This document shows positions 1-64,000 of a DNA stretch of 64,000 nt, one piece after another (positions within the stretch are counted from its first letter, which is position 1; each line of letters opens with the position of its first letter). A model generated the notes under the pieces. That model searched no databases. It saw only the letters and a list, made by a program, of their open reading frames with translations, and was not told the DNA's origin. Origin of the DNA: Candidatus Saccharimonadales bacterium. Its GTDB lineage: Bacteria > Patescibacteriota > Saccharimonadia > Saccharimonadales > JBBQYC01. Position numbers and translations under genes: made by a program. Location of the stretch: assembly GCA_038209015.1 (NCBI GenBank), contig JBBQYC010000001.1, positions 18,974 to 82,973 of the forward strand. Direction: 5' to 3'.

Positions 1-1376
1 ACATACCCTGTCCAAGCATGTTAGTGAAAATTATAAGGAACTGACATATCTGATAAGAAAATGCTATAAAAATGGTCGCTAAAAATAAACGAGGAAACGC
101 TTTCTTAACTGTGTAGGCGCTTACAAACTCAAAACCAAGAGCTGTGCTGATAACCATGATAAGCATGACTGGGATGAGAATAATATACGCAAGGTTACGC
201 AAGCGACCCCAAGTGCCTGCTATGCCATCATTTGCAATGTAAGCATCCGGGGTGTTAAGGAGGTCGGATATTTTATTGTCTAAGAATACAAATGTACTGT
301 CCGCAAAACGTAGAAATGGACAAAGCAACCACGATAGGTCACTTGTTTCGCACGACTGTTGCTCACCCTCCCCGACCGCATTACTACTACCAGTAATTGC
401 CGCAGCTGTTGCCTCGGCAGATTCCGAATCGGCGCCTGCGACTGTTACTTCGACCGTCTGGTTTGAGCCATCCTTTTTAATATCAAACGTCCCAGTGTTA
501 GTGCCAAGGGCATCTATTTGGGCCTGCGTAGCCTGTATATATAAGTCGCCGGTACAATCCTCGCTGCGGAACTGGTTTCGGCTTTCGCACCATACGAATG
601 TTCGTGTGTCTTGTTCGCTCGTAGAAACGTGCTGGATGGCACCGTCGTCAGTAACGTTATAGGTAATATTAAAATTACTAAGACTACCCTGCTGTAGATC
701 TTTGTAGACCTTAACGCCTTTTAGACCGGCGCTAATACTATCAAAACATTCCCAAATCGGTCCCTTGTCATCATTGTTTTTGTTATGGAAAACAAAGTTT
801 CCATTCTGCGACGTACAGGTTACCTGTTCAACCTCATCCTCTTCGATACCCATAACCAGCTCTATATTTGCCAAAAGTCCTTGTAGGTCGCTAGCGGACA
901 CGGCTTTATCATTTCCGCCGAATGCGTCCCCCACCTTACTTCCAAGATCACCACTGAATTCATCTAATACGGATTCATCATTATCATCTCCATTGCTGTC
1001 CCCGCGCGCGTAGTTGAAGGTGTTATCGCCGGTGTTGCGGTCATAATATTTTCCGCCTATAGCATCCTGAAATTTAATATCGTCGATTATATACTGCTGA
1101 TTTGCCCCTGTTGGACTGGCACAGTCACCCGCACCAATATAGGTAATTTCAAATACTGCTCGGTTGATAATTTTAATTCGGAAGATACCGTCAGTTTCGT
1201 GATTGTCATTGCTACCAAGATCATTGGTTTGAATCACGCACAAATCATCGAGGTTTTCATCAGCATATACTGTTCTGGATTGTTCAGGTAATGGGATGGC
1301 AGAAAAAAGACTCACAAAAAGCGTGAATGTAAGAAACCACAGGGAGATCCCTGCTTTATTTATTTTGAAACCCATA
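1..1376 (-). CDS. large secreted/integral membrane protein, N-terminal 458 codons only (start ATG at 1376..1374, continues past window start); signal peptide, ~400-aa ectodomain, then multi-TM region; possible T4SS channel (VirB6/TrbL-like) component
   Basis: Hand translation of minus strand from ATG 1376 down to position 1 gives 458 sense codons without a stop (MGFKINKAGISLWFLTFTLFVSLFSAIPLPEQ...). It is absent from the ORF track only because no stop lies in the window. Hydrophobic helices sit at the window-proximal end (NLAYIILIPVMLIMVISTALGF; LFLATIFIAFSYQICQFLIIF). Confidence 0.7.
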
Positions 1377-1463
1377 AAATTATTCTAACATTACTAGTGA
1401 AGAAACTGCTAACGCTGGTCAAACATACATTTAATACCTATAATATGATATACCTTTATATAT

Positions 1464-2150
1464 ATGACTAAAAAACAAACATTATTTCTCGGCTTGACTC
1501 AACTAGTCCTACTAGCAGCTACTTTTTTGGTATTTTCTGCACCAAAAGTAAGTGCACAAACACCACCACAATGCCAGGGTGCGGGTTCAGCGGATGCAAT
1601 GGAAGCATGTTCGCGAAATGCTATTGAAGACGAGTGTGGAGAAGCCCCAAGTGCTGGGACGCCTATTCGGCAAGCTGAGGCTTATGAAGAGTGTAGGCGC
1701 AGTACTACTTCAGGTGATAGCGATAATGATGGTATCTCCGACGAAATTGAGGAAATATGTGGAACGCCCACGAATGACTCCCAGTCCCAAGGCTTCGATG
1801 CATGTCGACAACAAGTTGAAGCAGGTACCCACCCATCACAACAACAATCAACAGGAGGATCGAACGAAACTGTTCAAAGTACTGGCAGTCTAGACGGCGA
1901 CTGCAAGGATATTAATGACTGCAAGATAATCGGATATCTGCGTGACTTCATCAATCTCTTATCCGTAGTTGTAGGTATAGTCGTTGCGATAATGATAGTG
2001 GTGGGCGGTATTCAGTACAGCGCTTCACGGGATAATCCACAGGCAACGGCAGCGGCGAAACAACGGGTCACAAACGCTGTCATAGCACTTGTTGTCTACG
2101 TGTTTATATTCGCTATACTTGAATACTTGGTCCCTGGAGGTGTGTTCTAA
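1464..2150 (+). CDS. VirB2/TrbC-like pilin-type protein A: signal peptide, 10-Cys acidic ectodomain, C-terminal helix-loop-helix module
   Basis: N-terminal signal peptide (MTKKQTLFLGLTQLVLLAATFLVFSAPKVSA). C-terminal LLSVVVGIVVAIMIVVGGIQY-loop-VTNAVIALVVYVFIFAIL, shared with the five downstream paralogs. Confidence 0.6.
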   Translation: MTKKQTLFLGLTQLVLLAATFLVFSAPKVSAQTPPQCQGAGSADAMEACSRNAIEDECGEAPSAGTPIRQAEAYEECRRSTTSGDSDNDGISDEIEEICGTPTNDSQSQGFDACRQQVEAGTHPSQQQSTGGSNETVQSTGSLDGDCKDINDCKIIGYLRDFINLLSVVVGIVVAIMIVVGGIQYSASRDNPQATAAAKQRVTNAVIALVVYVFIFAILEYLVPGGVF

Positions 2151-2536
2151 TGCTACAGACTCTTACTCGATTTGCAGCCACCTGTCAGGATCTCGGCGGC
2201 AGCTTACCAGATAGAATATATGGTATCCCAACATGGTATAAGTATTTGCCATCGGAAGATGTTGCGGGTAAATGCTCACCTGTCATAGATTTGAGTGGCG
2301 ATGGTCAAGCGTCGGTGATTGCAATATTGTTAGCCGTATTCGATATACTGATATTTTTTGCAGGTCTCATTGCTGTAGGGTACGTTATATTCGGGGCTAT
2401 TCAGTTTATGGTGAGCCAGGGTGAGCCAGATAAAATCAAGAACGCTCGAAACACTGTTATGAATGCGCTCGTCGGACTTGTGCTTGTTCTGGTCTCAACC
2501 GTCGTCGTTAATCTAATAGGAAACACTCTTACATGA
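2150..2536 (+). CDS. VirB2/TrbC-like two-TM paralog B (no signal peptide)
   Basis: Overlaps the upstream stop (TAATG). Two hydrophobic helices separated by SQGEPDKIKNARNTV, the same loop motif as the paralogs. Confidence 0.55.
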   Translation: MLQTLTRFAATCQDLGGSLPDRIYGIPTWYKYLPSEDVAGKCSPVIDLSGDGQASVIAILLAVFDILIFFAGLIAVGYVIFGAIQFMVSQGEPDKIKNARNTVMNALVGLVLVLVSTVVVNLIGNTLT

Positions 2537-2820
2537 AATTTTTAGCGCAGTTTACAAAAGACGATTTCCCATCCATTCCAGACGCACCCGACCCAACCAA
2601 AGGCTTACCTCTAGCTGACGCTATGCAACTCATCTTTGGAATAATTGGAGTGATTGCAGTCGTGATGATAATGGTCGGCGGCTTTAAGTACATTGCATCA
2701 CAGGGTAATCCGCAAGAAACAGCCAAAGCAAAAAATACTATTTTGTACGCGGTCATAGGTCTTGTGCTCGCAGCCAGCGCATTTACCATTGTTTCGTTCA
2801 TAGTGGAGACAGCCAAATGA
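2533..2820 (+). CDS. VirB2/TrbC-like two-TM paralog C (short, no signal peptide)
   Basis: ATGA overlap with B. Contains IGVIAVVMIMVGGFKYIASQGNPQETAKAKNTILYAVIGLVLAASAF. Confidence 0.55.
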   Translation: MKFLAQFTKDDFPSIPDAPDPTKGLPLADAMQLIFGIIGVIAVVMIMVGGFKYIASQGNPQETAKAKNTILYAVIGLVLAASAFTIVSFIVETAK

Positions 2821-3230
2821 TTCGGTTAGCGCTAATGGCGACATTTATGGCATTATTTTGCGTGTTTCAGTTTGCGACTGTACCTGCTGCGGCAGAAGTG
2901 CTTGATCCTGCATGCGACATTACCACCACTGACGAGAACGGTAAGCAGATAAAGTCCCCTTTGTGTCCCGATGAAAACGAAACCATAGATGATAATTCCC
3001 TGTTCGGCCCAGGCGGTATAGCCACGCGACTCGTTAACCTGTTCTCATACATTATTGCTATTGCTGGCGTGATAGTAATCATCATCGGTGGATTCAAATA
3101 TGTTATATCGTCGGGCGACCAACAAAACATAAATAATGCCAAAAACACCATTTTGTACGCAGTCATAGGACTGGCAATAGCCGCTGTTGCCCAATTATTT
3201 GTCAGATTTGTGTTGTATAATATTAAGTAA
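2817..3230 (+). CDS. VirB2/TrbC-like pilin-type protein D (signal peptide + small Cys ectodomain)
   Basis: ATGA overlap with C. Signal peptide MIRLALMATFMALFCVFQFATVPAAA. Contains IAIAGVIVIIIGGFKYVISSGDQQNINNAKNTILYAVIGLAIAAVAQL. Confidence 0.6.
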   Translation: MIRLALMATFMALFCVFQFATVPAAAEVLDPACDITTTDENGKQIKSPLCPDENETIDDNSLFGPGGIATRLVNLFSYIIAIAGVIVIIIGGFKYVISSGDQQNINNAKNTILYAVIGLAIAAVAQLFVRFVLYNIK

Positions 3231-3250
3231 GCAATTAAAAGGATATCTAT

Positions 3251-3673
3251 ATGCAAAAAATAAAACAGTTTTTATCAACATCATTGAACGCGAGCCTAAT
3301 AGCTATGCTGCTTGCTTTTGGAGTTATCGCAATGGCAAGCGTGCCAGTAAATGCGCAAGCCGATGAAATATGTAAAGGTGTCGGTTACGTTGACAATGAC
3401 CCTAATAAAACCGAATGTGACGCAAGTGCGGACGGTACGGTTCGGAAAGTCGTCAAACTAGTCATAAATGTGTTTAGCTGGATAGTTGGAATTATCTCTG
3501 TCATCATGATTATCATCGGTGGACTTAAGTACATTACTTCGACTGGTGAAAGCAGCAATATTAATAGTGCCAAGAACACGATACTCTATGCCATCATCGG
3601 TTTAGTAGTGGTTGCCTTAGCTCAGATTATTGTTCTATTCGTTCTTGGTAGCGTGGACAGTCAGACTTCATAG
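3251..3673 (+). CDS. VirB2/TrbC-like pilin-type protein E
   Basis: Signal peptide ending VNAQA. Contains IISVIMIIIGGLKYITSTGESSNINSAKNTILYAIIGLVVVALAQI. Preceded by RBS-like aaagga. Confidence 0.6.
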   Translation: MQKIKQFLSTSLNASLIAMLLAFGVIAMASVPVNAQADEICKGVGYVDNDPNKTECDASADGTVRKVVKLVINVFSWIVGIISVIMIIIGGLKYITSTGESSNINSAKNTILYAIIGLVVVALAQIIVLFVLGSVDSQTS

Positions 3674-3745
3674 CGGATAGCTAAGAGTTGTCATCAGAGT
3701 TCTATCTGTGATATAACACCTATAAATCAATAAGAAAGGTTTTCA

Positions 3746-4162
3746 ATGTTAAAACGAATTAAATCAACGCTCACCAGCTTGTTGCTCAGTTCTATGTTCT
3801 TCCTACCAATGGCCGTACCAGCGACTGTTGCCGCCCAGGATCTCGTAGACTGTGAAGGAATTCAGGGCTGTTTAACTGAAGGTGCAGATAAAACTGGCGA
3901 TGCCACAGCTGACGAGGCTGGCACGCAGGTAAACAATATTGTGCGTTTAGTCATTAACACCTTTTCATGGGTTGTTGGAATCATCTCTGTCATCATGATT
4001 ATCATCGGTGGACTTAAGTACATTACCTCCGGTGGTGAAGGTAGCAATATCTCCGCAGCCAAAAACACGATACTCTACGCCATCATCGGTTTAGTCATTG
4101 TGGCACTTGCTCAGATTGTAGTTCAGTTCGTACTAAAGAACGTTACTGATTCCTCTGTCTAA
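3746..4162 (+). CDS. VirB2/TrbC-like pilin-type protein F (recent duplicate of E in the C-terminal half)
   Basis: Signal peptide ending TVAAQ. C-terminal module nearly identical to E at both protein and nucleotide level. Confidence 0.6.
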   Translation: MLKRIKSTLTSLLLSSMFFLPMAVPATVAAQDLVDCEGIQGCLTEGADKTGDATADEAGTQVNNIVRLVINTFSWVVGIISVIMIIIGGLKYITSGGEGSNISAAKNTILYAIIGLVIVALAQIVVQFVLKNVTDSSV

Positions 4163-4184
4163 CACTAGCTAGAAGATTCAAAAA

Positions 4185-4214
4185 GACTCCCTTTCCAGGG
4201 AGCCTTTTGTTTTA
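4185..4214 (+). terminator. rho-independent terminator after the pilin-like array
   Basis: CTCCC-TTTCCA-GGGAG hairpin (4187..4202) followed by CCTTTTGTTTT. Confidence 0.6.
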
Positions 4215-4218
4215 TATT

Positions 4219-4247
4219 AAAAACTCCTCGGTAGCGAGGAGTTTTTA
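4219..4247 (-). terminator. bidirectional rho-independent terminator (serves the minus-strand hsp20 gene)
   Basis: AAAAA-CTCCTCG-GTAG-CGAGGAG-TTTTT perfect hairpin flanked by A and T runs. Confidence 0.65.
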
Positions 4248-4265
4248 ATTACTAAGACTAGGGCC

Positions 4266-4778
4266 TTAGAGGACTTGGATTTTCTTTACCGTGTCTTGTT
4301 TGACCTTAGTGAAAGAAATAGTCAGCACACCGTCTTTAAGAACAGCTTCAATCTCTTCTTCTTTAACGGGAACTGGTAAGGCAATACTGCGGCTAAATTC
4401 ACCCCAGTAACATTCCTGAACAAAGTAATTCTCTACATTCTCATCGTTACCAGCGCTCAATGTACCACGGATACTAAGCGTATTGTCGGCAATACTTACA
4501 TCTAGATCCGCCTTGTTAACACCGGCTACCCTGCCCTTTACGACAAGTCGTTCTTTGGTTTCGTATACGTCTACGGCGAGCTGTCCTGGGACTGCTTCAT
4601 CTTCAGTCCAGTCATCTTCAGTAATTGGCGCACTCTGTGGCATAGCTGGTTGTTGTTGCCCTTGGTCTGTCGGCACGTCGAATTCTTCCTCACCTAGAAA
4701 CGCTGCTGTCAGCTCATCTTCCATCAATAAATCGTCGTCACGGCCTTTACGTGCCATTGTTGTTACCCTCCGCGTCAA
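4266..4778 (-). CDS. small heat-shock protein, Hsp20/alpha-crystallin family
   Basis: C-terminal alpha-crystallin-like domain (AVDVYETKERLVVKGRVAGVNKADLDVSIADNTLSIRG...GVLTISF). The probable true start is the internal MARKGRDD (~4757). Confidence 0.75.
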   Translation of the reverse strand: MTRRVTTMARKGRDDDLLMEDELTAAFLGEEEFDVPTDQGQQQPAMPQSAPITEDDWTEDEAVPGQLAVDVYETKERLVVKGRVAGVNKADLDVSIADNTLSIRGTLSAGNDENVENYFVQECYWGEFSRSIALPVPVKEEEIEAVLKDGVLTISFTKVKQDTVKKIQVL

Positions 4779-4934
4779 AAGACGTTAAAAACTAAGTATT
4801 TTTGGCTTTTTGTTAAATCTAGTATATCCGTGTATATCCAGAGGTGCAACAGCTAGGTCGTTTTATTACAACACAATAATCACAACATGCACTCCACTCA
4901 TGGTTAAATGAGGCAACAATTATAATATATACCA

Positions 4935-5603
4935 ATGCAATTACTCGATAGGATCTTATCGATAGTGGCACCGCTAGAGTGTATGGGGTGCTCGAGTGAG
5001 GAAGGCGTACTCTGCACAATGTGCTTGAATACCCTGCCTCTTGTTCCTAGCCGGTGCTATCGCTGCCAGGCTGCCACCAATAACTTTGAAGTCTGTGGAA
5101 GCTGCCGTAAATACACCAAGCTCGGACATGTCTGGGTTGCAACTGTATATGAAGGGCTTATTAAAGAAGTAATCCATGCCTACAAATATGAGCGAGTACT
5201 ATCGGCGCATAAACAGCTGAGTATGATGCTAGTTGATGCGCTGCCACTAGTCAGTGATATGATTGTGGTGTCTGTGCCAACCGCAACATCAAGGGTAAGA
5301 CAGCGAGGCTACGATCACACTTTGCTGATAGCCAAGGATGTAGCTTTCCAAAAAAACTTGATTAGGAAGCGACCGATGGTTCGGTTTTCTCAATCACGTC
5401 AGGTTGGATCAAGCAGAAAGGCACGTTTTGAACAGTTATCGAACAGTTTTTTTGTCACCCGCCCCCAGGATATTATCGGCAAAAAAGTACTAATTATTGA
5501 CGATGTCATAACAACGGGCGCAACCGTCGAAACCATTGCCGCTCTGTTGAAATCTACAGGAGCGAAAGAAGTGAATGCATTGGTTTGTTCTCAAAAACTC
5601 TGA
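4935..5603 (+). CDS. comF: ComF family protein (competence protein F-like phosphoribosyltransferase)
   Basis: N-terminal Cys4 cluster (CxxC...CxxC) and a C-terminal PRTase motif (VLIIDDVITTGATV). Confidence 0.7.
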   Translation: MQLLDRILSIVAPLECMGCSSEEGVLCTMCLNTLPLVPSRCYRCQAATNNFEVCGSCRKYTKLGHVWVATVYEGLIKEVIHAYKYERVLSAHKQLSMMLVDALPLVSDMIVVSVPTATSRVRQRGYDHTLLIAKDVAFQKNLIRKRPMVRFSQSRQVGSSRKARFEQLSNSFFVTRPQDIIGKKVLIIDDVITTGATVETIAALLKSTGAKEVNALVCSQKL

Positions 5604-5777
5604 TTTGTACCAAAGATAAAAGCTGATATAATCACCCCTGTTACAATTTACAGCTGTTTCAGGATTGCAATTAGCGATACGCTGACTGTAGTTTTGATAA
5701 AAGTGATCGGTGTGGGTATGCCTTTTTGTCGATAATATGTTTACCGACAGATAGTATACCCACCTACGCTTTACCTT

Positions 5778-5870
5778 GGAGAGGTACCCAAGTGGCTGAA
5801 GGGGCGGCTTTGCTAAAGCTGTAGGGGGGCGCAAGTCCCCGCGAGGGTTCGAATCCCTCTCTCTCCGCCA
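5778..5870 (+). tRNA. tRNA-Ser (anticodon GCT), long variable arm, CCA encoded
   Basis: GGAGAGG acceptor stem. Anticodon stem-loop CGGCT-TTGCTAA-AGCTG. Long extra arm. T-arm GAGGGTTCGAATCCCTC. Confidence 0.85.
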
Positions 5871-6024
5871 GGAAAGGAGTGGTCATGGGTAGTATGGCCC
5901 TTCTTTCCTAGAGAATTTTGAACACAAGGTTCGATAATCGAATGATATTTATACTGAAGTCAAAATTGCCAATTTTCTAAGATAAAACAGTTTTGGCTTG
6001 AAGTATTAGCCCTCTCTGCCGATG

Positions 6025-6378
6025 CTAGTCCATATTTATTCTATGTATTTCTTTCGGTATTACTGATCTACGATTAGCCAAACACATTTTTATGAGAAAT
6101 TCTTCGTCTTTCGGCTTATAAATATATAACCAGTCATACTCGTTGATAGCTGACTTCTTGATAACATACCCTTTTGAATTTGAATGAATTTTCCGTAGGT
6201 CTACTTCTTTGCCTCCAAAATACTTAACCTGCACCCGCCATAAACCCAATGAGTCATCAACGATAAGATCATAGGCTGCAGATTCCGTAAGGGGTAGCGA
6301 AATATCGAAACCCATTTTAGTAAATGTAGCAATAGCTTGTGTTACGGCTATATCCCCTTTTCGTTGAGTCGGTCTCAT
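6025..6378 (-). CDS. small PD-(D/E)XK-like nuclease-fold hypothetical protein
   Basis: Motif AYDLIVDD...LWRVQVKY fits the D-x(n)-(E/Q)-x-K nuclease core. Sits between two tRNA-Ser genes. Confidence 0.4.
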   Translation of the reverse strand: MRPTQRKGDIAVTQAIATFTKMGFDISLPLTESAAYDLIVDDSLGLWRVQVKYFGGKEVDLRKIHSNSKGYVIKKSAINEYDWLYIYKPKDEEFLIKMCLANRRSVIPKEIHRINMD

Positions 6379-6444
6379 AGGTAAATAGTAACATTAAACG
6401 GTTTAGTATACCGTTGATTTTTTATGATATAATTTTACGCTATT

Positions 6445-6534
6445 GGAGAGATGACCGAGTGGTTGAAGGTACTTGTCTTGAAAACAAGCGTGCCCGCAAG
6501 GGTACCGTGGGTTCGAATCCCACTCTCTCCGCCA
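6445..6534 (+). tRNA. tRNA-Ser (anticodon TGA), CCA encoded
   Basis: GGAGAGA acceptor. Anticodon stem-loop CTTGT-CTTGAAA-ACAAG. Long variable arm. T-arm GTGGGTTCGAATCCCAC. Confidence 0.85.
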
Positions 6535-6543
6535 AGAAGAAAA

Positions 6544-6565
6544 ACTCACTCCAGTGAGTTTTTTA
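6544..6565 (+). terminator. rho-independent terminator after tRNA-Ser(TGA)
   Basis: ACTCACT-CC-AGTGAGT hairpin followed by TTTTTT. Confidence 0.6.
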
Positions 6566-6614
6566 ATTTCGTTACTTATGCATCGTAGGGGTTTTGTAGT
6601 CAACTTGGTACAAT

Positions 6615-6932
6615 ATGCTTATGTCCAGTAGTGAGCTCTCTGCAATGTTCTGTTATGTATATCTCCTTCGATCTGAGATGAGCAATAATTGGTATGTCGG
6701 TTTTACTAACGATTTACGCAAAAGATTAACAGAACACAACAATGGCTTGAATCGTTCAATAGCCCATGGTAAACCGTGGGTATTTGAATACTACGAGGCG
6801 CATCGGAATGAGACTGATGCACGAAGGCGAGAGAATTATCTTAAAACCAGCGCTGGTCATCAGACACTACGTAGAACGTTACGCGAACAACTAAGCCGCC
6901 GCGATTCAAGCCGGCAGAAAGTCTACTACTAG
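6615..6932 (+). CDS. GIY-YIG nuclease family protein (UPF0213-like)
   Basis: YVYLLRSEMSNNWYVGFTNDLRKRLTEHN matches the GIY-YIG core (Y..Y..G...NL..R...H). The probable start is the internal ATG (MFCYVYLL, ~6645). Confidence 0.7.
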   Translation: MLMSSSELSAMFCYVYLLRSEMSNNWYVGFTNDLRKRLTEHNNGLNRSIAHGKPWVFEYYEAHRNETDARRRENYLKTSAGHQTLRRTLREQLSRRDSSRQKVYY

Positions 6933-6934
6933 GT

Positions 6935-7555
6935 ATGCAACCAGGGGAAACAATCACACCGGGACAGACAACTGAACCATCTGGCGAAACCGAACAGAAG
7001 TTTCGCTACAGTGCAGAACCTGCTAACCCGCAACCATCCCCTACTCCAGTGCCTCCTACACAAAGCCCAGCACAACCAGAAGCGATATATGAACAAGCTA
7101 CTTTAGCCGAGTGGAGTGCTTCAGAATATATAGATCATCATAAATCCATAGAATGGTACGCGGTTCTAGTCTTAGCTTCGGTATTACTAGGCGGGTTGCT
7201 GTATCTTGTAACGCGTGACTGGATAAGCGTCGTCGTGGTTCTGCTAGCTGCTGGCATGTTCGGAATCAGTGGCGCCAAAAAGCCACGAACTCTCACATAT
7301 AGGATTACGGAGAGTGGCGTCCAGGTAGCGGGAAAACTGTATCCATATGAAGATATAAAAGTGTTCTCTGTGGTTAATGAGGGTGGTGTTAGCTCAATTC
7401 AACTCCTACCTCTCCGTAGATTTATGCCACCACTAAGTATTTACTATCCACCAGATATGGAAGAGCCTATATTTAATGCTTTAGCTAACTATCTCCCACA
7501 CGAAGAGAATAAACATGACCCCGTAGACCGTCTCATGAAGCGTTTGCGATTCTAG
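6935..7555 (+). CDS. hypothetical membrane protein, Pro-rich N-terminus, two TM helices
   Basis: ORF with PTPVPPTQSPAQP low-complexity and TM segments (WYAVLVLASVLLGGLLYLV; SVVVVLLAAGMFGI). Confidence 0.5.
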   Translation: MQPGETITPGQTTEPSGETEQKFRYSAEPANPQPSPTPVPPTQSPAQPEAIYEQATLAEWSASEYIDHHKSIEWYAVLVLASVLLGGLLYLVTRDWISVVVVLLAAGMFGISGAKKPRTLTYRITESGVQVAGKLYPYEDIKVFSVVNEGGVSSIQLLPLRRFMPPLSIYYPPDMEEPIFNALANYLPHEENKHDPVDRLMKRLRF

Positions 7556-7558
7556 TAG

Positions 7559-7996
7559 TTATTTCTTTTTTGGAAGTTTGAGCAATGTACGGAACGAGTT
7601 ACTTTTGAGTCTATTACCGTAATCATTCGCGCCCTTCGTTCCTGGTGCGACCAGTAAGTACACAGCGGCCAAGAAGTTAATAATAGGTACAACCGCAAAA
7701 ATAATGAGCCACCATGGCTGGTTTAGGTCGTGAAGCCTGCGCACAATTGTGCTGGTTTCTATAATTACCGCGATGAGCTGAAACATCCCTAACAGCAAAA
7801 GTCCAGCCCCGACTACCACCAGTTGATACAGGACTGAATCGGTACCATATTTTTCGAGGTATGTTCCTAGAACAATTGCCGGAGCCACTACGACTAACAC
7901 GATTGCCGCTAGGATGAGCGAAAAATATATCGACGTTAGAAGGAATTGTATGCGTGACAACCGCCCCTGGAAAAGAGATGTTATGTATTCAATCAT
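7559..7996 (-). CDS. DUF805-family inner membrane protein
   Basis: GRLSRIQF N-terminal motif and RRLHDLNQPWW motif typical of DUF805 (YhaH-like). Multiple TM helices. Confidence 0.65.
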   Translation of the reverse strand: MIEYITSLFQGRLSRIQFLLTSIYFSLILAAIVLVVVAPAIVLGTYLEKYGTDSVLYQLVVVGAGLLLLGMFQLIAVIIETSTIVRRLHDLNQPWWLIIFAVVPIINFLAAVYLLVAPGTKGANDYGNRLKSNSFRTLLKLPKKK

Positions 7997-8083
7997 TTAT
8001 TCAATAGTAGCACGACAAAATAAAAAGCCATCTTTCGACAGCTTTTGAATACATTTGGTACAGCATTATATACGAAGTTAGAA

Positions 8084-8320
8084 CTATTTTGGCTCTTGAA
8101 TGTCGCCTTCTAGAATGTATGTAGTTTCTACCTGGGCTTGTCGCATAAAAGGCTTTTCAGCTTGTGGCAGTACGGTCTCTAGTAGCTGTCTAGCAGCACT
8201 CAATTTTCTCGCAACTTCTATAACTTGGTCGGGTGGAGTATCAATAGGAACTCTAAGAGGGTCTCTACCGACTTCTTGAACCACATTTAGACCTTCTCTT
8301 GATTTCCTGAACATACTCAC
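8084..8320 (-). CDS. hypothetical protein (78 aa)
   Basis: ORF only. Located 45 nt downstream (minus sense) of repeat copy 1. Confidence 0.35.
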   Translation of the reverse strand: MSMFRKSREGLNVVQEVGRDPLRVPIDTPPDQVIEVARKLSAARQLLETVLPQAEKPFMRQAQVETTYILEGDIQEPK

Positions 8321-8367
8321 AGTTTAGCACTAAGCATCCAATCAAATGCGAACAAAACACCAAACAA

Positions 8368-8460
8368 GATTCAAACTCGTTTCAAGATGATAAAAAACAG
8401 CTAACAAAAAAGAGATTGAAACTGACTTCAATCTCTATCTGTAATTTCACTCTGGTACAC
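8368..8460. repeat. ~93-bp direct repeat copy 1; contains a minus-strand rho-independent terminator hairpin and an 8-10-nt fragment identical to the tRNA-Arg 3' end
   Basis: gattcaaactcgtttcaa...acaaaaaagagattgaa-actgac-ttcaatctctatctgtaatttcactctggtacac aligns to 9269..9360. The 3' 50 nt are nearly identical. GAGATTGAA/TTCAATCTC is a perfect 9-bp inverted repeat followed (minus sense) by TTTTTT. Confidence 0.8.
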
Positions 8461-8511
8461 GGTAATAAAGGAAGTTCAAACTGCTATAAACAGCTTGGTA
8501 GTTGCCTGAAA

Positions 8512-9216
8512 TTATTTTTTAGCTTTATGCCTTATATCATTCTTTGTTTCTTTTTGGGTAACTGCATCAGCAAGATTAACATTCAACCTATTGGCTAAAT
8601 GCACGAGGTATAGTTGCACATCTGCAAGCTCGTCTAATACAGAAACGTTTTCATAGCCTTCATCACGATTAAGCCCTTCGTTTTTACGAATTGCACGTGC
8701 TAACTCACCAATCTCCTCTGTAAGAAGCAACATTGTGTCTCTTGCGGATTCTTCTGCCCAGCCCCTACGTTTAGATATTCTTGCATAGTAGCTTTGCAGA
8801 CCATTTATTCCGTGTCCTGGTTTGTGAACTCTTTCCTGTACATCAGTGGGGCTTTTAACAACTTCTGTAATCATTTTTTCTATCAAAGGGTCAACAGGCT
8901 TTTCATCTGTATAAACGGGTATGCCAAGGGAGTGAGCATTGCCGATTTCAAAAGCCGCACTTAAGCCGACGTAACCAGAAGGAGCAAACAGCCACACGAA
9001 ATCTGCGTCACGCATTGCAGCAAGCAGCCGTTCTTCAATGGTGACAATATCATCATCTAGCTCGTGCTGTGCTCTCACAAAGTCTGCTTTTGGCTCAGTA
9101 AAATCTATGCTCTTAGGGCAAAGAATATCAAAATCAACAGACAAGCTTTCGTATAGCCGCCTAAGCTTCTCTTGTTCCTTTCGGAAGGTACCTATTAAAA
9201 CGACGCTTTTTCGCAT
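8512..9216 (-). CDS. fusion protein: N-terminal nucleoside 2-deoxyribosyltransferase-like (Rossmann-like) domain + C-terminal MazG-like nucleotide pyrophosphohydrolase domain
   Basis: N-terminal half FVWLFAPSGYVGLSAAFEIGNAHSLGIPVY (deoxyribosyltransferase-like). C-terminal half LLLTEEIGELARAIRK...DELADVQLYLVHLANRLNVNLADAV (MazG/NTP-PPase helices with EExxE/D motifs). Confidence 0.6.
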   Translation of the reverse strand: MRKSVVLIGTFRKEQEKLRRLYESLSVDFDILCPKSIDFTEPKADFVRAQHELDDDIVTIEERLLAAMRDADFVWLFAPSGYVGLSAAFEIGNAHSLGIPVYTDEKPVDPLIEKMITEVVKSPTDVQERVHKPGHGINGLQSYYARISKRRGWAEESARDTMLLLTEEIGELARAIRKNEGLNRDEGYENVSVLDELADVQLYLVHLANRLNVNLADAVTQKETKNDIRHKAKK

Positions 9217-9268
9217 AGTTCTATAGTAGCAGTTCAGCCATGACCCTCATGCACTCAGACACCAGGCA

Positions 9269-9360
9269 GGATTCAAACTCATTTCAAAGTGTTAATCTCT
9301 GACCAACAAAAAAGAGATTGAATAGGGCTTCAATCTCTATCTATAATTTCACTCTGGTAC
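9269..9360. repeat. ~92-bp direct repeat copy 2; overlaps the 3' terminal 6 nt of tRNA-Arg and contains its downstream terminator hairpin
   Basis: See copy 1. GAGATTGAA-TAGGGC-TTCAATCTC hairpin at 9314..9337 with a T-run on the minus strand. Confidence 0.8.
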
Positions 9361-9431
9361 ACCCGGCAGGATTTGAACCTACGACCTTCTGTACCGCAAA
9401 CAGACGCTCTATCCAGCTGAGCTACGGGTGC
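9355..9431 (-). tRNA. tRNA-Arg (anticodon GCG by my folding; CCA encoded)
   Basis: The reverse complement GCACCCGTAGCTCAGCTGGATAGAGCGTCTGTTTGCGGTACAGAAGGTCGTAGGTTCAAATCCTGCCGGGTGTACCA folds as a 77-nt cloverleaf. Acceptor GCACCCG/CGGGTGT. Anticodon loop TTGCGGT. Confidence 0.8.
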
Positions 9432-9929
9432 GCGTCAGAGTGAGGCTTTTGACTCGCTCTGACGCGCCAAGCACGCAGAGTCTCATCTTGTAGCTCTCCC
9501 TCCTCCTTTCTAGTTTTTTTAAACAGCCGAGCCCGCAAAGCCGACTCCTTGGTTTAAAAAAACTGATTCAGGGCAGTTAGACTGCCAGAAACAGGGGTGA
9601 TTGTAGCATATGGCTGAGTATAGTGCCAGAGGCAGCGTAAAACTGTTGGTTTTGTGTCTCAGTCACCATTAATAACCATAATAGTGTTAGATTGATTATA
9701 GAACTTATAAAAAATATAGGGTATCGTGCTAATTGAAGGGAGACTTCGGGTTATGGTACACAAAAAATTTATTCCGCGTTATTACGTGCGAGATAGCGAA
9801 ACGCAAGAACTGTGGTGTTTTACTGCGCCAGCCATCGCTGGGAAATAACGGAAGTTATAATTATTGGCTTTTGATGGTTCAGTACTTTGTGCTGAACTCG
9901 GTTTGGTCTGCTGCTACTATGTATTGCAT

Positions 9930-10023
9930 GGAAGAGTGGCCGAGCCCGGTTGAAGGCGCACGACTCGAAATCGTGTAAGTACGGCAACGTGCTTCGAGGG
10001 TTCGAATCCCTCCTCTTCCGCCA
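9930..10023 (+). tRNA. tRNA-Ser (anticodon CGA), CCA encoded
   Basis: GGAAGAG acceptor. Anticodon stem-loop CACGA-CTCGAAA-TCGTG. Long variable arm. T-arm GAGGGTTCGAATCCCTC. Confidence 0.85.
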
Positions 10024-10024
10024 G

Positions 10025-11029
10025 TTACTTTGGGTTCACCTGCGGTCTGATAATATTCTGTCTGTTTCGTGTCAGTCTGAGCACAATGAATAATAAAATC
10101 GCAATGAGTATTACAGCGCCACTATAAATGAGCGTTCGCTGTACCGCTAAATCAATTGCCTGAAAGACAATGTTATTGAGTATGTTGGCAAAGGAGCCAT
10201 CTTTGAACTGGGCTTTGAGGTTAGGTGATAGGGCCGGAAGAAGTTTACCGAATACAAGAGCCGATATTGCTAAAAACAACCCTGTTGAAAGGAGCGATTT
10301 TGCAACTCGGTCTAGACCAATACGCTTTGATTTTGCCAAAAATACTATAGCAATTGATGAGATAACTGCCAAAACTGCCATGGTTAGAGGGAGTGTTTGT
10401 AGCCTTTGAAAGCTATCTGAGATTCTATCCAAATCTTGTTGTTGCACATCCCCGATATCATCAAATGTAATAGTGGTATCAGGCAGAAAACCATCACTTG
10501 CAAGCAGTTCTCGCTCTATCTTCTGTGCTTCAGCATCCAGATTGATACCGGGGGGTTGGCAGTCAAGTTCAAACGGATCTGTTGTAGTAGGCAGCGAGGA
10601 GCACATTGGCAGGCCTTGGACACGCTGCTTTGCGTACTGGCTGACCCCTTTCGCAATTTCTCGCTTTTCATCTGCCAGGTTCAGAACATAATCCGGTTTG
10701 GGGACTTCCCCATTCAGCCACCTATACGTTCCATCTGAAATATCCTTGAATAATTCTTTTAAACGTTCCGGAGGAAACGTATCATTGGCGAGCTTCCGAA
10801 TCTTGGGGTCGTTCACGGGTACGGTATTTTCCGAGTCGTCCAGCTTGGCGGATTCATCGAGTATGCGGTTGATTATCGAATCATATGCGCCGCTATTTTC
10901 AACAAACGATTGGGTGGTCGAAGGTGAGCCTATGAGTGCAACGAGTACTGCAGCTGTAATTGCCAGCAGCACGGATACCCTTAGGGTTATCCGGCTTATC
11001 CAATAGAGAGCGTTTTGCCACCAATGCAT
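10025..11029 (-). CDS. hypothetical integral membrane protein (N-terminal TM, extracytoplasmic middle region, C-terminal TM bundle)
   Basis: Long ORF with hydrophobic helices (VSVLLAITAAVLVALIG; LTMAVLAVISSIAIVFL; AVILIAILLFIVLRL). No recognised domain. Confidence 0.55.
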   Translation of the reverse strand: MHWWQNALYWISRITLRVSVLLAITAAVLVALIGSPSTTQSFVENSGAYDSIINRILDESAKLDDSENTVPVNDPKIRKLANDTFPPERLKELFKDISDGTYRWLNGEVPKPDYVLNLADEKREIAKGVSQYAKQRVQGLPMCSSLPTTTDPFELDCQPPGINLDAEAQKIERELLASDGFLPDTTITFDDIGDVQQQDLDRISDSFQRLQTLPLTMAVLAVISSIAIVFLAKSKRIGLDRVAKSLLSTGLFLAISALVFGKLLPALSPNLKAQFKDGSFANILNNIVFQAIDLAVQRTLIYSGAVILIAILLFIVLRLTRNRQNIIRPQVNPK

Positions 11030-11045
11030 GAGGGTATTGTATCAG

Positions 11046-12635
11046 TTAGTCACTGTTATGTGCGTTCAGTAGAGACGGCAGGTAGTGGTTTCGCCGTCCA
11101 ACCGTCACCGAAGCATCTGGATGAACAGTGAGAATCTGATATCCAAGCAGGTCGTGCGTTTGTTTATGGACGCTCAGTAGCACCATAGATGCATCGTCGT
11201 AAAGCGGACCAAACGTTGGCATATCACCACCTGCTCCACCGGAGCTAGCGCCGACTATTAGCAGACCTGCAGTATTAGTAGACGAAGTAATGTCTTCAAC
11301 TTGGTGTTTATGCATATGCCCAGACAATGCTACCTTGGCGCATCCGCGTTGTAGTGCGGTGTAGGCAGCATCGTGATCGTGAACTAAAAGGAAATCAACC
11401 GGCTCTGGTTGTGCGCAAGCTTCATGTGCCAGACGTTCGCCAATATCTACAACAGATTCTTCGCCAACTTGACGGATATTTACTCCAAACTGACTACGAC
11501 GTGGATCGCTATCACCGAGTATCGTTATTCCTTGTAGGGTGGTAGGCTGGCCGGTGAGCACGGAGAATCCTGCGCGGCTCATCTGCGGTCCTGTCACTGC
11601 TAGGTCATCATGGTTACCTAGGCTGGTCGCTTTATCGATTCCCTCAAGCGCTTTTCCTAGCGGCCCAATACACAACTCTTCATATTCCGTACCACTTGCG
11701 GTTACATCCCCACCATCCAATGCAAAGTCTATGGACTGTTGTTCTGCTACGGTTTCGATGACTCTACTCATCCCCGTATTACAGTGATAATCCGTTATAA
11801 ATAAGCCCGTTACTGATCTGTTTGTCGGCTGGAATGTCGGATGATCCTCAAGAGCTGCCTGCATATTGACGGCGGCTTGCTTATAAAATTGATCGTTACT
11901 GTTGATGTAGTCGAGTACTTCTACACCGGCTGTATTGACGGCCAGCTGCATCCACCTCCCTTTCACGAGCGCTCCTTCGAGCGGCGTATTCTCAAATAGT
12001 TCACTCACAGGTATGAACCCATCAGGTAGCTGTATTTCATGTGAAGCAGTTGGCATCTGTATTCCCAGCAAGCTAACGACGGCAGCGGCGGGAGCTAGTT
12101 TTCTCACTGCCGGCATTACGCGGGTTTCATACACTTGCCTTCGCGCATCACGACCCACAAATGTATACAGGGCAACGGTACCAGCCATAGCTATGAGTCC
12201 ATTGCGCGCTGCTTGCTTCCCTGTCTCTTTCGCAGTGTTCTGTAGATCGTCTTCTATGGTGGTGAGCATACGGGCATAGGATTGGAGTTCTTCAGGGCTG
12301 AGTTCAGATGGGTCAGAACCCAGTGATACATCAGCTGGCATTTCTTTGATGGTTATATGTGCCCCTACCCCGAACATATTTTTTTGAGGGAAGGCTATGG
12401 CGCCTGGCATACCCACGTCAAATGTCGCCAAACTATCGTACGAGACAGTGGTTACCGCTCGGTGACCACCTATGGTTGTTTCTGTGCCGATATGCTCTGC
12501 TGACAGTAGCGCCGACCCAACGCCGATGCCAAGAAGTGCTGCACTTTTTGCGATCTTAGGTAGAAGCCGCCGTTCCGGGGCGAATTGTAGTGTGTGTTGC
12601 GGCGCGACCGCTACCTCGGGGTTCGCCATATCCAT
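11046..12635 (-). CDS. membrane-associated calcineurin-like metallophosphoesterase
   Basis: Metallophosphoesterase motifs (LFITDYHCN; GGD; GNHD; GHMH). N-terminal hydrophobic segments. Confidence 0.65.
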   Translation of the reverse strand: MDMANPEVAVAPQHTLQFAPERRLLPKIAKSAALLGIGVGSALLSAEHIGTETTIGGHRAVTTVSYDSLATFDVGMPGAIAFPQKNMFGVGAHITIKEMPADVSLGSDPSELSPEELQSYARMLTTIEDDLQNTAKETGKQAARNGLIAMAGTVALYTFVGRDARRQVYETRVMPAVRKLAPAAAVVSLLGIQMPTASHEIQLPDGFIPVSELFENTPLEGALVKGRWMQLAVNTAGVEVLDYINSNDQFYKQAAVNMQAALEDHPTFQPTNRSVTGLFITDYHCNTGMSRVIETVAEQQSIDFALDGGDVTASGTEYEELCIGPLGKALEGIDKATSLGNHDDLAVTGPQMSRAGFSVLTGQPTTLQGITILGDSDPRRSQFGVNIRQVGEESVVDIGERLAHEACAQPEPVDFLLVHDHDAAYTALQRGCAKVALSGHMHKHQVEDITSSTNTAGLLIVGASSGGAGGDMPTFGPLYDDASMVLLSVHKQTHDLLGYQILTVHPDASVTVGRRNHYLPSLLNAHNSD

Positions 12636-12706
12636 TCCTACCAGTATGGCAAATTATGACCCGAAGTTGAAGATAACTATTACAACGCGCCTGCTACACT
12701 GGATGT

Positions 12707-13105
12707 ATGAGCGATACGATTTTTACTAAAATTATCAAAGGCGAAATCCCAAGTCATAAAATCTACGAAGATGCATTGACACTGGCCTTCCTCGACATTC
12801 ACCCTCTTCAGCCTGGTCACACGCTCGTTATACCAAAATCTCAGATTGAGTTCGTTTGGGATTTATCAGATGCAGATTATCAGGCGGTAATGGCAACCAC
12901 TAAGCTAGTTGCGCTCCATATGAGGCATGTACTGCAGGTGCCGTATATTCACTCACGAGTTGTTGGTATAGATGTACCTCACGCGCATGTTCAACTTATT
13001 CCCTTCTCTGATGTTTCGGAGCTGCGTGTTCAGCAGGATATGTCGGTTGAACCGGACCATGATGAGCTCGCTCGACTTGCGGACCGTTTGCGAATAAGCC
13101 AGTAG
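12707..13105 (+). CDS. HIT (histidine triad) family hydrolase
   Basis: HAHVQLIPF is the HxHxHxx triad. Typical HIT N-terminus IFTKIIKGEIP. Confidence 0.75.
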   Translation: MSDTIFTKIIKGEIPSHKIYEDALTLAFLDIHPLQPGHTLVIPKSQIEFVWDLSDADYQAVMATTKLVALHMRHVLQVPYIHSRVVGIDVPHAHVQLIPFSDVSELRVQQDMSVEPDHDELARLADRLRISQ

Positions 13106-13137
13106 CGAAATCGTATCCACCACGCTATACTTAACAT

Positions 13138-13314
13138 ATGTTTTCCACAGGATTAATCGGCTTATTCGCCGGGCTCGGCGTAGCTGCATATGTATACAAC
13201 ATGATGTATAAAAACACTGGTGGTAATACCCAGTCTGCTCTCATTGTGGCTGCTATTGCTGGCGGATTTGTATGGATCGGCTTAGCAGTCGGTCTTAGTA
13301 TGCTTTCTAGTTAG
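13138..13314 (+). CDS. possible small two-TM membrane protein (58 aa; below the ORF-track size cutoff)
   Basis: ATG..TAG open frame MFSTGLIGLFAGLGVAAYVYNMMYKNTGGNTQSALIVAAIAGGFVWIGLAVGLSMLSS found by reading the intergenic sequence. No homology evidence. Confidence 0.3.
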   Translation: MFSTGLIGLFAGLGVAAYVYNMMYKNTGGNTQSALIVAAIAGGFVWIGLAVGLSMLSS

Positions 13315-13454
13315 TACTAAACGGCTAGTTTCTATTGCTTAGACTGACCATAACTAGTACTATACTGTTATATGATCCCGTTAGAAATTGCGGGAAAAAG
13401 GGTGGTAAATGAATCATATTCAGTCAGATAACAGTTGGAAGGGTTTCTAACGGG

Positions 13455-14354
13455 ATGACACAGGTGGGAGCCAGGCCAAAGAAGGCCTCAGGTGGTGCTG
13501 AAGCACAGACGAGTTCCGAGAAAGCACTCGGAGCGGCCTTGCAGGCTGCCCGAAAGGCAGCCGGACTGACTCAGCAAGAGCTCTGTCAGCGTTCAGGACT
13601 TAGTTACTCAACGCTTGCCAAGATTGAACGTGGCGCCATTAAGTCCCCTTCTATCTTTACTATTCAGTCTATTGCTGGTGCACTTGGAACTGATCTCAAC
13701 GGGCTAATGGGCGTTAGCTCACCGCTCAAACCAGCTAAAAAAATAACCAAGAACGGTGTCAGTTTCATCTATTTTGATATCAACGGCTGCTTGGTAAGGT
13801 TTTTCCACCGGGCGTTCACCAAGCTGGCACATGACACAGGCGCATCACCAGATACGATTGAAACGACATTTTGGCACTACAACGATGCGGTTTGCCGCGG
13901 CGAAATGTCTATGGATGAGTTCAATGCGATTATGGCCAAGCAACTTAAATCCGATTCTATCGACTGGATGCAGTATTATCTGGCATCTGTTGATCCCATC
14001 ATGGAGATGCACGAGTTGGTTACCTGGGCTTCCGGCCAGTACGCAATTGGTCTTCTAAGTAATATTATGCCCGGATTTATTGACGCTATGCTGAAACAAG
14101 GTATCCTGCCTAAAGCCGATTACCAACATATTATTGATTCGTCTCAAGTTGGTGCTATTAAGCCAGAAAACACCATTTATGAAATTGCTGCTCAAAAAGC
14201 AGGCGTCTCACCCCAGGAAATATTGCTGATAGATGACTCCAGAACAAACCTTATGGCAGCAGAACGAATGGGCTGGCGGGTACTTTGGTTCGACGATTAT
14301 CGCCCAGATGAGTCTGCAGCTCGCGTTCGCGCCTCTATAGAACCAGCAAATTAG
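13455..14354 (+). CDS. XRE-family HTH domain fused to HAD-superfamily hydrolase domain
   Basis: HTH LTQQELCQRSGLSYSTLAKIERGAIKSPSIFTIQSIAGALG. HAD motifs (FIYFDINGCL; LLSN; LIDDSRTNLMAAERMGW). Confidence 0.65.
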   Translation: MTQVGARPKKASGGAEAQTSSEKALGAALQAARKAAGLTQQELCQRSGLSYSTLAKIERGAIKSPSIFTIQSIAGALGTDLNGLMGVSSPLKPAKKITKNGVSFIYFDINGCLVRFFHRAFTKLAHDTGASPDTIETTFWHYNDAVCRGEMSMDEFNAIMAKQLKSDSIDWMQYYLASVDPIMEMHELVTWASGQYAIGLLSNIMPGFIDAMLKQGILPKADYQHIIDSSQVGAIKPENTIYEIAAQKAGVSPQEILLIDDSRTNLMAAERMGWRVLWFDDYRPDESAARVRASIEPAN

Positions 14355-14496
14355 CCCAGATAATACCAGATAAAGTAACCCATCAAGACCATTGGTATGC
14401 CAACTATTATCGCTGGTCTCCATATCAAGCCTAGAAAATTCAGTAGAAGACCGATACCTATGAGGCTGAAACCAAATTTTTCGACTTTGTTTAATT

Positions 14497-17043
14497 TCAT
14501 ACGAACTGTGTTTGTGTGTGCTGTAGGGTTTTTAATGCTTCTTTAGTATCAGTTAGTTGCTGTTTCGTCTCATCTACGAGACTCTTCGGTGCATTTGCTA
14601 CATATGATGTATTCGACAACCGTTTTTCAAGATTTTTGATGTGCTGCTGGGCGGTATCTATCTGCGCTTGCAGCTTGTTTCGGTATGCTTGGATGGTTTT
14701 ATCGTCTAAATCCAGCCATGCTTCTGCAGATGTAAGCCTAATACCGCCACTAATTTCACCGCGCTCTACGCTGTTAAGACGCCCTAGCGATGCAATCAGA
14801 TGCTCATGAGCCGCTATCACTGGACTGCTGCTGAATACCAATCTTGATTTACTCACCCCAAGACTGGATTGGATGAAACGGATCTCACTAACCACGTCTT
14901 TTACTGCCTCAAACTGGTCAGCTTCATCGGCGTACGAATCTTCTAAGGCTCGCGGCCACGCACTCGTAATCAGTAAGTTTTCATCTTCCCATCTTAGGGT
15001 TTGCCAGATAGTTTCAGTGACGAATGGGACTAATGGATGCGCGAGCTTTAGAATTGTCTCAAGTGCATAGGCTAGCACGCTAGGGTTAGGCTGAACTTTG
15101 CTGGCTTCGATATACCAGTCTGCCAAATCATCCCAAACTAAATGGTAGATATATTCTGCGGCTTCAGAAAATCGATAGGTTTCGTACAAACGCGCCATAT
15201 CGGTCACAGATAGTTGTAATTTACGCAACATCCAGGCATCTGCATCTGTATGCACGGTTGGGTTGGAACGCAAATGGTACTCATCACCAATCTTATCTTC
15301 TATATAGCGTGCAATATTCCACAGTTTGTTGCAGAAGTTGCGTGCATCCTCTACCTTACGGGGGTCATAGCCTCTGTTTACAGCTGGAGCTCTGCCGGTA
15401 GTGAGTCCAAGCCGCAGCGCATCTGAACCGTACGCGTCTATTACTTCTATAGGGTTAATAACGTTGCCCTTGCTCTTACTCATTTTAGAGCCGTCTTCGG
15501 CCATGACGTAGCCATGAATATACACTTCCTTAAATGGAATGTCCCCTGTTACGTAGAGTCCGAGCATTATCATTCTTGATACCCATGGGTAGAGAATCTC
15601 GCCACCGGTTTCCATCAGGCTGTTTGGGTAGAAATCTTTGAATAGGTCGCCATCAGGATAGTTCATTGTTGCATATGGCCAACTGCTGCTGCTAAACCAG
15701 GTATCAAATACATCTGGATCTCGGCGGTATGTTTTTCCGTCAATTTCAATCAACTCTTGATCTATCGTGTCGTTATACATCCATTCATCTTCATCATCTA
15801 TGTTTTGGAACGCCGGGATTGGGATACCCCAGATGATTTGTCGACTAATATTCCAATCGCGCAGATTTTCGAGGTAGGTTATCAGCTGGGTTCGCTTGCT
15901 ATCTGGATAAAATGTAATTTGTTTCTGTTCGAGCGCCTTAATTGCCGGCTTCGCTAGAGGTTGCATATCAACAAACCATTGCTTCATAAGCATCGGTTCT
16001 ATAACTGTTTTACAGCGGTAGCATTTACCAACACGGTTTTTGTATTTTTTATCAATTTTAATGAGTAAACCTTTTGCTTCTAGTGCATCAGCTACCGCTT
16101 GGCGTGCTTCGAGCACGGGCATATCGCGGAAACGCCCTGCCCTCTCGTTCATAGTCCCGTCATGGTTAATAACGCGAACAGCAGGTAAATTATGACGCTG
16201 CGCGACCTCCCAGTCATTCGGATCATGGGCAGGAGTTATCTTTACGACCCCTGTTCCAAAGTCTCTGTCTACCATTTCATCAGCAATTACGTCGACTTCA
16301 AACGGGCCTTCCACGCCCTCTATAGTCAGGCGCTGGCCAACATATTTCTGATAACGAGTATCATCTGGGTGCACAGCTACAGCCGTATCACCGAACTTTG
16401 TTTCTGGTCGGGTAGTAGCTAGCTCAAAAGGTCCGTACTTTATGTAGTACAACGGCGTCACGGCATCCTCATATTCAACCTCAACATCAGCAAAGCCTGT
16501 GCGATGGAAGGTACAGTAATTTACCAGCCTTTCACCTCTGTAAATGAGTCCTTCATCCCACATTTTTTTAAATGTAGCGTGGGCCTGTTTGGTGACTTTC
16601 GGATCGAGCGTGTAGGTATAACTCTGCCAGTCCACGCTGGCTCCAAGACGTCGGTATTGGGATTCATACACCCCCTTATTCTCTGCTACAAATTCCCATA
16701 TCTGCTTGTATAAATCGTTGCGCTTAAAATCGAACCGGCTCTTCCCTTCCTTGTTCAGGTGTTTTTCATACACGTCTTGTGTTTCAAACCCCGCATGATC
16801 TGAACCGGGCAGCCATAGCGTTTTATCACCTTTCATACGGTGATAACGGATGGCGGTATCCTGAAGTGCAAACATAAGGCTGTGTCCGACATGTAAGTTC
16901 CCGTTTGCATTCGGGGGTGGCAGCACTATAGAGTAGGTTTCACCTGTTCCCCGATCTTTTGGCGTAAATGCGCCACTCTTTTCCCAGAGAGAGTAGATAT
17001 CAGATTCGTAGGCGTGCGGATCATACGTTTTGGGTAAATTCAT
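14497..17043 (-). CDS. valS: valine--tRNA ligase
   Basis: Class I HIGH (PPPNANGNLHVGHS) and KMSKS (KMSKSKGN) motifs. 848 aa with a C-terminal coiled coil. Confidence 0.9.
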   Translation of the reverse strand: MNLPKTYDPHAYESDIYSLWEKSGAFTPKDRGTGETYSIVLPPPNANGNLHVGHSLMFALQDTAIRYHRMKGDKTLWLPGSDHAGFETQDVYEKHLNKEGKSRFDFKRNDLYKQIWEFVAENKGVYESQYRRLGASVDWQSYTYTLDPKVTKQAHATFKKMWDEGLIYRGERLVNYCTFHRTGFADVEVEYEDAVTPLYYIKYGPFELATTRPETKFGDTAVAVHPDDTRYQKYVGQRLTIEGVEGPFEVDVIADEMVDRDFGTGVVKITPAHDPNDWEVAQRHNLPAVRVINHDGTMNERAGRFRDMPVLEARQAVADALEAKGLLIKIDKKYKNRVGKCYRCKTVIEPMLMKQWFVDMQPLAKPAIKALEQKQITFYPDSKRTQLITYLENLRDWNISRQIIWGIPIPAFQNIDDEDEWMYNDTIDQELIEIDGKTYRRDPDVFDTWFSSSSWPYATMNYPDGDLFKDFYPNSLMETGGEILYPWVSRMIMLGLYVTGDIPFKEVYIHGYVMAEDGSKMSKSKGNVINPIEVIDAYGSDALRLGLTTGRAPAVNRGYDPRKVEDARNFCNKLWNIARYIEDKIGDEYHLRSNPTVHTDADAWMLRKLQLSVTDMARLYETYRFSEAAEYIYHLVWDDLADWYIEASKVQPNPSVLAYALETILKLAHPLVPFVTETIWQTLRWEDENLLITSAWPRALEDSYADEADQFEAVKDVVSEIRFIQSSLGVSKSRLVFSSSPVIAAHEHLIASLGRLNSVERGEISGGIRLTSAEAWLDLDDKTIQAYRNKLQAQIDTAQQHIKNLEKRLSNTSYVANAPKSLVDETKQQLTDTKEALKTLQHTQTQFV

Positions 17044-17331
17044 CGTGTTAGAAACCCCTTCCAGTTAAGTTCAAAGTGTTAAGTATATCTGTTTCTAATT
17101 TGGGGTAATTTCTAACTTGATTCATCCCACCACTATAACAAGCAGCTAACAGAAATGCCACCCCTGTTAATTTTCATGTGAAAAGTTAGCAATAAGAACC
17201 AAAGGTTTTCACGTGAAACCTTATGTGCTTACTTCCAACCGTTTTCCTACGTGCAATTCTGATGGTCTTCAGAACAATACCGTTTTTATTTTCATAAGCA
17301 GTATACCAGATGAATTAACAGGGAAGCAATA

Positions 17332-17360
17332 TTGACCTAGTCACTAAAAACTGCTATAAT
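17332..17360 (+). promoter_or_regulatory. near-consensus sigma-70 promoter TTGACC-17-TATAAT (extended TGcTATAAT)
   Basis: TTGACC 17332..17337, 17-nt spacer, TATAAT 17355..17360. The 97-aa ORF begins at 17368. Confidence 0.55.
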
Positions 17361-17367
17361 CAGTCTA

Positions 17368-17661
17368 ATGAAATCGTATGAAGCCGGACAACCGGAACTA
17401 GTTATAATTGCTGAAATGACCGGTGAAGAATTATGTGCACCTTCTGGTATTTATGACCCAAATCTCGACAAAGATCTTACTAATTTTTCTGCAATCGAGC
17501 TCATAGAGCAAGCACAGGGCAGTCAAGGGGTGTGCTTAAATAGTAATGGGTATTTGTCTCCAGAGGCGGCGGCTTACAATTCTCAGCTCCACCGGAATAG
17601 GGAGCTAACCGTTGAGCGAATGCTATTTGCGGTTATCTCAAAGCGTCCACCAAAACAATAG
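17368..17661 (+). CDS. hypothetical protein (97 aa)
   Basis: ORF directly downstream of a consensus promoter. No SD and no recognisable domain. Confidence 0.4.
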   Translation: MKSYEAGQPELVIIAEMTGEELCAPSGIYDPNLDKDLTNFSAIELIEQAQGSQGVCLNSNGYLSPEAAAYNSQLHRNRELTVERMLFAVISKRPPKQ

Positions 17662-18723
17662 TTACATAGTTAGGTTTGGCGCTATATCCAGCTTATAGGG
17701 GTCTGCAGTGACTTGGTTGAGGTTCATATGAAAACAGCCCAGCGTGGCTACCATGGCGCCGTTATCCGTCATTAGTTTGGCATCCTGATACTCGACTGGA
17801 ATTGGAATCCGTTCGGCCAGTTGTCGACGCAGTTCGGGGCTGGCGGCTACGCCACCGCCAATTACTACAGATGTAGGCTGGAATTCTTCATATGCCTGGA
17901 ATGTCTTATCTACCACGGTTTCAACTGCTATTCGTTGGAAGCTGGCGGCAATATCGGCCTTCTGAGCCTCAGAGAGGCGTTCTGCCAGCATATGGGATGC
18001 GAATTCGTGTGTTTCACCGACTTCACTCTGAGCAAGCCTTAGAACGGCTGTTTTTAAGCCGCTGAAACTATAGTTATATTTATCCTTGAGTTTTGCTTTG
18101 GGCAGGTCGTATTTGTAAGCGTCTCCTTCGGCAGCTTTTTTACCAATATTCGGACCACCAGGGTAGGGAAGACCAAGTATCTTGGCGACTTTATCAAACG
18201 CTTCACCTATGGCATCATCTTGAGTTTGTCCCAAGAGGCGATAGTCAAAGTGGTCACGCCATAGCACTAACTGGCTGTGCCCGCCGCTAACAATGAGCCC
18301 AAGCATAGGAAATGTCGGCTGTTTTTGACGCATAACGTACTGCTGAAGCGGGCTTTCAATCAGGAAGTTAGCGTAGATATGGGCTTCGACGTGATTGATA
18401 GCGTACAGGGGCTTTTGTTTAGTAATGGCCAGGGTCCGCGCAGTTAATACTCCGACCAACAGGGAACCGCCAAGCCCTGCGCCGTAGGTTACGGCAATCC
18501 CATCAATATCTTTCCACGTGCATTGTGCCGTCTTTAACGCCTGGTCTATGACCGGTATGATGGCTTCAATATGACTTCTGGCGGCAATCTCCGGCACGAC
18601 GCCACCGTACGCGGCGTGCAAATCCATGCTAGACAATACTTCGTTACTGAGTAGCCGCTCGCCGTCTTCCACGACTGCGGCGGCTGTTTCGTCACAGCTT
18701 GTTTCTATCCCAAGAATTTTCAT
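17662..18723 (-). CDS. tsaD: tRNA N6-adenosine threonylcarbamoyltransferase TsaD (Kae1/Gcp family)
   Basis: MKILGIETSCDETAAAV N-terminus and ASKH-fold motifs (GVVPEIAARSH; VSGGH). Confidence 0.9.
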   Translation of the reverse strand: MKILGIETSCDETAAAVVEDGERLLSNEVLSSMDLHAAYGGVVPEIAARSHIEAIIPVIDQALKTAQCTWKDIDGIAVTYGAGLGGSLLVGVLTARTLAITKQKPLYAINHVEAHIYANFLIESPLQQYVMRQKQPTFPMLGLIVSGGHSQLVLWRDHFDYRLLGQTQDDAIGEAFDKVAKILGLPYPGGPNIGKKAAEGDAYKYDLPKAKLKDKYNYSFSGLKTAVLRLAQSEVGETHEFASHMLAERLSEAQKADIAASFQRIAVETVVDKTFQAYEEFQPTSVVIGGGVAASPELRRQLAERIPIPVEYQDAKLMTDNGAMVATLGCFHMNLNQVTADPYKLDIAPNLTM

Positions 18724-18747
18724 TACAAACCAAGTATACTGAGGGCA

Positions 18748-20055
18748 ATGAATTTTAGAAAATTATTGAAGTTTTTTATTCCGCGCGGATTGTTCAAGCG
18801 CATAGAGCCTGCCGGCCATCTTGCAGAGGCGGTGTTGTTCAATCTCATTAATGGATTTCCGGCCCGCGGGATGAAGGTTATTGGTGTGACCGGTACCAAT
18901 GGTAAAACAACCACTAGCTACATGATCTATACTATGTTAAATACCGCCGGGTATAAAGTAGGACTTAACACCACCGTTGCCTATGGGGTAGATGGTGATA
19001 TCCGCCCGCAGCTGCACCATATGACCAATGTTAGTGCGCCAGAACTTATGAAACGGCTGAAGTGGTTTAAGCGCCAAGGTGTTGAATGGCTGGTGCTTGA
19101 AACAACCAGTCATGCACTGGCTCAGAACCGGGTGTGGGGTGTTCCGTACAGCGTAGCCGTACTCACAAATCTGACCCACGAACACCTCAGTTATCATGGT
19201 ACTTTCGAACGTTACCGCGACGCGAAGCTCAAATTATTCAAGCTTACCGCTAAAAACAAGCGCGGGTTACAAACCGGCATTGTCAACCAGGAAGACGAAA
19301 ACGCGGATATATTTGCCCAAGCGGTCCCAAACAGTGTGAGGTACGGCAGTGGCGGCGATATCATAGCGAAAGACGTTCAGTTACAGCCAAACGGATTCAG
19401 TTATACAGCTGTCGCCGGTGAAGATTCATATAATATAACCAGTTCGTTGCCTGGTAGTTTCAATGTTAGTAATACCTTGGCGGCGGTTGGCGTTGGGCGC
19501 ACACTGGGCTTTAGCAAAGAGCAGATAGAGCAGGGAATAGCGGCACTGGAATCGGTTGAGGGACGCATGACTCGGGTAAACGAAGGCCAGGACTTTGATG
19601 TAATCGTTGACTATGCGCACAGTCCCGACAGCTTCCAAAAGTTATTCAGTGATGTCCGGCCTGTTGTGAAGGGAAAAATCATTGCTGTCTTTGGGTCGCT
19701 GGGTGGTGGTGACGTTGCAAAACGACCAGAACAGGGGAGAATCGCTGGTGAGTTTGCCGACGAAGTTATCCTTACCCAGGAGGATGATCGCCAGGAAGAC
19801 CCGACAAAGATTATGCAGGATATTGCTCAAGGAGCTGCGGCTACCGGTATGCAGCGGGATGCAAACCTGTTTTTTATTCATGACCGTACAGAAGCAATTA
19901 ACTTCGCTGTAAAACGCGCCAAAACGGGCGATATGGTATTGCTGCTGGGCAAGGGGCACGAGAAAACACAGGAAGATGCAACGGGAGAACACCCCTGGGA
20001 TGAAATAGCCACCGCCCGTACCGCACTCCTCGAGTTGACAAAACACTCAAAATAA
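18748..20055 (+). CDS. murE: Mur ligase family protein, MurE-like (UDP-MurNAc-tripeptide synthetase)
   Basis: P-loop VIGVTGTNGKTTT, DYAHSPDSF motif, and a C-terminal Mur ligase domain. Short N-terminal domain. Confidence 0.7.
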   Translation: MNFRKLLKFFIPRGLFKRIEPAGHLAEAVLFNLINGFPARGMKVIGVTGTNGKTTTSYMIYTMLNTAGYKVGLNTTVAYGVDGDIRPQLHHMTNVSAPELMKRLKWFKRQGVEWLVLETTSHALAQNRVWGVPYSVAVLTNLTHEHLSYHGTFERYRDAKLKLFKLTAKNKRGLQTGIVNQEDENADIFAQAVPNSVRYGSGGDIIAKDVQLQPNGFSYTAVAGEDSYNITSSLPGSFNVSNTLAAVGVGRTLGFSKEQIEQGIAALESVEGRMTRVNEGQDFDVIVDYAHSPDSFQKLFSDVRPVVKGKIIAVFGSLGGGDVAKRPEQGRIAGEFADEVILTQEDDRQEDPTKIMQDIAQGAAATGMQRDANLFFIHDRTEAINFAVKRAKTGDMVLLLGKGHEKTQEDATGEHPWDEIATARTALLELTKHSK

Positions 20056-20084
20056 TATAGAATAGTTTAATTCTAAAGGAGATT

Positions 20085-20867
20085 TTGATGAGTCAACGAG
20101 AACCATCTCAAGAAGTAATGCGTTCACGCGTACAGGAGTTAGAGCTGTTCCAAGCTTCTCTGACGAGTGTAGTAGACGAAGTAGTAGATCAGCTTGCTAT
20201 TCGCGATTTTGATATTGAAAAAGATTTCAGAGTGCTTTGGGCGGAAGGTAATAATGCCCGAGAAGTGCCTGTCAAACACCAGACATACCGTCAACGCACA
20301 CTTAGTCATATGACAAAAGTACTGCCGGCTATGCGCAAAGCTATAGGTGAAGGTCTTATTACTAATCCAAACGACGCTGGTGACCTTGCTGGTACCCTAA
20401 TGGCATTCGAGGGCAGCCCCTCAGCTTGTTTGCGCTATCTACGCGGTACTTCAAACAGCTTGGTCAGTGAACCTATTCGCCCCCGTGAACTCATCAATAT
20501 CCTTGGCGCATACCAAGCAATACTTGATGTTACGCCTACCGAAGGTGAAGCTAAACTGCCGAAACCAACACTAGCTAGCGCTATCTCATCTGCGCAGGAC
20601 TGGGGCTTTGACCTCATGCATCCGTTAACTGAAGCAGATATAGACAATGTTCACGCATCGATTGATGAGTACCAGTTCGTCGAAACGGTATCGCGTGCTA
20701 GCAGGGAAGGTCAACCGTACCAAACGATACACTTGATAGATGCAACTTCACAGCGCCGGAATCCGATTGGTTTTACTGCTGTTTCCTCTGATGATATGCG
20801 ACGAGACAGTACTCTTGAAGACTACATGCTCAGGGATGTGCTTCAAGATGACATGGCTACCAGCTAG
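20085..20867 (+). CDS. hypothetical cytoplasmic protein (operon gene 1 of 5)
   Basis: ORF with RBS aaggag 8 nt upstream. No recognisable domain. Confidence 0.55.
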   Translation: MMSQREPSQEVMRSRVQELELFQASLTSVVDEVVDQLAIRDFDIEKDFRVLWAEGNNAREVPVKHQTYRQRTLSHMTKVLPAMRKAIGEGLITNPNDAGDLAGTLMAFEGSPSACLRYLRGTSNSLVSEPIRPRELINILGAYQAILDVTPTEGEAKLPKPTLASAISSAQDWGFDLMHPLTEADIDNVHASIDEYQFVETVSRASREGQPYQTIHLIDATSQRRNPIGFTAVSSDDMRRDSTLEDYMLRDVLQDDMATS

Positions 20868-20875
20868 GAGTCGCT

Positions 20876-22150
20876 ATGCCGAAAAATTTTGACGAACTCA
20901 TGGGCGAACAAGCTCGTAACCCATTCGAAACTAGCGGGCTGACGCCAGAAGCCGTTAAGGCGCTGCACGAATCCGGTGATCCGGAGCTGCTGCAAACCGC
21001 GGTAAACGGGGTTATGCGGGCGCTGTCCCGAGGTATGCACCCAGATGCCACGGGCAAGCAAGCCGGTGATTTTTTTATGCAACTGGTTGAATCAAACAAG
21101 CTTATCCAGGGATATGACACAGGAGCAGTCCAGCAGTTAGCCACCGATTACACTAGAAAAAAACGCGGTACGAAAGCGGCCAAGCCGGAGGTTGTACAAG
21201 TCCATCAGGACCGCAGCCATGAGTTACTTCTAAACATTGCAGGGCAGCCACTTGGTGAATTAGGCCCAAGTTTTAACCCGAACACCGGTATTGAGTTCAC
21301 GAGCCTTCAGAAGGAGTTCATAAATATACCTAATCGACTATTAATGCACCGCACCGATGAAGATCGTTGGCAACTCAGTGAGTACCACTATGCGGAAATT
21401 GAAGAGCGTGAACTCGATGAAAACGGGAAGCTTCAGCGTGATAATTCGCTTGGTCATGAAATGGTCGGCAATATGGATTGGCAACGGTTAGTTACTGCAC
21501 GTCATGTAAAAAATTTGCAACGCGGGTTTATGTATATCAATAGGGAAACAAACCAAAAATTAGCAATAGATGCTGTACATGTATCAGGCATGGTGCACCG
21601 GTTGGGCGACAGCCTTGTGCTGTTTGATGAAAGCGGTAATAAAGTTGATACGTACCCTAATGACCTTACTGAGACCGATGACGCTACTGACGATAGCTTC
21701 TATCGCTTGTCACTAACGGTAGCTGGTACCAATGAGGACGATTTAACCGTACAGACTGCGACGGCGCGACGGTATATGTACCGGGATGACGAACCTGAAA
21801 TATACGATTTCCGACTACTCGGCACAACTGATGAAGTATTTGCACAACAAGTCGTAGCTGATTTGCGCAGATCGGTCCGTGGTGACGAGCCGCGCCGTTT
21901 CAATGAACAGGTAACGATTAGTGAATTAAATGTCGGTATCTCGCGTTCTAACCAGCTTTCCAGCCTCGGATTTTCACTCCAATCCGAACAAATAAAAAAA
22001 ATAGGCGAGCATTTTACGCCCGCGATTGTTCCTGAAAATCATTTAGTGGTGTCAGACGGTGAGAAACTATATTTGTTAGGGGTGGCTCAGCGGCTCTACA
22101 AAAATATGTTTGCGAACCACCCACTGTCCGTACCGCTCTCCGGTTATTGA
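20876..22150 (+). CDS. hypothetical cytoplasmic protein, 424 aa (operon gene 2 of 5)
   Basis: ORF 9 nt after gene 1. No recognisable domain. Confidence 0.55.
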   Translation: MPKNFDELMGEQARNPFETSGLTPEAVKALHESGDPELLQTAVNGVMRALSRGMHPDATGKQAGDFFMQLVESNKLIQGYDTGAVQQLATDYTRKKRGTKAAKPEVVQVHQDRSHELLLNIAGQPLGELGPSFNPNTGIEFTSLQKEFINIPNRLLMHRTDEDRWQLSEYHYAEIEERELDENGKLQRDNSLGHEMVGNMDWQRLVTARHVKNLQRGFMYINRETNQKLAIDAVHVSGMVHRLGDSLVLFDESGNKVDTYPNDLTETDDATDDSFYRLSLTVAGTNEDDLTVQTATARRYMYRDDEPEIYDFRLLGTTDEVFAQQVVADLRRSVRGDEPRRFNEQVTISELNVGISRSNQLSSLGFSLQSEQIKKIGEHFTPAIVPENHLVVSDGEKLYLLGVAQRLYKNMFANHPLSVPLSGY

Positions 22151-22196
22151 CAAAATACACATAAAAATGTTATAATCTTCCATAATAAGGAGTGTT

Positions 22197-22841
22197 ATGT
22201 CTGGACTGAGTTTAGAGCAGCTGGAACGAGTACGTGATGAGGCCAATGGTATAGTCACTAAATATAATGTCCTCAAGGACGACCCCTTGCACGCCCTGGA
22301 AACCGGAGAAGGTAATTGTTTCGCCAAGGCTATTTTGGCCGCGGGGATTATTTCGGTGCGTCACAGCCTCGGTGATGATGTGCCGGCCGGCGTATTTAGT
22401 GCCCGACTTCATGCCACAGAAAAACCGTCTTCTTTCGGAATGCCGCCCAAGGCAAACCGTGGACATTACACCTTACTCGTTCCGGATAGTGAACGACTTG
22501 CTCGTGATGACGAATGGGGTATTTTTAGTCTCGATTTCGGCATAGACGGCCGTGAAGATTCCGGCGATATCATGGACTATAACGAAGTCGGTGACTGTGT
22601 GTACTACGCCGGGCTATCGAATAAAATTAAAGCAACTCCACTTTTTGCTGAACAAAATCATATGTTTGTAACTGGCTGGAAGGAAAGCGCTAACACCTAC
22701 CTCAAACTCATAGCCGACGGTCCGCGCGATATGAATGATCCAATCCCGGAGCTGCCGTTTAATCCCGCACTCCAAGACCAGGTGAATTATGATCAGATGC
22801 TGGAAATGTTGGCGCAGAAACCACACCTAGAACTTTTATGA
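22197..22841 (+). CDS. hypothetical protein with possible transglutaminase-like/papain-like Cys-His-Asp arrangement (operon gene 3 of 5)
   Basis: GEGNCFAKAILAAGI (G-x-C-F-A), downstream RGHYTL and DFGID. RBS aaggag upstream. Confidence 0.5.
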   Translation: MSGLSLEQLERVRDEANGIVTKYNVLKDDPLHALETGEGNCFAKAILAAGIISVRHSLGDDVPAGVFSARLHATEKPSSFGMPPKANRGHYTLLVPDSERLARDDEWGIFSLDFGIDGREDSGDIMDYNEVGDCVYYAGLSNKIKATPLFAEQNHMFVTGWKESANTYLKLIADGPRDMNDPIPELPFNPALQDQVNYDQMLEMLAQKPHLELL

Positions 22842-23221
22842 ACACATTCCCGCTAGGATATACTGGTCGTATGAGTGAAGAAACTCCAGAAACGTATTCG
22901 TTCGGGCACGGCAACGCTATTGTAGAGCCAAAACAGTTGCAGCTGGATTTGGGAATCACTCCAGAAGACCAGCAGGAACAAAACTACGCTCGCCAATCTA
23001 TGAAAAAAGAAATGGGAGGCTTTGCATTAACAGCTTATTTGCAATCGCTTGATTCGAATCTCACTGGTGATCTTTTAGGATTAGTAGAGGGAGAAACACG
23101 CTTTATTAAAAGTAATGAACAGCGTCTCAATGATATTATTGAGGCTGCAAAACTTACCGGCAAGAGAGAGCTTATCACTGAGCTGTTACATAGGTATGAG
23201 CAGACACGAGACTTGCAATAA
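22838..23221 (+). CDS. hypothetical protein, 127 aa (operon gene 4 of 5)
   Basis: ATGA overlap with gene 3. Confidence 0.5.
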   Translation: MNTFPLGYTGRMSEETPETYSFGHGNAIVEPKQLQLDLGITPEDQQEQNYARQSMKKEMGGFALTAYLQSLDSNLTGDLLGLVEGETRFIKSNEQRLNDIIEAAKLTGKRELITELLHRYEQTRDLQ

Positions 23222-23250
23222 TAGCAACAATGTGCTAATATACTATAGTT

Positions 23251-24033
23251 ATGTTACAAACAAAAATTGATAATCCCTACGAAACACTTGAACTCTTTAT
23301 TACAGATTTTCATGAAAGCCAGCACTCGCCAGACGTCACCGTAGAAGATAAAAGTCAGTTATTAAACACTATCGGTCGCTTTGGGCTGCAGCATGGCCTC
23401 CCGATTGATTACATCGCGCATCGATTAGAGATGCCTACGGATAGTTTGTTGCAAGAGCTTGAAGTTGATGAAGCGCTAAGCAAAGCCTTTCATAAGACGA
23501 CCACAGAGGGTTTGAATATGGGTGGTAGTCCTGAAAAAACCGATACTTCCGTCTATACGACTGATCCTGAAGCGCTTGGTTGGTTAAACGGTAAGCCTGC
23601 CGTGAAGTTGCCGGCAGTCCTTGTTGAAACCGAAGATCTAACCTACCGCTTGGTGGATTTAGTTGGTCTTCACCGCGTGCCGAAGAAGCTCAGGCAAAAA
23701 TTACTTGATCAGCATGAATACGAAAGTCTACATGAAAAACTAACTCATGAAGCGATTCCGAAGCTCTATAAGGATGTAAAGACACTTGATGGTAAGCTGC
23801 GTCCCGTTGCTATGGGCAATCGTACAAAAAAAGAAGCAGAAGCCGTTGCCAGTTTCAAATGTAAGCTTCCAGCTTACAAAGTTGATGCCCACGGTACAAA
23901 TAATAGGGCAATCATCGTGTTTTTAGGTAATAGTAGCGATAAGGAGCCGGTTCCTCAGTTTGGGCTTGCGGCGTTATATGATCATGATGACGATGAGGCA
24001 ATTCACTCAGCGTTATTTGCTAAGCAGAAATAA
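23251..24033 (+). CDS. hypothetical protein, 260 aa (operon gene 5 of 5)
   Basis: ORF 30 nt after gene 4. No recognisable domain. Confidence 0.5.
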   Translation: MLQTKIDNPYETLELFITDFHESQHSPDVTVEDKSQLLNTIGRFGLQHGLPIDYIAHRLEMPTDSLLQELEVDEALSKAFHKTTTEGLNMGGSPEKTDTSVYTTDPEALGWLNGKPAVKLPAVLVETEDLTYRLVDLVGLHRVPKKLRQKLLDQHEYESLHEKLTHEAIPKLYKDVKTLDGKLRPVAMGNRTKKEAEAVASFKCKLPAYKVDAHGTNNRAIIVFLGNSSDKEPVPQFGLAALYDHDDDEAIHSALFAKQK

Positions 24034-24034
24034 T

Positions 24035-24892
24035 CTAAATTGTTAGGGTGGTGCAGCGTATAAAGCCGCCGCCTTTTTGCAGCTCGACTACATCAGGGTG
24101 TATAAGCGTGTACCCATGGTTCTCAAGCTGCGCAGCAAGGAGCGGGGCATGTGAACTCATAATAACTGTTTCTGAGGTTGAAACGAGGTTGCAGGCCAGT
24201 CCTTGCATGGCCTCTTCAAGGGTGACTTCTATAGTATCTAACGCCAGGGCGCGGACTTTTTCCTGGCTTTCCTGCGTAAAAGCTTCCGGGCACCAAGCGA
24301 TTAAGTCATCTGAGATAATCGAAACCGCTAAGTCGATGTCATAGAAAAAGCTATCCGGCCAGTTGGTTACTTTGTTGATAACCGCTTTTCCAGTGGTATC
24401 AAGTTGCGGAATGGCCTGTAGACTAATTACTTCTAATCCCGTCTGTTCTGCTAAAAAGGGGTGTACTTCGGCATCGGTGCGGTAAGTACTACCGCACAGT
24501 AGATATGGCCCGCAGGGCAGTGCATCGCCTTGGCCGCTGAAGCGTAGATTGCCTGGTACCTGGACAATTTCTTTACCAAGAGTTCGCAATACGTCTTGAG
24601 CATACGACTGTTCTGCTTGCCGCGGACCTGGCAAGTTAGACATAATTGCCTTGTTCCCGACGCAGAGCGCCCAGTTGGCGGTATACACTCCGTCTTGGCA
24701 GTTATCAGGAGCGTCAACTTTATGTATTTCTACCCCTGCGCTACGAAGCGCAGCTTGTATGTTAGTGTGATCTGTTACGGCGCGATCAATATCGACTGCA
24801 ACTGATGCATCCATGTAGGCATTAATTGCGAAACCGTCATTAAAATATTCGGCTCCGCTCATCAATACACTACTGTTCATTTTTTGTGGCAT
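24035..24892 (-). CDS. pentein-fold amidinotransferase/DDAH/arginine-deiminase superfamily enzyme (short, 285 aa)
   Basis: C-terminal GGGFIRCTTL, the catalytic Cys motif of guanidino-group-modifying enzymes. Length is DDAH-like rather than ArcA-like. Confidence 0.6.
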   Translation of the reverse strand: MPQKMNSSVLMSGAEYFNDGFAINAYMDASVAVDIDRAVTDHTNIQAALRSAGVEIHKVDAPDNCQDGVYTANWALCVGNKAIMSNLPGPRQAEQSYAQDVLRTLGKEIVQVPGNLRFSGQGDALPCGPYLLCGSTYRTDAEVHPFLAEQTGLEVISLQAIPQLDTTGKAVINKVTNWPDSFFYDIDLAVSIISDDLIAWCPEAFTQESQEKVRALALDTIEVTLEEAMQGLACNLVSTSETVIMSSHAPLLAAQLENHGYTLIHPDVVELQKGGGFIRCTTLTI

Positions 24893-24937
24893 TAGCGTCT
24901 AGTATACCAGGCAAAAACCATTGACAAAACAGCTTGG

Positions 24938-25516
24938 TTGTGGTATTTTATATCGACTATGGAGAAAGATCCGTTTCGGTGGGCTGCAAACGCACCCTTA
25001 CTACCGAAGAAATACTGTATTGCTGATTATTACCATGCGTCCAGCAAAGAGCATCGGTTGATTGTTGATGCACGGCAAGATTATAAAACAGATCAATACA
25101 CTCGGGCCAAGCTTGAGAACAAAGGAATGGTTCTGCGATTGGCAGGGGTACAGCATCCTTCAGGAAGTATGGAATACATAATTCCTGATGGGGTAACTTC
25201 ACTGGGGGCATTTTTAAATTCAACCTCTGCTGATCAAAACAGGGCCTGGAAACGACGCTACATGTTCAATCGTATAACTGAATTTCTGAGTGAATTCACT
25301 GCAATGGGACTCGGCCTCAGCGCAGAACCGTCTGCCAGCCGCCACAATATAGGCCAAAATCTGTTAAGCGATCCGGTATTGTTACCGGCGCTTCCAGTGA
25401 GCATAGAGGAGATGGATAATCACCAAGCTCATATTCAGAATCAAGCATTTTATGTGCAGATTCAGCAGGACATAATAGAGGTTGCGCCGCCCGACGAGCG
25501 TGATTTCCCCTTCTAG
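24938..25516 (+). CDS. hypothetical protein (192 aa), probably co-transcribed with the kinase-like gene
   Basis: ORF 9 nt upstream of 25525. Confidence 0.45.
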   Translation: MWYFISTMEKDPFRWAANAPLLPKKYCIADYYHASSKEHRLIVDARQDYKTDQYTRAKLENKGMVLRLAGVQHPSGSMEYIIPDGVTSLGAFLNSTSADQNRAWKRRYMFNRITEFLSEFTAMGLGLSAEPSASRHNIGQNLLSDPVLLPALPVSIEEMDNHQAHIQNQAFYVQIQQDIIEVAPPDERDFPF

Positions 25517-25524
25517 GATTTACT

Positions 25525-26340
25525 ATGGGCTACGAACACACGGAATCATTACCCAGCTTTGAAATTGCTGAGTCTTTGCAGATGACGCCACACCTTGGCG
25601 CCACCGCCCAGCTTGGCGACTCAGCTCATAAAGTCTGCGTTGCAGAGGATGATGACTATAACTTATGGGTGATTAAACCAGCATCACATGCAAAAGCTCG
25701 CAATGAAGTTTCTATGCTTTCAGCGGTACAGAAGGCGGGTATACCGACGTTGGTATTTGACCCGGGCAAAGAACCAAGGTTGGTTCCCTATGACGCTGAC
25801 ACAACAGCTATAGTTATGCAGTTTAGGCGACTTCAGCCACTGACTCGTCTCGATTGGGGCGCTAATGTCTATGATCAACCGACGCACGACGTTTTAGACA
25901 TGCACACCATTCGATCGATGCATGCGATAGCTAAGATGCATAAGCGCGGCATGTACCACGGTGACTTCCAGGCGAAGAATACCGGTCTTATGACTATGAA
26001 TAATGGTTACAAGCGACAAATCTGTTTTGATTTCGAGGGAGCAGGCCGGCTTGGCAAATGGACCGAAGAAGATACTGAGCACCGTGTCATGGCAGATGAT
26101 ATTGTCCAGTTTTTCAAATCCATTCTTATTAATCGCTACCTAGAAGAGCTACCTGCCGAGCTGAAGATGCAGCGGCTTGGATCATTCGCCTTACTGTACG
26201 CACAGAAACTGTCCAACAGGAATGAGCAAGCCGTCGAAGCGGCTACAAATATTGCGGTTGAAATCGAATTACAGACTGAAGATTGGGTATCCCAACCGAG
26301 TTCTATAAAACGCGCCCGCCAACGATTTAAAAATTCTTGA
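25525..26340 (+). CDS. protein-kinase-like fold protein (Kdo/RIO/aminoglycoside-phosphotransferase-like)
   Basis: VIKPAS...ARNEV (beta3 Lys / alphaC Glu). HGDFQAKN (catalytic loop HxD...N). CFDFEGAG (DFG-like). Confidence 0.55.
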   Translation: MGYEHTESLPSFEIAESLQMTPHLGATAQLGDSAHKVCVAEDDDYNLWVIKPASHAKARNEVSMLSAVQKAGIPTLVFDPGKEPRLVPYDADTTAIVMQFRRLQPLTRLDWGANVYDQPTHDVLDMHTIRSMHAIAKMHKRGMYHGDFQAKNTGLMTMNNGYKRQICFDFEGAGRLGKWTEEDTEHRVMADDIVQFFKSILINRYLEELPAELKMQRLGSFALLYAQKLSNRNEQAVEAATNIAVEIELQTEDWVSQPSSIKRARQRFKNS

Positions 26341-26347
26341 CGGCAAG

Positions 26348-26374
26348 TTAGCACTCCATTATATTGAGTGCTAG
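26348..26374 (+). promoter_or_regulatory. CIRCE element (HrcA operator) upstream of groES
   Basis: TTAGCACTC-CATTATATT-GAGTGCTAG. 17/18 match to TTAGCACTC-N9-GAGTGCTAA. Confidence 0.8.
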
Positions 26375-26409
26375 AGATTTGGCACTCGTTTGCGAGAAGT
26401 GCCAAATCT
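26375..26409 (+). promoter_or_regulatory. perfect 12-bp-arm palindrome (AGATTTGGCACT-N11-AGTGCCAAATCT) between CIRCE and the groES RBS
   Basis: Arms are exact reverse complements. The function (second operator or 5'UTR hairpin) is unknown. Confidence 0.5.
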
Positions 26410-26435
26410 ATGACAAGTAAACAGGAGAATCTATA

Positions 26436-26705
26436 GTGGCAGTAAACATACACCCACAAGCCGATTATGTGGTTGCTAAGCATGAAGCACCAGAAACCAA
26501 GACCGCCAGCGGCATATATCTACCGGATAATGCGAAAGAAAAGCCGAAAGAAGCTGTAGTAGTAGCTGTTGGCAGTGATGTCAAAGGCGTATCTGTCGGT
26601 GACAAAATTCTGTATAAGAATAGTTATGAAGCAACAGAAGTTACTCAAGGGAAAGACGAGTACATCGTAGTAGAGAAGAAAAATATCGTAGCAACCGTAA
26701 AGTAA
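26436..26705 (+). CDS. groES: co-chaperonin GroES (GTG start)
   Basis: GroES fold sequence (IYLPDNAKEKPKEAVVVAVGS...GDKILY). Upstream of groEL with a CIRCE element. Confidence 0.9.
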   Translation: MAVNIHPQADYVVAKHEAPETKTASGIYLPDNAKEKPKEAVVVAVGSDVKGVSVGDKILYKNSYEATEVTQGKDEYIVVEKKNIVATVK

Positions 26706-26816
26706 TTTATATTTTTCAATTAGTTCACTTTTCTCATTCGCCAAATGGCAAATAGTAAAATGATTGAAAACTGGTTAATGAATAATGATAAATCAAACGA
26801 CTACAAGGAGTAAGTA

Positions 26817-28460
26817 ATGGCTAAAAAAGTATTTTATGATGATGACGCGCGCCGTCGTGTGCTAGGTGGGGCAGAACTTTTATATAACGCAGTGAAAACA
26901 ACCATGGGGCCTAAGGGTCGCAACGTAGTAATTGATAAAAGCTACGGCAGCCCAACTGTCACGCATGACGGTGTTACCGTCGCAAAGGGCGTGGACATCG
27001 CTGATGTCGACGATGAAACACTAGGATACAAAGTTGGCGCTGAGCTTATCAAGCAAGCTGCTAATAAGATGAATGATGTTGCCGGTGACGGTACAACCAC
27101 AGTTACGGTGTTAACTTACAATATATTGAACGAAGCCAACAAGCTGATTGCTGCCGGCCACAATCCGATGCAGCTGCGAAAAGGTCTGGAAGCTGCAGCT
27201 CAAGATGTTATGAAGCAACTTGGCAGTATGGCCGAGGACATCAAGGCGAATAAGAAACGCGTGGCTGAAGTCGCGACTATCAGCGCTGGCGACGCTGAAA
27301 TCGGTGAGCTGATTGCTGATGTCATCGATAAGGTTGGTAAAGACGGCGTTGTTACTGTTGAAGAAGGCCAGGGACTTGAGCTGGAGAGCGAAGTCGTTGA
27401 AGGCTTCACCTTTGATAATGGCTTTGTCAGCCCGTACATGGTAACTGATAGCGCACGCATGGAAGCAATAGCTAACAAGCCGGCTATCGTTATCACTGAT
27501 AAGAAAATTAGCTCAATTCAAGAGTTCCTTCCCTTGATGGAAAAACTAGCACAGGCTGGTAAGAAAGACGTCGTTCTAATAGCCGAAGATGTCGAAGGCG
27601 AAGCACTCGGCACGCTTATACTGAACAAGCTTAAGGGCGTATTCAATACCATTGCGGTTAAGGCACCGGCATTTGGTGACCGCCGTAAGGATATCTTGAA
27701 TGACATCGCTATTTTGACCGGCGCACAAGTTATTACCGAAGACCGCGGTATGACGTTTGAAAACGTTGAACTCGATGTAGTTGGTACGGCCCGCAAAGTC
27801 ATAACTACCAAAGACAGCACGACAATTATCGAAGGTGCTGGAATGGTAACTGAGCTAGAGGCGCGGATTGATCAAATCATGAGCCAATCAAAACTTGCTA
27901 CCAGTGAATATGACAAAGAAAACCTTGATAAACGGGCTGCTGCACTGCGAGGTAAGGTTGCTGTTATTAAGGTAGGAGGCGCTACCGAAACTGAAATTGA
28001 AGAGAAGAAGTTCCGTGTTGATGATGCCGTAGCAGCTACCAAAGCGGCGCTGGACGAAGGTATCGTACCAGGCGGTGGAGTGACGCTCATTAACCTCAGC
28101 GATAGCATCAAGAGCGAAGGTGCGAGCAGTGAGTCTGCTGGTAAGCAGTTGCTGAAAACCGCACTGACACGTCCGTTTTACGAACTAATGAAAAACTCTG
28201 GCCTAAACCCTGACGAATGGTTACCTAAGATTCGTGAAGCTGGCGAGGGGCAGGGCGTAGATGTAAATGACCCGACCGGTTTAGTCGACATGAAAAAAGC
28301 CGGTATTGTTGACCCAGCTCGCGTTACTAAAGAAGCCATCCAGAATTCTGTGAGTATTGCTGGAACCAGCATGACCATGGGCGCGCTTGTGGTTGATGTT
28401 CCTGAAAAGGAAAGCAACGCTGGTGGTGGCGGTGGTATGCCTGGCATGGGCATGATGTAA
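26817..28460 (+). CDS. groEL: chaperonin GroEL
   Basis: AKKVFYDDDARRRVLGGAELLYNAVKTTMGPKGRNVV... and a C-terminal GGM repeat tail (GGGGGMPGMGMM). Confidence 0.95.
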   Translation: MAKKVFYDDDARRRVLGGAELLYNAVKTTMGPKGRNVVIDKSYGSPTVTHDGVTVAKGVDIADVDDETLGYKVGAELIKQAANKMNDVAGDGTTTVTVLTYNILNEANKLIAAGHNPMQLRKGLEAAAQDVMKQLGSMAEDIKANKKRVAEVATISAGDAEIGELIADVIDKVGKDGVVTVEEGQGLELESEVVEGFTFDNGFVSPYMVTDSARMEAIANKPAIVITDKKISSIQEFLPLMEKLAQAGKKDVVLIAEDVEGEALGTLILNKLKGVFNTIAVKAPAFGDRRKDILNDIAILTGAQVITEDRGMTFENVELDVVGTARKVITTKDSTTIIEGAGMVTELEARIDQIMSQSKLATSEYDKENLDKRAAALRGKVAVIKVGGATETEIEEKKFRVDDAVAATKAALDEGIVPGGGVTLINLSDSIKSEGASSESAGKQLLKTALTRPFYELMKNSGLNPDEWLPKIREAGEGQGVDVNDPTGLVDMKKAGIVDPARVTKEAIQNSVSIAGTSMTMGALVVDVPEKESNAGGGGGMPGMGMM

Positions 28461-28483
28461 ACCAAGCCAATGCATCACAAACA

Positions 28484-28515
28484 GGAGCCGGGCAAAGCCC
28501 GGCTTTTCTGTTTGT
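28484..28515 (+). terminator. rho-independent terminator after groEL
   Basis: AGCCGGGC-AAA-GCCCGGCT hairpin followed by TTTCTGTTTGTTT. Confidence 0.65.
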
Positions 28516-28729
28516 TTCTGGCGCTGATACTAATTTTTTCTTTACGATTCTCATTCACCGTACCGTCTGTACGGCTCATTCCGATTCGCTGAAAGAAATA
28601 AGCATCAGCATCCAGATGCATTACCTTGGCGGGCTTAGTTGGTGCTGCTTCCTCTCTGACCAACTGAGCTGGTCTGCTCACCACCCAATAGGAAATAAAA
28701 AACTCAGAGTGAATCCGAGTTTTTTACAT

Positions 28730-28999
28730 TTACAAAATAATATATGACAACAAGGGTAGTAAAAAAAGTACAAAGAATGTAACGGTTACAATGAATGCCA
28801 CAAGTCGGATAGCGGTATGTACATCTAATGCTCTTAGGACAAACCAGTAAGTCAGCAAAATTATTATAAGAGTTGCACCCAACCCTATTATGTAAATTAG
28901 ATCATTTCCTGTAGTGATATACAAAAAAACCATTGAACCAATAAAAATTGTAGATAATTGGTAAAAACGTTTTGGTATTAGGTACTTCTTATCATTCAT
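28730..28999 (-). CDS. small hypothetical membrane protein (3 TM)
   Basis: Hydrophobic ORF overlapping the upstream gene by 8 nt. Confidence 0.45.
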   Translation of the reverse strand: MNDKKYLIPKRFYQLSTIFIGSMVFLYITTGNDLIYIIGLGATLIIILLTYWFVLRALDVHTAIRLVAFIVTVTFFVLFLLPLLSYIIL

Positions 29000-29195
29000 C
29001 GTTAACTACCACACTGTGGAATATGGCTTGCCAACCGCGGTCGGTTTTTTCGTAGAGAACGCAACCACTGATGCCGGTATCTATACCAGATTCAAGGTCA
29101 TCTGATTCAATGATTATTCCACGTTCAATTTGTTGGCTGACAAAATTATTACCGGACTCAGGGTGCCTGTTCGGGCAAGCTTCAAAATCAGTCAT
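28992..29195 (-). CDS. hypothetical protein (67 aa)
   Basis: ORF overlapping 28730..28999 by 8 nt (coupled). Confidence 0.35.
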   Translation of the reverse strand: MTDFEACPNRHPESGNNFVSQQIERGIIIESDDLESGIDTGISGCVLYEKTDRGWQAIFHSVVVNDE

Positions 29196-29290
29196 ATACT
29201 CAGTATAGCAACAAACCTACTTATGGTTACGACAAACTTGATATTTATGCCACTATGTAGTATTCTAGGCATACGAAACGGGAGAATTGT

Positions 29291-29812
29291 ATGGCTAAAT
29301 GGTCACTTAAGAATCGTAACTCAGAGAGTAAACCACCAGATATGCCGCCTGCGGCAGAAAACTATTATCGTGCAGAAAAACGCGATCGTATGGTTGGTGT
29401 ATGGCTGCTTGGCCTAGCGACACTTGCGGTTACCGCAGTGCTTGCATTTTTACTATTCCTAGGTGGTCGTTGGGTGTACCGACAATTCACAGATAATGAA
29501 GCAAATGCACCAGAAACATCTCAAACCGAAGAGTCGAGCGAAGTTACTGGCGTTCCCGAAGCTCCTGCTGATAGTACACAGAATGATTCTGGTGACGAAA
29601 ACCAGAACAGTGGGACAGCCGACGTTGCTGGTACGAATGAAGATTCAGAAAATGATACTGACGCAAATAACGATGAAGGTACGGTGAGCGAAGAAGCTGC
29701 TACAACTGACCTGCCGAATACGGGTCCGGCTGATACTCTAGCACTTTTCCTTGGCGTAACTGTCATTGCGGCACTATTACACCGTACGGTGATTGCCAAA
29801 GAATCTCACTAA
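29291..29812 (+). CDS. LPXTG-type cell-wall-anchored acidic low-complexity surface protein (sortase substrate)
   Basis: N-terminal signal-anchor TM. D/E/S/T/N-rich linker. C-terminal LPNTG + hydrophobic stretch + basic tail (LPNTGPADTLALFLGVTVIAALLHRTVIAKESH). Confidence 0.7.
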   Translation: MAKWSLKNRNSESKPPDMPPAAENYYRAEKRDRMVGVWLLGLATLAVTAVLAFLLFLGGRWVYRQFTDNEANAPETSQTEESSEVTGVPEAPADSTQNDSGDENQNSGTADVAGTNEDSENDTDANNDEGTVSEEAATTDLPNTGPADTLALFLGVTVIAALLHRTVIAKESH

Positions 29813-29825
29813 AGTAGCCGTATAC

Positions 29826-29852
29826 AAAAAAAGGGGCACTAGCCCCTTTTTT
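29826..29852. terminator. bidirectional rho-independent terminator between convergent genes
   Basis: AAAAAAA-GGGGC-ACTA-GCCCC-TTTTTT. Confidence 0.65.
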
Positions 29853-29866
29853 AATTTCGAAATATA

Positions 29867-30292
29867 TTAGCTCTGATGTTTCTGTGAAAAATAGTTGATT
29901 TCGTTGATTACGTCCAGCAGTGCTTGGGCTTTCGATTTCTCATCTTCGATACCGTTAGCAGCTTCATAAGCGACCGGAATCAAACTGTCATCATCACTTG
30001 CCTGGATCATCATCATGGTTGTTCTGAATTTCTCCTCTGGCGTCTGTTCCAGGTGGCTCACAAGCGGGCTGAGCTGAGCAAGCGCTTGTTGCTTAATAGC
30101 CAATATATCAGTTGATGATGTCTGTGGAGACGTAGTGTCTTGTTGCGGCTGCGATGCGTGATCGCTAATCTGATGGTCCGGTAACTGATACGGATCTGTT
30201 TGTTGTGCTTGCGGGGGAACGCTACTGCCAGGCAAACTTATACTGCTCACATCACCCATTGGCTGAGCCTGTGTGTTATTCCTATCGAACAT
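29867..30292 (-). CDS. hypothetical protein, Q/S/T/P-rich disordered N-terminus
   Basis: ORF only. Confidence 0.45.
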   Translation of the reverse strand: MFDRNNTQAQPMGDVSSISLPGSSVPPQAQQTDPYQLPDHQISDHASQPQQDTTSPQTSSTDILAIKQQALAQLSPLVSHLEQTPEEKFRTTMMMIQASDDDSLIPVAYEAANGIEDEKSKAQALLDVINEINYFSQKHQS

Positions 30293-30367
30293 ATCTAACC
30301 ACCCCCTTGAATAGCATTATGAAATTACTCTACAATAAGCATAACAATAAATGACTGGAGAAAAAAG

Positions 30368-31405
30368 ATGTCGGTGCTAGATGATTTGAAGTTAATCCAC
30401 CACCGAGACGCCCAAGACGCTCTAGGAATTGCCATGAACCAGTGGAAACAGCTGGAAACAGATGTTGTATTTGACTGGAAAACAGATAAAAAAATAACCT
30501 CTATCGTATTAGCGGGGATGGGAGGCTCTGCGCTGGCTGGACTCTTGAGTACTACCTGGCCGGATTACCACGTTCCGTTTGAGTTGTGCAGGGAGTACGA
30601 TATACCGTCGCACGTCAATGACCATACATTGTTCATTGCTTCCAGCTATTCTGGAAATACTGAAGAAGTGCTTTCGGCGCTCGCGCAAGCTGAAGAGCGC
30701 GGCGCGATTATTGTATGCATGTCATCGGGTGGGAAGCTCCAAGAAATTGCTCAGCAGAAAAACCATCCATTTATATTGCTGCCGACGGCCAGCCAGCCAC
30801 GCTTCGCAGTCTTAGGCGGTCTAAAGGCGTATGTAGCGGTCTTGGAGCGAGCAGGATGCGTTAAAACGAGCGATGCAGAGCAAGCTATGCATGCATCAGC
30901 TGCATTTCTGCGGGAAGCGGTCAGCGCCTGGGCTCCGGAGGTTCCAACCAAGGATAATCCTGCCAAACAGCTAGCCTTGGAGCTCATGGGCAAATCAGTT
31001 GTTATATATGCCGGTCCAAAACTGTATCCAGCCGCATATAAGTGGAAGATTAGCTTTAATGAAAACGCTAAGAACGTGGCGTGGTGCAATACTATCCCCG
31101 AATTCAATCACAATGAATTTTTGGGATGGACAAGCCACCCAGTCAAAAAGCCGTATGCTGTTATTGATTTACGTTCCAGCCGCGAACATCCGCGGGTACA
31201 AAAACGATTCGAGGTTACCGAACGTCTGCTTTCCGGGCAGCGTCCCGCACCTGAGGTAGTAGACGTACAGGGGGCAGATGACTTACAACAGCTATTGTGG
31301 GCTGTCGCGTTTGGTGATTTCGTGAGCTTGTACCTGGCTATTTTGAATGGGCTTAATCCCACTCCGGTTGATGCGATTGAGAAGTTCAAAAAGCTACTCA
31401 ATTAG
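30368..31405 (+). CDS. bifunctional phosphoglucose/phosphomannose isomerase family (SIS domain)
   Basis: SIS motif VLAGMGGSALAG. Size and domain order typical of archaeal-type PGI/PMI. Confidence 0.7.
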   Translation: MSVLDDLKLIHHRDAQDALGIAMNQWKQLETDVVFDWKTDKKITSIVLAGMGGSALAGLLSTTWPDYHVPFELCREYDIPSHVNDHTLFIASSYSGNTEEVLSALAQAEERGAIIVCMSSGGKLQEIAQQKNHPFILLPTASQPRFAVLGGLKAYVAVLERAGCVKTSDAEQAMHASAAFLREAVSAWAPEVPTKDNPAKQLALELMGKSVVIYAGPKLYPAAYKWKISFNENAKNVAWCNTIPEFNHNEFLGWTSHPVKKPYAVIDLRSSREHPRVQKRFEVTERLLSGQRPAPEVVDVQGADDLQQLLWAVAFGDFVSLYLAILNGLNPTPVDAIEKFKKLLN

Positions 31406-31447
31406 ATCATGCTTGTAGTCGAACGCCAATAAGCGCATTATGAAAAC

Positions 31448-32173
31448 ATGAAAATCGTCTCAACAGATGATATCAAAAACCTAGGCACGATTTTATGTCT
31501 TGGTGCGCATCCGGATGATGAAACATATACGGCCGGTGGCATATTGGCTGCAGCAGCAGCGAATGGTCAGCAAGTAGTGTGTATAACAGCAACGAGGGGA
31601 GAGCAAGGCGTACAGGATGAACGACGTTGGCCGCGTGCCAGCCTGGCGGCTACACGGGAAGCTGAACTTGCATCAGCTCTGGCCGTTCTCGGTGTTAAGA
31701 ACCATCACTGGCTTTCCTACAAAGATGGATGTTGCGGCGATGTTTCATCAGCTGATGCCGTAGATGCACTGCGACCGCTCTTATTACGCTATCAACCAGA
31801 CACTATCCTGACATTCGGGCCTGATGGAATGACGGGGCATGAAGACCATTCGGCGGTATCGAACTGGGCAGCGGCAGCCAAGCAGGAGCTAGGATTAAAA
31901 GCGAATATGTATCATGCGGTTATAGCTCAGGATATATATGACGATTACTTACAGGAACTCGATAAGCACTTGAATATGTTTTTTAATATCGATAAGCCCC
32001 CACTTCGGCAGGCATCGGTATGTGATATTTCGTTCCAGTTGACTGATGACATATGTGTGCAAAAATGCAATGCGCTTCGAGCTATGCCATCTCAAACCAG
32101 CGGACTGTTTAAGCGTTTTACTACTGAATGGATCTGCAGGGCATGGGCCAAAGAAACTTTCGTAAAGACGTAG
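31448..32173 (+). CDS. PIG-L/LmbE family N-acetylglucosaminyl deacetylase
   Basis: LCLGAHPDDE and HEDH motifs. Confidence 0.75.
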   Translation: MKIVSTDDIKNLGTILCLGAHPDDETYTAGGILAAAAANGQQVVCITATRGEQGVQDERRWPRASLAATREAELASALAVLGVKNHHWLSYKDGCCGDVSSADAVDALRPLLLRYQPDTILTFGPDGMTGHEDHSAVSNWAAAAKQELGLKANMYHAVIAQDIYDDYLQELDKHLNMFFNIDKPPLRQASVCDISFQLTDDICVQKCNALRAMPSQTSGLFKRFTTEWICRAWAKETFVKT

Positions 32174-32213
32174 TAGCATTGACTTATAACTAGTAAAATG
32201 TTAATATATACAA

Positions 32214-32696
32214 ATGAAGGAATCATTTCCATCAAACAAAAATTACGAATTACAACAAGCATATCTTAGGCAAAAACAAGCAGACATCAGTCAAAAGCTG
32301 TTTGAGGCTGGAGTAAGCCCACGTATCTTAGAGGTTCAAGAAGGCCATGGTGCTAAGATTGCTTCGCGTGGGCTGGATATGTTGAATGTACAATGTTTCC
32401 CAGTTAGAAAAAAACGCACGACTTCGTTAGGCGATGAACTCACCGTAATAAATTTATGCGTGAAACAAGAAGATACCGAACGATCCGCAGCTTCATACAA
32501 ATACATTCCTGTCGGTACGCTTGATCGTTCGGGAGTGATTATATATCCCTCCAAGGGAATAATCCCGGAAGATGCCGAAGCAGTCCTTATGGCAGGGCTC
32601 GATCTTGCGGCTGCCAGGGATTCAGGCGAACTACCGGATCTAGACTGGTCACTTCAATCTGTACGAAACCCAAACACTGCTATCAAGAAAGCCTAA
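32214..32696 (+). CDS. hypothetical protein (160 aa)
   Basis: ORF only. Confidence 0.4.
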   Translation: MKESFPSNKNYELQQAYLRQKQADISQKLFEAGVSPRILEVQEGHGAKIASRGLDMLNVQCFPVRKKRTTSLGDELTVINLCVKQEDTERSAASYKYIPVGTLDRSGVIIYPSKGIIPEDAEAVLMAGLDLAAARDSGELPDLDWSLQSVRNPNTAIKKA

Positions 32697-33214
32697 ATAG
32701 GCTGTTTTTTATACCCGATCTTGTAGCCGATGTATGAGATTGCCAGGTGTAATCCGAAGTACACTACAAAAATAGTTACAATCACCCACAGTGGAACAGA
32801 TACGACCAGGCTAACTGCTAGCAATCCTCCAATGATGTAATCTATTTGATCAAAAGGGAACCAGCTTGAGCCGGGGTTTATATTGAGCTGGCGCTTGACC
32901 ATGCTTTCCAGAGCGTCGCCGGCTAATGCGCCGAAACCAAGCAATCCACCAATGATATACAGCGGGGCGGGGCCAACCGCATTTGGCACAATCATCCCGA
33001 TTACTACCGCCGATAGCGCGCCTACAACCGTACCCATAATGAGGCCACGCCAGGTTTTATTGGCTCCAAACAGCGGTCTACCACGTAGTTTCAAGCCGAA
33101 GTCTATTGGCGTGTTCCACTGGTCTAGTAATGGTAAACGGCTGGCGAAAACTGGCGCCATATTGGCAAGGCCCGCTGGTAGAAAAAACAGTATTGCAGCT
33201 ATGTAATCGTTCAT
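32693..33214 (-). CDS. CTP-transferase family integral membrane protein (CdsA/CarS-like, short CarS-sized form)
   Basis: KTWRG and GDALESMVKRQ motifs and a C-terminal FPFDQIDYIIGG. 173 aa with 5 TM. Confidence 0.55.
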   Translation of the reverse strand: MNDYIAAILFFLPAGLANMAPVFASRLPLLDQWNTPIDFGLKLRGRPLFGANKTWRGLIMGTVVGALSAVVIGMIVPNAVGPAPLYIIGGLLGFGALAGDALESMVKRQLNINPGSSWFPFDQIDYIIGGLLAVSLVVSVPLWVIVTIFVVYFGLHLAISYIGYKIGYKKQPI

Positions 33215-33873
33215 TTTTTGAGCTTCTTTTTGAGCTTATTAAATTTTGGATAGAGCAGTGCTCGTGCGCTTGGGCGCATAGTAAATGGTATCCCAGCTGC
33301 TAACTGACTGACAAGATTTGTTTGGTCGATCGGTTTTAATACAGTGGTATAGGTACGACCTAGTCCCATAAACCCGTGCGCATCACTACTCGCGACCCCA
33401 GGTATTCTATTAAGCTTGGCATACACGGCCGCTTGCTGACTGCGGTTTTGTAAGAATGCACGGCCATTCACGACTTCAAAAATATCAATATCACTGATAC
33501 AAGCATCTAAATCTTTGGGGTGCAGCCCCTGGCGGACCGTTTCAAATGGGTGTGGAATATATACCAAACCACCCTGGCGTTTGATTGCATGAATGGTGGC
33601 TTTCAGCGACTGGTTGGGTGCTATAACCTCTGATAAAAATAGCCCGATTATCTCACCGGACTCAGTTAGGATTTCCTCGCCTACTATAACCTGGTGACCG
33701 AGGGCGTCCCGTAGATGCAGCGCAAAATCTATGCTGTTATGATCTGTTACTGCTACAAAATCAAGCAACTGCGAACTGAGCGCTTTACGATATTGGTCTA
33801 TAGTGATGCCGCCGTCAGGGCTGGCAGACGAATGCGTGTGCAAGTCAATCTTATACACTCGATAACCGCCCAA
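33211..33873 (-). CDS. PHP-domain metal-dependent phosphoesterase
   Basis: IDLHTHSSASPDG and VTDHN motifs. Confidence 0.7.
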   Translation of the reverse strand: MGGYRVYKIDLHTHSSASPDGGITIDQYRKALSSQLLDFVAVTDHNSIDFALHLRDALGHQVIVGEEILTESGEIIGLFLSEVIAPNQSLKATIHAIKRQGGLVYIPHPFETVRQGLHPKDLDACISDIDIFEVVNGRAFLQNRSQQAAVYAKLNRIPGVASSDAHGFMGLGRTYTTVLKPIDQTNLVSQLAAGIPFTMRPSARALLYPKFNKLKKKLKK

Positions 33874-34555
33874 GGATATTAGCTAGACGGGTTAGTATTG
33901 TGATTATGCCTAAGACCAGGATGATTGCTAATACATACGGTATCTGGCTGAATAAAAAGCCAACAACCAGCAAAAACATTCGTACTTCAAAGCCGAGAAC
34001 ACCGCCACGGAATGTTTTGTTTACCGGATGGGCAGTATCAGACTGAGTCGAGAGGACAGCTTCACCCCACGCATTTAGATAGCTAATGAGGATGGAAACA
34101 CCTACGCAAGCCAGTGCTAAAACCGCTAAGTAAGGACTATCTGTAAAATATATCGTCCACCAGCCAATGCCAACGTACAGCACAACTTCTTTTATGCGGT
34201 CGGTAAAAGAATCAAGAAACATACCGCTGGCACTTGTCGATTTCTGCAATCGTGCCAGTTCGCCGTCCAGCGTATCGAATAATCCAAAAATGATCAGTAA
34301 AATCCCTGAAACGAACAAGTAATCGCTGGCCACTAAATAGGCAATAGGGATATGAGCTGCCAGCCCCGCGAGGGTGATACTGGTCGGTGTTAGTGTACCG
34401 CGCGATAGCGAATTCAGAGCCTTTGCGAGTGTGTGCATAAGACTACGGACCACTGTTTTAATAGTCTGCATAGCCACATTATACGGTGTTATTGCTTTAT
34501 ATCGGAATGATGGGAAAACAGTTAGCAGCCCAAAGTGTTTAGTTTTATCGCACAT
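33851..34555 (-). CDS. CDP-alcohol phosphatidyltransferase family protein
   Basis: DTLDGELARLQKSTSASGMFLDSFTDRIKE matches D-G-x2-A-R-x8-G-x3-D-x3-D. Confidence 0.75.
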   Translation of the reverse strand: MCDKTKHFGLLTVFPSFRYKAITPYNVAMQTIKTVVRSLMHTLAKALNSLSRGTLTPTSITLAGLAAHIPIAYLVASDYLFVSGILLIIFGLFDTLDGELARLQKSTSASGMFLDSFTDRIKEVVLYVGIGWWTIYFTDSPYLAVLALACVGVSILISYLNAWGEAVLSTQSDTAHPVNKTFRGGVLGFEVRMFLLVVGFLFSQIPYVLAIILVLGIITILTRLANILGRLSSV

Positions 34556-36226
34556 AGTTCATCTATCTGTGCATCTGGTATAGTTTTAGGGATGAGACAG
34601 CAGTTGCGACAAAATATTATTGGTGTATGCCAACGTCTATTTAATCAAGAAGTTGATGTGGTCCTTACTAGGCCTGATTCACAGTTTGGTGACTTTGCCT
34701 GTAATGTCGCCCTTCAGCTGGCGAAACCCCTGGGTAAAAATCCGAGGGAAGTTGCTCAGATGATTGCTGATGAGCTCGCTCAAGATGAGCTATTGCAATC
34801 GGTTTCAGTAGCCGGCCCAGGATTTATAAATATGTTCTTGACTGATGAAGCGCTACTGAAACTAGCAGGTAGCCATTACGAAGGAGGCGCTGGCCAGACA
34901 GTCGTAATTGAAACCAATAATCCAAATCCATTTAAGGCGATGCATATAGGACACGCCTACAATGCGATTACTGCAGATACAATGGCTAATCTTCTGCAGT
35001 ACGAGGGAAACGACGTGCACCGAGTAAGCTATCACGGCGATGTTGGTGCCCATGTTGGCAAGAGTATGTATTCTATTCTTGAATGGCTCGATGGCGACAC
35101 ATCAAAGCTGGAGACAATTGCTATCGACGAGCGCAATAGCTTCATGTCAGAGCATTATGCTCGCGGAGCTGCAGCATACGATAAAGATGAAACTACAAAA
35201 CAGAAAATCAATGAACTTGCTAAGCAATCCTTTAAGCTCGATGACCAAACATATAAGACAGTCTATGAAATTTGTATTGCCTGGAGTTTTGAAGAAATCG
35301 ACAGGATCATTGATCGGCTTGGGAATAATCGGGTTGAAAAACGGTATTTAGAAAGTCAGGCAAACGCACTTGGTGTAGCCACGGTCCAAGACCATGTCGG
35401 GACGGTTTTTCGTGAAAGTGACGGCGCCGTAGTGTTTGATGGTGAACAATACGGTAGTTTCACGAATGTATTTGTGGCTAGTAACGGTGAAGGCTTATAT
35501 GCCGCCCGCGACCTCGGTCTCATGCAGCTCAAGCATCAGGACTTCCAAGCTGACAAAAGCTATATTGTAACCGGCGGGGAACAGAGAGATTACTTCAAAG
35601 GTGTCATTGCCGCTGCCGAACAATGCCTACCGGATCTAAAAGGTGTCACTGTGAACGTTTCAACCGGACTCGTCAAACTGTCGACTGGTAAAATGAGTTC
35701 GCGTACCGGCGACGTGCTTGACATACATTGGTTATTTGAACAGATGGAGGAGGCGGTAGAAGCTCGGGGTAGCGCAGCCGATCACATACTGCTCGGCGCT
35801 ATACGGTACGAATTCCTAAAAGTAAAAATAGGCAGTGATGTTGTGTTCGATGTTGGCGAAGCGGTTAGTATCAAGGGAAATACCGGCCCATATTTACAAT
35901 ACGCTCACGCCCGTGCACGAAGTATTCTGCGCAAGAGTGAAATTCAGTCTGAAAATATCATGAATCTTGAGGAAGATGAGCGTTCGCTGGTTCGAAAATT
36001 AGGGGAGTATGAACAGACGGTTGAACTGGCCGTTTCCGAATTGCTCCCCCACTATGTCTGCACGTATTTATACGAGCTTGCACAAGTATTCAACCGGTTC
36101 TATGAGTCCAACACGGTCATCGGCCATGAACGTGAAGCCCAGCGGTTGCAGCTGGTGGATATGTACTCACAGACACTTAGAAATGGCCTGGATATCCTCA
36201 ATATCACCGCTCCGGAGCAGATGTAA
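34535..36226 (+). CDS. argS: arginine--tRNA ligase
   Basis: Class I HIGH (MHIGHAYN) and an anticodon-binding C-terminal domain. The true start is probably the internal ATG at ~34592 (MRQQLRQNIIG). Confidence 0.85.
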   Translation: MFSFIAHSSSICASGIVLGMRQQLRQNIIGVCQRLFNQEVDVVLTRPDSQFGDFACNVALQLAKPLGKNPREVAQMIADELAQDELLQSVSVAGPGFINMFLTDEALLKLAGSHYEGGAGQTVVIETNNPNPFKAMHIGHAYNAITADTMANLLQYEGNDVHRVSYHGDVGAHVGKSMYSILEWLDGDTSKLETIAIDERNSFMSEHYARGAAAYDKDETTKQKINELAKQSFKLDDQTYKTVYEICIAWSFEEIDRIIDRLGNNRVEKRYLESQANALGVATVQDHVGTVFRESDGAVVFDGEQYGSFTNVFVASNGEGLYAARDLGLMQLKHQDFQADKSYIVTGGEQRDYFKGVIAAAEQCLPDLKGVTVNVSTGLVKLSTGKMSSRTGDVLDIHWLFEQMEEAVEARGSAADHILLGAIRYEFLKVKIGSDVVFDVGEAVSIKGNTGPYLQYAHARARSILRKSEIQSENIMNLEEDERSLVRKLGEYEQTVELAVSELLPHYVCTYLYELAQVFNRFYESNTVIGHEREAQRLQLVDMYSQTLRNGLDILNITAPEQM

Positions 36227-36858
36227 TGTGCGCAAAAATTGTATTCGATTTCGACGGCACGCTCGCCGATAGTTTATCTGTGGCGCTTAGGGTATACAAC
36301 CAGTTGGCCGTACCGAAAAATCTACGGACAATCGACCTAGTTGAATGGCAAAAAGTACGAACCATGAGCGTACCGCAAGGGTTAAAGTATGTTGGAGTCC
36401 GCTCGTACCAATTACCCGGCTTATTATCAAAAGGTCGCCGCGAACTACAAGCACATGCTGGAGATATACGTTTGTTTGCAGGTATTAAGCCGCTTGCTAA
36501 GCAACTCGTAAAAGATGGTCACCAGTTGTACGTATTAAGTACCAACTCACGGATTGTCGTCCAGACAGTTCTGGAAAAAGAAGCGCTCGATACCATGTTT
36601 GATATCTTAAATAGCGCACCAGTGTTTGGAAAAGCTGCCGCGCTTAAAAAACTCATAAAACTGACGCATTCAGACCCAAACGACATATGGATGATTGGTG
36701 ATGAGCTTCGAGATGGCCAGGGGGCTCGTAAGGCCGGGGTAAAATTCATAGGCGTTAACTGGGGGTATCAACCAGCGCAAGTCCTGCACGCAGCATTGCC
36801 GGTTGCAATCGTTCAGAAGCCGGCTGAAATCAAGCAAATTATAGATTCATATGAGTGA
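36226..36858 (+). CDS. HAD-superfamily hydrolase (phosphoglycolate-phosphatase-like)
   Basis: VFDFDGTLADS motif I. ATGA-type overlap with argS. Confidence 0.7.
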   Translation: MCAKIVFDFDGTLADSLSVALRVYNQLAVPKNLRTIDLVEWQKVRTMSVPQGLKYVGVRSYQLPGLLSKGRRELQAHAGDIRLFAGIKPLAKQLVKDGHQLYVLSTNSRIVVQTVLEKEALDTMFDILNSAPVFGKAAALKKLIKLTHSDPNDIWMIGDELRDGQGARKAGVKFIGVNWGYQPAQVLHAALPVAIVQKPAEIKQIIDSYE

Positions 36859-37552
36859 TCAAATTACCGCGGTGCAAACCATGCTGCGGGAACACGCCGA
36901 CCCAAGCAGGCCTGATTTTTTGTCTAATTGGTTCAAAAACCGTCCAGGGTATCCGCCCGACGATTCGTTCCTCGGTGTGCGTGTGCCCGTCCAGCGTGCC
37001 ACTGCCAAGAAAAATTATCAGCGTATATCACTACACGATACGCAAAAACTGTTGCAAAGCGTATGGCATGAAGAGCGTCTGACGGCGCTGTTTATTCTGC
37101 TGCTGAAATACCAGAAATTCGACTTCAATCGTCAAACAATTTTTGATATGTATATGAGTAATCTACTGCACATAAATAACTGGGATTTGGTCGATTCCAG
37201 TGCGCCCGGGATTGTCGGCAGGCACTTATCTGGCTCACCATATAAAATGCGAGTTTTGAAAAAAATGGCCACATCGAGCCGGGTATGGGAACGGCGCATC
37301 GCAATAATTTCAACGCTGTATAACATAAAACAGGGGAGCGGAACGGAGACACTGGAACTTGCGGCACAATTAAGCGATGATACTGATGCTTATATTCACA
37401 AGGCTACTGGACGGATGCTACGTGAAATGGGCAAGCGTATAGATGAAGAGCTGTTGATCGACTATCTGAATCAGCACGCCGCATATATGCCAAGGACAAT
37501 GGTGCGATATGCAATAGAAAAGTTACCACCACAAGTCCGCTCACAGTACTAA
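36851..37552 (+). CDS. DNA alkylation repair enzyme (AlkD/AlkC-like HEAT-repeat glycosylase family)
   Basis: FLGVRVPVQR and NNWDLVDSSAP motifs characteristic of the family. Confidence 0.6.
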   Translation: MSDQITAVQTMLREHADPSRPDFLSNWFKNRPGYPPDDSFLGVRVPVQRATAKKNYQRISLHDTQKLLQSVWHEERLTALFILLLKYQKFDFNRQTIFDMYMSNLLHINNWDLVDSSAPGIVGRHLSGSPYKMRVLKKMATSSRVWERRIAIISTLYNIKQGSGTETLELAAQLSDDTDAYIHKATGRMLREMGKRIDEELLIDYLNQHAAYMPRTMVRYAIEKLPPQVRSQY

Positions 37553-37564
37553 AGAAGGAGTCAT

Positions 37565-38776
37565 ATGCTCAAAAGTACCCACGATAATATTCGACGAGTA
37601 GCCCAGAATATTGGCCTCACTGACAGCGACATTGATTTTTTATTGAGCATTGATAAAGAGCACATATTTGAAATTGAGTTAGAAAATGGAAAATCATATC
37701 CTGCATATCGGATGCAGCATAAAAACATCCATGGACCGTACAAAGGCGGAATACGGTTTCATCCTGACGTTAATGTAGATGAAGTCAGGGCGTTATCTAT
37801 ACTCATGTCCCTAAAAACGGCAGCAGTTGGGCTGCCGCTAGGAGGGGGGAAGGGCGGTGTCACCGTTGACCCTCGGCAGCTAAACCCTCATGAGTTAGAG
37901 GAATTATCCCGGGCATACGCTAGGCACCTTCACAAACATATTGGTCCAGATACTGACATTCCGGCACCGGATGTAAATACAGACAGCAAGATTATCGACT
38001 GGATGGTTGACGAGTTTGAGCAATTAACCGGTGATACTTCAGGCGCATCATTTACTGGAAAATCTCTCAAAAACAGAGGCAGTCAAGGTCGCGAAGCAGC
38101 TACCGGGAGGGGCGGCGTCTTAGCGCTGCGTGAAGTATTGAGCGATCAAATGCAGGACAATAGAAAAATGACCGTCGGCGTTCAAGGATTCGGCAATGTT
38201 GGACAATATTTCTGCCTGCTACTGCAGCAGTTGCTGCCCAATAGTGTTGTTGTGGCTGTTACTGACAGTTCAGGCGGAGTCTACAATCCCAACGGGTTGA
38301 ATCTAACGGAGTTAATTGATTATAAGAATAATAGCGGGCGGCTAGCAGATTTTTCCTCTTTGCAGACAAAAAACATCACAGCAGAACAGATTGTTCCAGT
38401 AGAAGTAGATGTATTGGTTCTTGCGGCGCTAGGTGATGTCATTACGCCAGATAACGTACATACCGTTAAAGCTTCATATGTTCTGGAGCTGGCAAATGGC
38501 CCAGTACAAGAACCAGCCGAAGCAATATTGGCTGAAAAGAATATCTTTGTGATTCCAGATGTGCTCGCTAATGCCGGAGGGGTCATAGTCAGCTACTTAG
38601 AGTGGTTACAAAACAAGGAACGAAACCACTGGTCAAAAGCAGAGGTTGAGCAGAAGCTCGAATCTATTCTTGTGCCCCCGCTACGGGAGACGCTGCAATA
38701 TATGCGAACGCATTCAGTAACAATGCGTGAAGCCGCATTAGCTCGGGCAATGAAAAGCCTGTTAAAAGCACGTTAA
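37565..38776 (+). CDS. gdh: Glu/Leu/Phe/Val dehydrogenase family (glutamate dehydrogenase-like)
   Basis: KGGIRFHPDVNVDEVRALSILMSLKTAAVGLPLGGGKGGV signature. GFGNVG Rossmann motif. Confidence 0.85.
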   Translation: MLKSTHDNIRRVAQNIGLTDSDIDFLLSIDKEHIFEIELENGKSYPAYRMQHKNIHGPYKGGIRFHPDVNVDEVRALSILMSLKTAAVGLPLGGGKGGVTVDPRQLNPHELEELSRAYARHLHKHIGPDTDIPAPDVNTDSKIIDWMVDEFEQLTGDTSGASFTGKSLKNRGSQGREAATGRGGVLALREVLSDQMQDNRKMTVGVQGFGNVGQYFCLLLQQLLPNSVVVAVTDSSGGVYNPNGLNLTELIDYKNNSGRLADFSSLQTKNITAEQIVPVEVDVLVLAALGDVITPDNVHTVKASYVLELANGPVQEPAEAILAEKNIFVIPDVLANAGGVIVSYLEWLQNKERNHWSKAEVEQKLESILVPPLRETLQYMRTHSVTMREAALARAMKSLLKAR

Positions 38777-38819
38777 CACTAGGGCCCATGATAGAATAGA
38801 CGCATGAAGATGAGGGTTT

Positions 38820-39149
38820 ATGGCGCGTAGGGCAGTGAGTGGTTTTATAGAGTTTGTACGGACCCAGGGCGTTGTCGGACTGGCGGTTGGTTTGGCCATT
38901 GGAGCGGCTTCTGCGGAATTTGTAAAAAACATTGTCGCGAGTATTATCACGCCAATCGTAGACCTGCTAGTCGGTCCGGGAGGCTTGGATAATTTGACGT
39001 ACACAATGATGATCGGTGACCGTCGAGGAGTTTTCAATTTTGGTTTACTCATTGATAGTCTTTTGAAGTTTCTAGCTGTAGCATTCGTTATTTATTTTGT
39101 TGTCAAAGGCTTCCGCCTTGATAAGCTTGATAAGAAAAAGGATGCGTAA
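38820..39149 (+). CDS. mscL: large-conductance mechanosensitive channel
   Basis: FIEFVRTQGVVGLAVGLAIGAA...IITPIV typical of MscL. Confidence 0.85.
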   Translation: MARRAVSGFIEFVRTQGVVGLAVGLAIGAASAEFVKNIVASIITPIVDLLVGPGGLDNLTYTMMIGDRRGVFNFGLLIDSLLKFLAVAFVIYFVVKGFRLDKLDKKKDA

Positions 39150-39152
39150 TTC

Positions 39153-39548
39153 ATGCAATTAAGCGACACGCAGTGGCAAGATAAACTATCAGAAAAGCAA
39201 TATAGCGTTCTGCGCCAGAAGGCCACCGAACAACCTTTTACCGGTGATCTGCTTAAAGAAAAACGTTCCGGTATGTTTGTATGCGCGGGATGCGGGAGTG
39301 AATTATTTACAAGCCATACTAAGTTTGAAAGCGGGTCCGGCTGGCCTAGTTTCTACGATGTCGCAGAAACCGGTGCCGTGAAGCTTATCGATGATAAAAC
39401 GCTTGGAATGGTCCGAGTAGAAGCGGTGTGCGCATCGTGTGGAGGGCATTTAGGACATGTATTTGATGATGCTCACGACCAGCCGACAGGTAAACGCTAC
39501 TGTATAAATTCAGTCGCTTTAGAATTTAAGCCAGAGGATAAATCATAA
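39153..39548 (+). CDS. msrB: peptide-methionine (R)-S-oxide reductase
   Basis: Two CxxC pairs and GWPSF and HLGHVF motifs. Confidence 0.9.
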   Translation: MQLSDTQWQDKLSEKQYSVLRQKATEQPFTGDLLKEKRSGMFVCAGCGSELFTSHTKFESGSGWPSFYDVAETGAVKLIDDKTLGMVRVEAVCASCGGHLGHVFDDAHDQPTGKRYCINSVALEFKPEDKS

Positions 39549-39638
39549 TGAATCCTGTTAGAACCTATTCACTTTTGGTACAAGAACACCAATATGCCAC
39601 TATCGAATGTATGAATAAACTGGAAGGCTTCTAACGGG

Positions 39639-41165
39639 ATGGATGATATTCGAGATAGATTTCGAGCAAACGGAGCGCCAAGTACTGGTGGACGCCGTGA
39701 TTTTGTAGGACCTTTGCGGCCCGAACGACCCTTGCAGCCACAACGTACGCCACAGCCCGCGCCAACACCCAAGCCTCAGTCGAATGCGCCATCCTCATGG
39801 ATGCAGCAACCGAGTCAGTCGCAACCTGCCATGAGTCCGCGACCGCGACCACGTCCGATAGCTGCTCAGCCAAATCAGTTTGGACCAATCCCGCAGCGAT
39901 CGGCCGCAGCTCCTGCTGCCGCCAAAGCGCGTAAAGCGCGTAAAAAAAGTAGGAAGAAGCCAATCATAGCCGTACTAGCTTTGCTTGTTTTATTAGCCGG
40001 CGGCGGTGGCGCATACGCATTCCTTGGTCGCACACCTACTGAACAAGCATCTCAAACTCCTGTGGCCGATACGGCAGGCGCATCGACAGCTGCTGCGGAT
40101 TCTGAACCGCAATTACAGCAGGGCACAATCAGGCTGATGGCTACCGGAACATTCGCTGCCTATGATTCCATCCACCAGATGGCAAGAAAAGGTGACAAAT
40201 ATGACTATCTACCTTTGATGCAAAACATCAAACCCGCGTTAGATACTGCTGATATCAGCGTCTGCCATCAGGAGACGTTAGCCGGTGGGGCCGATAAGGG
40301 AGTGAGCGGATATCCTGAATTCAATGCTCCTTTCGAGTGGTCGGCTGCTATGGCGGGTATCGGCTGTAGCGTAATGAACGTTGCTTCACTAAACACCAAT
40401 GACAAGGGCCAGGCAGCCATAGACGCTGCATTAAAATATTTTGAGAGTCAACAGTCTATCGTAGCCGTTTCTGGAGCAAACCGAAGCCAAGACGAACAAG
40501 ATAAAATTCGCTACTTCGAAGTGAAAGGGCTGCAGTTCGCCTATCTTTCCTACACGACCCAATCACTGAAAGCTCCCGCAAACAAATACAGCGTTAATGT
40601 TTACAGTGAGCCACTCGCTAAGAAACATATTACTGAAGCTCAAAAAAATGCAGATTTTGTGATTGTGGGAATGACATGGGGTGAACCTGATAAAGCTGAA
40701 GTCACAGCTCAGCAGAATCAAATCGCAGCGTTTTTAGCCAAGCAAGATGTCGATTTGGTAATCGGGAATGGACCTCATATCTTGCAGCCGGCAAAAGTAT
40801 TAGATGGTACCGAAGGGCACCAAACGCTGGTATGGTTTAGTCTTGGAAATGCAGTCAACTCACAGCTACCGATGGAAAATCTTATTGGCGGTATCGCAGT
40901 TGTTGATATAGATATTCAGACTCAAGATATGTTAAATCCTGGGCTCCTGCCTGTCTACCAGCACTATGAGTGGACCGCAGCTGAAAAGGCTAACAGTAAG
41001 TTTGATGCCCGTAAAAACTTTAGCTTGTATATGCTGGATAAAGCCGCGGAAGTACTCGCAAAATCCCAAAACGGGACTACCGTTGAAGCCCAGAACAAGC
41101 GGGTGAATGACATTATCACTCGTGATGCACCTATTAATGTCTTAAGCTCCAAAGACCTCGAATAA
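39639..41165 (+). CDS. CapA/PGA_cap family protein with Pro-rich N-terminal region and TM anchor
   Basis: Alignment-level resemblance to CapA (LMATGTFAAYD; ADISVCHQE; CSVMNVASLNTND; RYFEVKGLQFAYLSYT). Confidence 0.6.
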   Translation: MDDIRDRFRANGAPSTGGRRDFVGPLRPERPLQPQRTPQPAPTPKPQSNAPSSWMQQPSQSQPAMSPRPRPRPIAAQPNQFGPIPQRSAAAPAAAKARKARKKSRKKPIIAVLALLVLLAGGGGAYAFLGRTPTEQASQTPVADTAGASTAAADSEPQLQQGTIRLMATGTFAAYDSIHQMARKGDKYDYLPLMQNIKPALDTADISVCHQETLAGGADKGVSGYPEFNAPFEWSAAMAGIGCSVMNVASLNTNDKGQAAIDAALKYFESQQSIVAVSGANRSQDEQDKIRYFEVKGLQFAYLSYTTQSLKAPANKYSVNVYSEPLAKKHITEAQKNADFVIVGMTWGEPDKAEVTAQQNQIAAFLAKQDVDLVIGNGPHILQPAKVLDGTEGHQTLVWFSLGNAVNSQLPMENLIGGIAVVDIDIQTQDMLNPGLLPVYQHYEWTAAEKANSKFDARKNFSLYMLDKAAEVLAKSQNGTTVEAQNKRVNDIITRDAPINVLSSKDLE

Positions 41166-41203
41166 TCTCTGCTTTATTCCAAGAAGTTATAGACGAGTAC
41201 TTT

Positions 41204-41965
41204 TTACCAAGGTTGAGAGGCGGGAACGACATCGAAAAATTCTTCGAGTGTTTCAATATGTTTTGTATGCATTTCGGTCGCTAAATCTTTACCGACATAC
41301 CGCCAGTGCCATGGTTCCGCGCGGTACCCTGTGATAGCTTGCTTGTCTGGAGTATACCGTTGAATATACCCATACTTGTGTGCGTTCTTTTGTAGCCATT
41401 TGTATGGTTCGGTTCCACCAAAGCAGTCCTCAATTCCGCAGCCACCACCACCGACATCAATACCAAGTCCTGTTTGGTGTTCACTGTGTCCCGGCCGAGC
41501 GCTTTGCGCATCTGCTGCAGCTTGGCCATATCGTTGCACTTCCGAGGCATATACAGCTTGTTGGGTTTGGTAGGAGCGGTACCCACTAAGCGGAATGATT
41601 TCCACATTCTCACTTCGAGCATCAGCTAATAGCTTAGTAAATGCTTTGGCGGCTTCGGTTCGCAGCTGCTGGCCACCACCTACATCAGTTAAGTCAGACG
41701 GTGCATATTCTACCGGTTGCAGCGGCTGAACCTTGCTGGCTATAACCCAAATACTATTCGGATCGTTCAACGAGTACTTTTTTTTATCAAATTCAGGTTC
41801 TGATGGCTGCTTCGAAGCAGGTTGTGGCGCTTGAGGCCTGCTGGTTAGCTCCGGTGAAAAAACACGGCTTGGGAAGGCAACCAGGGCTACCGCTACCAGC
41901 AAAGCTATGACGAGGAGGCCGATAATTCGCTTGTTCATACCTGAGCAGTATATACTAGGTGCCAA
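41204..41965 (-). CDS. D-alanyl-D-alanine carboxypeptidase, VanY/peptidase M15B family (secreted)
   Basis: SGYRSYQTQ, SEHQTGLGIDV and EPWHWRYVG motifs. The probable start is MNKRIIGLLV (~41938). Confidence 0.75.
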   Translation of the reverse strand: MAPSIYCSGMNKRIIGLLVIALLVAVALVAFPSRVFSPELTSRPQAPQPASKQPSEPEFDKKKYSLNDPNSIWVIASKVQPLQPVEYAPSDLTDVGGGQQLRTEAAKAFTKLLADARSENVEIIPLSGYRSYQTQQAVYASEVQRYGQAAADAQSARPGHSEHQTGLGIDVGGGGCGIEDCFGGTEPYKWLQKNAHKYGYIQRYTPDKQAITGYRAEPWHWRYVGKDLATEMHTKHIETLEEFFDVVPASQPW

Positions 41966-42528
41966 TGAGTAGTCCTAACAAGCACCAGTTGCCAACAAAA
42001 TTATTGTGGGTCGATTTAGAGATGACCGGTTTGGATTCGACAAAAGACGTGCTTTTAGAAATTGCCGCCGAAGTAACTGACTTCAATTTCAAAACCCTTG
42101 GCAGTTATGAGGCCCGAATAAAACAAAATAAAAAAACAGTACTCAGTCGTATGCAGGCCAATATTTGGTGGCGTGATTTTCCTGAAAACCGCGATGAGTT
42201 TGTCAATAAATTAGACGAAGGCAAGCCGCTACAGCAAGTCGAAGGAGAAATGATTCAGCTTGTTGAAGAGCATTTTAATGATGAGCACGCGGTGCTGGCA
42301 GGGAACTCTATCTATAATGACCGCAATTTTATTAAGTTTTGGATGCCTTCGCTAGACCTCAAGCTTCATTACCGAATGCTTGATGTGAGTGCTTGGAAAG
42401 TATTTATGCAAGGCCGCTACAACGAGGTTTTTGAGAAGCGTGAAGTACACCGCGCCTTCGATGATATTCAGGCATCAATAGCTGAACTCGAACATTACTT
42501 GGAGTATTTCAAGAAAAATGGATCATAA
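41959..42528 (+). CDS. orn: oligoribonuclease (DEDDh 3'-5' exonuclease)
   Basis: LLWVDLEMTGLD exo I motif and HRAFDDIQASI exo III motif. Confidence 0.85.
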   Translation: MPMSSPNKHQLPTKLLWVDLEMTGLDSTKDVLLEIAAEVTDFNFKTLGSYEARIKQNKKTVLSRMQANIWWRDFPENRDEFVNKLDEGKPLQQVEGEMIQLVEEHFNDEHAVLAGNSIYNDRNFIKFWMPSLDLKLHYRMLDVSAWKVFMQGRYNEVFEKREVHRAFDDIQASIAELEHYLEYFKKNGS

Positions 42529-42862
42529 AACTGTCGAAACGTTTTTGTTAAGTTTGCCGAACGCAAAGTTGGACTATCCATTCGGAGAAGGTGTAGCTGT
42601 TTATAAAATTGACGACAAAATGTTCGCCATTATTCAGGAGCAAAAAGAACCAGTCAATATTAGCCTGAAATGCGACCCGCAGTTAGCGGTAGTGTTACGT
42701 GATACATACGAAACGGTTATGGCGGGATATCATTTGAATAAAAAACATTGGAATACCATTGTGCTAACCGGACAACTGCCATGGGAAGAGGTGCAAGCGC
42801 TCATTCAGCATAGCTATAGTCTTGTTACGAACGATGGTGACCCAACACCTTTATTTGACTGA
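42518..42862 (+). CDS. MmcQ/YjbR family protein
   Basis: LDYPFGEGVAVYKIDDKMFAII N-terminal motif. Confidence 0.65.
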   Translation: MDHKTVETFLLSLPNAKLDYPFGEGVAVYKIDDKMFAIIQEQKEPVNISLKCDPQLAVVLRDTYETVMAGYHLNKKHWNTIVLTGQLPWEEVQALIQHSYSLVTNDGDPTPLFD

Positions 42863-43510
42863 TTCGGCTTCTTCTATTAGTACTTGAGCGCTATCGTACA
42901 TGCCACTGAGGATTTGTTTATTGTCAACGTTTTCTGAGCTCTTATGAACGCGCTGCAGACTCACCTGATATTCTTTTAATAGCGAAATAATAACTTCGGT
43001 AAATGCTTGGTCAAACTGGTTATTTTGAAGAGCGTTTTCCAAAATGGAATTGGTCGCCGGATTACTACCCCCTGACAGTGTCTTTTTATCGGATTTCATG
43101 CCCGCTTTTTGCGCAAGGTCTGCTAGCTTTGCACCATCGGATACCATCGTAAAATTGATTGTCGAGGCCAGATTCTTCGTAGCAGGGGAGGAGGCTTGTT
43201 TGATTCCGATTTCGCTAACTCTTTGTAGTTCAACCTGCTGCTGCTGCGTCTTGAGGATATCTTTTTTGACTTCATCCCCAAGGCTGGCTATAAAAGACGA
43301 TATGCCGCTGCCTACAATCACTAGGGTTATTATCCCTGCAACGACCAGGAGAATTCGTTTTTGTTTAGACATACCGCTACCTAGTGGCTGTTTTGGCTGC
43401 TTAGGATCATTTATAAAGTCATAAGGGTTAGCACCGCTTTTCATTGGCGGCGGTACATTCGGAGCTTGTTCCATAAGCATAAGCATACAGTTCTGGTAGC
43501 GTGCCGGCAA
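42851..43510 (-). CDS. hypothetical membrane-anchored protein
   Basis: Single TM (ILLVVAGIITLVIVG) after a basic N-terminus. Confidence 0.45.
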   Translation of the reverse strand: MPARYQNCMLMLMEQAPNVPPPMKSGANPYDFINDPKQPKQPLGSGMSKQKRILLVVAGIITLVIVGSGISSFIASLGDEVKKDILKTQQQQVELQRVSEIGIKQASSPATKNLASTINFTMVSDGAKLADLAQKAGMKSDKKTLSGGSNPATNSILENALQNNQFDQAFTEVIISLLKEYQVSLQRVHKSSENVDNKQILSGMYDSAQVLIEEAESVK

Positions 43511-43557
43511 TAGATAAATTTTGACAAACTATAATAAAAGTGTATTGTAATTTTATT

Positions 43558-43719
43558 ATGACAACATACGAACAGGATCCATATTTTCATCGTAACAGTG
43601 AAGATATTCAAGCCGAGCTCAGTGCTGAAGCAGCAGACAGGGCGGGTAAGTGGGATGAATTCATAGGCTACGCTGAAGGTAGTAATCCTACATACCTCAT
43701 CGAAAACTGGTACGAATAA
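43558..43719 (+). CDS. possible small acidic protein (53 aa; below the ORF-track cutoff)
   Basis: ATG..TAA frame found by reading. Candidate TTGACA ~35 nt upstream. No SD. Confidence 0.2.
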   Translation: MTTYEQDPYFHRNSEDIQAELSAEAADRAGKWDEFIGYAEGSNPTYLIENWYE

Positions 43720-43782
43720 AAATCGTAACCACAAGCAAGTAGTTATTACCTGATTAGCGTGGAACAGTTCAATTCAAGCTAG

Positions 43783-43811
43783 TTGACAAAAACACAATAA
43801 ACTGCTATTAT
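43783..43811 (+). promoter_or_regulatory. sigma-70-like promoter TTGACA-17-TATTAT for the 43868..45920 operon
   Basis: TTGACA 43783..43788, 17-nt spacer, TATTAT 43806..43811. Shares AAACTGCTAT(A/T)AT with the 17355 promoter. Confidence 0.5.
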
Positions 43812-43867
43812 TCATGTAAGTTTTAAAAACTAAAAAGTATAAAACAAAACAAAATCGGAAAGCAAAA

Positions 43868-44404
43868 ATGAGTGAAAAACTAAAGAACAAAATCATCGAT
43901 AGGTACCAAAAGAAGCGTACTGATAAAACTCGTGTTCACGATAAAGCATTAGCAGAAGACATGGCATACGCAGAAAAACCCTATCGTGACGCTGCGCTTG
44001 CTCAGAAAGAAATCGGTATGGCCGCAGTCGGGGAAGTGTGGTCCCGCTATCCGGACACTACAGGTACTGAGCGTGTGTCTGTTTCGGATGTTGCACAACG
44101 GACTGACCATAACGAGGACGACATAGCTCACGTCCTAACTAGGGGTAGTCGGAGTTTAGCACATGATTTGTATGTAAAAGCAGACAAGACTCACCCCTAT
44201 AGAAAGCTTAAAAAAGTACGTAACCAGGCCGCTGAAATCTTTTCAGTTGATCCTGATGATATGAGTATGAGTCAGGCGCAGCAAATCGGACACCATTTAG
44301 TAGATAAAGTCTCTCAAACAACCGTAGAATCAGGAATTAAAGCCGCAGAAATAGTCCAGCAGAGACAAGAACGAAGTGCCGAAAGCAGAGAAGAGAGGGT
44401 TTGA
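43868..44404 (+). CDS. hypothetical protein (178 aa)
   Basis: ORF. First of three overlapping genes. Confidence 0.5.
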   Translation: MSEKLKNKIIDRYQKKRTDKTRVHDKALAEDMAYAEKPYRDAALAQKEIGMAAVGEVWSRYPDTTGTERVSVSDVAQRTDHNEDDIAHVLTRGSRSLAHDLYVKADKTHPYRKLKKVRNQAAEIFSVDPDDMSMSQAQQIGHHLVDKVSQTTVESGIKAAEIVQQRQERSAESREERV

Positions 44405-44979
44405 AAATGAGTGAACAGTTAGTTACTAAATCGGAAAAGCAGAAGACCAATAAAGAAATTGCTCAGCAGATTGGTAGAATCACAGGTAAGTTAGTAGACC
44501 GCGCCCATAAGCTACCGGTTACCGAGTGGAATGGCAGCGATTTCCGTCAAGCCGAAGGGGCTGACGGCACCAAGATTACGTCGGTTAAACACGATCTTGC
44601 GCCTCGCACATTCGGCAAATCGACTGAACAGAAAATGTTATATATAGATGAGCTATTATCAGACAAAACCAGAAAAAAAACTTCTCTATCAACGACAGAA
44701 GAATTAGACGGTACGCACAGTATGTCCACTGTACGTAAATCTGAAGACTATGGAGACGTTACGCCACGAGTAGACGTATCGCGTCAAGTAACAGCGATGC
44801 CTGAGGCCGCTGAAAAAAATCAATTGCACAGTAGGCAGAGAGTTGAAATCAATAGCCAAGTTGTGAATGAAATAGATCAGATATCAACAAACAGCCCAGA
44901 ACATGTAGTTTCAGAGAGTGCCCAAATGTTGATGGAAGCCCGCAACCATATCGCTAAAGCAGAAGGACAGCAAAAATGA
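44401..44979 (+). CDS. hypothetical protein (192 aa)
   Basis: ATGA overlap. Confidence 0.5.
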   Translation: MKMSEQLVTKSEKQKTNKEIAQQIGRITGKLVDRAHKLPVTEWNGSDFRQAEGADGTKITSVKHDLAPRTFGKSTEQKMLYIDELLSDKTRKKTSLSTTEELDGTHSMSTVRKSEDYGDVTPRVDVSRQVTAMPEAAEKNQLHSRQRVEINSQVVNEIDQISTNSPEHVVSESAQMLMEARNHIAKAEGQQK

Positions 44980-45920
44980 GTAGGCATAACAACCATTCCC
45001 AGAATGAAGGCCCCATAACTCAAATAGCAGAGAAAATACCACACGCAGCGCTTGCGGCTGGAATTATTGCAACAGGATTAATGTCTCATGCAGATTCGCA
45101 TGAGACAGTGAATAAGTTTCAGGCGGAAGTCGAAGAAATAGCCGAGTCTGCTCTCAGTGAGTCACTGCGGGTTGTAGATAGTGCTGCACACAGCAAACTC
45201 TCCAATCACCAGATAGGGGAGCTTAGCGACAGGGGTCTGTTGATAGTAGACGGGGAAGACCTGCAAGATTTATCAGAAACTAAACATGCTGAGATGCTTT
45301 TTCTTCCAGGTGGTGGTAAATTCACCGGTACCATTGCAGGTACGGCGACGCTTGAAGAAGTTATCGCAGGTAATCACCGTGATGAATCTACTACTGGCAT
45401 TAAGTATGATAAAACAGCAGATAACAATGAACAGGATGCTACTGATCAACAGATAACACGCGATTTTGATTCAGTTATGGTTGTAGAATCAGACGACGGC
45501 GGACAGCTCGCGCTGATTGAAACCGGTTCTTCGACAGTGCAATTCATTGATGTCAACGAGCCTGCTTCTTGGAAGATTGGTGAAGATACGGTGGATGTGA
45601 TGCCACTTGCCCAAGTAAAAACACCGGGTATCAGTTTCGGTCCGCTGAATGACGTACTGTACCACTCTAGTATTGAGCGTGATACGCGCGTCCCAGACTT
45701 TGAAATATTCGATACAGATGAGAACGGCAAGACCGACATTGACCGACTATCCGCAGCAATCAAGGCAAATAGCGTACCCATAACGGGCATATTCGAACAG
45801 CCGAAAGGTACTATGATTGATGCCGAAGGCGCCAAACTCCCTACAGTGAAGCGATTTGTGCAGCTGAGCAGTACCGCAGAAACACCACAATACTTAGAAA
45901 TAAATACGCAAGTAACTTAG
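44976..45920 (+). CDS. hypothetical protein (314 aa), one predicted TM near the N-terminus
   Basis: ATGA overlap. IPHAALAAGIIATGLM hydrophobic segment. Confidence 0.5.
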   Translation: MSRHNNHSQNEGPITQIAEKIPHAALAAGIIATGLMSHADSHETVNKFQAEVEEIAESALSESLRVVDSAAHSKLSNHQIGELSDRGLLIVDGEDLQDLSETKHAEMLFLPGGGKFTGTIAGTATLEEVIAGNHRDESTTGIKYDKTADNNEQDATDQQITRDFDSVMVVESDDGGQLALIETGSSTVQFIDVNEPASWKIGEDTVDVMPLAQVKTPGISFGPLNDVLYHSSIERDTRVPDFEIFDTDENGKTDIDRLSAAIKANSVPITGIFEQPKGTMIDAEGAKLPTVKRFVQLSSTAETPQYLEINTQVT

Positions 45921-46035
45921 CGTATAGAGTCCAATGGTTTATTCAGCAGTCTGGCAGCCGTCGCACCAAAATTCAATTGCATAGATAAGCGTTAGTAAGT
46001 AGTAGGTAACAGAGTAGCGTACAATATCATCAGAT

Positions 46036-47790
46036 ATGGATGCGAAGGATGAGGTTAAACAGCGTTTGAGCATAGAAGACGTAATAGGCGAATACGTTCA
46101 GCTTAAGCGTGCCGGGCGTAATTTTAAGGGTTTGAGTCCGTTTGCAAACGAGAAAACACCGAGTTTTATTGTTAGTCCTGAGAAACAAATCTGGCATGAC
46201 TTCAGCACCAACCGTGGCGGCGATATATTTAGTTTTGTTATGCAGATGGAAGGGCTCGATTTTAAGGGCACACTTGAAATGCTAGCCCGCAAAGCTGGTG
46301 TTGAACTCGAACAATACCGGAGCGATACCAGCAACACACAGGTCAAAGAACGGCTGTATGCTGCGCTTGAACTTGCGACTAAGTTCTACCAAGTTCAATT
46401 CAAAAATAATAAAATAGCCCTGGATTATGTATTTAGGAATCGTCAATTCACCAAACAAGTTGTATTGGATTTTCGTCTAGGCTACGCTCCCAATACGGGT
46501 AATGCTCTCGGTAAGTTTTTAGTCGATAAAGGGTTTACGACCAAGGAATTGCAGCAAGCCGGTTTATTATCTCGGACTTCACGAGCCGGCGACATGTTCC
46601 GAAATCGTCTGATGGTGCCGCTCATGGACGGGCAGGGTCGCGTAATCGGATTTACGGCCCGTTTGCTGGCCGATGATCCGAATGCTCCGAAATACATCAA
46701 CACGCCGCAGACGATGTTATATGACAAAAGTCGGCACGTTTTTGGACTGCACCTCGCTAAAGAGTCGATGCGTAAAGAAAAATTCACCGTTGTTGTTGAG
46801 GGAAACTTAGATGTTATTGCGAGTCATCAGGTAGATGTAAAAAATGTCGTGGCCACCGCTGGTACGGCGATGACCGAACAACATCTGAAAACCGTCGGAC
46901 GGTTCGCGGATGACGTGCGACTAAGCTTTGATAGTGACAGCGCTGGCCTGGCGGCAACCGAACGGGCGATTCCTATAGCTAGTAAAGTCGGGGTCACCCT
47001 CAGTATCATTACCTTACCCGGCGCAAAAGACCCCGATGAACTAATCAAACAAGATGTTGGTGCCTGGAAAAAGGCATTAGAAAAGCGGCAGTACGCTATG
47101 GATTGGCTGATAAGTCATTATGCACATCAATTAGATTTAGACAGTGGGCAGGGAAAGCGGAGTTTTAGCGACGCAATGTTGCCGACATTACGCGAGCTAA
47201 GTGATCCGGTAGAACAGGACCACTACTTAACTGAAGTCGCCAAGCGCATGCAAGTTAGTCCAGCGGCTCTCAAGGATAAACTGCAAACTGATACACCTCA
47301 ACCAAAACTGAAAAAACGAACTCCATCAGATAACATGGTAAGCCAGCAGCAACTTGAACATGCCAAGGTCCAAGATCATTTTATGTCTATGATGCTGATG
47401 AGACCGCATCTGCGGCACATGATAGATATTGTCGATAGCTCAATGCTGCTGCAAGAACAAGCCCAGCAGTTGTTGGATTTTTTGATAGGTCATCCAGATT
47501 TTGAAGGTGATATGCGTCAGGTACCGGTGTTGCAAAGTATTAGTGACTATGTCAAAATACTGTCATTACAGTACGAGGCACTGTTTTCTAAGCTCGATGA
47601 AGTCGAAGGACGCTATGAAGCTCGCCGACTCAGAGCCCGCCTCATTGAACTATATGTAAAATCCAAAAAAGCACAGTTGGCCCAAGCATTGGACTCAGCT
47701 GATGATGAAACAGCCCAAAAACTCCTCACAAGAGTAAAAGAACTCGATCAATTACTAAAGGTTAGTCAAGGAAAGGACACCCATGCCTAA
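46036..47790 (+). CDS. dnaG: DNA primase
   Basis: CHC2 zinc finger region ([11 protein letters not shown]) and TOPRIM motifs (EGNLDV; DSDSAG). Confidence 0.9.
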
Positions 47791-48904
47791 GAAGAAAGCA
47801 GCGAAAGCTGTCGAAGCGGAAACGAAAGCAAACCCAGCAGATATTAAAGAGCAACTGCTAAAACGAGCAAAAAAAGACAAGAAAATATCTCAAAAAGATA
47901 TTCTCACCGCTCTGCCAGAAAACTCTGATAACGCGGAAGCGCTTGATGAGCTGTATACGGACCTAGCAGATTTGAATATTGACGTCGTTGAAGGCAAGGC
48001 CGGCAAAGATGACGGCTGGTCAAATGAAGACGACGATGAAGTTACCATAGACGAAAACACCTATCTTGATGATATTGCAGACGACTCGGTTCGTTTGTAC
48101 TTGCGTGAAATCGGTAAAATCCCACTACTGACAGCTGAAGAAGAATTGGCGCTGGCTCAAAAAGTTGTATCCGGCGACAAGCGCGCAAAAGACCAAATGG
48201 CAGAGGCTAATATGCGGCTGGTGGTAAGTATTGCAAAGCGTTACGTTGGACGTGGACTTGACCTGCTGGATTTGATTCAAGAGGGGAACACTGGCTTACT
48301 CCGCGCTGTTGAAAAGTTTGATCCGGATAAAGGATTTAAGTTCAGTACCTATGCAACATGGTGGATTCGCCAGGCTATCACGCGTGCGATTGCCGACCAA
48401 GCACGAACTATTCGTATCCCGGTGCACATGGTAGAAACAATCAACAAACTACTACGAACACAGCGCCGTCTGACTCAGGATCTCAACCGCGAACCAACCA
48501 ATGAAGAAATCGCAGCCGAAATGGAGATTGAAGTCGATAAAGTTGAACACATCATGAAGATTAAGCAAGATATTTCTAGTCTTGATGCCAGTGTTCGTGA
48601 TGACGAAGAAGATTCTGTATTGGCAGATTTCATCGAAGATGAAGATACAATTACGCCTGAAGAATCGGCGACTGGTCAGCTGCTAAAAGAACACGTCAAA
48701 GAAATGCTGAGCGCACTGACAGAACGTGAGCAAAAAATATTAAAGCTCCGTTTTGGTCTTGAGGACGGTAAAAGCCATACACTTGAAGAAGTCGGGCAGG
48801 AGTTCATGGTAACCCGCGAACGAATTCGTCAGATAGAAGCGAAAGCACTTGCTAAACTGCGCAAACACAAAGACAGCCGCAAACTCCACGACTATATTAA
48901 ATAA
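47783..48904 (+). CDS. rpoD: RNA polymerase sigma factor RpoD (primary sigma-70)
   Basis: Regions 1.2-4 ([16 protein letters not shown]; [18 protein letters not shown]; rpoD box). 8-nt overlap with dnaG. Confidence 0.9.
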
Positions 48905-48968
48905 AATCACGCTCAACTTGAATATAGGTAATCGATTATGTGCCCTGTAAGTAGTGGTAGGTTAAACT

Positions 48969-50444
48969 ATGGCAGTGAGTAAAGACATCATTATTATTGG
49001 TGCCGGGTTTGGTGGATTAAGCGCAGCAGCGTATTTGGCGCGCGCCGGACATAATGTAACGGTGCTTGAGAAAAACGATCGCCCGGGTGGGCGAGCGATG
49101 GTATTTTCTGCGCGCGGTTACGTCTTTGATCAAGGTCCATCCTGGTACCTTATGCCGGATGTGTTTGATGAATTCTTCGCTGATTTTGAAAAAGTAACCA
49201 GCGACTACTATGAGCTAGAAACACTTGAGCCATCATATAAAGTCTTTGAGAAGGATGATTCCTACAATGTAACGACTGCACCGTCAGTATTTACATTATT
49301 CGAAAAACTAGAACCCGGTTCCACCAAGTCAATTACTCGATTACTGGAAAAAACCAAATCAGAGTACGATGCGGTAAGAGCCGGGCTACTGATAAACTCG
49401 CAATTGAGCCCTCTCAGTTTGTTAAGAGAACCAAAGGTTCGAAAACTTCTGAAAAACACCGAATTAGTTCGATCATATCATTCACGTATTTCTAAATATG
49501 CAAAAACCGACAAGCTCCAACATATTCTAGAATTTATGACGGTATTTTTAGGCGGGAGTCCCGGTAATGTTCCCGCAATGTATAGTTTGCTTACTCATGT
49601 CGATCTAGGTTTGGGTGTGAGGTATCCAGCCGGCGGTATCGGGAGTGTGGTATCGGCATTTGTTAGGCTTGTCCAAGAGCAGGGAGCACGTATCCGCTAC
49701 GAATCACCGGTTGCTCGCATTACGACTCATAACGGTAAAACAACCGGGGTTATATTGGAAAACGGCACAGAATTACCAGCTGATATAGTGGTCGCTAATG
49801 CAGATTACCATCATGTTGAAACAACTATGCTCGGTAGTAAAGATAGAACATACGATGAAACGTACTGGCGCAAAAAAACTGTTTCGCCATCAGGTCTTCT
49901 GATATATCTTGGCGTGAATAAAAAAATACCAAGTCTGCAGCATCACAATTTGTTTTTTGATACAGACTGGGACCATCACTTCAGAGAAGTATTCAATCGT
50001 AAAAAATGGTCGTCGGAACCATTATTTTATGTATGCATGCCATCCCGGAGTGATAAAACTGTCGCTCCAAAAGGGAAAGAAAACTTGTTTGTGTTGGCAC
50101 CTATGGCTAGTGGAGTCCAACCAACTCAGACCGAAATTGATACAACCGTCAAGAGCATTTTAAGGCGAATTGAACGGCATAGTGGTACAGTTTTTCAGGA
50201 TAAAATCGAGGTACAAGAAGTTCGAACACAAGCATACTTCGAGGAAGCATTTAATGCGTACCAAGGTAATGCATTTGGGCTTGCTCATACACTCAGTCAA
50301 TCGGGGCCATTACGGCCACGTATGAAAAGTAAAAAAGTAGCCGGACTGTACTATGTTGGCCAGTACACAAACCCAGGAACTGGAGTACCACTGGTTGTAC
50401 TGTCCGGCAAAGCTGTGAGTAATCTGATTCAAACTCATGAGTAA
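48969..50444 (+). CDS. crtN: phytoene/diapophytoene desaturase family FAD oxidoreductase (CrtI/CrtN-like)
   Basis: IIIGAGFGGLSAA...GGR dinucleotide motif. Pattern DQGPSWYLMPDVF as in CrtN/CrtI. Confidence 0.75.
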   Translation: MAVSKDIIIIGAGFGGLSAAAYLARAGHNVTVLEKNDRPGGRAMVFSARGYVFDQGPSWYLMPDVFDEFFADFEKVTSDYYELETLEPSYKVFEKDDSYNVTTAPSVFTLFEKLEPGSTKSITRLLEKTKSEYDAVRAGLLINSQLSPLSLLREPKVRKLLKNTELVRSYHSRISKYAKTDKLQHILEFMTVFLGGSPGNVPAMYSLLTHVDLGLGVRYPAGGIGSVVSAFVRLVQEQGARIRYESPVARITTHNGKTTGVILENGTELPADIVVANADYHHVETTMLGSKDRTYDETYWRKKTVSPSGLLIYLGVNKKIPSLQHHNLFFDTDWDHHFREVFNRKKWSSEPLFYVCMPSRSDKTVAPKGKENLFVLAPMASGVQPTQTEIDTTVKSILRRIERHSGTVFQDKIEVQEVRTQAYFEEAFNAYQGNAFGLAHTLSQSGPLRPRMKSKKVAGLYYVGQYTNPGTGVPLVVLSGKAVSNLIQTHE

Positions 50445-51285
50445 GCAGCTTGAAAAACAAATATTTCGCAACGGTAGTACAACGTACTACTGGAGCAGTG
50501 TATTTTTCCCAAAACAGGAGCGGTCTGATATTTTTCGTTTGTATAGTTTTGTTCGGGTTGCTGATGATTACGTAGATGCAATCCCGCAGCAAAAAGAACA
50601 GTTTAACGATCTGGTGCGGTTATGGCAAACGGTTTCAGCAGATACGACATATACACTTACGCCAAATGATGGTGACTCAATCGATTTGAGAGTGGTCAAA
50701 AATATAGTTTATTTGCAGCGCAATAAAGGCATTAAAAAAGAGTGGGTCGAGGCATTCATAAAAGCTATGCAATCCGATACTAAGCTGCATACATATAAAA
50801 CGATCGACGATTCACTGGCATATGTATATGGCTCTGCCGAGGTCATCGGTTTAATGATGTGCCAGGTTCTCGGTATTCCAAAGCAAGCTCACAAAGCAGC
50901 TATGATGCAGGGGAGGGCAATGCAGTGGATTAATTTTATTCGTGATATTGACGAAGACAATCGACTTGGCCGCCAGTATTTTCCGCAATTCAGTTTAAAT
51001 GAGCACGGCCTCGAAAATCTTACCTCACCTGATCAGGAAGAACGTATAAATACATTTATTCGCTCGGAAATTACACGCTACAGTGAATGGCAAGAGCGGG
51101 CTTACGAAGGCTACAGATATATCCCAAGACGTTACCAAATACCTATTGCGACAGCAGCCGATATGTACAACTGGACTGCGCATCAGATTAATAAAAATCC
51201 ATCAATCGTTTTTACTAAAAAACTTAAACCAAGTCGGTTTCGAGTCCTCATTACCGTCTTAAAACATAGTTTGCGAGCTATATAG
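50437..51285 (+). CDS. crtM: squalene/phytoene synthase family (CrtM/CrtB-like)
   Basis: YSFVRVADDYVD and IRDIDEDNRLGRQYFP Asp-rich motifs. 8-nt overlap with the desaturase. Confidence 0.75.
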   Translation: MSKQLEKQIFRNGSTTYYWSSVFFPKQERSDIFRLYSFVRVADDYVDAIPQQKEQFNDLVRLWQTVSADTTYTLTPNDGDSIDLRVVKNIVYLQRNKGIKKEWVEAFIKAMQSDTKLHTYKTIDDSLAYVYGSAEVIGLMMCQVLGIPKQAHKAAMMQGRAMQWINFIRDIDEDNRLGRQYFPQFSLNEHGLENLTSPDQEERINTFIRSEITRYSEWQERAYEGYRYIPRRYQIPIATAADMYNWTAHQINKNPSIVFTKKLKPSRFRVLITVLKHSLRAI

Positions 51286-51315
51286 CCGTTCGCTTATTTT
51301 CAGGTAGTCTACAGG

Positions 51316-51903
51316 TTACTTCTGTTCTATGTCGAGTTTTGCTAGCAATGTATCTAATGATCTCAAGAGTGTATCAACAGAACCATCATTAACGAATGTA
51401 TAATCAGCGAATGCAATCGGTCCGCCTTGCTCCAGGTTTTCAATCTGAGCAATATCGCGATTCATAATTTGTTCCGCCGAGGTGTATTTGCGGTGGCTAT
51501 CTACTCGATTTAAAATCCGTTGATATCGCTCTAAACGAGGTGCAGTAACGGCGATAAGCAGTAAATCGTCACCAATTTTGTTATGCAGATAGTTCCGCTC
51601 GCTCCAGCTATACAGGCCGTCGAACACAACCGTTGTGTGTCCCTCATTAAAATATTTATTTGCTTTTCGTAAAGCGTGTTTGGCAAGCACGGCTGTACCA
51701 TCTTGCTTGCGCATGTCTTCGCGAACAAAAGCTTCATCGGCAACGTTATCTAATCCGCGGCGTTGCACTTCTTCGTATACCATAGTCCCGAAATGGACCA
51801 CCGGAAGCTTATAGGCAGTTTCAATATGATTAGTACAGGTTCCTTTTCCTGAACCCGGCATCCCCACAAAAGCTATTATTCTATTCCTCTTCACGCAAGT
51901 CAT
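51316..51903 (-). CDS. P-loop nucleoside/nucleotide kinase-like protein
   Basis: Walker A GMPGSGKGT. Size ~195 aa. Confidence 0.5.
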   Translation of the reverse strand: MTCVKRNRIIAFVGMPGSGKGTCTNHIETAYKLPVVHFGTMVYEEVQRRGLDNVADEAFVREDMRKQDGTAVLAKHALRKANKYFNEGHTTVVFDGLYSWSERNYLHNKIGDDLLLIAVTAPRLERYQRILNRVDSHRKYTSAEQIMNRDIAQIENLEQGGPIAFADYTFVNDGSVDTLLRSLDTLLAKLDIEQK

Positions 51904-51963
51904 TGTAACGCGACTTCAAAAAAAGTGAGAACATTTGTAACCGGCGTATACTAGAAGCCACGT

Positions 51964-53073
51964 ATGACTAAAAAAATTGATACTGCAAACCCGGATATTG
52001 CCGTTTTTACGCGCAAACTTAACGAATTTAAACAGTTGATAGACGCTGATATTTCCACTTACAGCCGTCAGATTACTAAAAACACAAGAAAACAGTACGG
52101 CCCATATGCCCAGATTGAAATAGACGCATTCTTGAGTATTTTAGGACGCGGTGGTAAACGCATTCGCGGAGCACTCGTCATGCTGGGTTATGAGATGAGT
52201 GGTGGTACGAACAAAGCTATGATTATTGAAGCAGCTCGGGTGGTCGAAATGATTCATGCGTATATTCTAATCATTGATGATATCCAGGACCGTTCTAGGA
52301 TACGCCGCGGAGGTCCGGCTGCACATATGCTTTTGAGCGAATACCATAGTCAGCACAGCCTATCTAGTAATAGTGATCACTTTGGTATTTCTATTGCTAT
52401 GAACAGTGCACTTGCCGGAGCCCACGCTGCTCAAATGCTACTCACTAACTTGGACGTCGATCAGCAGCTGCGCCTGAATACAATAGCTATACTCAACCGA
52501 ACTATGCTGGTAACGGCACACGGACAGACCAATGACATCATGAACGAGGTGTTAGCAGAAGTGAGCCAAAAAGATATCGAAACAGTTTTAGAGTGGAAGA
52601 CTGCGCACTATACGTTTTTAAATCCACTGCACATGGGTATGGTGCTAGCTGGTGCGGATTGTGATGCTACTGATGCCATAAGCAACTATGCAATTCATGC
52701 CGGGAAAGCATTTCAAATTACCGACGATATCCTAGGTGTTTTTGGGAATGAATTTGAAAGTGGCAAATCACCACTGGATGATATACGCGAAGGCAAGCGT
52801 ACCGTGTTGACTGTCAATGCTCTTGAAAACACTGATGACGGGAATAAAAACTTTCTTATTCAAATGTTAGGGAACGACCATTTAACACGCGCTGAATTTG
52901 ACCGTTGCAAAGACATAATTATAGAAGCCGGGTCGCTCGATTATGCAAAGAAACGAGCCATACATCACATTAATCAGGCTGTTGAATCGCTGGATGGTGT
53001 GGACTATTGGTCAGAGGACGGATTGGCATTTTTACGCGGCTTAGCAGTATCACTGCTCAATCGTCATAGCTAG
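51964..53073 (+). CDS. polyprenyl diphosphate synthase (FPP/GGPP synthase family)
   Basis: First DDxxD (LIIDDIQD) and second (FQITDDILG) Asp-rich motifs. Confidence 0.8.
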   Translation: MTKKIDTANPDIAVFTRKLNEFKQLIDADISTYSRQITKNTRKQYGPYAQIEIDAFLSILGRGGKRIRGALVMLGYEMSGGTNKAMIIEAARVVEMIHAYILIIDDIQDRSRIRRGGPAAHMLLSEYHSQHSLSSNSDHFGISIAMNSALAGAHAAQMLLTNLDVDQQLRLNTIAILNRTMLVTAHGQTNDIMNEVLAEVSQKDIETVLEWKTAHYTFLNPLHMGMVLAGADCDATDAISNYAIHAGKAFQITDDILGVFGNEFESGKSPLDDIREGKRTVLTVNALENTDDGNKNFLIQMLGNDHLTRAEFDRCKDIIIEAGSLDYAKKRAIHHINQAVESLDGVDYWSEDGLAFLRGLAVSLLNRHS

Positions 53074-53094
53074 TCTTTCATCTTTGACCTAGAT

Positions 53095-54255
53095 GTGTTT
53101 AACTTTGCGTTGATGAATAGAGATACGGAAATATTTGAACAGCTGCCCGACTTCGAGCGGGGTATTGAAATTGAACAACCGCCAGTTAAATCGGTAACTC
53201 TTGAAGAGGTGCAAACCTTGCTGCGCGAACGTCATAAGTTAGGCTCACGTCAGGGTCATATTCTGACATTAGAGCAAGAATGTACTCTCGCTCAAGCTAT
53301 AGAAAAAGGTTCGGCGGCATCTGAATGGCTAACTGATGAAACGATGGAGTTACCTGAAGAAGAGACTGAAGTGCTCCAAAAGTGGGTGAAAGCACGAGAA
53401 GAATCAGTCGCTGAATTCATTGCATCCAATCAAGGACTCGTGACCATGATAGCCAAGCGTTACATGAACCGAGGTTTACCGTTAGAAGATCTCATACAAG
53501 AAGGAAATATTGGCCTATTAACTGCGGTCGAGAAATACGACTGGAGGCGAGGGTTTCGTTTCAATACAATGGCGTTTTGGTGGATTCGCCAAGCAATTCC
53601 TAGAAAATTAACCCTTGCTGGCAATGTAAATATCCCACCCCGTGCAAATGATTTGAAACGCCAGGTAAAACGATTTATGGCTGATTATCCAACCAGCAGC
53701 CAGCAGGATGCCTATGAGTTTTTAGGTTTATCTGACTCTGACCAGGAATCTGTAGAGGCGGCTTTAGCAATGAGCAGTCTGGCATCACTGAACAAGCGAG
53801 TCGGTGATGACCTTTTCGGTAGTGAGCAGCAAGATTTTGTTGCAGACAGCAGTGCGTCAGTTGAACACATGGTGACTGATCTATACATGAATGATGAGAT
53901 TAATAGCTTACTCCATACTTTAGGCGAAAAACACAGGCAAGCGATTATTTTGCGTTTTGGTCTAGGAGAAGAACAAGGCAGAAGTTACGAGGCAGCGGCT
54001 GAAGTAATGGGGGTGGCGGCTAGCACGTTCAAGGGTATTGTAAACTCGGCACTGGATCAGCTCCAGGAAAAAGCCAAACAGGACCCTGATTTTACACCAG
54101 AAAAAAAGACAGAGCCGGTCTCGATGTACGAAATATCAGCCGATGAAGCTATGCGTATGGTACGTCAGTACAGTGAACTACTCGGATATTCTGCCCAGCA
54201 GATAGCTAGTATGCTGGATATCCCTCTGGAAGATGTTGAGAACTACTTAAGCTAA
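53095..54255 (+). CDS. sigma-70 family RNA polymerase sigma factor (second RpoD-like paralog)
   Basis: Region 2 (DLIQEGNIGLLTAVEKYD...FWWIRQAI) and region 4 HTH present. Confidence 0.75.
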   Translation: MFNFALMNRDTEIFEQLPDFERGIEIEQPPVKSVTLEEVQTLLRERHKLGSRQGHILTLEQECTLAQAIEKGSAASEWLTDETMELPEEETEVLQKWVKAREESVAEFIASNQGLVTMIAKRYMNRGLPLEDLIQEGNIGLLTAVEKYDWRRGFRFNTMAFWWIRQAIPRKLTLAGNVNIPPRANDLKRQVKRFMADYPTSSQQDAYEFLGLSDSDQESVEAALAMSSLASLNKRVGDDLFGSEQQDFVADSSASVEHMVTDLYMNDEINSLLHTLGEKHRQAIILRFGLGEEQGRSYEAAAEVMGVAASTFKGIVNSALDQLQEKAKQDPDFTPEKKTEPVSMYEISADEAMRMVRQYSELLGYSAQQIASMLDIPLEDVENYLS

Positions 54256-54287
54256 CTCCTTAGAATCTTTAGCGTATACTGTACCCA

Positions 54288-56927
54288 ATGGCAGTCGCGC
54301 GTAAAAAATTTGTAATTATCGACGGGAAATCGGTCTTTTACCGTGGGTACTACGCCATGCCCGGGTTGAGTACAAATGATGGCACGCCCACAGGAGGAGT
54401 TTATGGGTTTGCGGTTATGGCGCTCGAAGTCCTCAAGCGTCTCAAACCAGACTACGTCTGCGTTGCATGGGACAAGCCTAAAACGAATATTCGTAAACGG
54501 ACTGACTTATATCCAGAGTACAAGGCCGGTCGCAAATCACCACCGCAGGATTTTTATGATCAAATACCAATTCTTCACGAACTGCTAGATGCGTTCGGAT
54601 GGCCGCTGTATGAGCTTGACGACTATGAGGCCGACGACATCATGGCGACACTTGCCGATCAAGCCAAAGAGGAAGATATCGAAACAATGTTAATTACGAG
54701 CGATCTTGACGCTCTGCAGGCGGTAAATAGTCATACCCATGTTTACGCGCTTAAAAAAGGCTTGAGTAATATTGAATTATTTAAGCCAGAAAGTTTCAAA
54801 GAAAAGTATGGCTTAGAACCAAGTCAATTTCTAGATCTCAAGGCGCTCATGGGGGATAGCTCCGACAACATCCCGGGAGTTGCCGGAATTGGTAAAAAGG
54901 GTGCCACCGATTTACTTCAAGAATACGGCAGCCTGGATGCAATCTATGAAAACCTTGACCTGCTTAAAAATTCTGTGCGCAAAAAACTTGAAGACGGCCG
55001 CGACATGGCGTACTTGAGTAAACAATTAGCAACACTGTGGACTGACGCACCTATTAAACTCGATCTGAAGGCAGTTGACGGTAGTAAATGCGACCCGGTT
55101 AAGGTCAAGGAAGAGCTACAGAAGCTTGAATTTCGAACACTACTTCGTCAGTTGCCCGATGCGATGCAAATGAGCCAGGAGCAAGTTGAACAAAATAATA
55201 TTCAAGAATTCACGGTTTCAGAAACTGCCGCCCACGCAATTTCTAGCGACGCTGATCTAAAAAAGCTGGTTTCAAAAAAACCGACTGAACTCTATGTGTA
55301 TTCCCGGGCAGCAGGCACGTACGGCAATAAGCCGCTGGTGCTTCTCGTGAGTTTGGACGGCAAAAAAACCTATCATATTGATGTAACGAAGGTTTCGACG
55401 CCAGTTCTTAAAGAGCTATTTGCAGCCAAGCCGCAGCTGATTGGCTACGATATAAAATCTACACTCAAGGTACTTCTCGAACTTGGTATAGCCATGCCGC
55501 CAATTGGGCACGATGTCTTAATCGGTTCGTTCCTTATAAATAGCTTGCGGCGAGAAAAGACTTTGACTGAACTAGCGCAGGCAGACATAGGGTACCAAGG
55601 GGAGCTTGAAACCGTCGCCACAGATGAACTGATTGTAAAAGGCGCAGAAATAATTGAAGTTTTGCGAGCTCTTTATCTGCAACAGGCGACTGCTCTGGAA
55701 GAGCTTCCCAAGGTTCAGAAGCTGGCCGATGACATTGAGTGGCCAGTTATTCGAGTACTTGCTAGTATGGAGCACCGTGGTATCAAACTAGACACTGATT
55801 ACTTGGGTATGATGAGCGAACAATTGACTGATGCAGTTAGTGATCTAGAACAGCAAATTTACGGCTACGCAGACCAAGAATTCAATATCAGCAGCCCCAG
55901 CCAACTAGCTGAAATTTTATTCACCACGCTCAAGCTTCCAACCAATGGAATCAAAAAAGGTAAAACCGGGTACTCAACTGCCGCTTCAGAACTCGCAAAA
56001 TTACGGGGTGAACACGAAATTATTGATTTTATAAGTCAGTACCGGGAAGTTACGAAGCTGAAAAGCACTTACGTCGATACATTGCCGGAACTGGTAGATG
56101 ACAATTCACGCCTGCATACGACGTTTGCTTTAACAGTGGCGCAGACCGGCCGGCTCAGCAGCCATGATCCAAACCTGCAGAATATTCCTGTTCGCAGCGA
56201 GCTTGGCAAAAAAATTAGAACAGCATTTGTAGCAGGTGAGGGCAATGTATTTATTAGCGCAGATTATAGCCAGTTCGAACTCCGTTTGGCGGCGTACTTA
56301 TGTAATGACAAAGATTTGATAGATATGTTTAATCGGGATGTTGACGTACACGTTGCTACTGCTGCTGAGGTATATGAGCGCCGCCCTGAGGATATCACTA
56401 AGAATATGCGGCGTGATGCCAAGGTGGTAAATTTTGGGGTTATGTACGGACTGAGCTCGCACGGGCTAGTCCAGGCCACCGGTATGAGTTACGACCAAGC
56501 AACACACTTTATTAAGCGTTATTTTGAGGTCCGTCCCAAACTGCAGGGATATATTGATGAAATTAAAAAACAAGCCAAAGATGAGGGGTATGTAGAAACT
56601 ATTTTTGGTCGACGTCGCCCGACTCCAGATGTGCGCTCAAATGTATTTCCGATTCGCGAAGCCGCCTACCGGGCAGCCGTAAATATGCCGTTCCAGGGCA
56701 GTGCAGCCGATATTATGAAGCTTGCCATGGTGCAATTGCATGAGAAACTTCAGGGTACTGACTGTAATTTATTGCTGCAAATCCATGACAGCGTTATAGC
56801 TGAGTGTCCAGCCGGCCAAGCTGAAGTCTTCGCCACACTCATCAAAGAGACAATGGAGGGCGTTGTCAACTTACCAATCAAAATGACCGTAGACACCGAC
56901 ACAGGTAAAACTTGGGGTGAACTCTAG
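54288..56927 (+). CDS. polA: DNA polymerase I
   Basis: 5'-3' exonuclease N-terminus. Polymerase motifs A (DYSQFELR) and C (QIHDS) and O-helix region. Confidence 0.9.
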   Translation: MAVARKKFVIIDGKSVFYRGYYAMPGLSTNDGTPTGGVYGFAVMALEVLKRLKPDYVCVAWDKPKTNIRKRTDLYPEYKAGRKSPPQDFYDQIPILHELLDAFGWPLYELDDYEADDIMATLADQAKEEDIETMLITSDLDALQAVNSHTHVYALKKGLSNIELFKPESFKEKYGLEPSQFLDLKALMGDSSDNIPGVAGIGKKGATDLLQEYGSLDAIYENLDLLKNSVRKKLEDGRDMAYLSKQLATLWTDAPIKLDLKAVDGSKCDPVKVKEELQKLEFRTLLRQLPDAMQMSQEQVEQNNIQEFTVSETAAHAISSDADLKKLVSKKPTELYVYSRAAGTYGNKPLVLLVSLDGKKTYHIDVTKVSTPVLKELFAAKPQLIGYDIKSTLKVLLELGIAMPPIGHDVLIGSFLINSLRREKTLTELAQADIGYQGELETVATDELIVKGAEIIEVLRALYLQQATALEELPKVQKLADDIEWPVIRVLASMEHRGIKLDTDYLGMMSEQLTDAVSDLEQQIYGYADQEFNISSPSQLAEILFTTLKLPTNGIKKGKTGYSTAASELAKLRGEHEIIDFISQYREVTKLKSTYVDTLPELVDDNSRLHTTFALTVAQTGRLSSHDPNLQNIPVRSELGKKIRTAFVAGEGNVFISADYSQFELRLAAYLCNDKDLIDMFNRDVDVHVATAAEVYERRPEDITKNMRRDAKVVNFGVMYGLSSHGLVQATGMSYDQATHFIKRYFEVRPKLQGYIDEIKKQAKDEGYVETIFGRRRPTPDVRSNVFPIREAAYRAAVNMPFQGSAADIMKLAMVQLHEKLQGTDCNLLLQIHDSVIAECPAGQAEVFATLIKETMEGVVNLPIKMTVDTDTGKTWGEL

Positions 56928-56930
56928 ATT

Positions 56931-57497
56931 ATGAGTAAACCGGTACTGTTTATTACAGGGAAATCGCGAAAAATAATGCAGGCAGAAGCATGCCTAAAAA
57001 CATATGATATTGAAGTAGTATCCAAAGATGTTGAGGTTATTGAAATACAGTCCCACGATCCGCTAGACATCGTAAAGCATAAAGTCATTAGCGCCTATCA
57101 AATTACCCAAGAGCCTGTTGTGGTGTGTGATCATTTTTGGTCATTTCATGCTCTGAATGGATGGCCGGGCGGATACATGAAAGACATGAATCATTGGCTT
57201 GATGAAAAAGACTTTTTGAATCTTATGAAAGATAAAAAAGACAGACGAGTAACCTTCACAGAAGCAATTTCGTATACAGCGGACGGTATACGTACAGAAG
57301 TTTTCACGGCTCAATTCTCAGGAGCAGTGGTTACTGCTGCTAAAGGAACAGGCTATGTCCCAGCTGAGCGGGTGATTGTATTTGATGGTCAAACCAAGAC
57401 AATTGCAGAGCAAATTGACGCTGGTCATGATTCACGTAATATGAATGACTCAGCCTGGCATATGTTTGGTAGCTGGTACCAAGCGAACAAGGAGTAG
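56931..57497 (+). CDS. Ham1/RdgB-like non-canonical NTP pyrophosphatase family protein (divergent)
   Basis: Alignable to RdgB (LFITGKSRK vs LATGNVGK; NGWPGGYMK vs GGAPGIYSAR; GTGYVP vs GFGYDP). Starts 4 nt after polA. Confidence 0.5.
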   Translation: MSKPVLFITGKSRKIMQAEACLKTYDIEVVSKDVEVIEIQSHDPLDIVKHKVISAYQITQEPVVVCDHFWSFHALNGWPGGYMKDMNHWLDEKDFLNLMKDKKDRRVTFTEAISYTADGIRTEVFTAQFSGAVVTAAKGTGYVPAERVIVFDGQTKTIAEQIDAGHDSRNMNDSAWHMFGSWYQANKE

Positions 57498-58055
57498 CTA
57501 GCGCTGTTTTCGAGTGATCAAACGCTTTGCAGCGATTGCTGCGGCGCCTAATGCTAGAGCGGCTCCACCTACAACCGCCTCAGGTGAAATATCTGTACTC
57601 GTTTCAGCAAGTTCCTTGGGTTGGGATTGTACCTCTACTGTTGTTTCGGACTGAGATTCATCAAAAGCAGGGTTATGTACGATAACCCCTTCATCAGAAA
57701 TTTCAGTTCCCAGTGTCGCGGGTGGCGCTGACTCTACGGTGCTATCTTGGGTGGAATTATCAGATTGGGTGACTGGTTGTTCTGGGTCAACAATCGTTAC
57801 TGACTCGGTTGTGGGTGTTGTGTCAGGAGGAGGCACGTCATCTGGGCGTTCTTCTACATCAGGACCCTCGTCTTTATGCGCCGGATCAACATATTCATCA
57901 CTACTGGTGGTGTTCTCATTTGAAAACGCTTCTGGCTGGTTATTAACTTGTAGTTCGTCGTTGTTTTGATTGTTTGTTGTTTGTGCAGATTCCATATATG
58001 TAACCTTGATTAATGTACATATCATAACAAAATAACCACCAAATGTCAATACCAA
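57498..58055 (-). CDS. acidic Ser/Thr/Pro/Asp/Glu-rich low-complexity protein with C-terminal hydrophobic anchor and basic tail (no LPXTG)
   Basis: ORF. C-terminus VVGGAALALGAAAIAAKRLITRKQR. The likely true start is the internal MESAQ. Confidence 0.45.
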   Translation of the reverse strand: MVLTFGGYFVMICTLIKVTYMESAQTTNNQNNDELQVNNQPEAFSNENTTSSDEYVDPAHKDEGPDVEERPDDVPPPDTTPTTESVTIVDPEQPVTQSDNSTQDSTVESAPPATLGTEISDEGVIVHNPAFDESQSETTVEVQSQPKELAETSTDISPEAVVGGAALALGAAAIAAKRLITRKQR

Positions 58056-58077
58056 AGTTATTATGCTTTATTGACAC

Positions 58078-59994
58078 TTGGGAAAATTCCGCATACCATA
58101 CAGTAAAGAACACATACATACTATGAGCATCATACATACAGTATTACGTCCCATACAATCGATTTTCGGATTTTTGGGGCGCCTATCTCTTAAGATAAAA
58201 CTAGTGTTAACCGCCTTACTGGTGCTTGCAGGAGCCGCTTTCGTAGCTTTTGCATTTATATTGCCAGGTACACCGCCAGCCAGTAATCACGTTATTTTCT
58301 TATATAGTTCTGAAAACGGCTACAGTGAGACACAGTATGGCTTTGAACCGGTTAGGTACCCAACGGTGCTATATGACAATGGACTTTTTGTCTGTGGTTC
58401 TTCACATGTGGGTGAGGGAACGCCTAAGCAGCGTTATTTGGATAAGAAAACGCAGCAAACTTTCTTTGAGGAGCTTGGGGCTTCTGGCTTCCTTGGCCTG
58501 AAGAGCGGTGATTATTCTGAAGATTCAGAATTCCCCCAACCACTTGATTTAGAAACGACTATTTATGCAAATAAAGACGATCAACCCATTCACGTTACGT
58601 ATAGCAGCCCTGTATCACCTAAAAAACTTTCTAAAACAACAGCGTATATACAGACATTCTGCAACAAAGAGATACGAGACGATTTCCATACTGGCACCTA
58701 TCTGGTTCGAGCTATTAAGCTCGATGACGCCAAACAAGCTGGCCAGGAGTACCGTACCGTCCAAGTCGATCAGGCAACTGCTGATATGTTCGTGCGGACC
58801 AATGTTATTGAACCACAACAGTCAAAAACCGTAGACCAAAAATCATATGAAGAATTTCAATCAACCTTCAAAGCCGATACCGCGATACTTGCATATGAAG
58901 ACAAGCTGTTTCTCGTAAATATAACTCCTGCACTGCATCCATACGAACTAGCAGGCGGAAATATAGCTCATGCTCGCTCAGCAGATGTGGCAGGTGACAG
59001 CACTAACAAGCAAGTACTCGCTGATGCGACCCCGCACGTAGAATTCATTTGGCTTCATGGATCAAACCAAGCCCCTCCATCCGATGCCACTACTATTTTG
59101 CGTAGAACATCTCAGCGCGTCCGCGACTGGTATATGAGCAAAGCCGGCAAGACCCTGAAGTTTGGGGGAAACCGAGTATTAAAATCATCTCAAACAATCG
59201 GGCAGATCGAAACGTGTCCGAGCGAAACGGACTGCCAAGGCGATAAGTCCTTAGCGGCCTACTATAATTTGAAAAAAAGCGTATACCCCGATCTCACCGG
59301 ACGACAGGTCGTAGTGTTATACCAAGGAACACACGACCAATGTAACGGCTGGGGTGCGCCGAATAGCGGCGATTATGGTGGGGGGAGTTTGAACTCTGCG
59401 GGAACCTCGAACGGAGGCTTTGGTCTACTCAATATTATAGCTTGCAATTGGGATAATGGTAGGGAAAAGGTGGCAGGTCATGAGCTGGGGCATGCCTTAG
59501 GTTCAACTCATTGGTGCCAAGATAAAAATATTATGGTCGGTTCGGGATGTTCCAGTTCCGCTCGCTCCGACGGACTTCGCTATGCGAATATGAATGATAC
59601 GCAAAAAAACGCATTTTTGGGCAGTGAATTCTTTAAAAAGTCGAGTGATAGATTGTTACCAGGCCAACGTCTCTACTCTGGCGGGGTGATGCATTCAATA
59701 GATGGGAGTTACAGGCTTATTGTTCAACCAACAGATGGAAATGTCGTAGTTTACAGAAATGACAATGCATATAAGTGGGATTCAACCACGTACAATCCAG
59801 GGAACCCTCACATTATATTTGAGTTTGCAGAGGACGGTAACGTGCATGCATCAACAGATTATAGTTATGGCTGCCGCTCTGGTCCAAGGCCTGGGGCTAA
59901 TCGACTTATTATGCAACATGACGGTAATCTTGTCGCATATGATGCGGCGAATCAAGCAAAATGGGCAACCTCCTGGAATTATTGGTACTGTTAA
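58078..59994 (+). CDS. membrane-anchored metzincin-type zinc metalloprotease fused to C-terminal bulb-type (B-)lectin domain, paralog 1
   Basis: HELGHALGSTH (HExxHxxGxxH). C-terminal QxDxNxVxY-type repeats (VQPTDGNVVVY; MQHDGNLVAY). N-terminal signal-anchor TM. The first ATG is at 58123 (the track start at 58078 is TTG). Confidence 0.65.
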   Translation: MGKFRIPYSKEHIHTMSIIHTVLRPIQSIFGFLGRLSLKIKLVLTALLVLAGAAFVAFAFILPGTPPASNHVIFLYSSENGYSETQYGFEPVRYPTVLYDNGLFVCGSSHVGEGTPKQRYLDKKTQQTFFEELGASGFLGLKSGDYSEDSEFPQPLDLETTIYANKDDQPIHVTYSSPVSPKKLSKTTAYIQTFCNKEIRDDFHTGTYLVRAIKLDDAKQAGQEYRTVQVDQATADMFVRTNVIEPQQSKTVDQKSYEEFQSTFKADTAILAYEDKLFLVNITPALHPYELAGGNIAHARSADVAGDSTNKQVLADATPHVEFIWLHGSNQAPPSDATTILRRTSQRVRDWYMSKAGKTLKFGGNRVLKSSQTIGQIETCPSETDCQGDKSLAAYYNLKKSVYPDLTGRQVVVLYQGTHDQCNGWGAPNSGDYGGGSLNSAGTSNGGFGLLNIIACNWDNGREKVAGHELGHALGSTHWCQDKNIMVGSGCSSSARSDGLRYANMNDTQKNAFLGSEFFKKSSDRLLPGQRLYSGGVMHSIDGSYRLIVQPTDGNVVVYRNDNAYKWDSTTYNPGNPHIIFEFAEDGNVHASTDYSYGCRSGPRPGANRLIMQHDGNLVAYDAANQAKWATSWNYWYC

Positions 59995-60114
59995 TTCGAG
60001 ATTTTCCGTAAAAATCTATAAATAAGATCCAAGGTAATTCATTACCATTCTAAGTTGACAAACCGTATTGTATAAACATATGCTTCAATCAATACATTAT
60101 ATAAGGATTAAGCT

Positions 60115-62019
60115 ATGGCTGGCCGCACATTAAAACTCAAAACAAAAACAAAAACTTCTGTAAAAAAGTCTAATCGCAAAAAACAGCAAAGTAAATTGAA
60201 AGTATTCTTCAATATACTAAAACAAAGGAGGGCAATCCTTTTTGCGGTGTTTTTTGCAATCATTGGAGTAACCATACTGTATCTGGTGAATGCCCAGAAT
60301 ACGCCGAATACATATAATGAAGTAGCCTTTCTCTATAGCGAAGGCCATGGACATGAAGAATCACAATTTGACCTTAAACCGGTTGATTATCCATTAGTTT
60401 TATATAAGGATGGTTTATTGGTTTGTTCAGCACACGGTCATGGCAGTGAAGAATCCAGCCCAACACAGGCACAGCTTAACAAAGAGCAAATGAATGAGTT
60501 TCTATCTGCTGTCAGAACTAATGGGCTAGATAGTTTAGAAGAAAAACATTATGAATCAGCTGGTGGCCCGGCGGATCCTATAGCGTTATATACGACTGTT
60601 TTTGCCGACTTTGGCAGGAGCCAAAAATACGTAACATATAGTTCTGGTGATAGGCCAAGTGGGCTGAGTAGCATTACTTCATTTACGCACAATTACTGTG
60701 ATAATAAGGCAGTGGAAGCCTATGATGCCGACACCTATACTGTAGACAGTGTCATTATAGATAATCAAACGAATTCTAGAGTAACAGGACTCGCTAAAGC
60801 GCGAGAGGTGATTGGTGCCAAACTGAGCCGTAATGACCGCTTAGCTCAGGCTATCCGCAGCATAGACAACGCTAATAAAAAGCAGGCACAAAGTGTCAAC
60901 CGGCAGACTGCAAGTGAGATAAAAAAAGCGCTCAAAGGTAAGTCGGAGGGCGTCATGACGATAGAAGGTGCTGAAGTGCTAGTGCGGCTTACTCCGTTAC
61001 TAAGACCTTACGAATTAAAAGGGCAGAGTAATGTCAGCATAGAGAATGAGTCAGACAAAGTGTATGCCGCGACGGCAAAAAAAGTCGAATTTGTATGGTT
61101 CTATGCGTCCAATCAATCGTTACAAAGCGGATACACGACTAAATTAAACGGTACATCACAAAAAGTGCGCAGCTGGTACCGTAGTCAGGTGGGTGAAGAT
61201 GTTTTACATGCTAAGAACTACACCAAAAAAGGGGCAAAAACAGTAGCTCAATATGAAACCTGCCCGAGTGGTAAAAACTGTGCTGGTGATAAATTACTTG
61301 CTGCGTTTTATAATGTGCAGGCAGAGCTGGGGACACTAACTGATGCCCAGGTTGTCGTAATGTTTCAGGGCAGTGAAACCACCTGCAAAGGCTGGGGGAG
61401 TGTCGCTGGGTCGACCGCTAATAACTCTGTAACTGCAGCCAAATCAGGTACTGGTATAGTCAATGTGACGGGTTGTACGTGGGATGATGGACGTGAGAAA
61501 ATAGCAGGTCATGAGTTTGGCCATGGCCTAGGATCGGCACATTCATGCTACAACTATAATATTATGGCTAATAGTTCTTGCGCGACTACAGGCAATGGCT
61601 TACCACATTCAATACTGCACAGTACTCAGAAATCATCATGGGCAAATTACAGTCAGTTTTTCGGCGGAGTGCGTACTTACCTCAACGGCAACGAACATAT
61701 GTACCAAGGCCATACAACATATTCACCGCAGAAAAAATATCGATTAGTCATGCAAGGGGATGGTAACCTGGTCATATACAGCAGCAATAATTCAGCGGTA
61801 TGGAGTGCTAGAACTGGTGGTAACAGCGGTGCATTCTCTATATTCCAGACAGATGGCAATTTGGTACTCAGAAAACCAAGCGGTAAATATTGTCATGCTG
61901 CAAGCAACGGCAAGGGCGGGTATCGTCTCAATATGCAAGATGATGGCAACTTGGTTATCTACAAATCTGACCTAAAGACTGCCGTGTGGTCACGATACAA
62001 TGGTTGGTACTGCAACTAG
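60115..62019 (+). CDS. membrane-anchored metzincin-type zinc metalloprotease fused to C-terminal bulb-type lectin domain, paralog 2
   Basis: HEFGHGLGSAH. Three lectin repeats (MQGDGNLVIY; FQTDGNLVL; MQDDGNLVIY). Basic N-terminus + TM. Confidence 0.65.
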   Translation: MAGRTLKLKTKTKTSVKKSNRKKQQSKLKVFFNILKQRRAILFAVFFAIIGVTILYLVNAQNTPNTYNEVAFLYSEGHGHEESQFDLKPVDYPLVLYKDGLLVCSAHGHGSEESSPTQAQLNKEQMNEFLSAVRTNGLDSLEEKHYESAGGPADPIALYTTVFADFGRSQKYVTYSSGDRPSGLSSITSFTHNYCDNKAVEAYDADTYTVDSVIIDNQTNSRVTGLAKAREVIGAKLSRNDRLAQAIRSIDNANKKQAQSVNRQTASEIKKALKGKSEGVMTIEGAEVLVRLTPLLRPYELKGQSNVSIENESDKVYAATAKKVEFVWFYASNQSLQSGYTTKLNGTSQKVRSWYRSQVGEDVLHAKNYTKKGAKTVAQYETCPSGKNCAGDKLLAAFYNVQAELGTLTDAQVVVMFQGSETTCKGWGSVAGSTANNSVTAAKSGTGIVNVTGCTWDDGREKIAGHEFGHGLGSAHSCYNYNIMANSSCATTGNGLPHSILHSTQKSSWANYSQFFGGVRTYLNGNEHMYQGHTTYSPQKKYRLVMQGDGNLVIYSSNNSAVWSARTGGNSGAFSIFQTDGNLVLRKPSGKYCHAASNGKGGYRLNMQDDGNLVIYKSDLKTAVWSRYNGWYCN

Positions 62020-62023
62020 GCAT

Positions 62024-62051
62024 TGCAAATATATAGTGAATATGCTATAAT
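62024..62051 (+). promoter_or_regulatory. sigma-70-like promoter TTGCAA-16-TGcTATAAT upstream of 62073 gene
   Basis: TTGCAA 62024..62029. Extended -10 TGCTATAAT ending 62051. RBS GGAGAGG before the ATG. Confidence 0.45.
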
Positions 62052-62072
62052 ACTTTCATAATCGGAGAGGCT

Positions 62073-62636
62073 ATGAAGTATTTCATTGGTGTCCTAGTTA
62101 TATTGTTCTTCTTTATCGTTGGCGGCCTGTTGTTTTTTAACCGAGACAAAGCGCCAGAGGTTCTTAGTGATGCCAAAGATAATTCACTTGCACAACATGC
62201 CGAGAACTCTGACAGCAGCGTGAGCTGGACTAAAAAGGGTAAAATCGTTGCAAATGAAGACTTTTACGCAGTACGCGTTACCGTTACTTCATCTCAGCGC
62301 ACTATTGAGGTCCTAAAAGGGTATAACGAGACGCTTGTTAGACGAGAAACCTACCCAAACAATAAAGAGGCGTATAGCGTACTTCTGAAGGCTCTAGACA
62401 ATCTAGGATATAGCAAGACGAAAGATGCTACATATAGTGAAGCAGAAGGTGCATGCCCAACGGGATACCGCTATCTTTATAAGCTTGAATCAAGCATGGA
62501 GACGCCAGTAGATTCGTGGTCTACGTCATGTTCAACCAGGGATGGAACTTTTGATGGTACGGCTAGTACCGTGCGCCGTTTATTCCAGGAGCAAATTAGC
62601 GACTTCAACGAAATTACCAAACCAGCAAAGTTCTAA
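62073..62636 (+). CDS. hypothetical membrane-anchored/secreted protein (N-terminal TM)
   Basis: ORF with N-terminal hydrophobic helix YFIGVLVILFFFIVGGLLFF. Confidence 0.5.
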   Translation: MKYFIGVLVILFFFIVGGLLFFNRDKAPEVLSDAKDNSLAQHAENSDSSVSWTKKGKIVANEDFYAVRVTVTSSQRTIEVLKGYNETLVRRETYPNNKEAYSVLLKALDNLGYSKTKDATYSEAEGACPTGYRYLYKLESSMETPVDSWSTSCSTRDGTFDGTASTVRRLFQEQISDFNEITKPAKF

Positions 62637-62654
62637 ATCTGCTACAGTGGTTGT

Positions 62655-63227
62655 GTGATTAAAGCGATACTATTTGACTGCTTTGGAGTGTTAACCGCAG
62701 ATACCTGGCGTGAATTCCTCAATAGTCTGCCTGATACAGCAGATACCGGGCGGGCTCGTGAATTGAACCATCAATACGATGCCGGACTTATTACAATCGA
62801 TGAATTTTTAGGTCAAGTTGAAGAGGCTACGGGGCATCGCCCGGTAGAAGTAGAAAAACTGCTGGACAACGAAACAAGCAAGAACTCGGTCCTACTTACC
62901 TACATTAAAGATCTAAAACAAAACTATAAAATTGGCCTACTCAGCAATATAGGTACTAACTGGATTCGAGATGCTTTTTTGACCGAATCAGAACAAGATG
63001 TATTCGATGATATGGTATTTTCATTTGAAACAGGTACCACCAAACCAGACCCAGAAATATACAAATTAGCGTGCCAGCGACTCGGCGTAGAACCAGAAGA
63101 GGCAGTATTTATAGACGATATTGAAAGCTACTGTACAGCGGCGCAAGCCGTCGGCATGCAAGCAATCCATTACCGGGATTTCCAGCAACTCAAGCACGAT
63201 TTAGAGCTTCTTTTAGTTCACACATGA
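62655..63227 (+). CDS. HAD-superfamily hydrolase (subfamily IA-like)
   Basis: ILFDCFGVLT motif I. LLSN and DD motifs. Confidence 0.7.
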   Translation: MIKAILFDCFGVLTADTWREFLNSLPDTADTGRARELNHQYDAGLITIDEFLGQVEEATGHRPVEVEKLLDNETSKNSVLLTYIKDLKQNYKIGLLSNIGTNWIRDAFLTESEQDVFDDMVFSFETGTTKPDPEIYKLACQRLGVEPEEAVFIDDIESYCTAAQAVGMQAIHYRDFQQLKHDLELLLVHT

Positions 63228-63330
63228 TATAAAACCTACGTAATGCCGATTGTGTTTACTATCATATTGACTCATAGCTATAGCGGGTGTTAACTTAAAT
63301 TAGTTTTCCAAAACAAAGAAAGGAAACAGT

Positions 63331-63564
63331 ATGTCGACAATCGAGGTATTTGATGACCAAAATCTAGAGCGTGCCTTACATAACTACGCCGTTGGCGATG
63401 TCATGATGATGGCGTCCGTAATAGGCCGAATGGATTCGCTTAGTTCTGAGCAGCGCTCAGAGTTAGAGGCCAGTGATTTGTACCAGACCATGGCGCCATT
63501 TGTTGGCTCAACCGCACTTAGAATAGAGAATGGTACCCAACCATCGCTACGACTTATAGGTTAA
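63331..63564 (+). CDS. hypothetical protein (77 aa)
   Basis: ORF with an upstream aaaggaaac RBS-like sequence. Confidence 0.35.
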   Translation: MSTIEVFDDQNLERALHNYAVGDVMMMASVIGRMDSLSSEQRSELEASDLYQTMAPFVGSTALRIENGTQPSLRLIG

Positions 63565-63579
63565 ATCACACAGATTCAT

Positions 63580-63825
63580 TTAATGATTAATCTGAATTCG
63601 TAAGCTCTTTTTGGTATTTAGTTCTTCTTTCAAGACATGCAAGTGTTCACGTAGAGCGGCAGCAAGAGATGGATTTCCTACAGATATAACGATGCTATGT
63701 TCCCGAGCTTTTACCTCACATATTTCATCGAATACGTCCTTAATGTAAGCTTTAATCTGTTTAATTTCCGGTGCTTCCTCGGGCATTTTCCGCCGTGCCA
63801 ATATGTCGCCTAAACTATGTGTCAT
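63580..63825 (-). CDS. small DUF721-like protein
   Basis: Size and pattern (LGDIL...HSIVISVGNPSLAAALR) resemble DUF721 proteins. Confidence 0.4.
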   Translation of the reverse strand: MTHSLGDILARRKMPEEAPEIKQIKAYIKDVFDEICEVKAREHSIVISVGNPSLAAALREHLHVLKEELNTKKSLRIQINH

Positions 63826-63850
63826 TCAGCTATTGTACAATGATTGGACT

Positions 63851-64000
63851 ATGCCTGAACTACCAGAAGTCGAAACCGTCCGGATTGGTCTTGCGAAACT
63901 ACTACCTGGCAGAACAATTGCTTCTGTGACATCAGATTGGAAAAAATCTTTTCCCAATGCAAAAACCGATGTCGATACATTTCTCATTGGTGCTATGGTG
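63851..64000 (+). CDS. fpg: formamidopyrimidine-DNA glycosylase, N-terminal 50 codons (continues past window end)
   Basis: MPELPEVETVR catalytic N-terminus (Pro2/Glu3). Confidence 0.8.
   Translation, partial: MPELPEVETVRIGLAKLLPGRTIASVTSDWKKSFPNAKTDVDTFLIGAMV

Follow-up and report, generated by a model that had tools for sequence, protein, structure and literature searches.

The locus under study lies within a 64-kb window (the whole stretch of DNA that was analyzed, 64,000 nt) and comprises five open reading frames on the plus strand. As originally predicted, these encode proteins of 260, 424, 214, 127 and 260 aa, with gaps of +8, +46, −4 and +29 nt between consecutive genes. For gene 1, an alternative TTG start codon at 20085 is present directly before an ATG at 20088, and we consider the ATG, which agrees with the public annotation, to be the most likely start. 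The genes are the following:

20088–20867, plus strand: gene 1, 259 aa from the ATG at 20088 (260 aa, 20085–20867, from the alternative TTG)
20876–22150, plus strand: gene 2, 424 aa; family of 22 clusters, alignment with invariant residues, AF2 model with pLDDT 81
22197–22841, plus strand: gene 3, 214 aa; singleton cluster
22838–23221, plus strand: gene 4, 127 aa, acidic; orphan
23251–24033, plus strand: gene 5, 260 aa; orphan

In the frames given, all five genes have native codon usage (0.20 to 0.28 bits/codon, compared with 0.20 to 0.42 for housekeeping genes), and each alternative frame has a negative codon-usage score. The proteins are all acidic and orphan-like. They lack transmembrane segments and signal peptides, in line with the earlier description: the maximum Kyte–Doolittle (KD) value over 19-residue windows is 1.25, and the N-termini are not signal-like. 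No significant match to Pfam, NCBIfam, PHROGs or PADLOC was found for genes 1 to 5 or for both downstream ORFs. The statement that the block contains no recognizable domains thus holds for standard HMM libraries, but not for gene 2, in which we found a cryptic J domain (see below). The flanking genes are also as described, with a MurE-type ligase (TIGR01085, E = 1e-116) on one side and a convergent pentein enzyme of the DDAH/arginine-dihydrolase type on the other; the stop codons of gene 5 and the DDAH-like gene are 1 nt apart. Elsewhere in the window, groESL lies about 4 kb downstream of the gene 1–gene 2 pair, and the T4SS-like pilin locus that had been noted is indeed present, as five tandem T4SS_pilin (PF18895) genes at 1464–4162. 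Genes for rRNA were not found within the 64-kb window, nor were genes for DnaK, DnaJ or GrpE.

Two promoter-like sites were identified, one before gene 1 and one between genes 2 and 3:

20035–20063, plus strand: promoter-like site of gene 1, TTGACA-17-TAGAAT, 11/12 positions; consensus match only
22147–22176, plus strand: predicted sigma-70 promoter of gene 3, TTGACA, 18-nt spacer with TG, TATAAT; 12/12 consensus match

The first site sits within the 3' end of murE, and an AAAGGAG ribosome-binding site is found at 20076–20082, before gene 1. The second lies in the 46 nt that separate gene 2 from gene 3 and overlaps the gene 2 stop codon, and gene 3 has its own AAGGAG ribosome-binding site upstream, at 22187–22192. 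The proposal that all five genes are probably one transcript becomes doubtful in view of this perfect predicted promoter inside the block. There is no terminator-like site at the gene 2/gene 3 junction, so that read-through into a five-gene transcript is conceivable. The stop of gene 3 and the start of gene 4 share 4 nt, suggesting that the translation of these two genes is coupled.

The distribution of the genes also separates genes 1 and 2 from genes 3 to 5. In every related locus recovered, a gene 1 homolog is located 4 to 27 nt upstream of a gene 2 homolog, with the adjacent pair present in L001, L005, L007, L008, L009/L010, L013 and L014, and fragments in L006 and L011. The pair occurs only on metagenome-derived contigs, and its neighborhoods are unrelated to one another (ybaB/recR in L008, upstream of topA in L007, RadC and HsdM in L005, and elsewhere a Pup ligase or RseP). 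The sequence identities of the two proteins drop in parallel across loci (74/56, 43/34, 41/26 and 31/26%). The closest relative, L001, retains the same synteny of gene 1–gene 2, the DDAH-like gene and groES–groEL, with unrelated ORFs in the place of genes 3 to 5. These three genes are missing from L001, L005 and every other related locus, and genes 1 and 2 are always found together; among the genes downstream of gene 2 in different loci, we looked for homology and found none. With genes 3 to 5 not conserved and a perfect predicted promoter inside the block, the five genes lack the co-conservation of a single operon and are probably not transcribed as one, and the view of the five genes as one conserved block had to be given up. 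The suggestion of lineage-specific machinery fits genes 1 and 2, which form a rare, conserved and co-inherited pair, and does not extend to the block itself. In genome-collection scans, neither gene 2 alone nor a 4-sequence gene 2 alignment matched any of 185,579 species representatives, and the gene 1 alignment had no match in the metagenome scan.

Given the 12/12 promoter between genes 2 and 3, the absence of genes 3 to 5 from L001 and L005, and the fact that these genes are singletons, we consider it reasonably probable that the block consists of two adjacent transcription units that differ in age and nature: a J-protein cassette (unit A, genes 1 and 2) and an accessory unit (unit B, genes 3 to 5). 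Unit A would be a conserved, vertically co-inherited two-gene cassette. Unit B would be an accessory cassette specific to the strain and transcribed from a strong promoter of its own, occupying a hypervariable slot between the gene 1–gene 2 pair and the DDAH-like gene.

For unit B, sequence searches gave few leads. Genes 3, 4 and 5 are all singleton clusters in a collection of 15 billion proteins. Single-sequence PDB searches returned nothing for genes 4 and 5, and gene 5 had no tblastn match in phages or plasmids and none in the metagenome scan. Gene 3 had no match in PDB sequences, phages, plasmids or viral contigs. Its one lead is to the Pfam Transglut_core family (PF01841), at an E-value of 0.18 and with 12.6 bits, below the cut-off of 23, over residues 23–50 only. 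Gene 3 shares with this family the pattern G-x-G-x-C-x-x-F-A, followed at plausible spacing by a His and by an Asp in W-G-x-x-x-x-D. The candidate residues are C41 (in GEGNCFAKA), H90 and D113 (in WGIFSLD), the latter two read from the sequence, and gene 3 may encode a transglutaminase-like or papain-fold Cys-His-Asp enzyme.

This raises the possibility that genes 3 to 5 are a toxin/immunity or defense-type island that is functionally unrelated to genes 1 and 2, with gene 3 encoding a papain/transglutaminase-fold toxin, gene 4 the immunity protein coupled to it and gene 5 an accessory protein. The hypervariability of the slot, with wholly different ORFs in L001, would fit such an island, as would the strong predicted promoter, the 4-nt overlap of genes 3 and 4, the Cys-His-Asp pattern with its Transglut_core match, and the singleton status of all three genes. 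Against it, PADLOC found no match, and neither did the searches of phages, plasmids and viral contigs. In addition, the codon usage is fully native and hence shows no sign of recent transfer; integrase genes, repeats and tRNA genes are absent at the borders; and the enzyme assignment of gene 3 comes from a 28-residue match at E = 0.18. We regard this reading of unit B as possible, albeit improbable.

Five proteins forming a known housekeeping complex was the outcome named beforehand as speaking against the original prediction; this was not what we found, with gene 2 alone being partly assigned. Gene 2 is a member of a small family, which comprises 22 clusters in a set of 1.84 billion proteins and has lengths of 381 to 427 aa throughout. 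The protein is divided into two domains, connected by a disordered linker (residues 99–110):

20915–21160, plus strand: cryptic J domain of gene 2, approximately residues 14–95
21275–22120, plus strand: beta-rich C-terminal domain of gene 2, approximately residues 134–415

The family alignment contains six invariant residues: N15, G21, H55, P56, D57 and G316. N15 and the H55-P56-D57 motif are the sole invariant polar residues of the family, and G316 is the only invariant residue of the C-terminal domain. All 23 family members, which otherwise share 15–25% identity, retain the HPD motif, and so does each of the 12 copies encoded in the loci. In the AF2 model, residues 11–90 have pLDDT values of 80 to 92 and contain a hairpin of two long helices, with HPD at residues 55–57 between helix 36–54 (putative helix II) and helix 65–79 (putative helix III); helix 82–93 would be helix IV. 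At the N-terminal side, short helices span residues 16–19 and 24–32, and the latter is an extra helix inserted between helices I and II. R48, on the helix before HPD, is near-invariant, within the consensus R-x-x-x-R-A-L-H-P-D. Read directly from the sequences with the HPD motifs in register, it lies opposite K26 of DnaJ, and may provide the basic helix II residue for Hsp70 contact that is found in the K26/R27 region of DnaJ.

We compared this N-terminal region to known J domains with profile methods. In an hmmsearch of a 95-residue N-terminal profile against 177,635 PDB sequences, 24 of the 33 matches were J domains, all aligned on helix II-HPD-helix III. The best E-values were those of CbpA (0.006; 2kqx/3ucs) and Thermus thermophilus DnaJ2 (0.018), and DNAJB9, DNAJA1, Tim14 and E. 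coli DnaJ were also among the matches. Individual E-values are marginal (0.006 to 1), and the assignment rests on the enrichment of J domains among PDB matches together with the invariant HPD. Comparing profiles directly, hhalign aligned the N-terminus of gene 2 with a 10-sequence J-domain alignment at template positions 5–63 of 77 (P = 6.9e-5, score 28.1), while 60 column-shuffled decoys scored 9.1 on average (SD 1.8, maximum 15.8) and a reversed alignment scored 9.3, which corresponds to a z-score of about 10 versus the decoys. Other results speak against the assignment. The Pfam DnaJ model (PF00226) matched 0/23 family members even at E ≤ 1, a small in-house J-domain HMM matched none, and none of the 50 matches that Foldseek listed for the gene 2 model in the PDB was a J domain. 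The extra helix and the absence of genes for DnaK, DnaJ and GrpE from the window also count against it. BLASTP gave no alignment between the gene 2 N-terminus and the J domain of E. coli DnaJ, and a single-sequence PDB search with gene 2 returned nothing. On the sequence evidence, the N-terminus of gene 2 is homologous to bona fide J domains.

The N-terminus could instead be merely J-like, i.e., a helical hairpin that has kept or converged on an HPD motif and acts independently of Hsp70, for example as a protein–protein or nucleic-acid-binding module, in which case the function of the pair would be unrelated to chaperones. We think this unlikely. The 24 J-domain chains retrieved are independent and aligned in the correct register, and the profile comparison stands far above its decoys. 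Moreover, J-like proteins without Hsp70 function, such as those of the Pam16/Tim16 class, typically lose the HPD motif, whereas the gene 2 family keeps it. Its absolute invariance exactly at the helix II/III turn, at 15–25% identity, is hard to explain without contact with Hsp70. Two other proteins of the block were considered as J-like and rejected: gene 1 as a Pam16-type protein (hhalign probability 0.1%), and gene 5, which starts with NPYETLEL and is not matched by the gene 2 N-terminal profile.

Gene 2 is best read as a class C J-domain co-chaperone that has an obligate partner or client. Class C proteins have a J domain without a G/F region, zinc finger or DnaJ-type C-terminal domains (PMC8215388). 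Like gene 2, the E. coli class C proteins DjlA, HscB and DjlB/DjlC combine an N-terminal, HPD-containing J domain with an unrelated, family-specific domain that gives, or in gene 2 would give, client or site specificity. Gene 2 differs from them in that its J domain has diverged beyond the reach of PF00226 and carries the extra helix, that its C-terminal domain matches no solved fold, and that a conserved partner gene is always found upstream; it also lacks the membrane anchor of DjlA/B/C and the Fe-S context of HscB. In gamma-proteobacteria, the J protein CbpA shares a two-gene operon with CbpM, a small protein that is dedicated to CbpA and acts on it (PMC8215388). The two-gene layout is shared, and it is the CbpA J domain that is the best single PDB match to that of gene 2. 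CbpA, however, belongs to class B and has DnaJ-type C-terminal domains; its partner gene cbpM is located downstream and encodes about 100 aa, whereas gene 1 is located upstream and encodes about 250 aa of unrelated sequence. A third comparison is to Rki of phage RB43, described as an ORFan J-domain protein by which host DnaK is redirected to one specific target (PMC3486835). Rki resembles gene 2 in concealing a J domain in an otherwise orphan protein; gene 2, in contrast, is chromosomal, occurs with its conserved partner in divergent genomes, and has no relatives among the viral contigs searched.

Gene 1 is modeled as a helical bundle (residues 8–195) with a small beta sheet (residues 197–233), and neither this protein nor the beta-rich C-terminal domain of gene 2 matches any known fold or family. 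The family alignment of gene 1 shows no invariant catalytic-type or polar residues anywhere, and no invariant polar residues are found in gene 2 outside the J domain, which argues that gene 1 and the remainder of gene 2 are non-enzymatic. Under the co-chaperone reading, the HPD loop of gene 2 would bind the Hsp70 (DnaK) of the cell and so induce it to hydrolyze ATP, and the C-terminal domain would determine which client is chosen or where the protein acts. Gene 1 would be a non-enzymatic, mostly helical and dedicated partner of gene 2, either as a client handed to DnaK or as an adaptor or regulator of the J protein (cf. IscU–HscB and CbpM–CbpA).

The upstream regions were also searched for the CIRCE element (TTAGCACTC-N9-GAGTGCTAA). 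The window contains two matches, both before groES (26348–26405), and in related loci CIRCE is likewise found before groES only. Neither gene 1 nor gene 3 is preceded by such an element, and the same holds for the gene 1 homologs of other loci, so that the upstream regions of genes 1 and 3 show no sign of belonging to the CIRCE/HrcA heat-shock regulon. The lack of CIRCE, unlike in groESL, makes the pair look less like a general heat-shock chaperone than like a specialized, constitutive module for targeting.

We also weighed the earlier suggestion of injected effectors, under which the five genes would be one operon encoding either effectors that a T4SS-like system secretes or injects, or chaperones of such effectors. 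The tight gene spacing, the missing terminator at the gene 2/gene 3 junction, the five T4SS_pilin paralogs and the acidic, orphan-like nature of all five proteins agree with this. Moreover, T4SS pilin arrays are typical of Patescibacteria, and the only strain tested could not grow epibiotically without its T4SS (bioRxiv 10.1101/2025.01.22.634366). However, the five genes are not co-conserved, and the perfect predicted promoter splits genes 1–2 from genes 3–5. The pilin array is 16 kb away, past the housekeeping genes valS, tsaD and murE, T4SS genes are found near the pair in 0/9 related loci, and no secretion signal is known or detectable. We found no evidence of secreted effectors and consider an effector operon very unlikely. 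The least credible reading is that the block was left behind by a phage or another mobile element, as phage-encoded J proteins such as RB43 Rki (PMC3486835) and the RadC and HsdM genes near the L005 pair might suggest. The gene 1 and gene 2 alignments had no match in 2.9 million viral contigs, PHROGs had none to the block, the composition is native, and the pair has core genes as neighbors (ybaB/recR in L008, topA after it in L007, murE/groESL here).

J-domain proteins determine where and on what Hsp70 acts. We can only speculate that genes 1 and 2 constitute a previously unrecognized, lineage-restricted Hsp70-targeting machine, in which a cryptic J protein, whose client-binding domain would have a new fold, and an obligate partner harness DnaK for a process peculiar to small-genome, probably episymbiotic bacteria of Patescibacteria-like type (e.g., the assembly or remodeling of surface or host-contact structures), with strain-specific clients or effectors encoded in the slot of genes 3 to 5. 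The picture of a five-gene effector operon is corrected, with 2/5 genes conserved and the other three marking a hypervariable slot, and two otherwise unannotated "hypothetical" genes gain a concrete hypothesis. Surveys of J proteins lean on the Pfam DnaJ model, which misses the gene 2 family entirely; this family indicates that uncultivated bacteria have cryptic J proteins, one of which is here tied to a conserved partner gene.

The five plus-strand open reading frames of the block at 20085-24033 have the positions, lengths and spacing originally predicted for them:

20085-20867, plus strand: gene 1, 260 aa
20876-22150, plus strand: gene 2, 424 aa, 8 nt after gene 1
22197-22841, plus strand: gene 3, 214 aa, 46 nt after gene 2
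22838-23221, plus strand: gene 4, 127 aa, overlapping gene 3 by 4 nt
23251-24033, plus strand: gene 5, 260 aa, 29 nt after gene 4

These are real genes: scored with a codon table derived from ten of the window's housekeeping genes, they give 0.20-0.28 bits per codon, a range equal to that of those ten genes, and each of the five alternative frames scores negative. GC content across the block is unremarkable. As expected, no protein has a hydrophobic segment of transmembrane strength or a signal-peptide-like N-terminus, and the flanks are those described before: a MurE-type ligase (TIGR01085, E=1e-116), tsaD and valS upstream; a convergent pentein enzyme of the DDAH/arginine-dihydrolase type, two further unknown ORFs and groES-groEL downstream. 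The ligase (18748-20055) has only 435 aa and lacks the Mur ligase N-terminal domain (its alignment to the murE model begins at position 72), with no space for an upstream extension because tsaD, on the opposite strand, ends at 18723.

The block had been regarded as a single five-gene operon, which two observations speak against. The 46 nt that separate gene 2 from gene 3 hold a perfect sigma-70 consensus promoter (TTGACA, overlapping the gene 2 stop codon; TATAAT; between them a spacer of 18 nt bearing an extended -10 TG), with an AAGGAG site downstream of it, 4 nt ahead of the gene 3 ATG. In addition, the closest relative, L001, has the same order of genes 1-2, DDAH gene and groES-groEL, but has, between gene 2 and the DDAH gene, four ORFs that bear no relation to genes 3-5. 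Upstream of gene 1 there is an 11/12 promoter match and an AAAGGAG site. No terminator-like site was seen at the gene 2/gene 3 junction, so read-through is possible. Judged from sequence, the evidence favours two units, genes 1-2 and genes 3-4-5.

Between the DDAH-like gene and groES (24938-26340), the first ORF has about 185-192 aa, probably starting at ATG 24959 and not TTG 24938, and the second (271 aa) shows a weak signature of Kdo/Bud32-type kinases (HGDFQAKN; Pfam Kdo E=1.9e-5). Both are missing from L001, which makes this region a second variable slot. The DDAH-like gene, the ORF at 24959 and gene 5 have a -10-like hexamer (TATACT/TATTTT) only 6-10 nt before the ATG (24892-24960, 23225-23253) and no Shine-Dalgarno sequence, an arrangement that suggests leaderless transcripts.

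Genes 1 and 2, going by their homologs, are a conserved cassette. Among 5.8 billion proteins, gene 2 matched only itself and one protein at 56% identity, encoded on L001, and gene 1 likewise only one relative (71% identity). When 1.84 billion cluster representatives were searched exhaustively with HMMER, a two-sequence gene 2 profile (E<=1e-3) yielded a family of 22 proteins, all of 381-427 aa. Contigs were recovered for nine of these, and wherever the contig extends upstream of the gene 2 homolog, a gene for 242-265 aa precedes it at a distance of 4-27 nt. The products of these genes are homologs of gene 1, with clear alignments and HMM E values of 9e-33 to 3e-42 at the two most distant loci. 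Identities of gene 1/gene 2 to the window proteins drop in parallel by locus (74/56, 43/34, 41/26, 31/26%), as expected under co-inheritance. The neighborhoods of the pair are otherwise unrelated from locus to locus:

L008 (metagenomic contig), 359-3435: inserted exactly between ybaB and recR, which normally adjoin in bacteria
L007: before topA
L005: near RadC/HsdM
L013: near Pup ligase and SpoIIE phosphatase
L014: before RseP

No similarity was found among the genes downstream of gene 2 across loci, and no cassette relatives were found in viral contigs. The original observation is confirmed in part, and the idea of lineage-specific machinery is supported in part, for two of the five genes, 1 and 2. 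In L013, a 344-aa fusion protein that joins a canonical DnaJ J domain to a Ser/Thr protein kinase domain is encoded (17692-18726, minus strand) ~7 kb from the distant pair, and the SpoIIE/PP2C phosphatase is two genes downstream of the pair.

The proteins had also been said to lack recognisable domains. Indeed, Pfam, NCBIfam, PHROGs and PADLOC gave nothing significant for genes 1-5, but gene 2 has a cryptic J domain. Only N15, G21, H55, P56, D57 and G316 are invariant in a 23-sequence alignment of its family, with the N-terminal consensus NPFE..GL...V.AL...D..AL..A..G..R...RALHPD; the hallmark of J domains is a long basic helix followed by a conserved HPD. BLASTP against E. coli DnaJ found no match, and the Pfam DnaJ model matched 0 of 23 family members. 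With hhalign, the N-terminal alignment covered positions 5-63 of 77 of a template of ten textbook J domains and brought the HPDs into register (P=6.9e-5, score 28.1; 60 column-shuffled decoys 9.1 ± 1.8, maximum 15.8; reversed alignment 9.3). An hmmsearch of all PDB sequences with the N-terminal profile returned 33 matches at E<=10, 24 of them J domains (including CbpA, DnaJ2, DNAJB9, DNAJA1/A3, DNAJB1/B12, dnj-12, DNAJC27, Tim14 and E. coli DnaJ), all spanning helix II-HPD-helix III. The other nine include uL6 and UBL4A; the remainder are repeat proteins, either designed or TAL, each with a score summed over many weak repeats. The AF2 model from the 23-sequence alignment (mean pLDDT 81; 80-92 over residues 11-90) places a helix at 36-54, the HPD at 55-57, helices at 65-79 and 82-93, and two short helices (16-19, 24-32) at the expected place of helix I; the 50 matches listed by Foldseek include no J domain. 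We concluded that this N-terminal domain, although highly divergent, is genuinely a J domain. Residues 17-40 (20924-20995; GLTPEAVKAL..GDPELLQT) resemble one TAL-effector repeat (LTPEQVVAIAS..GGKQALETV), and the profile scores TAL effectors at E=0.0015 because many weak repeat matches are summed; the likeness is probably a helix-loop-helix coincidence.

Since the HPD loop is the sole invariant chemistry of the entire cassette, gene 2 was read as a class-C J-domain co-chaperone. It would recruit DnaK, whose gene we infer to be present in this genome, and trigger its ATPase, while its C-terminal domain, a new fold, would pick the target. By analogy with the CbpA-CbpM and HscB-IscU pairs (PMC8215388), gene 1 may interact with it as a client, adaptor or modulator dedicated to it. 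What is new is the partner and the domain; the co-chaperone type is known. The cassette is rare and unannotated, and yields a directly testable hypothesis. Immediately upstream of groES (26348-26405) lie the window's only two CIRCE (HrcA operator) inverted repeats, in tandem:

TTAGCACTC-N9-GAGTGCTAG, 1 mismatch
TTGGCACTC-N9-AAGTGCCAA, 3 mismatches

By chance, 0.02 would be expected per window; conservation extends to one copy in L001 and to both in L002/L003. No CIRCE lies upstream of the cassette, in the window or at other loci, so the pair probably does not act as a general heat-shock chaperone.

The original prediction also considered injected effectors, citing a T4SS-like pilin locus in the window. 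That locus exists, as five tandem paralogous T4SS_pilin genes (PF18895, VirB2-like; 128-228 aa) at 1464-4162, followed by a ComF-like phosphoribosyltransferase (4935-5603); such arrays have been reported as a typical trait of Patescibacteria, above all of Saccharibacteria and Microgenomates (bioRxiv 10.1101/2025.01.22.634366), which makes a patescibacterial origin of the window plausible, if unproven. Core genes and a distance of 16 kb separate the array from the block, and no T4SS genes lie beside the cassette at any other locus; injected effectors find no support here.

Genes 3, 4 and 5 are each a singleton cluster in a 15-billion-protein collection, searches of PDB, phage, plasmid, viral and metagenome sequences found nothing, and the contents of their slot differ between the two closest genomes. 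The most that can be said is that they are a strain-specific accessory cassette, possibly an enzyme plus inhibitor/immunity. Around GEGNCFAKA, gene 3 matches Transglut_core below threshold (E=0.18), and plausible candidates for the His (RGHYTLLV) and the Asp (WGIFSLD) lie downstream, a pattern consistent with a candidate papain-fold Cys-His-Asp enzyme. Elsewhere in the window, the large ORFs at 58078-59994 (638 aa) and 11046-12635 (529 aa) have no Pfam match at E<=1e-5, and for a neighboring 634-aa ORF (60115-62019) the only match is a weak one to B_lectin.

Follow-up and report, generated by a model that had tools for sequence, protein, structure and literature searches.

Three overlapping genes of a Saccharibacterium as a candidate operon for lipid head-group synthesis with a CarS-type enzyme, a PHP phosphoesterase and a CDP-alcohol phosphatidyltransferase

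The window analyzed here, a stretch of 64,000 nucleotides of Saccharibacterial DNA, had been predicted to carry three genes on the same strand between positions 32693 and 34555. All three open reading frames were found there, on the minus strand. The features of the locus are as follows.

33851..34555, minus strand: CDP-alcohol phosphatidyltransferase of the AIP/PIP synthase type (234 aa; PF01066), gene 1 of the operon
33211..33873, minus strand: PHP-family metal-dependent phosphoesterase (220 aa; PF02811 and PF13263), the middle gene
32693..33214, minus strand: predicted CarS-type CTP:lipid-phosphate cytidylyltransferase (173 aa; five TM helices; PF01864), the last gene
32690..32703, no strand assigned: short palindrome AGCCTAAATAGGCT at the 3' end of the CarS-like gene, a terminator-like match on both strands
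34478..34483, minus strand: exact match to TATAAT, 6 nt before the ATG at 34471, read from the sequence

The boundaries of the three genes were read directly from the sequence. The stop codon of the PHP gene and the start codon of the CarS-like gene share an ATGA. The overlap between the transferase stop and the PHP start is 8 nt if the PHP gene starts at the GTG at 33858, and 23 nt if it starts at the TTG at 33873. The GTG is the start of the NCBI-called product of 215 aa (P0121) and is the likely start of the gene, giving a protein of that length. The transferase has an N-terminal extension of 28 residues with no counterpart in 19 orthologues. Its true start is therefore probably the ATG at 34471 (206 aa) and not 34555. 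It is possible that the TATAAT hexamer is the -10 box of a leaderless or short-leader operon transcript, but we give this little weight; the -35 region of the site is weak, and the site was not among the results of the promoter scan. Since the T-rich tail of AGCCTAAATAGGCT is found on the plus strand only, the palindrome looks like a terminator of the converging plus-strand ORF and not of the operon. The evidence for a terminator is itself weak, because four terminator-like matches were found in the region while 2.6 were expected from shuffled sequence. Neither the promoter scan nor the terminator scan of the region gave an excess of sites over shuffled sequence.

Further candidates in the neighbourhood were considered. 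The converging 160-aa ORF (32214-32696) showed no Pfam or NCBIfam match and no homologue in 80 related loci, and it is not counted with the system. The genes of a PIG-L deacetylase and of PGI are at most possible members of the pathway; PIG-L adjoins in only 35 of the 80 loci, in convergent orientation and in a generally collinear region.

The product of the last gene had been predicted to be a CTP-transferase of CarS size, and the HMM, PDB, fold and orthologue comparisons all identified it as a full-length, conserved protein of the CarS type. It matched PF01864 with 92.6 bits (cut-off 22; E 3.7e-26) over residues 5-170, which correspond to positions 6-172 of the 175 of the profile, and the Aeropyrum pernix CarS structure (PDB ID: 5GUF) matched residues 3-172 (E 7.6e-15). 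The score against the NCBIfam CarS equivalog NF003114, 132.3 bits, was below the cut-off of 148. We therefore filed the protein as CarS-type and not as a proven CDP-archaeol synthase; 'CDP-archaeol synthase' is the name that it carries at NCBI. The AF2 model (pLDDT 89) contained five long helices, in agreement with the five TM segments predicted. Foldseek superposed this model on 5GUF with TM-scores of 0.75/0.82 and an rmsd of 2.3 Å over 160 columns (32% identity). The motifs that the original prediction had quoted are present as NKTWRG (52-57) and GDALESMVKR (99-108), and a DQID is located at 122-125. The CTP/metal-site motifs G..KT, GD...S..KR and DQ.D align with those of A. pernix CarS and are invariant in 20 orthologues; the 20 aligned sequences have 37 invariant positions, including GD..ES..KR and DQ.D. 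The size of about 175 aa, the five TM helices, the fold and the motifs G-x-x-K-T, G-D-x3-S-x2-K-R and D-Q-x-D are common to the window protein and archaeal CarS (A. pernix 5GUF; A. fulgidus AF1740; PF01864, NF003114). The occurrence of a CarS-sized enzyme in a bacterium, which had been singled out as worth examining, was also borne out, as the source is a Saccharibacterium and thus a member of the CPR; this assignment comes from the names of the homologues and from the synteny.

A short protein of this superfamily might instead be a truncated, non-functional remnant of bacterial CdsA, and a partial match to PF01148 (34.2 bits) would agree with this, since it covers residues 52-112 only (profile 169-230 of 264). 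Bacterial CdsA (T. maritima 4Q2E) belongs to the same superfamily and has the same predicted reaction (CTP + lipid phosphate to CDP-lipid + PPi), and the core motif match extends over 61 residues. CdsA is, however, a protein of about 260-290 aa with nine TM helices. The window protein scored 27 bits against the CdsA profile NF008635 (cut-off 385), and its model gave a TM-score of 0.38 with TmCdsA and no superposition. The match to CarS, in contrast, runs end to end in sequence and structure, and no C-terminal segment is missing. Of 1188 homologues, 120 were listed, and these measure 173-174 aa with few exceptions; a relative of the gene is kept in 430 species genomes. The full-length HMM match, the fold, the lengths of the homologues and the invariant motifs rule out a CdsA pseudogene, for which we see practically no chance. 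Some details of the motifs lean to the bacterial side: 'KTWRG' and 'ES' are nearer to the E. coli CdsA motif than to A. pernix CarS. The HGG..DR.D part of the PROSITE CdsA signature appears as DQ.D in the window protein.

For the first gene, the CDP-alcohol phosphatidyltransferase signature had been called unambiguous, and indeed PF01066 was matched with an E-value of 4.7e-12 and the class I motif D94-x2-D97-G98-x2-A101-R102-x8-G111-x3-D115-x3-D119 was complete. Across 20 orthologues, its residues D94, D97, G98, A101, R102, G111, D115 and D119 vary little or not at all. The best NCBIfam matches were AIP synthase (NF040950) and PIP synthase (NF045883), with 85.0 and 84.6 bits, about half of the respective equivalog cut-offs of 180 and 170; PgsA scored 22 bits or less, also below its equivalog cut-off. 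A profile of the 20 orthologues found M. tuberculosis PgsA1/PIPS (PDB ID: 6H53) as its best match (E 7e-19), and the R. salmoninarum enzyme (5D91) is a further PIP synthase among the best PDB relatives. Residues D1-D4, S132, R155 and R195 of the mycobacterial enzyme map to invariant or near-invariant residues of the transferase. The equivalents of R155 and R195 are Arg in all 20 aligned sequences, and R195 was aligned by HMMER as well. The MtPIPS sequence used for this mapping agrees with the segments seen in database alignments. On sequence grounds, the transferase is closest to (archaetidyl/phosphatidyl)inositol-phosphate synthases. In the M. tuberculosis enzyme R155 and R195 bind the phosphate of inositol-1-phosphate, and both are absolutely conserved in PIP synthases (PMC4634129). 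Since these arginines are kept, a phosphatase step would be required after the transfer. A phosphatidylglycerol- or phosphatidylinositol-type pathway, as originally proposed, is the right level of claim for a transferase that scores far better with inositol-phosphate synthases than with PgsA and keeps the two arginines.

The assignment of the middle gene to the PHP phosphoesterases held as well, with PF02811 (27.2 bits) and PF13263 PHP_C (28 bits) each passing its gathering cut-off by a small margin. The NCBIfam CehA/McbA metallohydrolase domain was matched with 69 bits. The AF2 model (mean pLDDT 87) has the PHP fold, and Foldseek gave a probability of 1.0 to several PHP structures, of which the best were the PHP domain of RNase AM (7UG9), TM0559 (2ANU; TM-score 0.67) and Cv1693 (2YB1). 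Residues H12, H14, D20, D44-H45, E66-E67, H108, D164 and H166 are invariant, and the metal site is intact. The protein ends in a basic C-terminal tail.

The conservation of the cluster was analyzed in related loci over flanks of 6-10 kb. Of the best 80 loci, 72 contain all three genes with their order preserved, and in 74 of these 80 Saccharibacterial loci the PHP gene lies between the transferase and CarS genes. Because the whole neighbourhood, with PGI, ArgRS and GroEL, is collinear across Saccharibacteria, adjacency within this group alone is weak evidence. Fusions were also found. Proteins joining a CDP-OH transferase to CarS exist, and a complete Ca. Nomurabacteria genome encodes one; other lineages have fusions of DUF212 (PAP2-like) or PAP2 with CarS, and in one archaeal locus a transferase gene is followed by a DUF212-CarS fusion. 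Three unrelated phosphatase families, namely PHP (also in DPANN), DUF212 and PAP2, occur in the phosphatase slot, either next to CarS or fused to it. The conserved order with translational coupling in 72 of 80 loci, the fusions of transferase or phosphatase to CarS and the sharing of the slot among phosphatase families support the original idea that the three enzymes would act in series. The E-values together with the synteny across 80 species place the cluster far beyond chance. We are inclined to think, with some reserve, that the three overlapping genes form one translationally coupled operon, which would serve as a lipid head-group (re)synthesis module of a Saccharibacterium unable to make its own lipids.

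The closest relatives of the CarS-type enzyme outside the CPR are CarS proteins of DPANN archaea, with 32-42% identity over the full length. In four DPANN loci (Woesearchaeota/Nanoarchaeota) a gene for a PHP+PHP_C protein of 211-219 aa was found beside CarS; two have it directly upstream, and in the other two a single gene intervenes. These proteins are of the same size as the window PHP protein and homologous to it (28-31% identity; E 4e-20), and the organisms share the lipid-scavenging lifestyle of tiny symbionts. The surroundings differ. In DPANN, CarS adjoins a PS decarboxylase and CDP-OH transferases of other types, often divergent, which measure 340-355 aa in four loci, one of which also has a transferase of 169 aa; two marine loci have, in addition, a gene for a PlsC-type acyltransferase located between the PHP and CarS genes. 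The Saccharibacterial operon, on the other hand, is compact and co-directional, with three genes including the AIPS/PIPS-like transferase. Since the same PHP-CarS pairing is found in DPANN, the module would be a shared toolkit of ultra-small episymbionts of both domains, and it was probably exchanged between CPR and DPANN. The neighbor-joining tree of CarS is rough (a distance method, 178 columns, a single crenarchaeal outgroup fragment) and gives no direction of the transfer. In some Saccharibacteria, DAGK_cat lipid kinases and PgsA-like transferases adjoin the operon; together with the PlsC neighbours, they support an acyl-type lipid substrate.

In the pathway that we propose, the CarS-type enzyme, judging from its family and fold, would activate a lipid of the phosphatidic acid type with CTP to yield a CDP-lipid and pyrophosphate. 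The lipid would most likely be diacyl-phosphatidate salvaged from the host, or a product that a phospholipase D or lipid kinase forms from host lipid. The CDP-alcohol transferase, according to its motifs and closest relatives, would then exchange CMP for a phosphorylated polyol, most likely myo-inositol-1-phosphate or alternatively glycerol-3-phosphate, to give PIP (or PGP). Finally, the PHP protein may strip the terminal phosphate at the membrane surface, leaving phosphatidylinositol (or phosphatidylglycerol). This last assignment comes from gene context only, and the substrates of all three enzymes are predictions.

The similarity to AIP and PIP synthases does not fix the acceptor of the transferase, because archaeal glycerol-3-phosphate transferases cluster within the inositol-phosphate transferase group (PMC9385802). 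The operon may thus make phosphatidylglycerol, with a transferase that uses glycerol-3-phosphate (or glycerol-1-phosphate) like the archaeal archaetidylglycerophosphate synthases and with PHP as the PGP phosphatase. The two conserved arginines demand a phosphate on the acceptor only, and at the position of K135, a possible contact of the inositol ring, the window protein has Asn, a residue also found there in 9 of the 20 aligned sequences. In addition, the partner that would supply inositol-1-phosphate, its synthase (MIPS), was found neither in the 64-kb window nor, as K01858, among the listed entries of the T. rhizospherense gene table. Two genes of the IMPase family are among these listed entries, an IMPase-family gene lies 0.5 kb from CarS in one related locus, and uptake of inositol-1-phosphate from the host is possible. 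The gap between 85 bits for the AIPS/PIPS profiles and at most 22 bits for PgsA, however, speaks for an inositol-phosphate acceptor, as do the mycobacterial PIP synthases as best solved relatives and the presence of a separate PgsA-like gene in T. rhizospherense and in several related loci. The known hosts of cultivated Saccharibacteria are Actinobacteria (PMC10633639). Some actinobacterial clades make inositol lipids. We therefore regard a phosphatidylglycerol product as rather unlikely, though a serious competitor of phosphatidylinositol. A head-group phosphatase would be needed with either acceptor, and PHP is our candidate for the PIP or PGP phosphatase. In another interpretation, the pathway has only two membrane enzymes, and PHP is an RNase AM-like nuclease or pAp phosphatase that rides along, or a pyrophosphate hydrolase that pulls the CTP-transferase reaction. 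The closest structures, with Cv1693 as a 3',5'-bisphosphate nucleotidase, are indeed nucleases and nucleotide phosphatases and not lipid phosphatases; the T. rhizospherense orthologue is assigned to K07053 (KEGG); and the transferase gene abuts CarS with no PHP gene in three Saccharibacterial loci, one Woesearchaeal locus also being free of a phosphatase. With about 215 aa, however, the protein lacks the extra domain of the RNase AM/TrpH proteins of about 290 aa. Its place within the operon, the PAP2-like lipid phosphatases (PAP2 or DUF212) that take the same slot elsewhere, sometimes in fused form, the PHP-CarS pairing that persists across the boundary between bacteria and archaea while the neighbour genes differ, and the phosphatase step implied by the arginines all argue for a role on the lipid. 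A role of PHP apart from the lipid seems unlikely to us.

The nature of the lipid was considered in a similar way. For the CarS of A. fulgidus, DGGGP is preferred to phosphatidate, and the enzyme fails to rescue an E. coli cdsA mutant (PMC9385802), so that activity on diacyl-phosphatidate would be a change of specificity. Could the operon then handle an archaeal-type isoprenoid lipid, with the CarS-like enzyme activating an archaetidic-acid-like prenyl ether lipid and archaetidylinositol-like lipids being made or remodelled? The substrate preference of the characterised family members and the DPANN archaeal proteins as nearest relatives outside the CPR would fit, and the window contains, at a distance of 18.7 kb, a polyprenyl (GGPP-type) synthase gene, as well as genes for a phytoene/squalene synthase and a desaturase. 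The polyprenyl synthase, however, adjoins these carotenoid-type genes instead, and no GGGPS, DGGGPS or UbiA-type gene was found among the window ORFs examined or the listed T. rhizospherense entries, where no prenyltransferase, K17104 or K17105 was found either. The acyl-lipid genes associated with the module, and the actinobacterial hosts (PMC10633639), which make acyl lipids, also point away from it. We consider an isoprenoid substrate improbable. Compared with archaeal CarS, the window enzyme comes from a bacterium, no archaeal core-lipid genes were seen among the same ORFs and table entries, and its substrate is probably acyl-phosphatidate, which the characterised CarS rejects (PMC9385802). 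We propose that in this lineage the CarS-type enzyme replaces the canonical bacterial CdsA. Among the listed entries of the T. rhizospherense gene table the only match to K00981 is a 186-aa protein of this same operon, and the published table of the oral S. epibionticum contains neither PF01148 nor PF01864; the absence of canonical CdsA refers to these two genomes, as seen through published gene tables.

To our knowledge, Bacteroides is the only source of an identified enzyme (PgpA family) for the PIP/AIP or PGP phosphatase step, and we know of none identified in archaea. In the Bacteroides cluster BT_1522-BT_1526, BT_1523 is the PIP synthase, BT_1525 a PgpA-family PIP phosphatase and BT_1526 the MIPS (Heaver et al. 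2022). The Saccharibacterial operon likewise clusters a PIPS-type transferase with a phosphatase, which in Bacteroides is dedicated to the conversion of PIP to PI; it differs in that the phosphatase is a PHP protein unrelated to PgpA, a CTP-transferase is included and no MIPS lies in the cluster. In mycobacteria the neighbour genes of the PIP synthase are different, and the PIP phosphatase has not yet been identified (PMC4634129). The genes of the operon themselves are already annotated, at NCBI and by Starr et al. 2018, who annotated them as CdsA and PI synthase. A literature search for CarS or CDP-archaeol synthase in CPR, Saccharibacteria and Patescibacteria found no discussion beyond this annotation, and neither a cross-domain PHP-CarS module nor PHP as a candidate for the missing phosphatase was found in it.

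The membrane lipids of CPR bacteria and DPANN archaea are believed to come from their hosts, and the module would bear on how they are re-tailored. We tentatively advance, as a possibility that we hold well short of confidence, that PHP-CarS is a lipid-salvage module across the domains of CPR and DPANN. Its CarS clade would take acyl phosphatidate and so cross the 'lipid divide' between CarS and CdsA, with CdsA replaced in Saccharibacteria, and the small PHP protein would be the long-missing phosphatase that turns AIP/PIP (or the glycerophosphate analogue) into the mature lipid. CarS and CdsA are cited as enzymes that separate the lipid pathways of archaea from those of bacteria. If a bacterial lineage had a CarS-type enzyme as its sole CDP-lipid synthase, this would directly test the divide, and the test is made sharper by a module that is common with archaeal symbionts and has acyl-lipid genes as neighbours. 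Through the module, the PIP/AIP or PGP phosphatase step also gains a specific candidate, a soluble PHP protein of about 215 aa that is easy to express. If the product is phosphatidylinositol, Saccharibacteria would gain the anchor lipid of the glycolipids of their actinobacterial hosts, which would be relevant to the interaction with the host.

The three minus-strand genes of the operon were assigned as lipid head-group genes in the original prediction. This description of the cluster was correct: the ORFs, their Pfam families and the overlapping junctions were all found. The ORFs are arranged head to tail as follows.

33851-34555, minus strand, CDP-alcohol phosphatidyltransferase (PF01066, E 4.7e-12)
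33211-33873, minus strand, PHP phosphoesterase (PHP and PHP_C domains)
32693-33214, minus strand, CarS-like CTP-transferase of 173 aa (PF01864 end to end, 92.6 bits)

An ATGA tetranucleotide is common to the PHP stop and the CarS start. The overlap between the transferase stop and the PHP start amounts to 8 nt for GTG 33858, where the identical 215-aa NCBI-called product (P0121) begins, or to 23 nt for TTG 33873. Since the first 28 residues of the transferase ORF have no counterpart in its orthologues, the true start of this gene is probably ATG 34471. A perfect TATAAT is located 6 nt upstream of this codon, and a promoter scan around the operon was uninformative. An ORF of 160 aa on the plus strand (32214-32696) overlaps the CarS stop codon by 4 nt. 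It showed no Pfam or NCBIfam match and no homologue in 80 related loci, and is either a lineage-specific orphan gene or no gene.

The 173-aa protein could have been a truncated CdsA. This possibility was ruled out by the PF01864 match, which runs from end to end; the CdsA-type family PF01148 matches residues 52-112 only. The protein was aligned over residues 3-172 to CarS of Aeropyrum pernix (ApCarS, PDB ID: 5GUF) with an E-value of 7.6e-15. Its AlphaFold model (pLDDT 89), which consists of five long helices, was superposed on 5GUF with TM scores of 0.75/0.82 and an rmsd of 2.3 Å, and on T. maritima CdsA (4Q2E) with a TM score of only 0.38. Across 20 CarS-like orthologues 37 positions are invariant, including G50, N52-K53, R56-G57, G99-D100, E103-S104, K107-R108, D122-Q123 and D125. 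The NCBI CarS equivalog model gave 132 bits, under its cut-off of 148, and the CdsA model 27 bits. On the basis of the alignment, the superposition, the invariant positions and the model scores, the window protein is assigned to the CarS family. The protein is thus CarS-sized, as predicted, and both the homologue alignment and the structure show that it is not a shortened CdsA. This is an assignment to the family, with CDP-archaeol synthase as one possible function.

A search of 1.8 billion representatives with the family profile gave 2712 clusters (50% identity), 268 of them at E <= 1e-30. The nearest relatives outside the CPR are CarS proteins of DPANN archaea (Woesearchaeota and Nanoarchaeota), with full-length identities of 32-42%; for ApCarS the identity to the window protein is 35%, over 137 residues. 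In a rough, approximate neighbor-joining tree, the Saccharibacterial proteins form one clade (97% bootstrap) adjoining a DPANN clade. A protein of Ca. Nomurabacteria lies between these two clades, and ApCarS lies far outside.

A search with the 173-aa protein gave 1188 homologues. Nearly every one of the 120 listed has a length of 173-174 aa, and where names are given, they are called 'CDP-archaeol synthase' and come from Candidatus Saccharibacteria, Saccharimonadales or Patescibacteria. When one genome per species was scanned, the CarS-like gene was present in 430 genomes, and the best 80 of these are nearly all Saccharibacteria. By tblastn, the transferase was found in 75 and the PHP gene in 74 of the best 80 of the 430 loci, and all three genes keep the same order and strand in 72 of these 80. 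However, the surrounding genes (those for PGI, ArgRS, GroEL and two small membrane proteins) are collinear too, and synteny within the phylum alone is therefore not strong functional evidence. S. epibionticum, an oral species with a reduced genome, has neither PF01864 nor PF01148 according to its published gene table (one genome); it has a single PgsA-like transferase, which is non-essential. The operon is therefore not universal in the phylum. Two contigs labelled Limnocylindrales (Chloroflexota) and Burkholderiaceae (L010 and L035) carry the Saccharibacterial synteny of ArgRS, operon and PGI, and for this reason their labels are probably MAG binning errors. The label Thermoanaerobaculia of another CarS-like protein (P0320) is probably such an error as well, on the basis of its sequence resemblance to Saccharibacterial proteins.

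The transferase scored 85.0 bits with the NCBIfam model of archaetidylinositol-phosphate synthase, 84.6 bits with that of PIP synthase and at most 22 bits with the PgsA models, all under the equivalog cut-offs. Its best solved relatives are mycobacterial PIP synthases. The M. tuberculosis enzyme (MtPIPS, PgsA1) binds the phosphate of inositol-1-phosphate through R155 and R195, which show absolute conservation among PIP synthases (PMC4634129). The equivalents of both arginines and of D1-D4 are invariant in 20 of 20 aligned sequences, and S132 has its counterpart in 19. At the position of K135, 11 sequences have Lys and 9 have Asn, the window protein being among the latter. The PgsA1 sequence used for this mapping agrees with the segments printed in the alignments. 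Because the R155 and R195 equivalents are invariant, the acceptor very probably carries a phosphate, and such an acceptor would create the need for a phosphatase. The acceptor could be inositol-1-phosphate or glycerol phosphate, since archaeal glycerophosphate transferases cluster within the inositol-phosphate group (PMC9385802). No inositol-1-phosphate synthase was seen in the 64-kb window or among the genes listed in the published table of Ca. T. rhizospherense (a single genome).

The phosphatase converting PIP to PI is described as unidentified in mycobacteria and archaea (PMC4634129, PMC9385802), and the only known example, from Bacteroides, belongs to the PgpA family (Heaver et al. 2022). 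The PHP model (pLDDT 87) is a PHP barrel with invariant metal ligands. Its nearest structures, with TM scores up to 0.69, are the RNase AM PHP domain, T. maritima TM0559, PsfC and the nucleotide bisphosphatase Cv1693. The fold alone therefore indicates only a metal-dependent phosphoesterase. The last 25 residues form a strongly basic tail that carries a hydrophobic stripe and is compatible with binding to an anionic membrane surface.

The evidence for joint action of the three genes comes from outside Saccharibacteria. In the complete genome of a member of Ca. Nomurabacteria (CP060223.1, L081 8001-8993), an AIPS/PIPS-like CDP-OH transferase is fused to CarS in one protein of 330 aa, and a second fusion of this kind exists. 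In other fusions the partner of CarS is PAP2 or a divergent form of this phosphatase, DUF212; one such phosphatase-CarS fusion comes directly after a CDP-OH transferase gene, so that transferase, phosphatase and CarS follow one another in this order. The natural CarS fusions fall into three types (locus L081; proteins P0352; P0382, P0392, P0393; P0398, P0403, P0426). Four DPANN loci, from Woesearchaeota, Nanoarchaeota and marine 'archaeon' contigs, encode a PHP+PHP_C protein of 211-219 aa beside CarS, immediately upstream in two and one gene away in the other two. Two CDP-OH transferases also lie beside the DPANN PHP; three of these loci have a PS decarboxylase as well, and two have a PlsC-type acyltransferase. 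The two DPANN PHP proteins compared with the window PHP show 28-31% identity over 175 residues (E 4e-20 and 2e-17) and are, by this similarity, homologous to it. At one Woesearchaeal locus, the transferase and CarS are encoded but no phosphatase. As judged from these sequences, the slot adjoining CarS is occupied by three unrelated phosphoesterase families, which is the pattern expected of a required pathway step.

The CarS enzymes that have been characterised act preferentially on the isoprenoid DGGGP, and archaeal AfCarS cannot stand in for CdsA in an E. coli cdsA mutant (PMC9385802). Three observations point to an acyl-type lipid for the operon. Among variant Saccharibacterial loci (L063 3483-5169, L048 3664-5185, L071 2979-4670, L075 4427-5458), some have, next to the operon and in divergent orientation, a lipid kinase (DAGK_cat) together with a further CDP-OH transferase that is PgsA/ClsA-like, the two being fused into one protein of 563 aa in L071. 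Another variant is L075, where the CarS gene is without PHP and transferase partners and an IMPase-family protein is encoded at a distance of 0.5 kb. In two marine DPANN archaeal contigs (L088 2830-3387 and L090 2838-3344), a PlsC-type acyltransferase (PF01553), a bacterial-style ester-lipid enzyme, is encoded between PHP and CarS, a hint that these archaea may handle acyl lipids. The genes listed in the table of T. rhizospherense include no prenyltransferase, GGGPS or DGGGPS, and the single K00981 (cdsA) match among them is a 186-aa protein of the same operon with only 31.7 bits; absence of CdsA, MIPS and GGGPS was judged from the entries available in two published gene tables of one genome each. 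All substrate assignments made here are inferred.

The operon genes are already annotated in public databases, and the operon would belong to a known kind of system, the CDP-lipid head-group pathway. Starr et al. (2018) read the genes as CdsA and PI synthase, feeding PIM synthesis from scavenged phosphatidate, without comment on the CarS nature of the enzyme and without assigning a role to the PHP gene. Our literature search found no paper on CarS-type enzymes in CPR bacteria or on the PHP-CarS module.

The window also contains a carotenoid-type isoprenoid gene set (48969-53073), unexpected in a genome-reduced Saccharibacterium.

48969-50444, FAD amine-oxidase/phytoene-desaturase-like gene
50437-51285, squalene/phytoene synthase, overlapping the desaturase-like gene
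51964-53073, polyprenyl (GGPP-type) synthase, separated from the preceding two by a small kinase-like gene of opposite strand

T. rhizospherense also has the GGPP synthase, adjoining a cytidylate kinase. Elsewhere, a run of small proteins of 128-228 aa (1464-4162), four with signal-peptide-like N-termini, may represent secreted or pilin-like paralogues. Two large membrane-anchored proteins of 634-638 aa (58078-62019) with weak reprolysin-type metallopeptidase matches, one of which also matches the D-mannose-binding lectin family (B_lectin) weakly, at less than the gathering score, may be surface proteins for host interaction. A tRNA cluster at 5778-10023 comprises three tRNA-Ser (GCT, TGA, CGA) and one tRNA-Arg (GCG).

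Directly after PGI, a PIG-L family gene (31448-32173, plus strand), an MshB/BshB-like GlcNAc-PI or GlcNAc-inositol de-N-acetylase, converges on the operon; it is adjacent in 35 of the best 80 related loci. Were PI the product of the operon, this PIG-L gene would make a GlcN-PI-type glycolipid, or else the use of host mycothiol-pathway intermediates, conceivable.

Follow-up and report, generated by a model that had tools for sequence, protein, structure and literature searches.

A probable minimal C40 carotenoid module in a housekeeping stretch of a Saccharibacteria genome

The characterised enzymes closest to the desaturase considered here are those of the haloarchaeal CrtID family (Haloarcula japonica C0507/D1086; model NF058655), native to bacterioruberin clusters of the order crtB-crtI/D-lyeJ-cruF. 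Knockout experiments combined with HPLC documented that members of this family operate both as phytoene desaturase and as 3,4-desaturase (PMC11946383). Other systems suitable for comparison include the canonical lycopene module crtE-crtB-crtI of bacteria, as found in the crtEXYIBZ cluster of Pantoea ananatis and the crtI-crtB clusters of Bacteroidetes, and the staphylococcal C30 operon crtOPQMN, which encodes the dehydrosqualene synthase CrtM and the diapophytoene desaturase CrtN. The carotenoid-forming capacity of Saccharibacteria has been reported as well, e.g., for Patescibacteria of Lake Baikal (PMC9948471) and for a Saccharimonas MAG from the built environment (PMC11484240).

The window, i.e., the whole 64-kb stretch of DNA analysed, harbors such genes in the order dnaG-rpoD-[crt]-kinase-prenyl synthase-sigma-polA, with dnaG upstream of rpoD (Table 1). 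The preliminary description, made from the same DNA, placed four genes between two sigma-factor genes, including a P-loop kinase-like gene on the opposite strand, and the open reading frames are indeed located there. The left sigma gene matches RpoD_Cterm with 365 bits (cutoff 354) along with all Sigma70 regions; the right one matches Sigma70_r2 and r4, and its RpoD-type NCBIfam scores are all far below their cutoffs. The 8-nt overlap between the 3' end of crtI and the 5' end of the synthase gene (50437-50444) was described exactly, and the spacing of 0.7 kb to the prenyl synthase amounts to 679 bp between the synthase stop and the prenyl synthase start. Because of the overlap, co-transcription and translational coupling of crtI and crtB are suggested. 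The presence of a carotenoid-type module was borne out, as a short-chain prenyl synthase gene is accompanied by those of a head-to-head synthase and a desaturase of the CrtI family. Overall, we consider it probable that the region represents an intact minimal C40 carotenoid module residing in a conserved housekeeping stretch of the genome of a tiny, symbiotic member of Saccharibacteria (TM7/CPR).

Table 1. Features of the carotenoid locus and its flanks (positions in the window)
Feature	Position	Strand	Remarks
rpoD, primary sigma factor	47783..48904	+	left edge of insertion hot spot
crtI, FAD-dependent phytoene desaturase, CrtI family	48969..50444	+	491 aa; NCBIfam crtI_fam, CrtID
crtB-like head-to-head prenyl diphosphate synthase (SQS_PSY), predicted phytoene synthase	50437..51285	+	282 aa
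30-bp junction, crtB stop to kinase stop	51286..51315	.	cyclase position in relatives
P-loop NMP-kinase-fold protein (UPF0200/AdkA-like)	51316..51903	-	195 aa; Pfam AAA_17/AAA_18
short-chain trans-prenyl diphosphate synthase, type-I GGPP/FPP synthase-like	51964..53073	+	369 aa; Pfam polyprenyl_synt
second sigma-70-family gene	53095..54255	+	right edge of insertion hot spot
polA	54288-56927		downstream of second sigma-70-family gene

The three enzyme genes are real and intact. Nearly all family-conserved positions are kept: 99 of 100 in the desaturase, 64 of 66 in the SQS_PSY synthase, and 108 of 111 in the prenyl synthase, the columns being defined for each enzyme separately, from an alignment of 119 homologues, by a conservation of 95% or more.

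The desaturase is recognized by Pfam Amino_oxidase (117 bits) and passes the cutoff of the NCBIfam crtI_fam model (448 bits, cutoff 238); its GxGxxG motif occupies residues 11-16, and the PDB entries 4REP and 4DGK are matched with 213 and 206 bits, respectively. Its top curated model is haloarchaeal CrtID, with a score (573 bits) below the cutoff of 640 passed by the Halarchaeum member (754 bits); for comparison, real CrtN, CrtP, and Pantoea CrtI score 385, 314, and 309 bits with the same model. In a distance-based neighbor-joining (NJ) tree with few reference sequences, it falls into one clade with the Halarchaeum enzyme and Bacteroidetes CrtI in 99% of bootstraps and groups with CrtN in 0%; these clade-mates are desaturases of C40/C50 pathways. 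Its identity to the Halarchaeum and Bacteroidetes enzymes is 40% vs. 28% to CrtN. Judging by the sequence, the desaturase is thus closest to the clade of haloarchaeal bifunctional CrtI/CrtD ("CrtID") enzymes as a near-member. As in haloarchaea, its gene adjoins and overlaps that of an SQS_PSY enzyme, but the order in the window is crtI-crtB instead of crtB-crtI. The window also lacks lyeJ (UbiA) and cruF, and elongation to C50 is therefore not anticipated.

The partner synthase (Pfam SQS_PSY, 160 bits) carries both Asp-rich motifs, DDYVD and DIDED. With the curated CrtB models, it falls well short of all cutoffs (97 vs. 500), and it shares no more than 21-29% identity with any of the reference sequences; the upper value is that for Halarchaeum CrtB, to which it is not sister (0.3%). 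In the NJ tree, likewise distance-based and built on few references, it forms a clade with sequences of Saccharibacteria and grpB (100% of bootstraps), joined by Bacteroidetes CrtB in 83%, and groups with CrtM in 0.3%, with HpnD in 0.3%, and with HpnC in 0%. Its Ser21 sits at the position of Phe26, the size gate of CrtM; Ser is found there also in Pantoea CrtB, and Phe in both C30 synthases compared. Replacement of F26 by Ala, Ser, or Leu brings about C40 synthesis by CrtM (PMC13304436, PMC4510654). Taken together, the family, motifs, and context of this enzyme suggest a phytoene synthase. The locus agrees with the Pantoea and Bacteroidetes clusters in the three enzyme families and in the order crtI-crtB, the two genes overlapping or abutting. 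Still, the Pantoea enzymes are only 21-28% identical to those of the window, which is devoid of crtY, crtZ, and crtX.

The prenyl synthase (Pfam polyprenyl_synt, 175 bits) matches best the NCBIfam model of encapsulin-cargo polyprenyl transferase (182 bits), followed by GGPP_syn (156 bits), all below cutoff, and the GGPP synthase (GGPPS) structure 3LK5 with 123 bits. The preliminary description credited it with both DDxxD motifs: two Asp-rich motifs are present, but only DDIQD (residues 105-109) is a literal DDxxD, the second one, DDILG (254-258), being the normal variant of the subfamily; the solved GGPPS 3LK5 and FPP synthase (FPPS) 8F8F both have DDLLG there. The first motif (FARM) lacks an insertion, and positions -5 and -4 before it are occupied by Tyr and Ile, respectively. 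According to the chain-length rules, an insertion-free DDxxD for which position -5 alone is aromatic is the pattern of type-I GGPPS. The homologues of this enzyme, 60-70% identical across Saccharimonadales, bear the JGI name "GGPP synthase type I". At the same time, position -5 is occupied by Trp in FPPS 8F8F and by Cys in GGPPS 3LK5 and Streptomyces CrtE, and the Tyr found here is more similar to the former, so the product could be C15 or C20. In contrast to the dedicated type-II CrtE (DDxxxxD), it is type-I-like and belongs to the housekeeping backbone. The kinase and the prenyl synthase also occur as a pair at a locus with no crt genes (L100); therefore, they are conserved backbone genes and not specific parts of the cluster, as they had been taken before. 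The kinase, whose orthologue profile matches PDB 3LW7/3H0K with 74-75 bits and adenylate kinases weakly, is probably not a pathway step.

If the prenyl synthase makes FPP alone, the pathway would be of the C30 type, as which the cluster was initially described: FPP would be converted into dehydrosqualene (4,4'-diapophytoene) and desaturated in a CrtN-like manner into a yellow-orange C30 pigment. This reading, which we regard as unlikely, draws on the aromatic residue at -5 and on the enzyme being the sole trans-prenyl synthase of the backbone, present even without crt genes and obliged to provide the FPP needed for undecaprenyl phosphate. The NJ tree is in line with this reading as well, since CrtN/CrtP, and not proteobacterial CrtI, form the sister group of the CrtID-type clade there (80%). 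The staphylococcal operon likewise combines SQS_PSY and CrtI families in an adjacent synthase/desaturase pair, and natural C30 clusters, like the window, contain no cyclase. However, the staphylococcal gene order is reversed (crtM-crtN), the window lacks tailoring genes of the crtP, crtQ, and crtO types, and CrtM and CrtN, with identities of 22% and 28%, group with the window enzymes in just 0-0.3% of bootstraps. The designation "C30-type" is further disfavoured by the CrtID score of the desaturase, its C40/C50-pathway clade-mates, Ser in place of Phe at the gate of the synthase, the type-I GGPPS pattern and JGI naming of the prenyl synthase, and orthologous clusters with lycopene cyclase, CrtD, CruF, or UbiA elongase.

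Under the C40 reading, the neighbouring prenyl synthase would convert DMAPP/IPP into GGPP while also providing FPP for undecaprenyl phosphate. The CrtB-like enzyme would then join two GGPP head-to-head into phytoene, and the FAD-dependent desaturase, by analogy with its closest characterised counterparts, would produce red lycopene by introducing four double bonds, possibly continuing to 3,4-didehydrolycopene. No lycopene cyclase was found anywhere in the window by tblastn and a custom HMM. In two related loci (L005 and L007) the order is crtI-crtB-cyc-<kinase-pps, with a PF18916 lycopene cyclase at the position of the 30-bp junction. The same family is encoded in nine related crtI-crtB clusters (L001/6, L005, L007, L009, L010, L017, L019, L021, L022), and the window is the only cyclase-less locus with crtI and crtB among those assessed. 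The junction recurs at 99.7-99.96% identity in three independent Logan assemblies. Because the cyclase is absent and the junction is reproduced, the predicted end product is acyclic lycopene, unless a cyclase is encoded elsewhere in the genome.

As to the precursors, no MEP or mevalonate genes, idi, or rhodopsin gene were detected within the window. A survey of freshwater CPR bacteria reported, outside Gracilibacteria, the C10-C20 elongation steps alone, and Saccharimonadia were reported to lack the pathway of C5 synthesis (PMC9166423). Therefore, the flux would need another source of precursors, and the earlier remark that the module presupposes such a source was legitimate. The analysis shows which genes are present and intact, how they are placed phylogenetically and in synteny, and that the cyclase is absent; the IPP source, like the substrates and products, is inferred. 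It is conceivable, though improbable, that no coloured pigment is formed in vivo, the locus being either a precursor-starved, decaying remnant of a once larger cluster, with its cyclase lost, or a system with a non-pigment primary role, where the SQS_PSY enzyme and the prenyl synthase yield, e.g., a colourless membrane hydrocarbon and crtI is a dispensable add-on. Along with the missing cyclase and precursor genes, this is suggested by the many loci of Saccharibacteria harboring pps and SQS_PSY genes with no desaturase nearby (L012-L016, L018, L026, L099, L101), by crtI without crtB in L002, and by the lack of both in L100. Against it stand the full length and conserved residues of the three enzymes, the crtI/crtB overlap retained as in relatives, and the same sequence in three samples at over 99.7% identity; moreover, some precursor source exists, since IPP is needed by the cells anyway for undecaprenyl phosphate.

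A squalene/hopanoid route, with an HpnC/HpnD-like synthase forming presqualene diphosphate/squalene and an HpnE-like hydroxysqualene dehydroxylase, is effectively refuted: HpnD is nominally the top NCBIfam match of the synthase, but with 118 bits vs. a cutoff of 278.6 and as a generic runner-up that real CrtM (161), Pantoea CrtB (174), and Halarchaeum CrtB (182) match better, HpnE (20% identity) covers the N-terminal Rossmann segment alone (53 bits vs. 283), a single SQS_PSY gene is present where HpnC plus HpnD are needed, shc is absent, and the grouping with HpnD/HpnE or lack of catalytic motifs, proposed earlier as a test, was looked for and not found (at most 0.3% of bootstraps with HpnC or HpnD).

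The closest relatives in the genome collection and the named homologues belong to Candidatus Saccharibacteria / Saccharimonadia, and homologues from Saccharibacteria number in the hundreds. The clusters known from this group (L001-L022; PMC9948471, PMC11484240) share with the window orthologous enzymes (45-64% identity), the rpoD-polA hot spot, and the backbone of kinase and prenyl synthase; the dnaG-rpoD synteny is common to L005, L006, L009, L010, and L099-L101. They differ in that nine of them possess a lycopene cyclase and some add further genes, e.g., CrtD and CruF in L010 or a CrtYe/Yf-like pair and UbiA in L008. The variable presence of crtI and crtB across these loci shows frequent gain and loss of crt genes in Saccharibacteria. 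The view of the pigment genes as unexpected in such an organism was therefore overstated, given the hundreds of homologues and the published capacity: the lycopene-type module found here is of an ordinary kind, carotenoid genes having been reported in Saccharibacteria before.

The window harbors the four genes of the preliminary description, all located where it had placed them: a desaturase (crtI), a crtB-like head-to-head prenyl synthase, a P-loop kinase-like gene and a polyprenyl synthase gene (pps). They are flanked by dnaG and rpoD to the left; to the right lie polA and a second gene of the sigma-70 family. The idea of a carotenoid module also stands; the proposed C30 pathway gives way to a C40 one, and the kinase and prenyl synthase are to be regarded as backbone genes. 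Combined evidence from the desaturase, the synthase and the genomic context, as judged by sequence comparison, points to a C40 route, and the genes probably form a lycopene module. Homologs bearing taxon names belong to Saccharimonadia/Saccharimonadales, and the closest relatives in genome collections are “uncultured Candidatus Saccharibacteria” MAGs. Among the alignment columns conserved at 95% or more (119 homologs of each enzyme), 99 of 100 are retained in the desaturase, 64 of 66 in the synthase and 108 of 111 in the prenyl synthase; hence, the three enzymes are intact and not relics. A promoter and terminator scan of the window gave signal at chance level.

Coordinates of features in the window and in the related loci compared with it (L-numbers, mostly from Saccharibacteria)
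Feature	Locus	Positions	Strand	Remark
Five consecutive small genes with T4SS_pilin domain	window	1464-4162		
Five consecutive ORFs without Pfam match	window	20085-24033		
Gene with Pfam match	window	24035-24892	-	
Single ORF without Pfam match	window	24938-25516		
CarS-like, PHP-domain and CDP-alcohol phosphatidyltransferase genes	window	32693-34555	-	adjacent
Three ORFs without Pfam match	window	43868-45920		
CrtI-family flavoprotein (desaturase)	window	48969-50444	+	491 aa
SQS_PSY head-to-head prenyl synthase	window	50437-51285	+	282 aa; 8-nt overlap with crtI
Gap at the cyclase site of relatives	window	51286-51315		30 bp
P-loop protein (kinase)	window	51316-51903	-	195 aa
Polyprenyl synthase	window	51964-53073	+	369 aa
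Second sigma-70-family protein	window	53095-54255		
Kinase of the other subfamily	L006	8272-8853		
Kinase of the other subfamily	L009	8272-8832		
Kinase of the other subfamily	L099	7343-7966		
Kinase of the other subfamily	L101	7347-7919		
SQS_PSY following pps, no desaturase	L099	9130-10119		
SQS_PSY following pps, no desaturase	L101	9110-9976		
Kinase-pps-crtI	L002	8211-13321		
crtI, two cyclase-like genes, UbiA prenyltransferase	L008	10001-12936		
CrtD-like and CruF-like genes between crtI and crtB	L010	10001-15031		

The second sigma-70-family protein scores far below all RpoD-type cutoffs, and its region 4 is followed by an additional helix-turn-helix segment at the C-terminus (residues ~350-386), with weak matches to Sigma70_r4_2 and HTH_23; one to three extra sigma paralogs occur in the same neighborhood of relatives (L006, L099).

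The desaturase belongs to the CrtI family: it matches the NCBIfam model TIGR02734 (crtI_fam) at 448 bits over residues 8-489 (cutoff 238) and carries the FAD-binding GxGxxG motif at its N-terminus (GAGFGG, residues 11-16). Its best specific model is NF058655 (CrtID, bifunctional phytoene desaturase/3,4-desaturase), whose curated equivalog cutoff of 640 is passed by a desaturase encoded in the crtB-desaturase-prenyltransferase-cruF cluster of Halarchaeum (754 bits) and not reached by the window enzyme (573 bits); staphylococcal CrtN, staphylococcal CrtP and Pantoea CrtI score 385, 314 and 309 bits, respectively. In neighbor-joining trees (300 bootstraps, for desaturase and synthase alike), the Saccharibacteria desaturases formed a clade of their own (99%). 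At 95% bootstrap, the window enzyme pairs with that of the related locus L005. The Saccharibacteria clade joined, likewise at 99%, two CrtI from Bacteroidetes, the enzyme of Halarchaeum and a further metagenomic set, which makes the window desaturase a near-member of the CrtID clade. Its identity is 40% to the Halarchaeum and Bacteroidetes enzymes, 33% to Thermus CrtI, 28% to CrtN and Pantoea CrtI and 20% to HpnE. The CrtID family corresponds to C0507/D1086 of Haloarcula japonica, the only enzymes for which conversion of phytoene to lycopene together with 3,4-desaturation has been demonstrated, by knockout and HPLC (PMC11946383).

The head-to-head synthase aligns with Pfam PF00494 (SQS_PSY) at 160 bits over residues 11-269 of 282, and its Asp-rich motifs, DDYVD (43-47) and DIDED (170-174), are in register with those of the reference enzymes, so it has the fold and the motifs of this family. 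At the same time, it is divergent (17-29% identity to any reference) and falls below all curated CrtB cutoffs (NF045921, 97.6 against 500; NF042419, 86 against 480; NF045686, 79 against 550) as well as below those of HpnD (118 against 278.6) and HpnC (85 against 250). The nominal best match, HpnD, is uninformative, since this model scores genuine CrtM, Pantoea CrtB and Halarchaeum CrtB at 161, 174 and 182 bits. In the tree, the synthase and its metagenomic relatives formed a 100% clade sister to Bacteroidetes CrtB (83%); grouping with CrtM, HpnC or HpnD appeared in at most 0.3% of the 300 replicates.

The documented size gate of CrtM is Phe26: the replacements F26A, F26S and F26L make this enzyme produce C40 phytoene (PMC13304436, PMC4510654). 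In the window synthase, this column is occupied by Ser21, and Ser is found in all Saccharibacteria-clade sequences compared except L018 (Ala). Four CrtB references possess Ser (Pantoea), Ala or Thr there, Ile is present in the two CrtB from Bacteroidetes, and Phe in the two C30 synthases (CrtM of S. warneri and an enzyme of Niallia). The small gate residue, the overlap with crtI and the lycopene cyclase gene following the orthologs agree with a CrtB linked to a C40 pathway. The CrtM gate positions F233 and W38 were left out because the alignment is unreliable there (S. warneri CrtM has Ile at 233).

A C30 outcome, implied by the “C30-type” label of the preliminary description, is improbable, and it retains its small share mainly due to the ambiguity of the prenyl synthase sequence between C15 and C20 products. 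NCBIfam scores alone are unable to separate CrtN/CrtM from CrtI/CrtB, since NCBIfam lacks CrtN- and CrtM-specific models and HpnD acts as a generic second match. Other evidence lends the label no support. The desaturase does not qualify as a CrtN, i.e., a C30 4,4'-diapophytoene desaturase: the Saccharibacteria desaturases grouped with CrtN in 0% of the 300 neighbor-joining bootstraps, the identity is 28%, and Pfam scans of the window found none of the neighbors crtM, crtP, crtQ and crtO. Nor does the synthase qualify as a CrtM dehydrosqualene synthase, as indicated by Ser in place of Phe at position 26, the 0.3% bootstrap and 22% identity. The genes that accompany the module in relatives encode cyclases, CruF, CrtD or lycopene elongases, all of them enzymes that tailor the products of C40/C50 pathways. 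The HpnCDE squalene route is refuted: HpnC/HpnD grouping did not exceed 0.3%, HpnC and HpnD stay below cutoffs, HpnE matches the desaturase at 53 against 283 bits over the Rossmann segment only, and of the HpnC and HpnD paralogs, usually with shc, expected for this route, the window offers just one SQS_PSY gene, and shc is absent.

The prenyl synthase (175 bits against PF00348, polyprenyl_synt) bears on the chain length. The type-I GGPP synthase pattern consists of DDxxD without a two-residue insertion, an aromatic residue at -5 and a non-aromatic one at -4. The first Asp-rich motif of the window enzyme, HAYILIIDDIQD, has Tyr at -5, Ile at -4 and no insertion, in line with this pattern; it differs from Pantoea and Paracoccus CrtE, which carry DDxxxxD. 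Its homologs are annotated as type-I GGPP synthases by JGI, and all NCBIfam equivalogs remain under cutoff (GGPP_syn, 156 against 500). Solved relatives of the same architecture differ from it at -5: the GGPP synthase 3LK5 has Cys and the FPP synthase 8F8F has Trp. Of the two DDxxD motifs reported earlier, one is literal (DDIQD) and the second reads DDILG, the usual form of this subfamily, shared by 3LK5 and 8F8F.

Among Saccharimonadales, the prenyl synthase is better conserved (60-70% identity) than the crt enzymes and occurs together with the kinase even where crt genes are absent; hence, it is considered a backbone gene. Presumably, this enzyme provides the FPP needed for undecaprenyl phosphate and is at the same time the source tapped by the carotenoid module. 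The kinase falls in a group with the NMP-kinase fold that is akin to the UPF0200/AdkA-like proteins of archaea, and a search for its link to isoprenoids returned only this similarity and a weak one to NMP kinases. Its slot holds a different kinase subfamily in other Saccharibacteria. The two subfamilies found beside pps share 22-24% identity (window against L006, L009, L099 and L101); one is divergent from pps, as in the window, and the other co-directional. In L010, the slot is occupied by a cytidylate-kinase-type protein.

L005 and L007, the loci most closely related to the window, share its arrangement (crtI-crtB-cyclase-<kinase-prenyl synthase), except that the window has only a short gap at the site of the PF18916 lycopene cyclase. 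The gene, lost or relocated, was not found within the 64-kb window by tblastn, custom HMM or Pfam, and the window thus lacks the cyclase adjoining crtB that marks the beta/gamma-carotene clusters of related Saccharibacteria. Three Logan assemblies, each built from a separate sequencing run, match the junction at 99.7-99.96% identity, so it is not an assembly artefact. Since the cyclase is found in both arrangement types, its absence would most simply be due to a loss. The window thus carries a minimal variant without cyclase, and its predicted end product is acyclic lycopene, unless a cyclase resides elsewhere in the genome. Should the desaturase also catalyze 3,4-desaturation, as its haloarchaeal relatives do, 3,4-didehydrolycopene would be formed instead.

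Precomputed Pfam annotation of related contigs, 80 metagenome loci retrieved via synthase alignment and custom HMMs revealed the rpoD-polA stretch of Saccharibacteria as a hot spot with graded states. L100 harbors the kinase and prenyl synthase only. In L012-L016, L018, L026, L099 and L101, the prenyl synthase is directly followed by an SQS_PSY gene of the same clade, and several kb around are free of desaturase and cyclase genes (e.g., dnaG-rpoD-kinase-pps-SQS_PSY-polA); such a synthase might make phytoene, a squalene-like hydrocarbon or another product. In L001/6, L005, L007, L009, L017, L019, L021 and L022, crtI-crtB is followed by the PF18916 cyclase, and L010 has crtI-crtB-cyclase together with genes for a desaturase resembling CrtD and a PF04240 (CruF-like) protein. 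In L002, no SQS_PSY gene is present in the 1.9 kb after crtI, which is filled with unrelated ORFs, a further sign of piecemeal gain and loss. Unannotated genes inside the clusters of relatives, checked as possible missing steps (e.g., carotene cleavage), gave no family matches.

Other configurations were encountered as well. L008, located at a different site of an 832-kb Saccharibacteria-like contig, has cyclase-like genes of ~100 aa and the gene order of actinobacterial C50 clusters (crtI-crtYe-crtYf-crtEb). Actinobacteria are known hosts of Saccharibacteria; hence, transfer of genes such as those of L008 and L010 from hosts is conceivable. A second large metagenomic set (L029-L090, e.g., L033, L040, L053, L062) has synthases of the same divergent clade, 44-46% identical to that of the window, along with CrtID-type desaturases. 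In these loci, the cyclase gene is located either upstream or downstream, crtB is followed by cruF or UbiA, and dnaG/rpoD/polA synteny is lacking.

The earlier remark that the pathway presupposes a source of isoprenoid precursors was apt. Pfam searches of essentially all window ORFs of at least 120 aa revealed no MEP or mevalonate enzymes, IPP isomerase (idi), rhodopsin, UbiA, CruF or further carotenoid genes, and a survey of freshwater CPR bacteria reported the C5 pathway only in Gracilibacteria, the other classes, including Saccharimonadia, having only the C10-C20 steps (PMC9166423). The window also contains a CarS-like gene (PF01864, CDP-archaeol synthase family, 93 bits) adjoining PHP-domain and CDP-alcohol phosphatidyltransferase genes; these may serve together to activate lipid head groups, in an organism presumed to be a lipid scavenger. 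Elsewhere, it features paralogs in tandem that encode pilin-like proteins of type IV secretion, each with a C-terminal PF18895 domain, and three stretches of co-directional ORFs (127-424 aa) without Pfam match, the single ORF lying beyond the minus-strand gene with a match.

Saccharimonadia versions of these proteins are already named phytoene desaturase and phytoene synthase in databases. Published reports describe lyeJ, crtD and cruF in Lake Baikal Patescibacteria/Saccharibacteria (PMC9948471), and a MAG of Saccharimonas was reported to carry crtB, crtE, crtYf and ubiA (PMC11484240). In their rhodopsin study, Jaffe et al. sought blh in Saccharibacteria, finding none; their search for crt genes was directed at candidate hosts among the actinobacteria (PMC9296517).

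There is a slim chance that the module has an older core, in which the Saccharibacteria SQS_PSY clade and the backbone prenyl synthase would work without a desaturase, making a colorless C30/C40 membrane hydrocarbon out of host-derived C5 units or prenyl diphosphates, and crtI, cyclase, CrtD/CruF and elongase would be modular add-ons gained and lost at the hot spot. The window would then be a state arrested at lycopene, and its pigment would come from an episymbiont dependent on host precursors.

The series at this conserved locus, from no crt genes through the synthase, the desaturase and the cyclase to the tailoring enzymes, is useful for two questions on CPR bacteria: the origin of C5 units, and whether some Saccharibacteria are able to produce the carotene precursors of the retinal required by their rhodopsins. 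The window itself answers neither, since it has no cyclase and no rhodopsin. It represents a well-resolved further example of ultra-small, metabolically reduced Saccharibacteria keeping intact carotenoid genes, with the pathway type corrected from C30 to C40.
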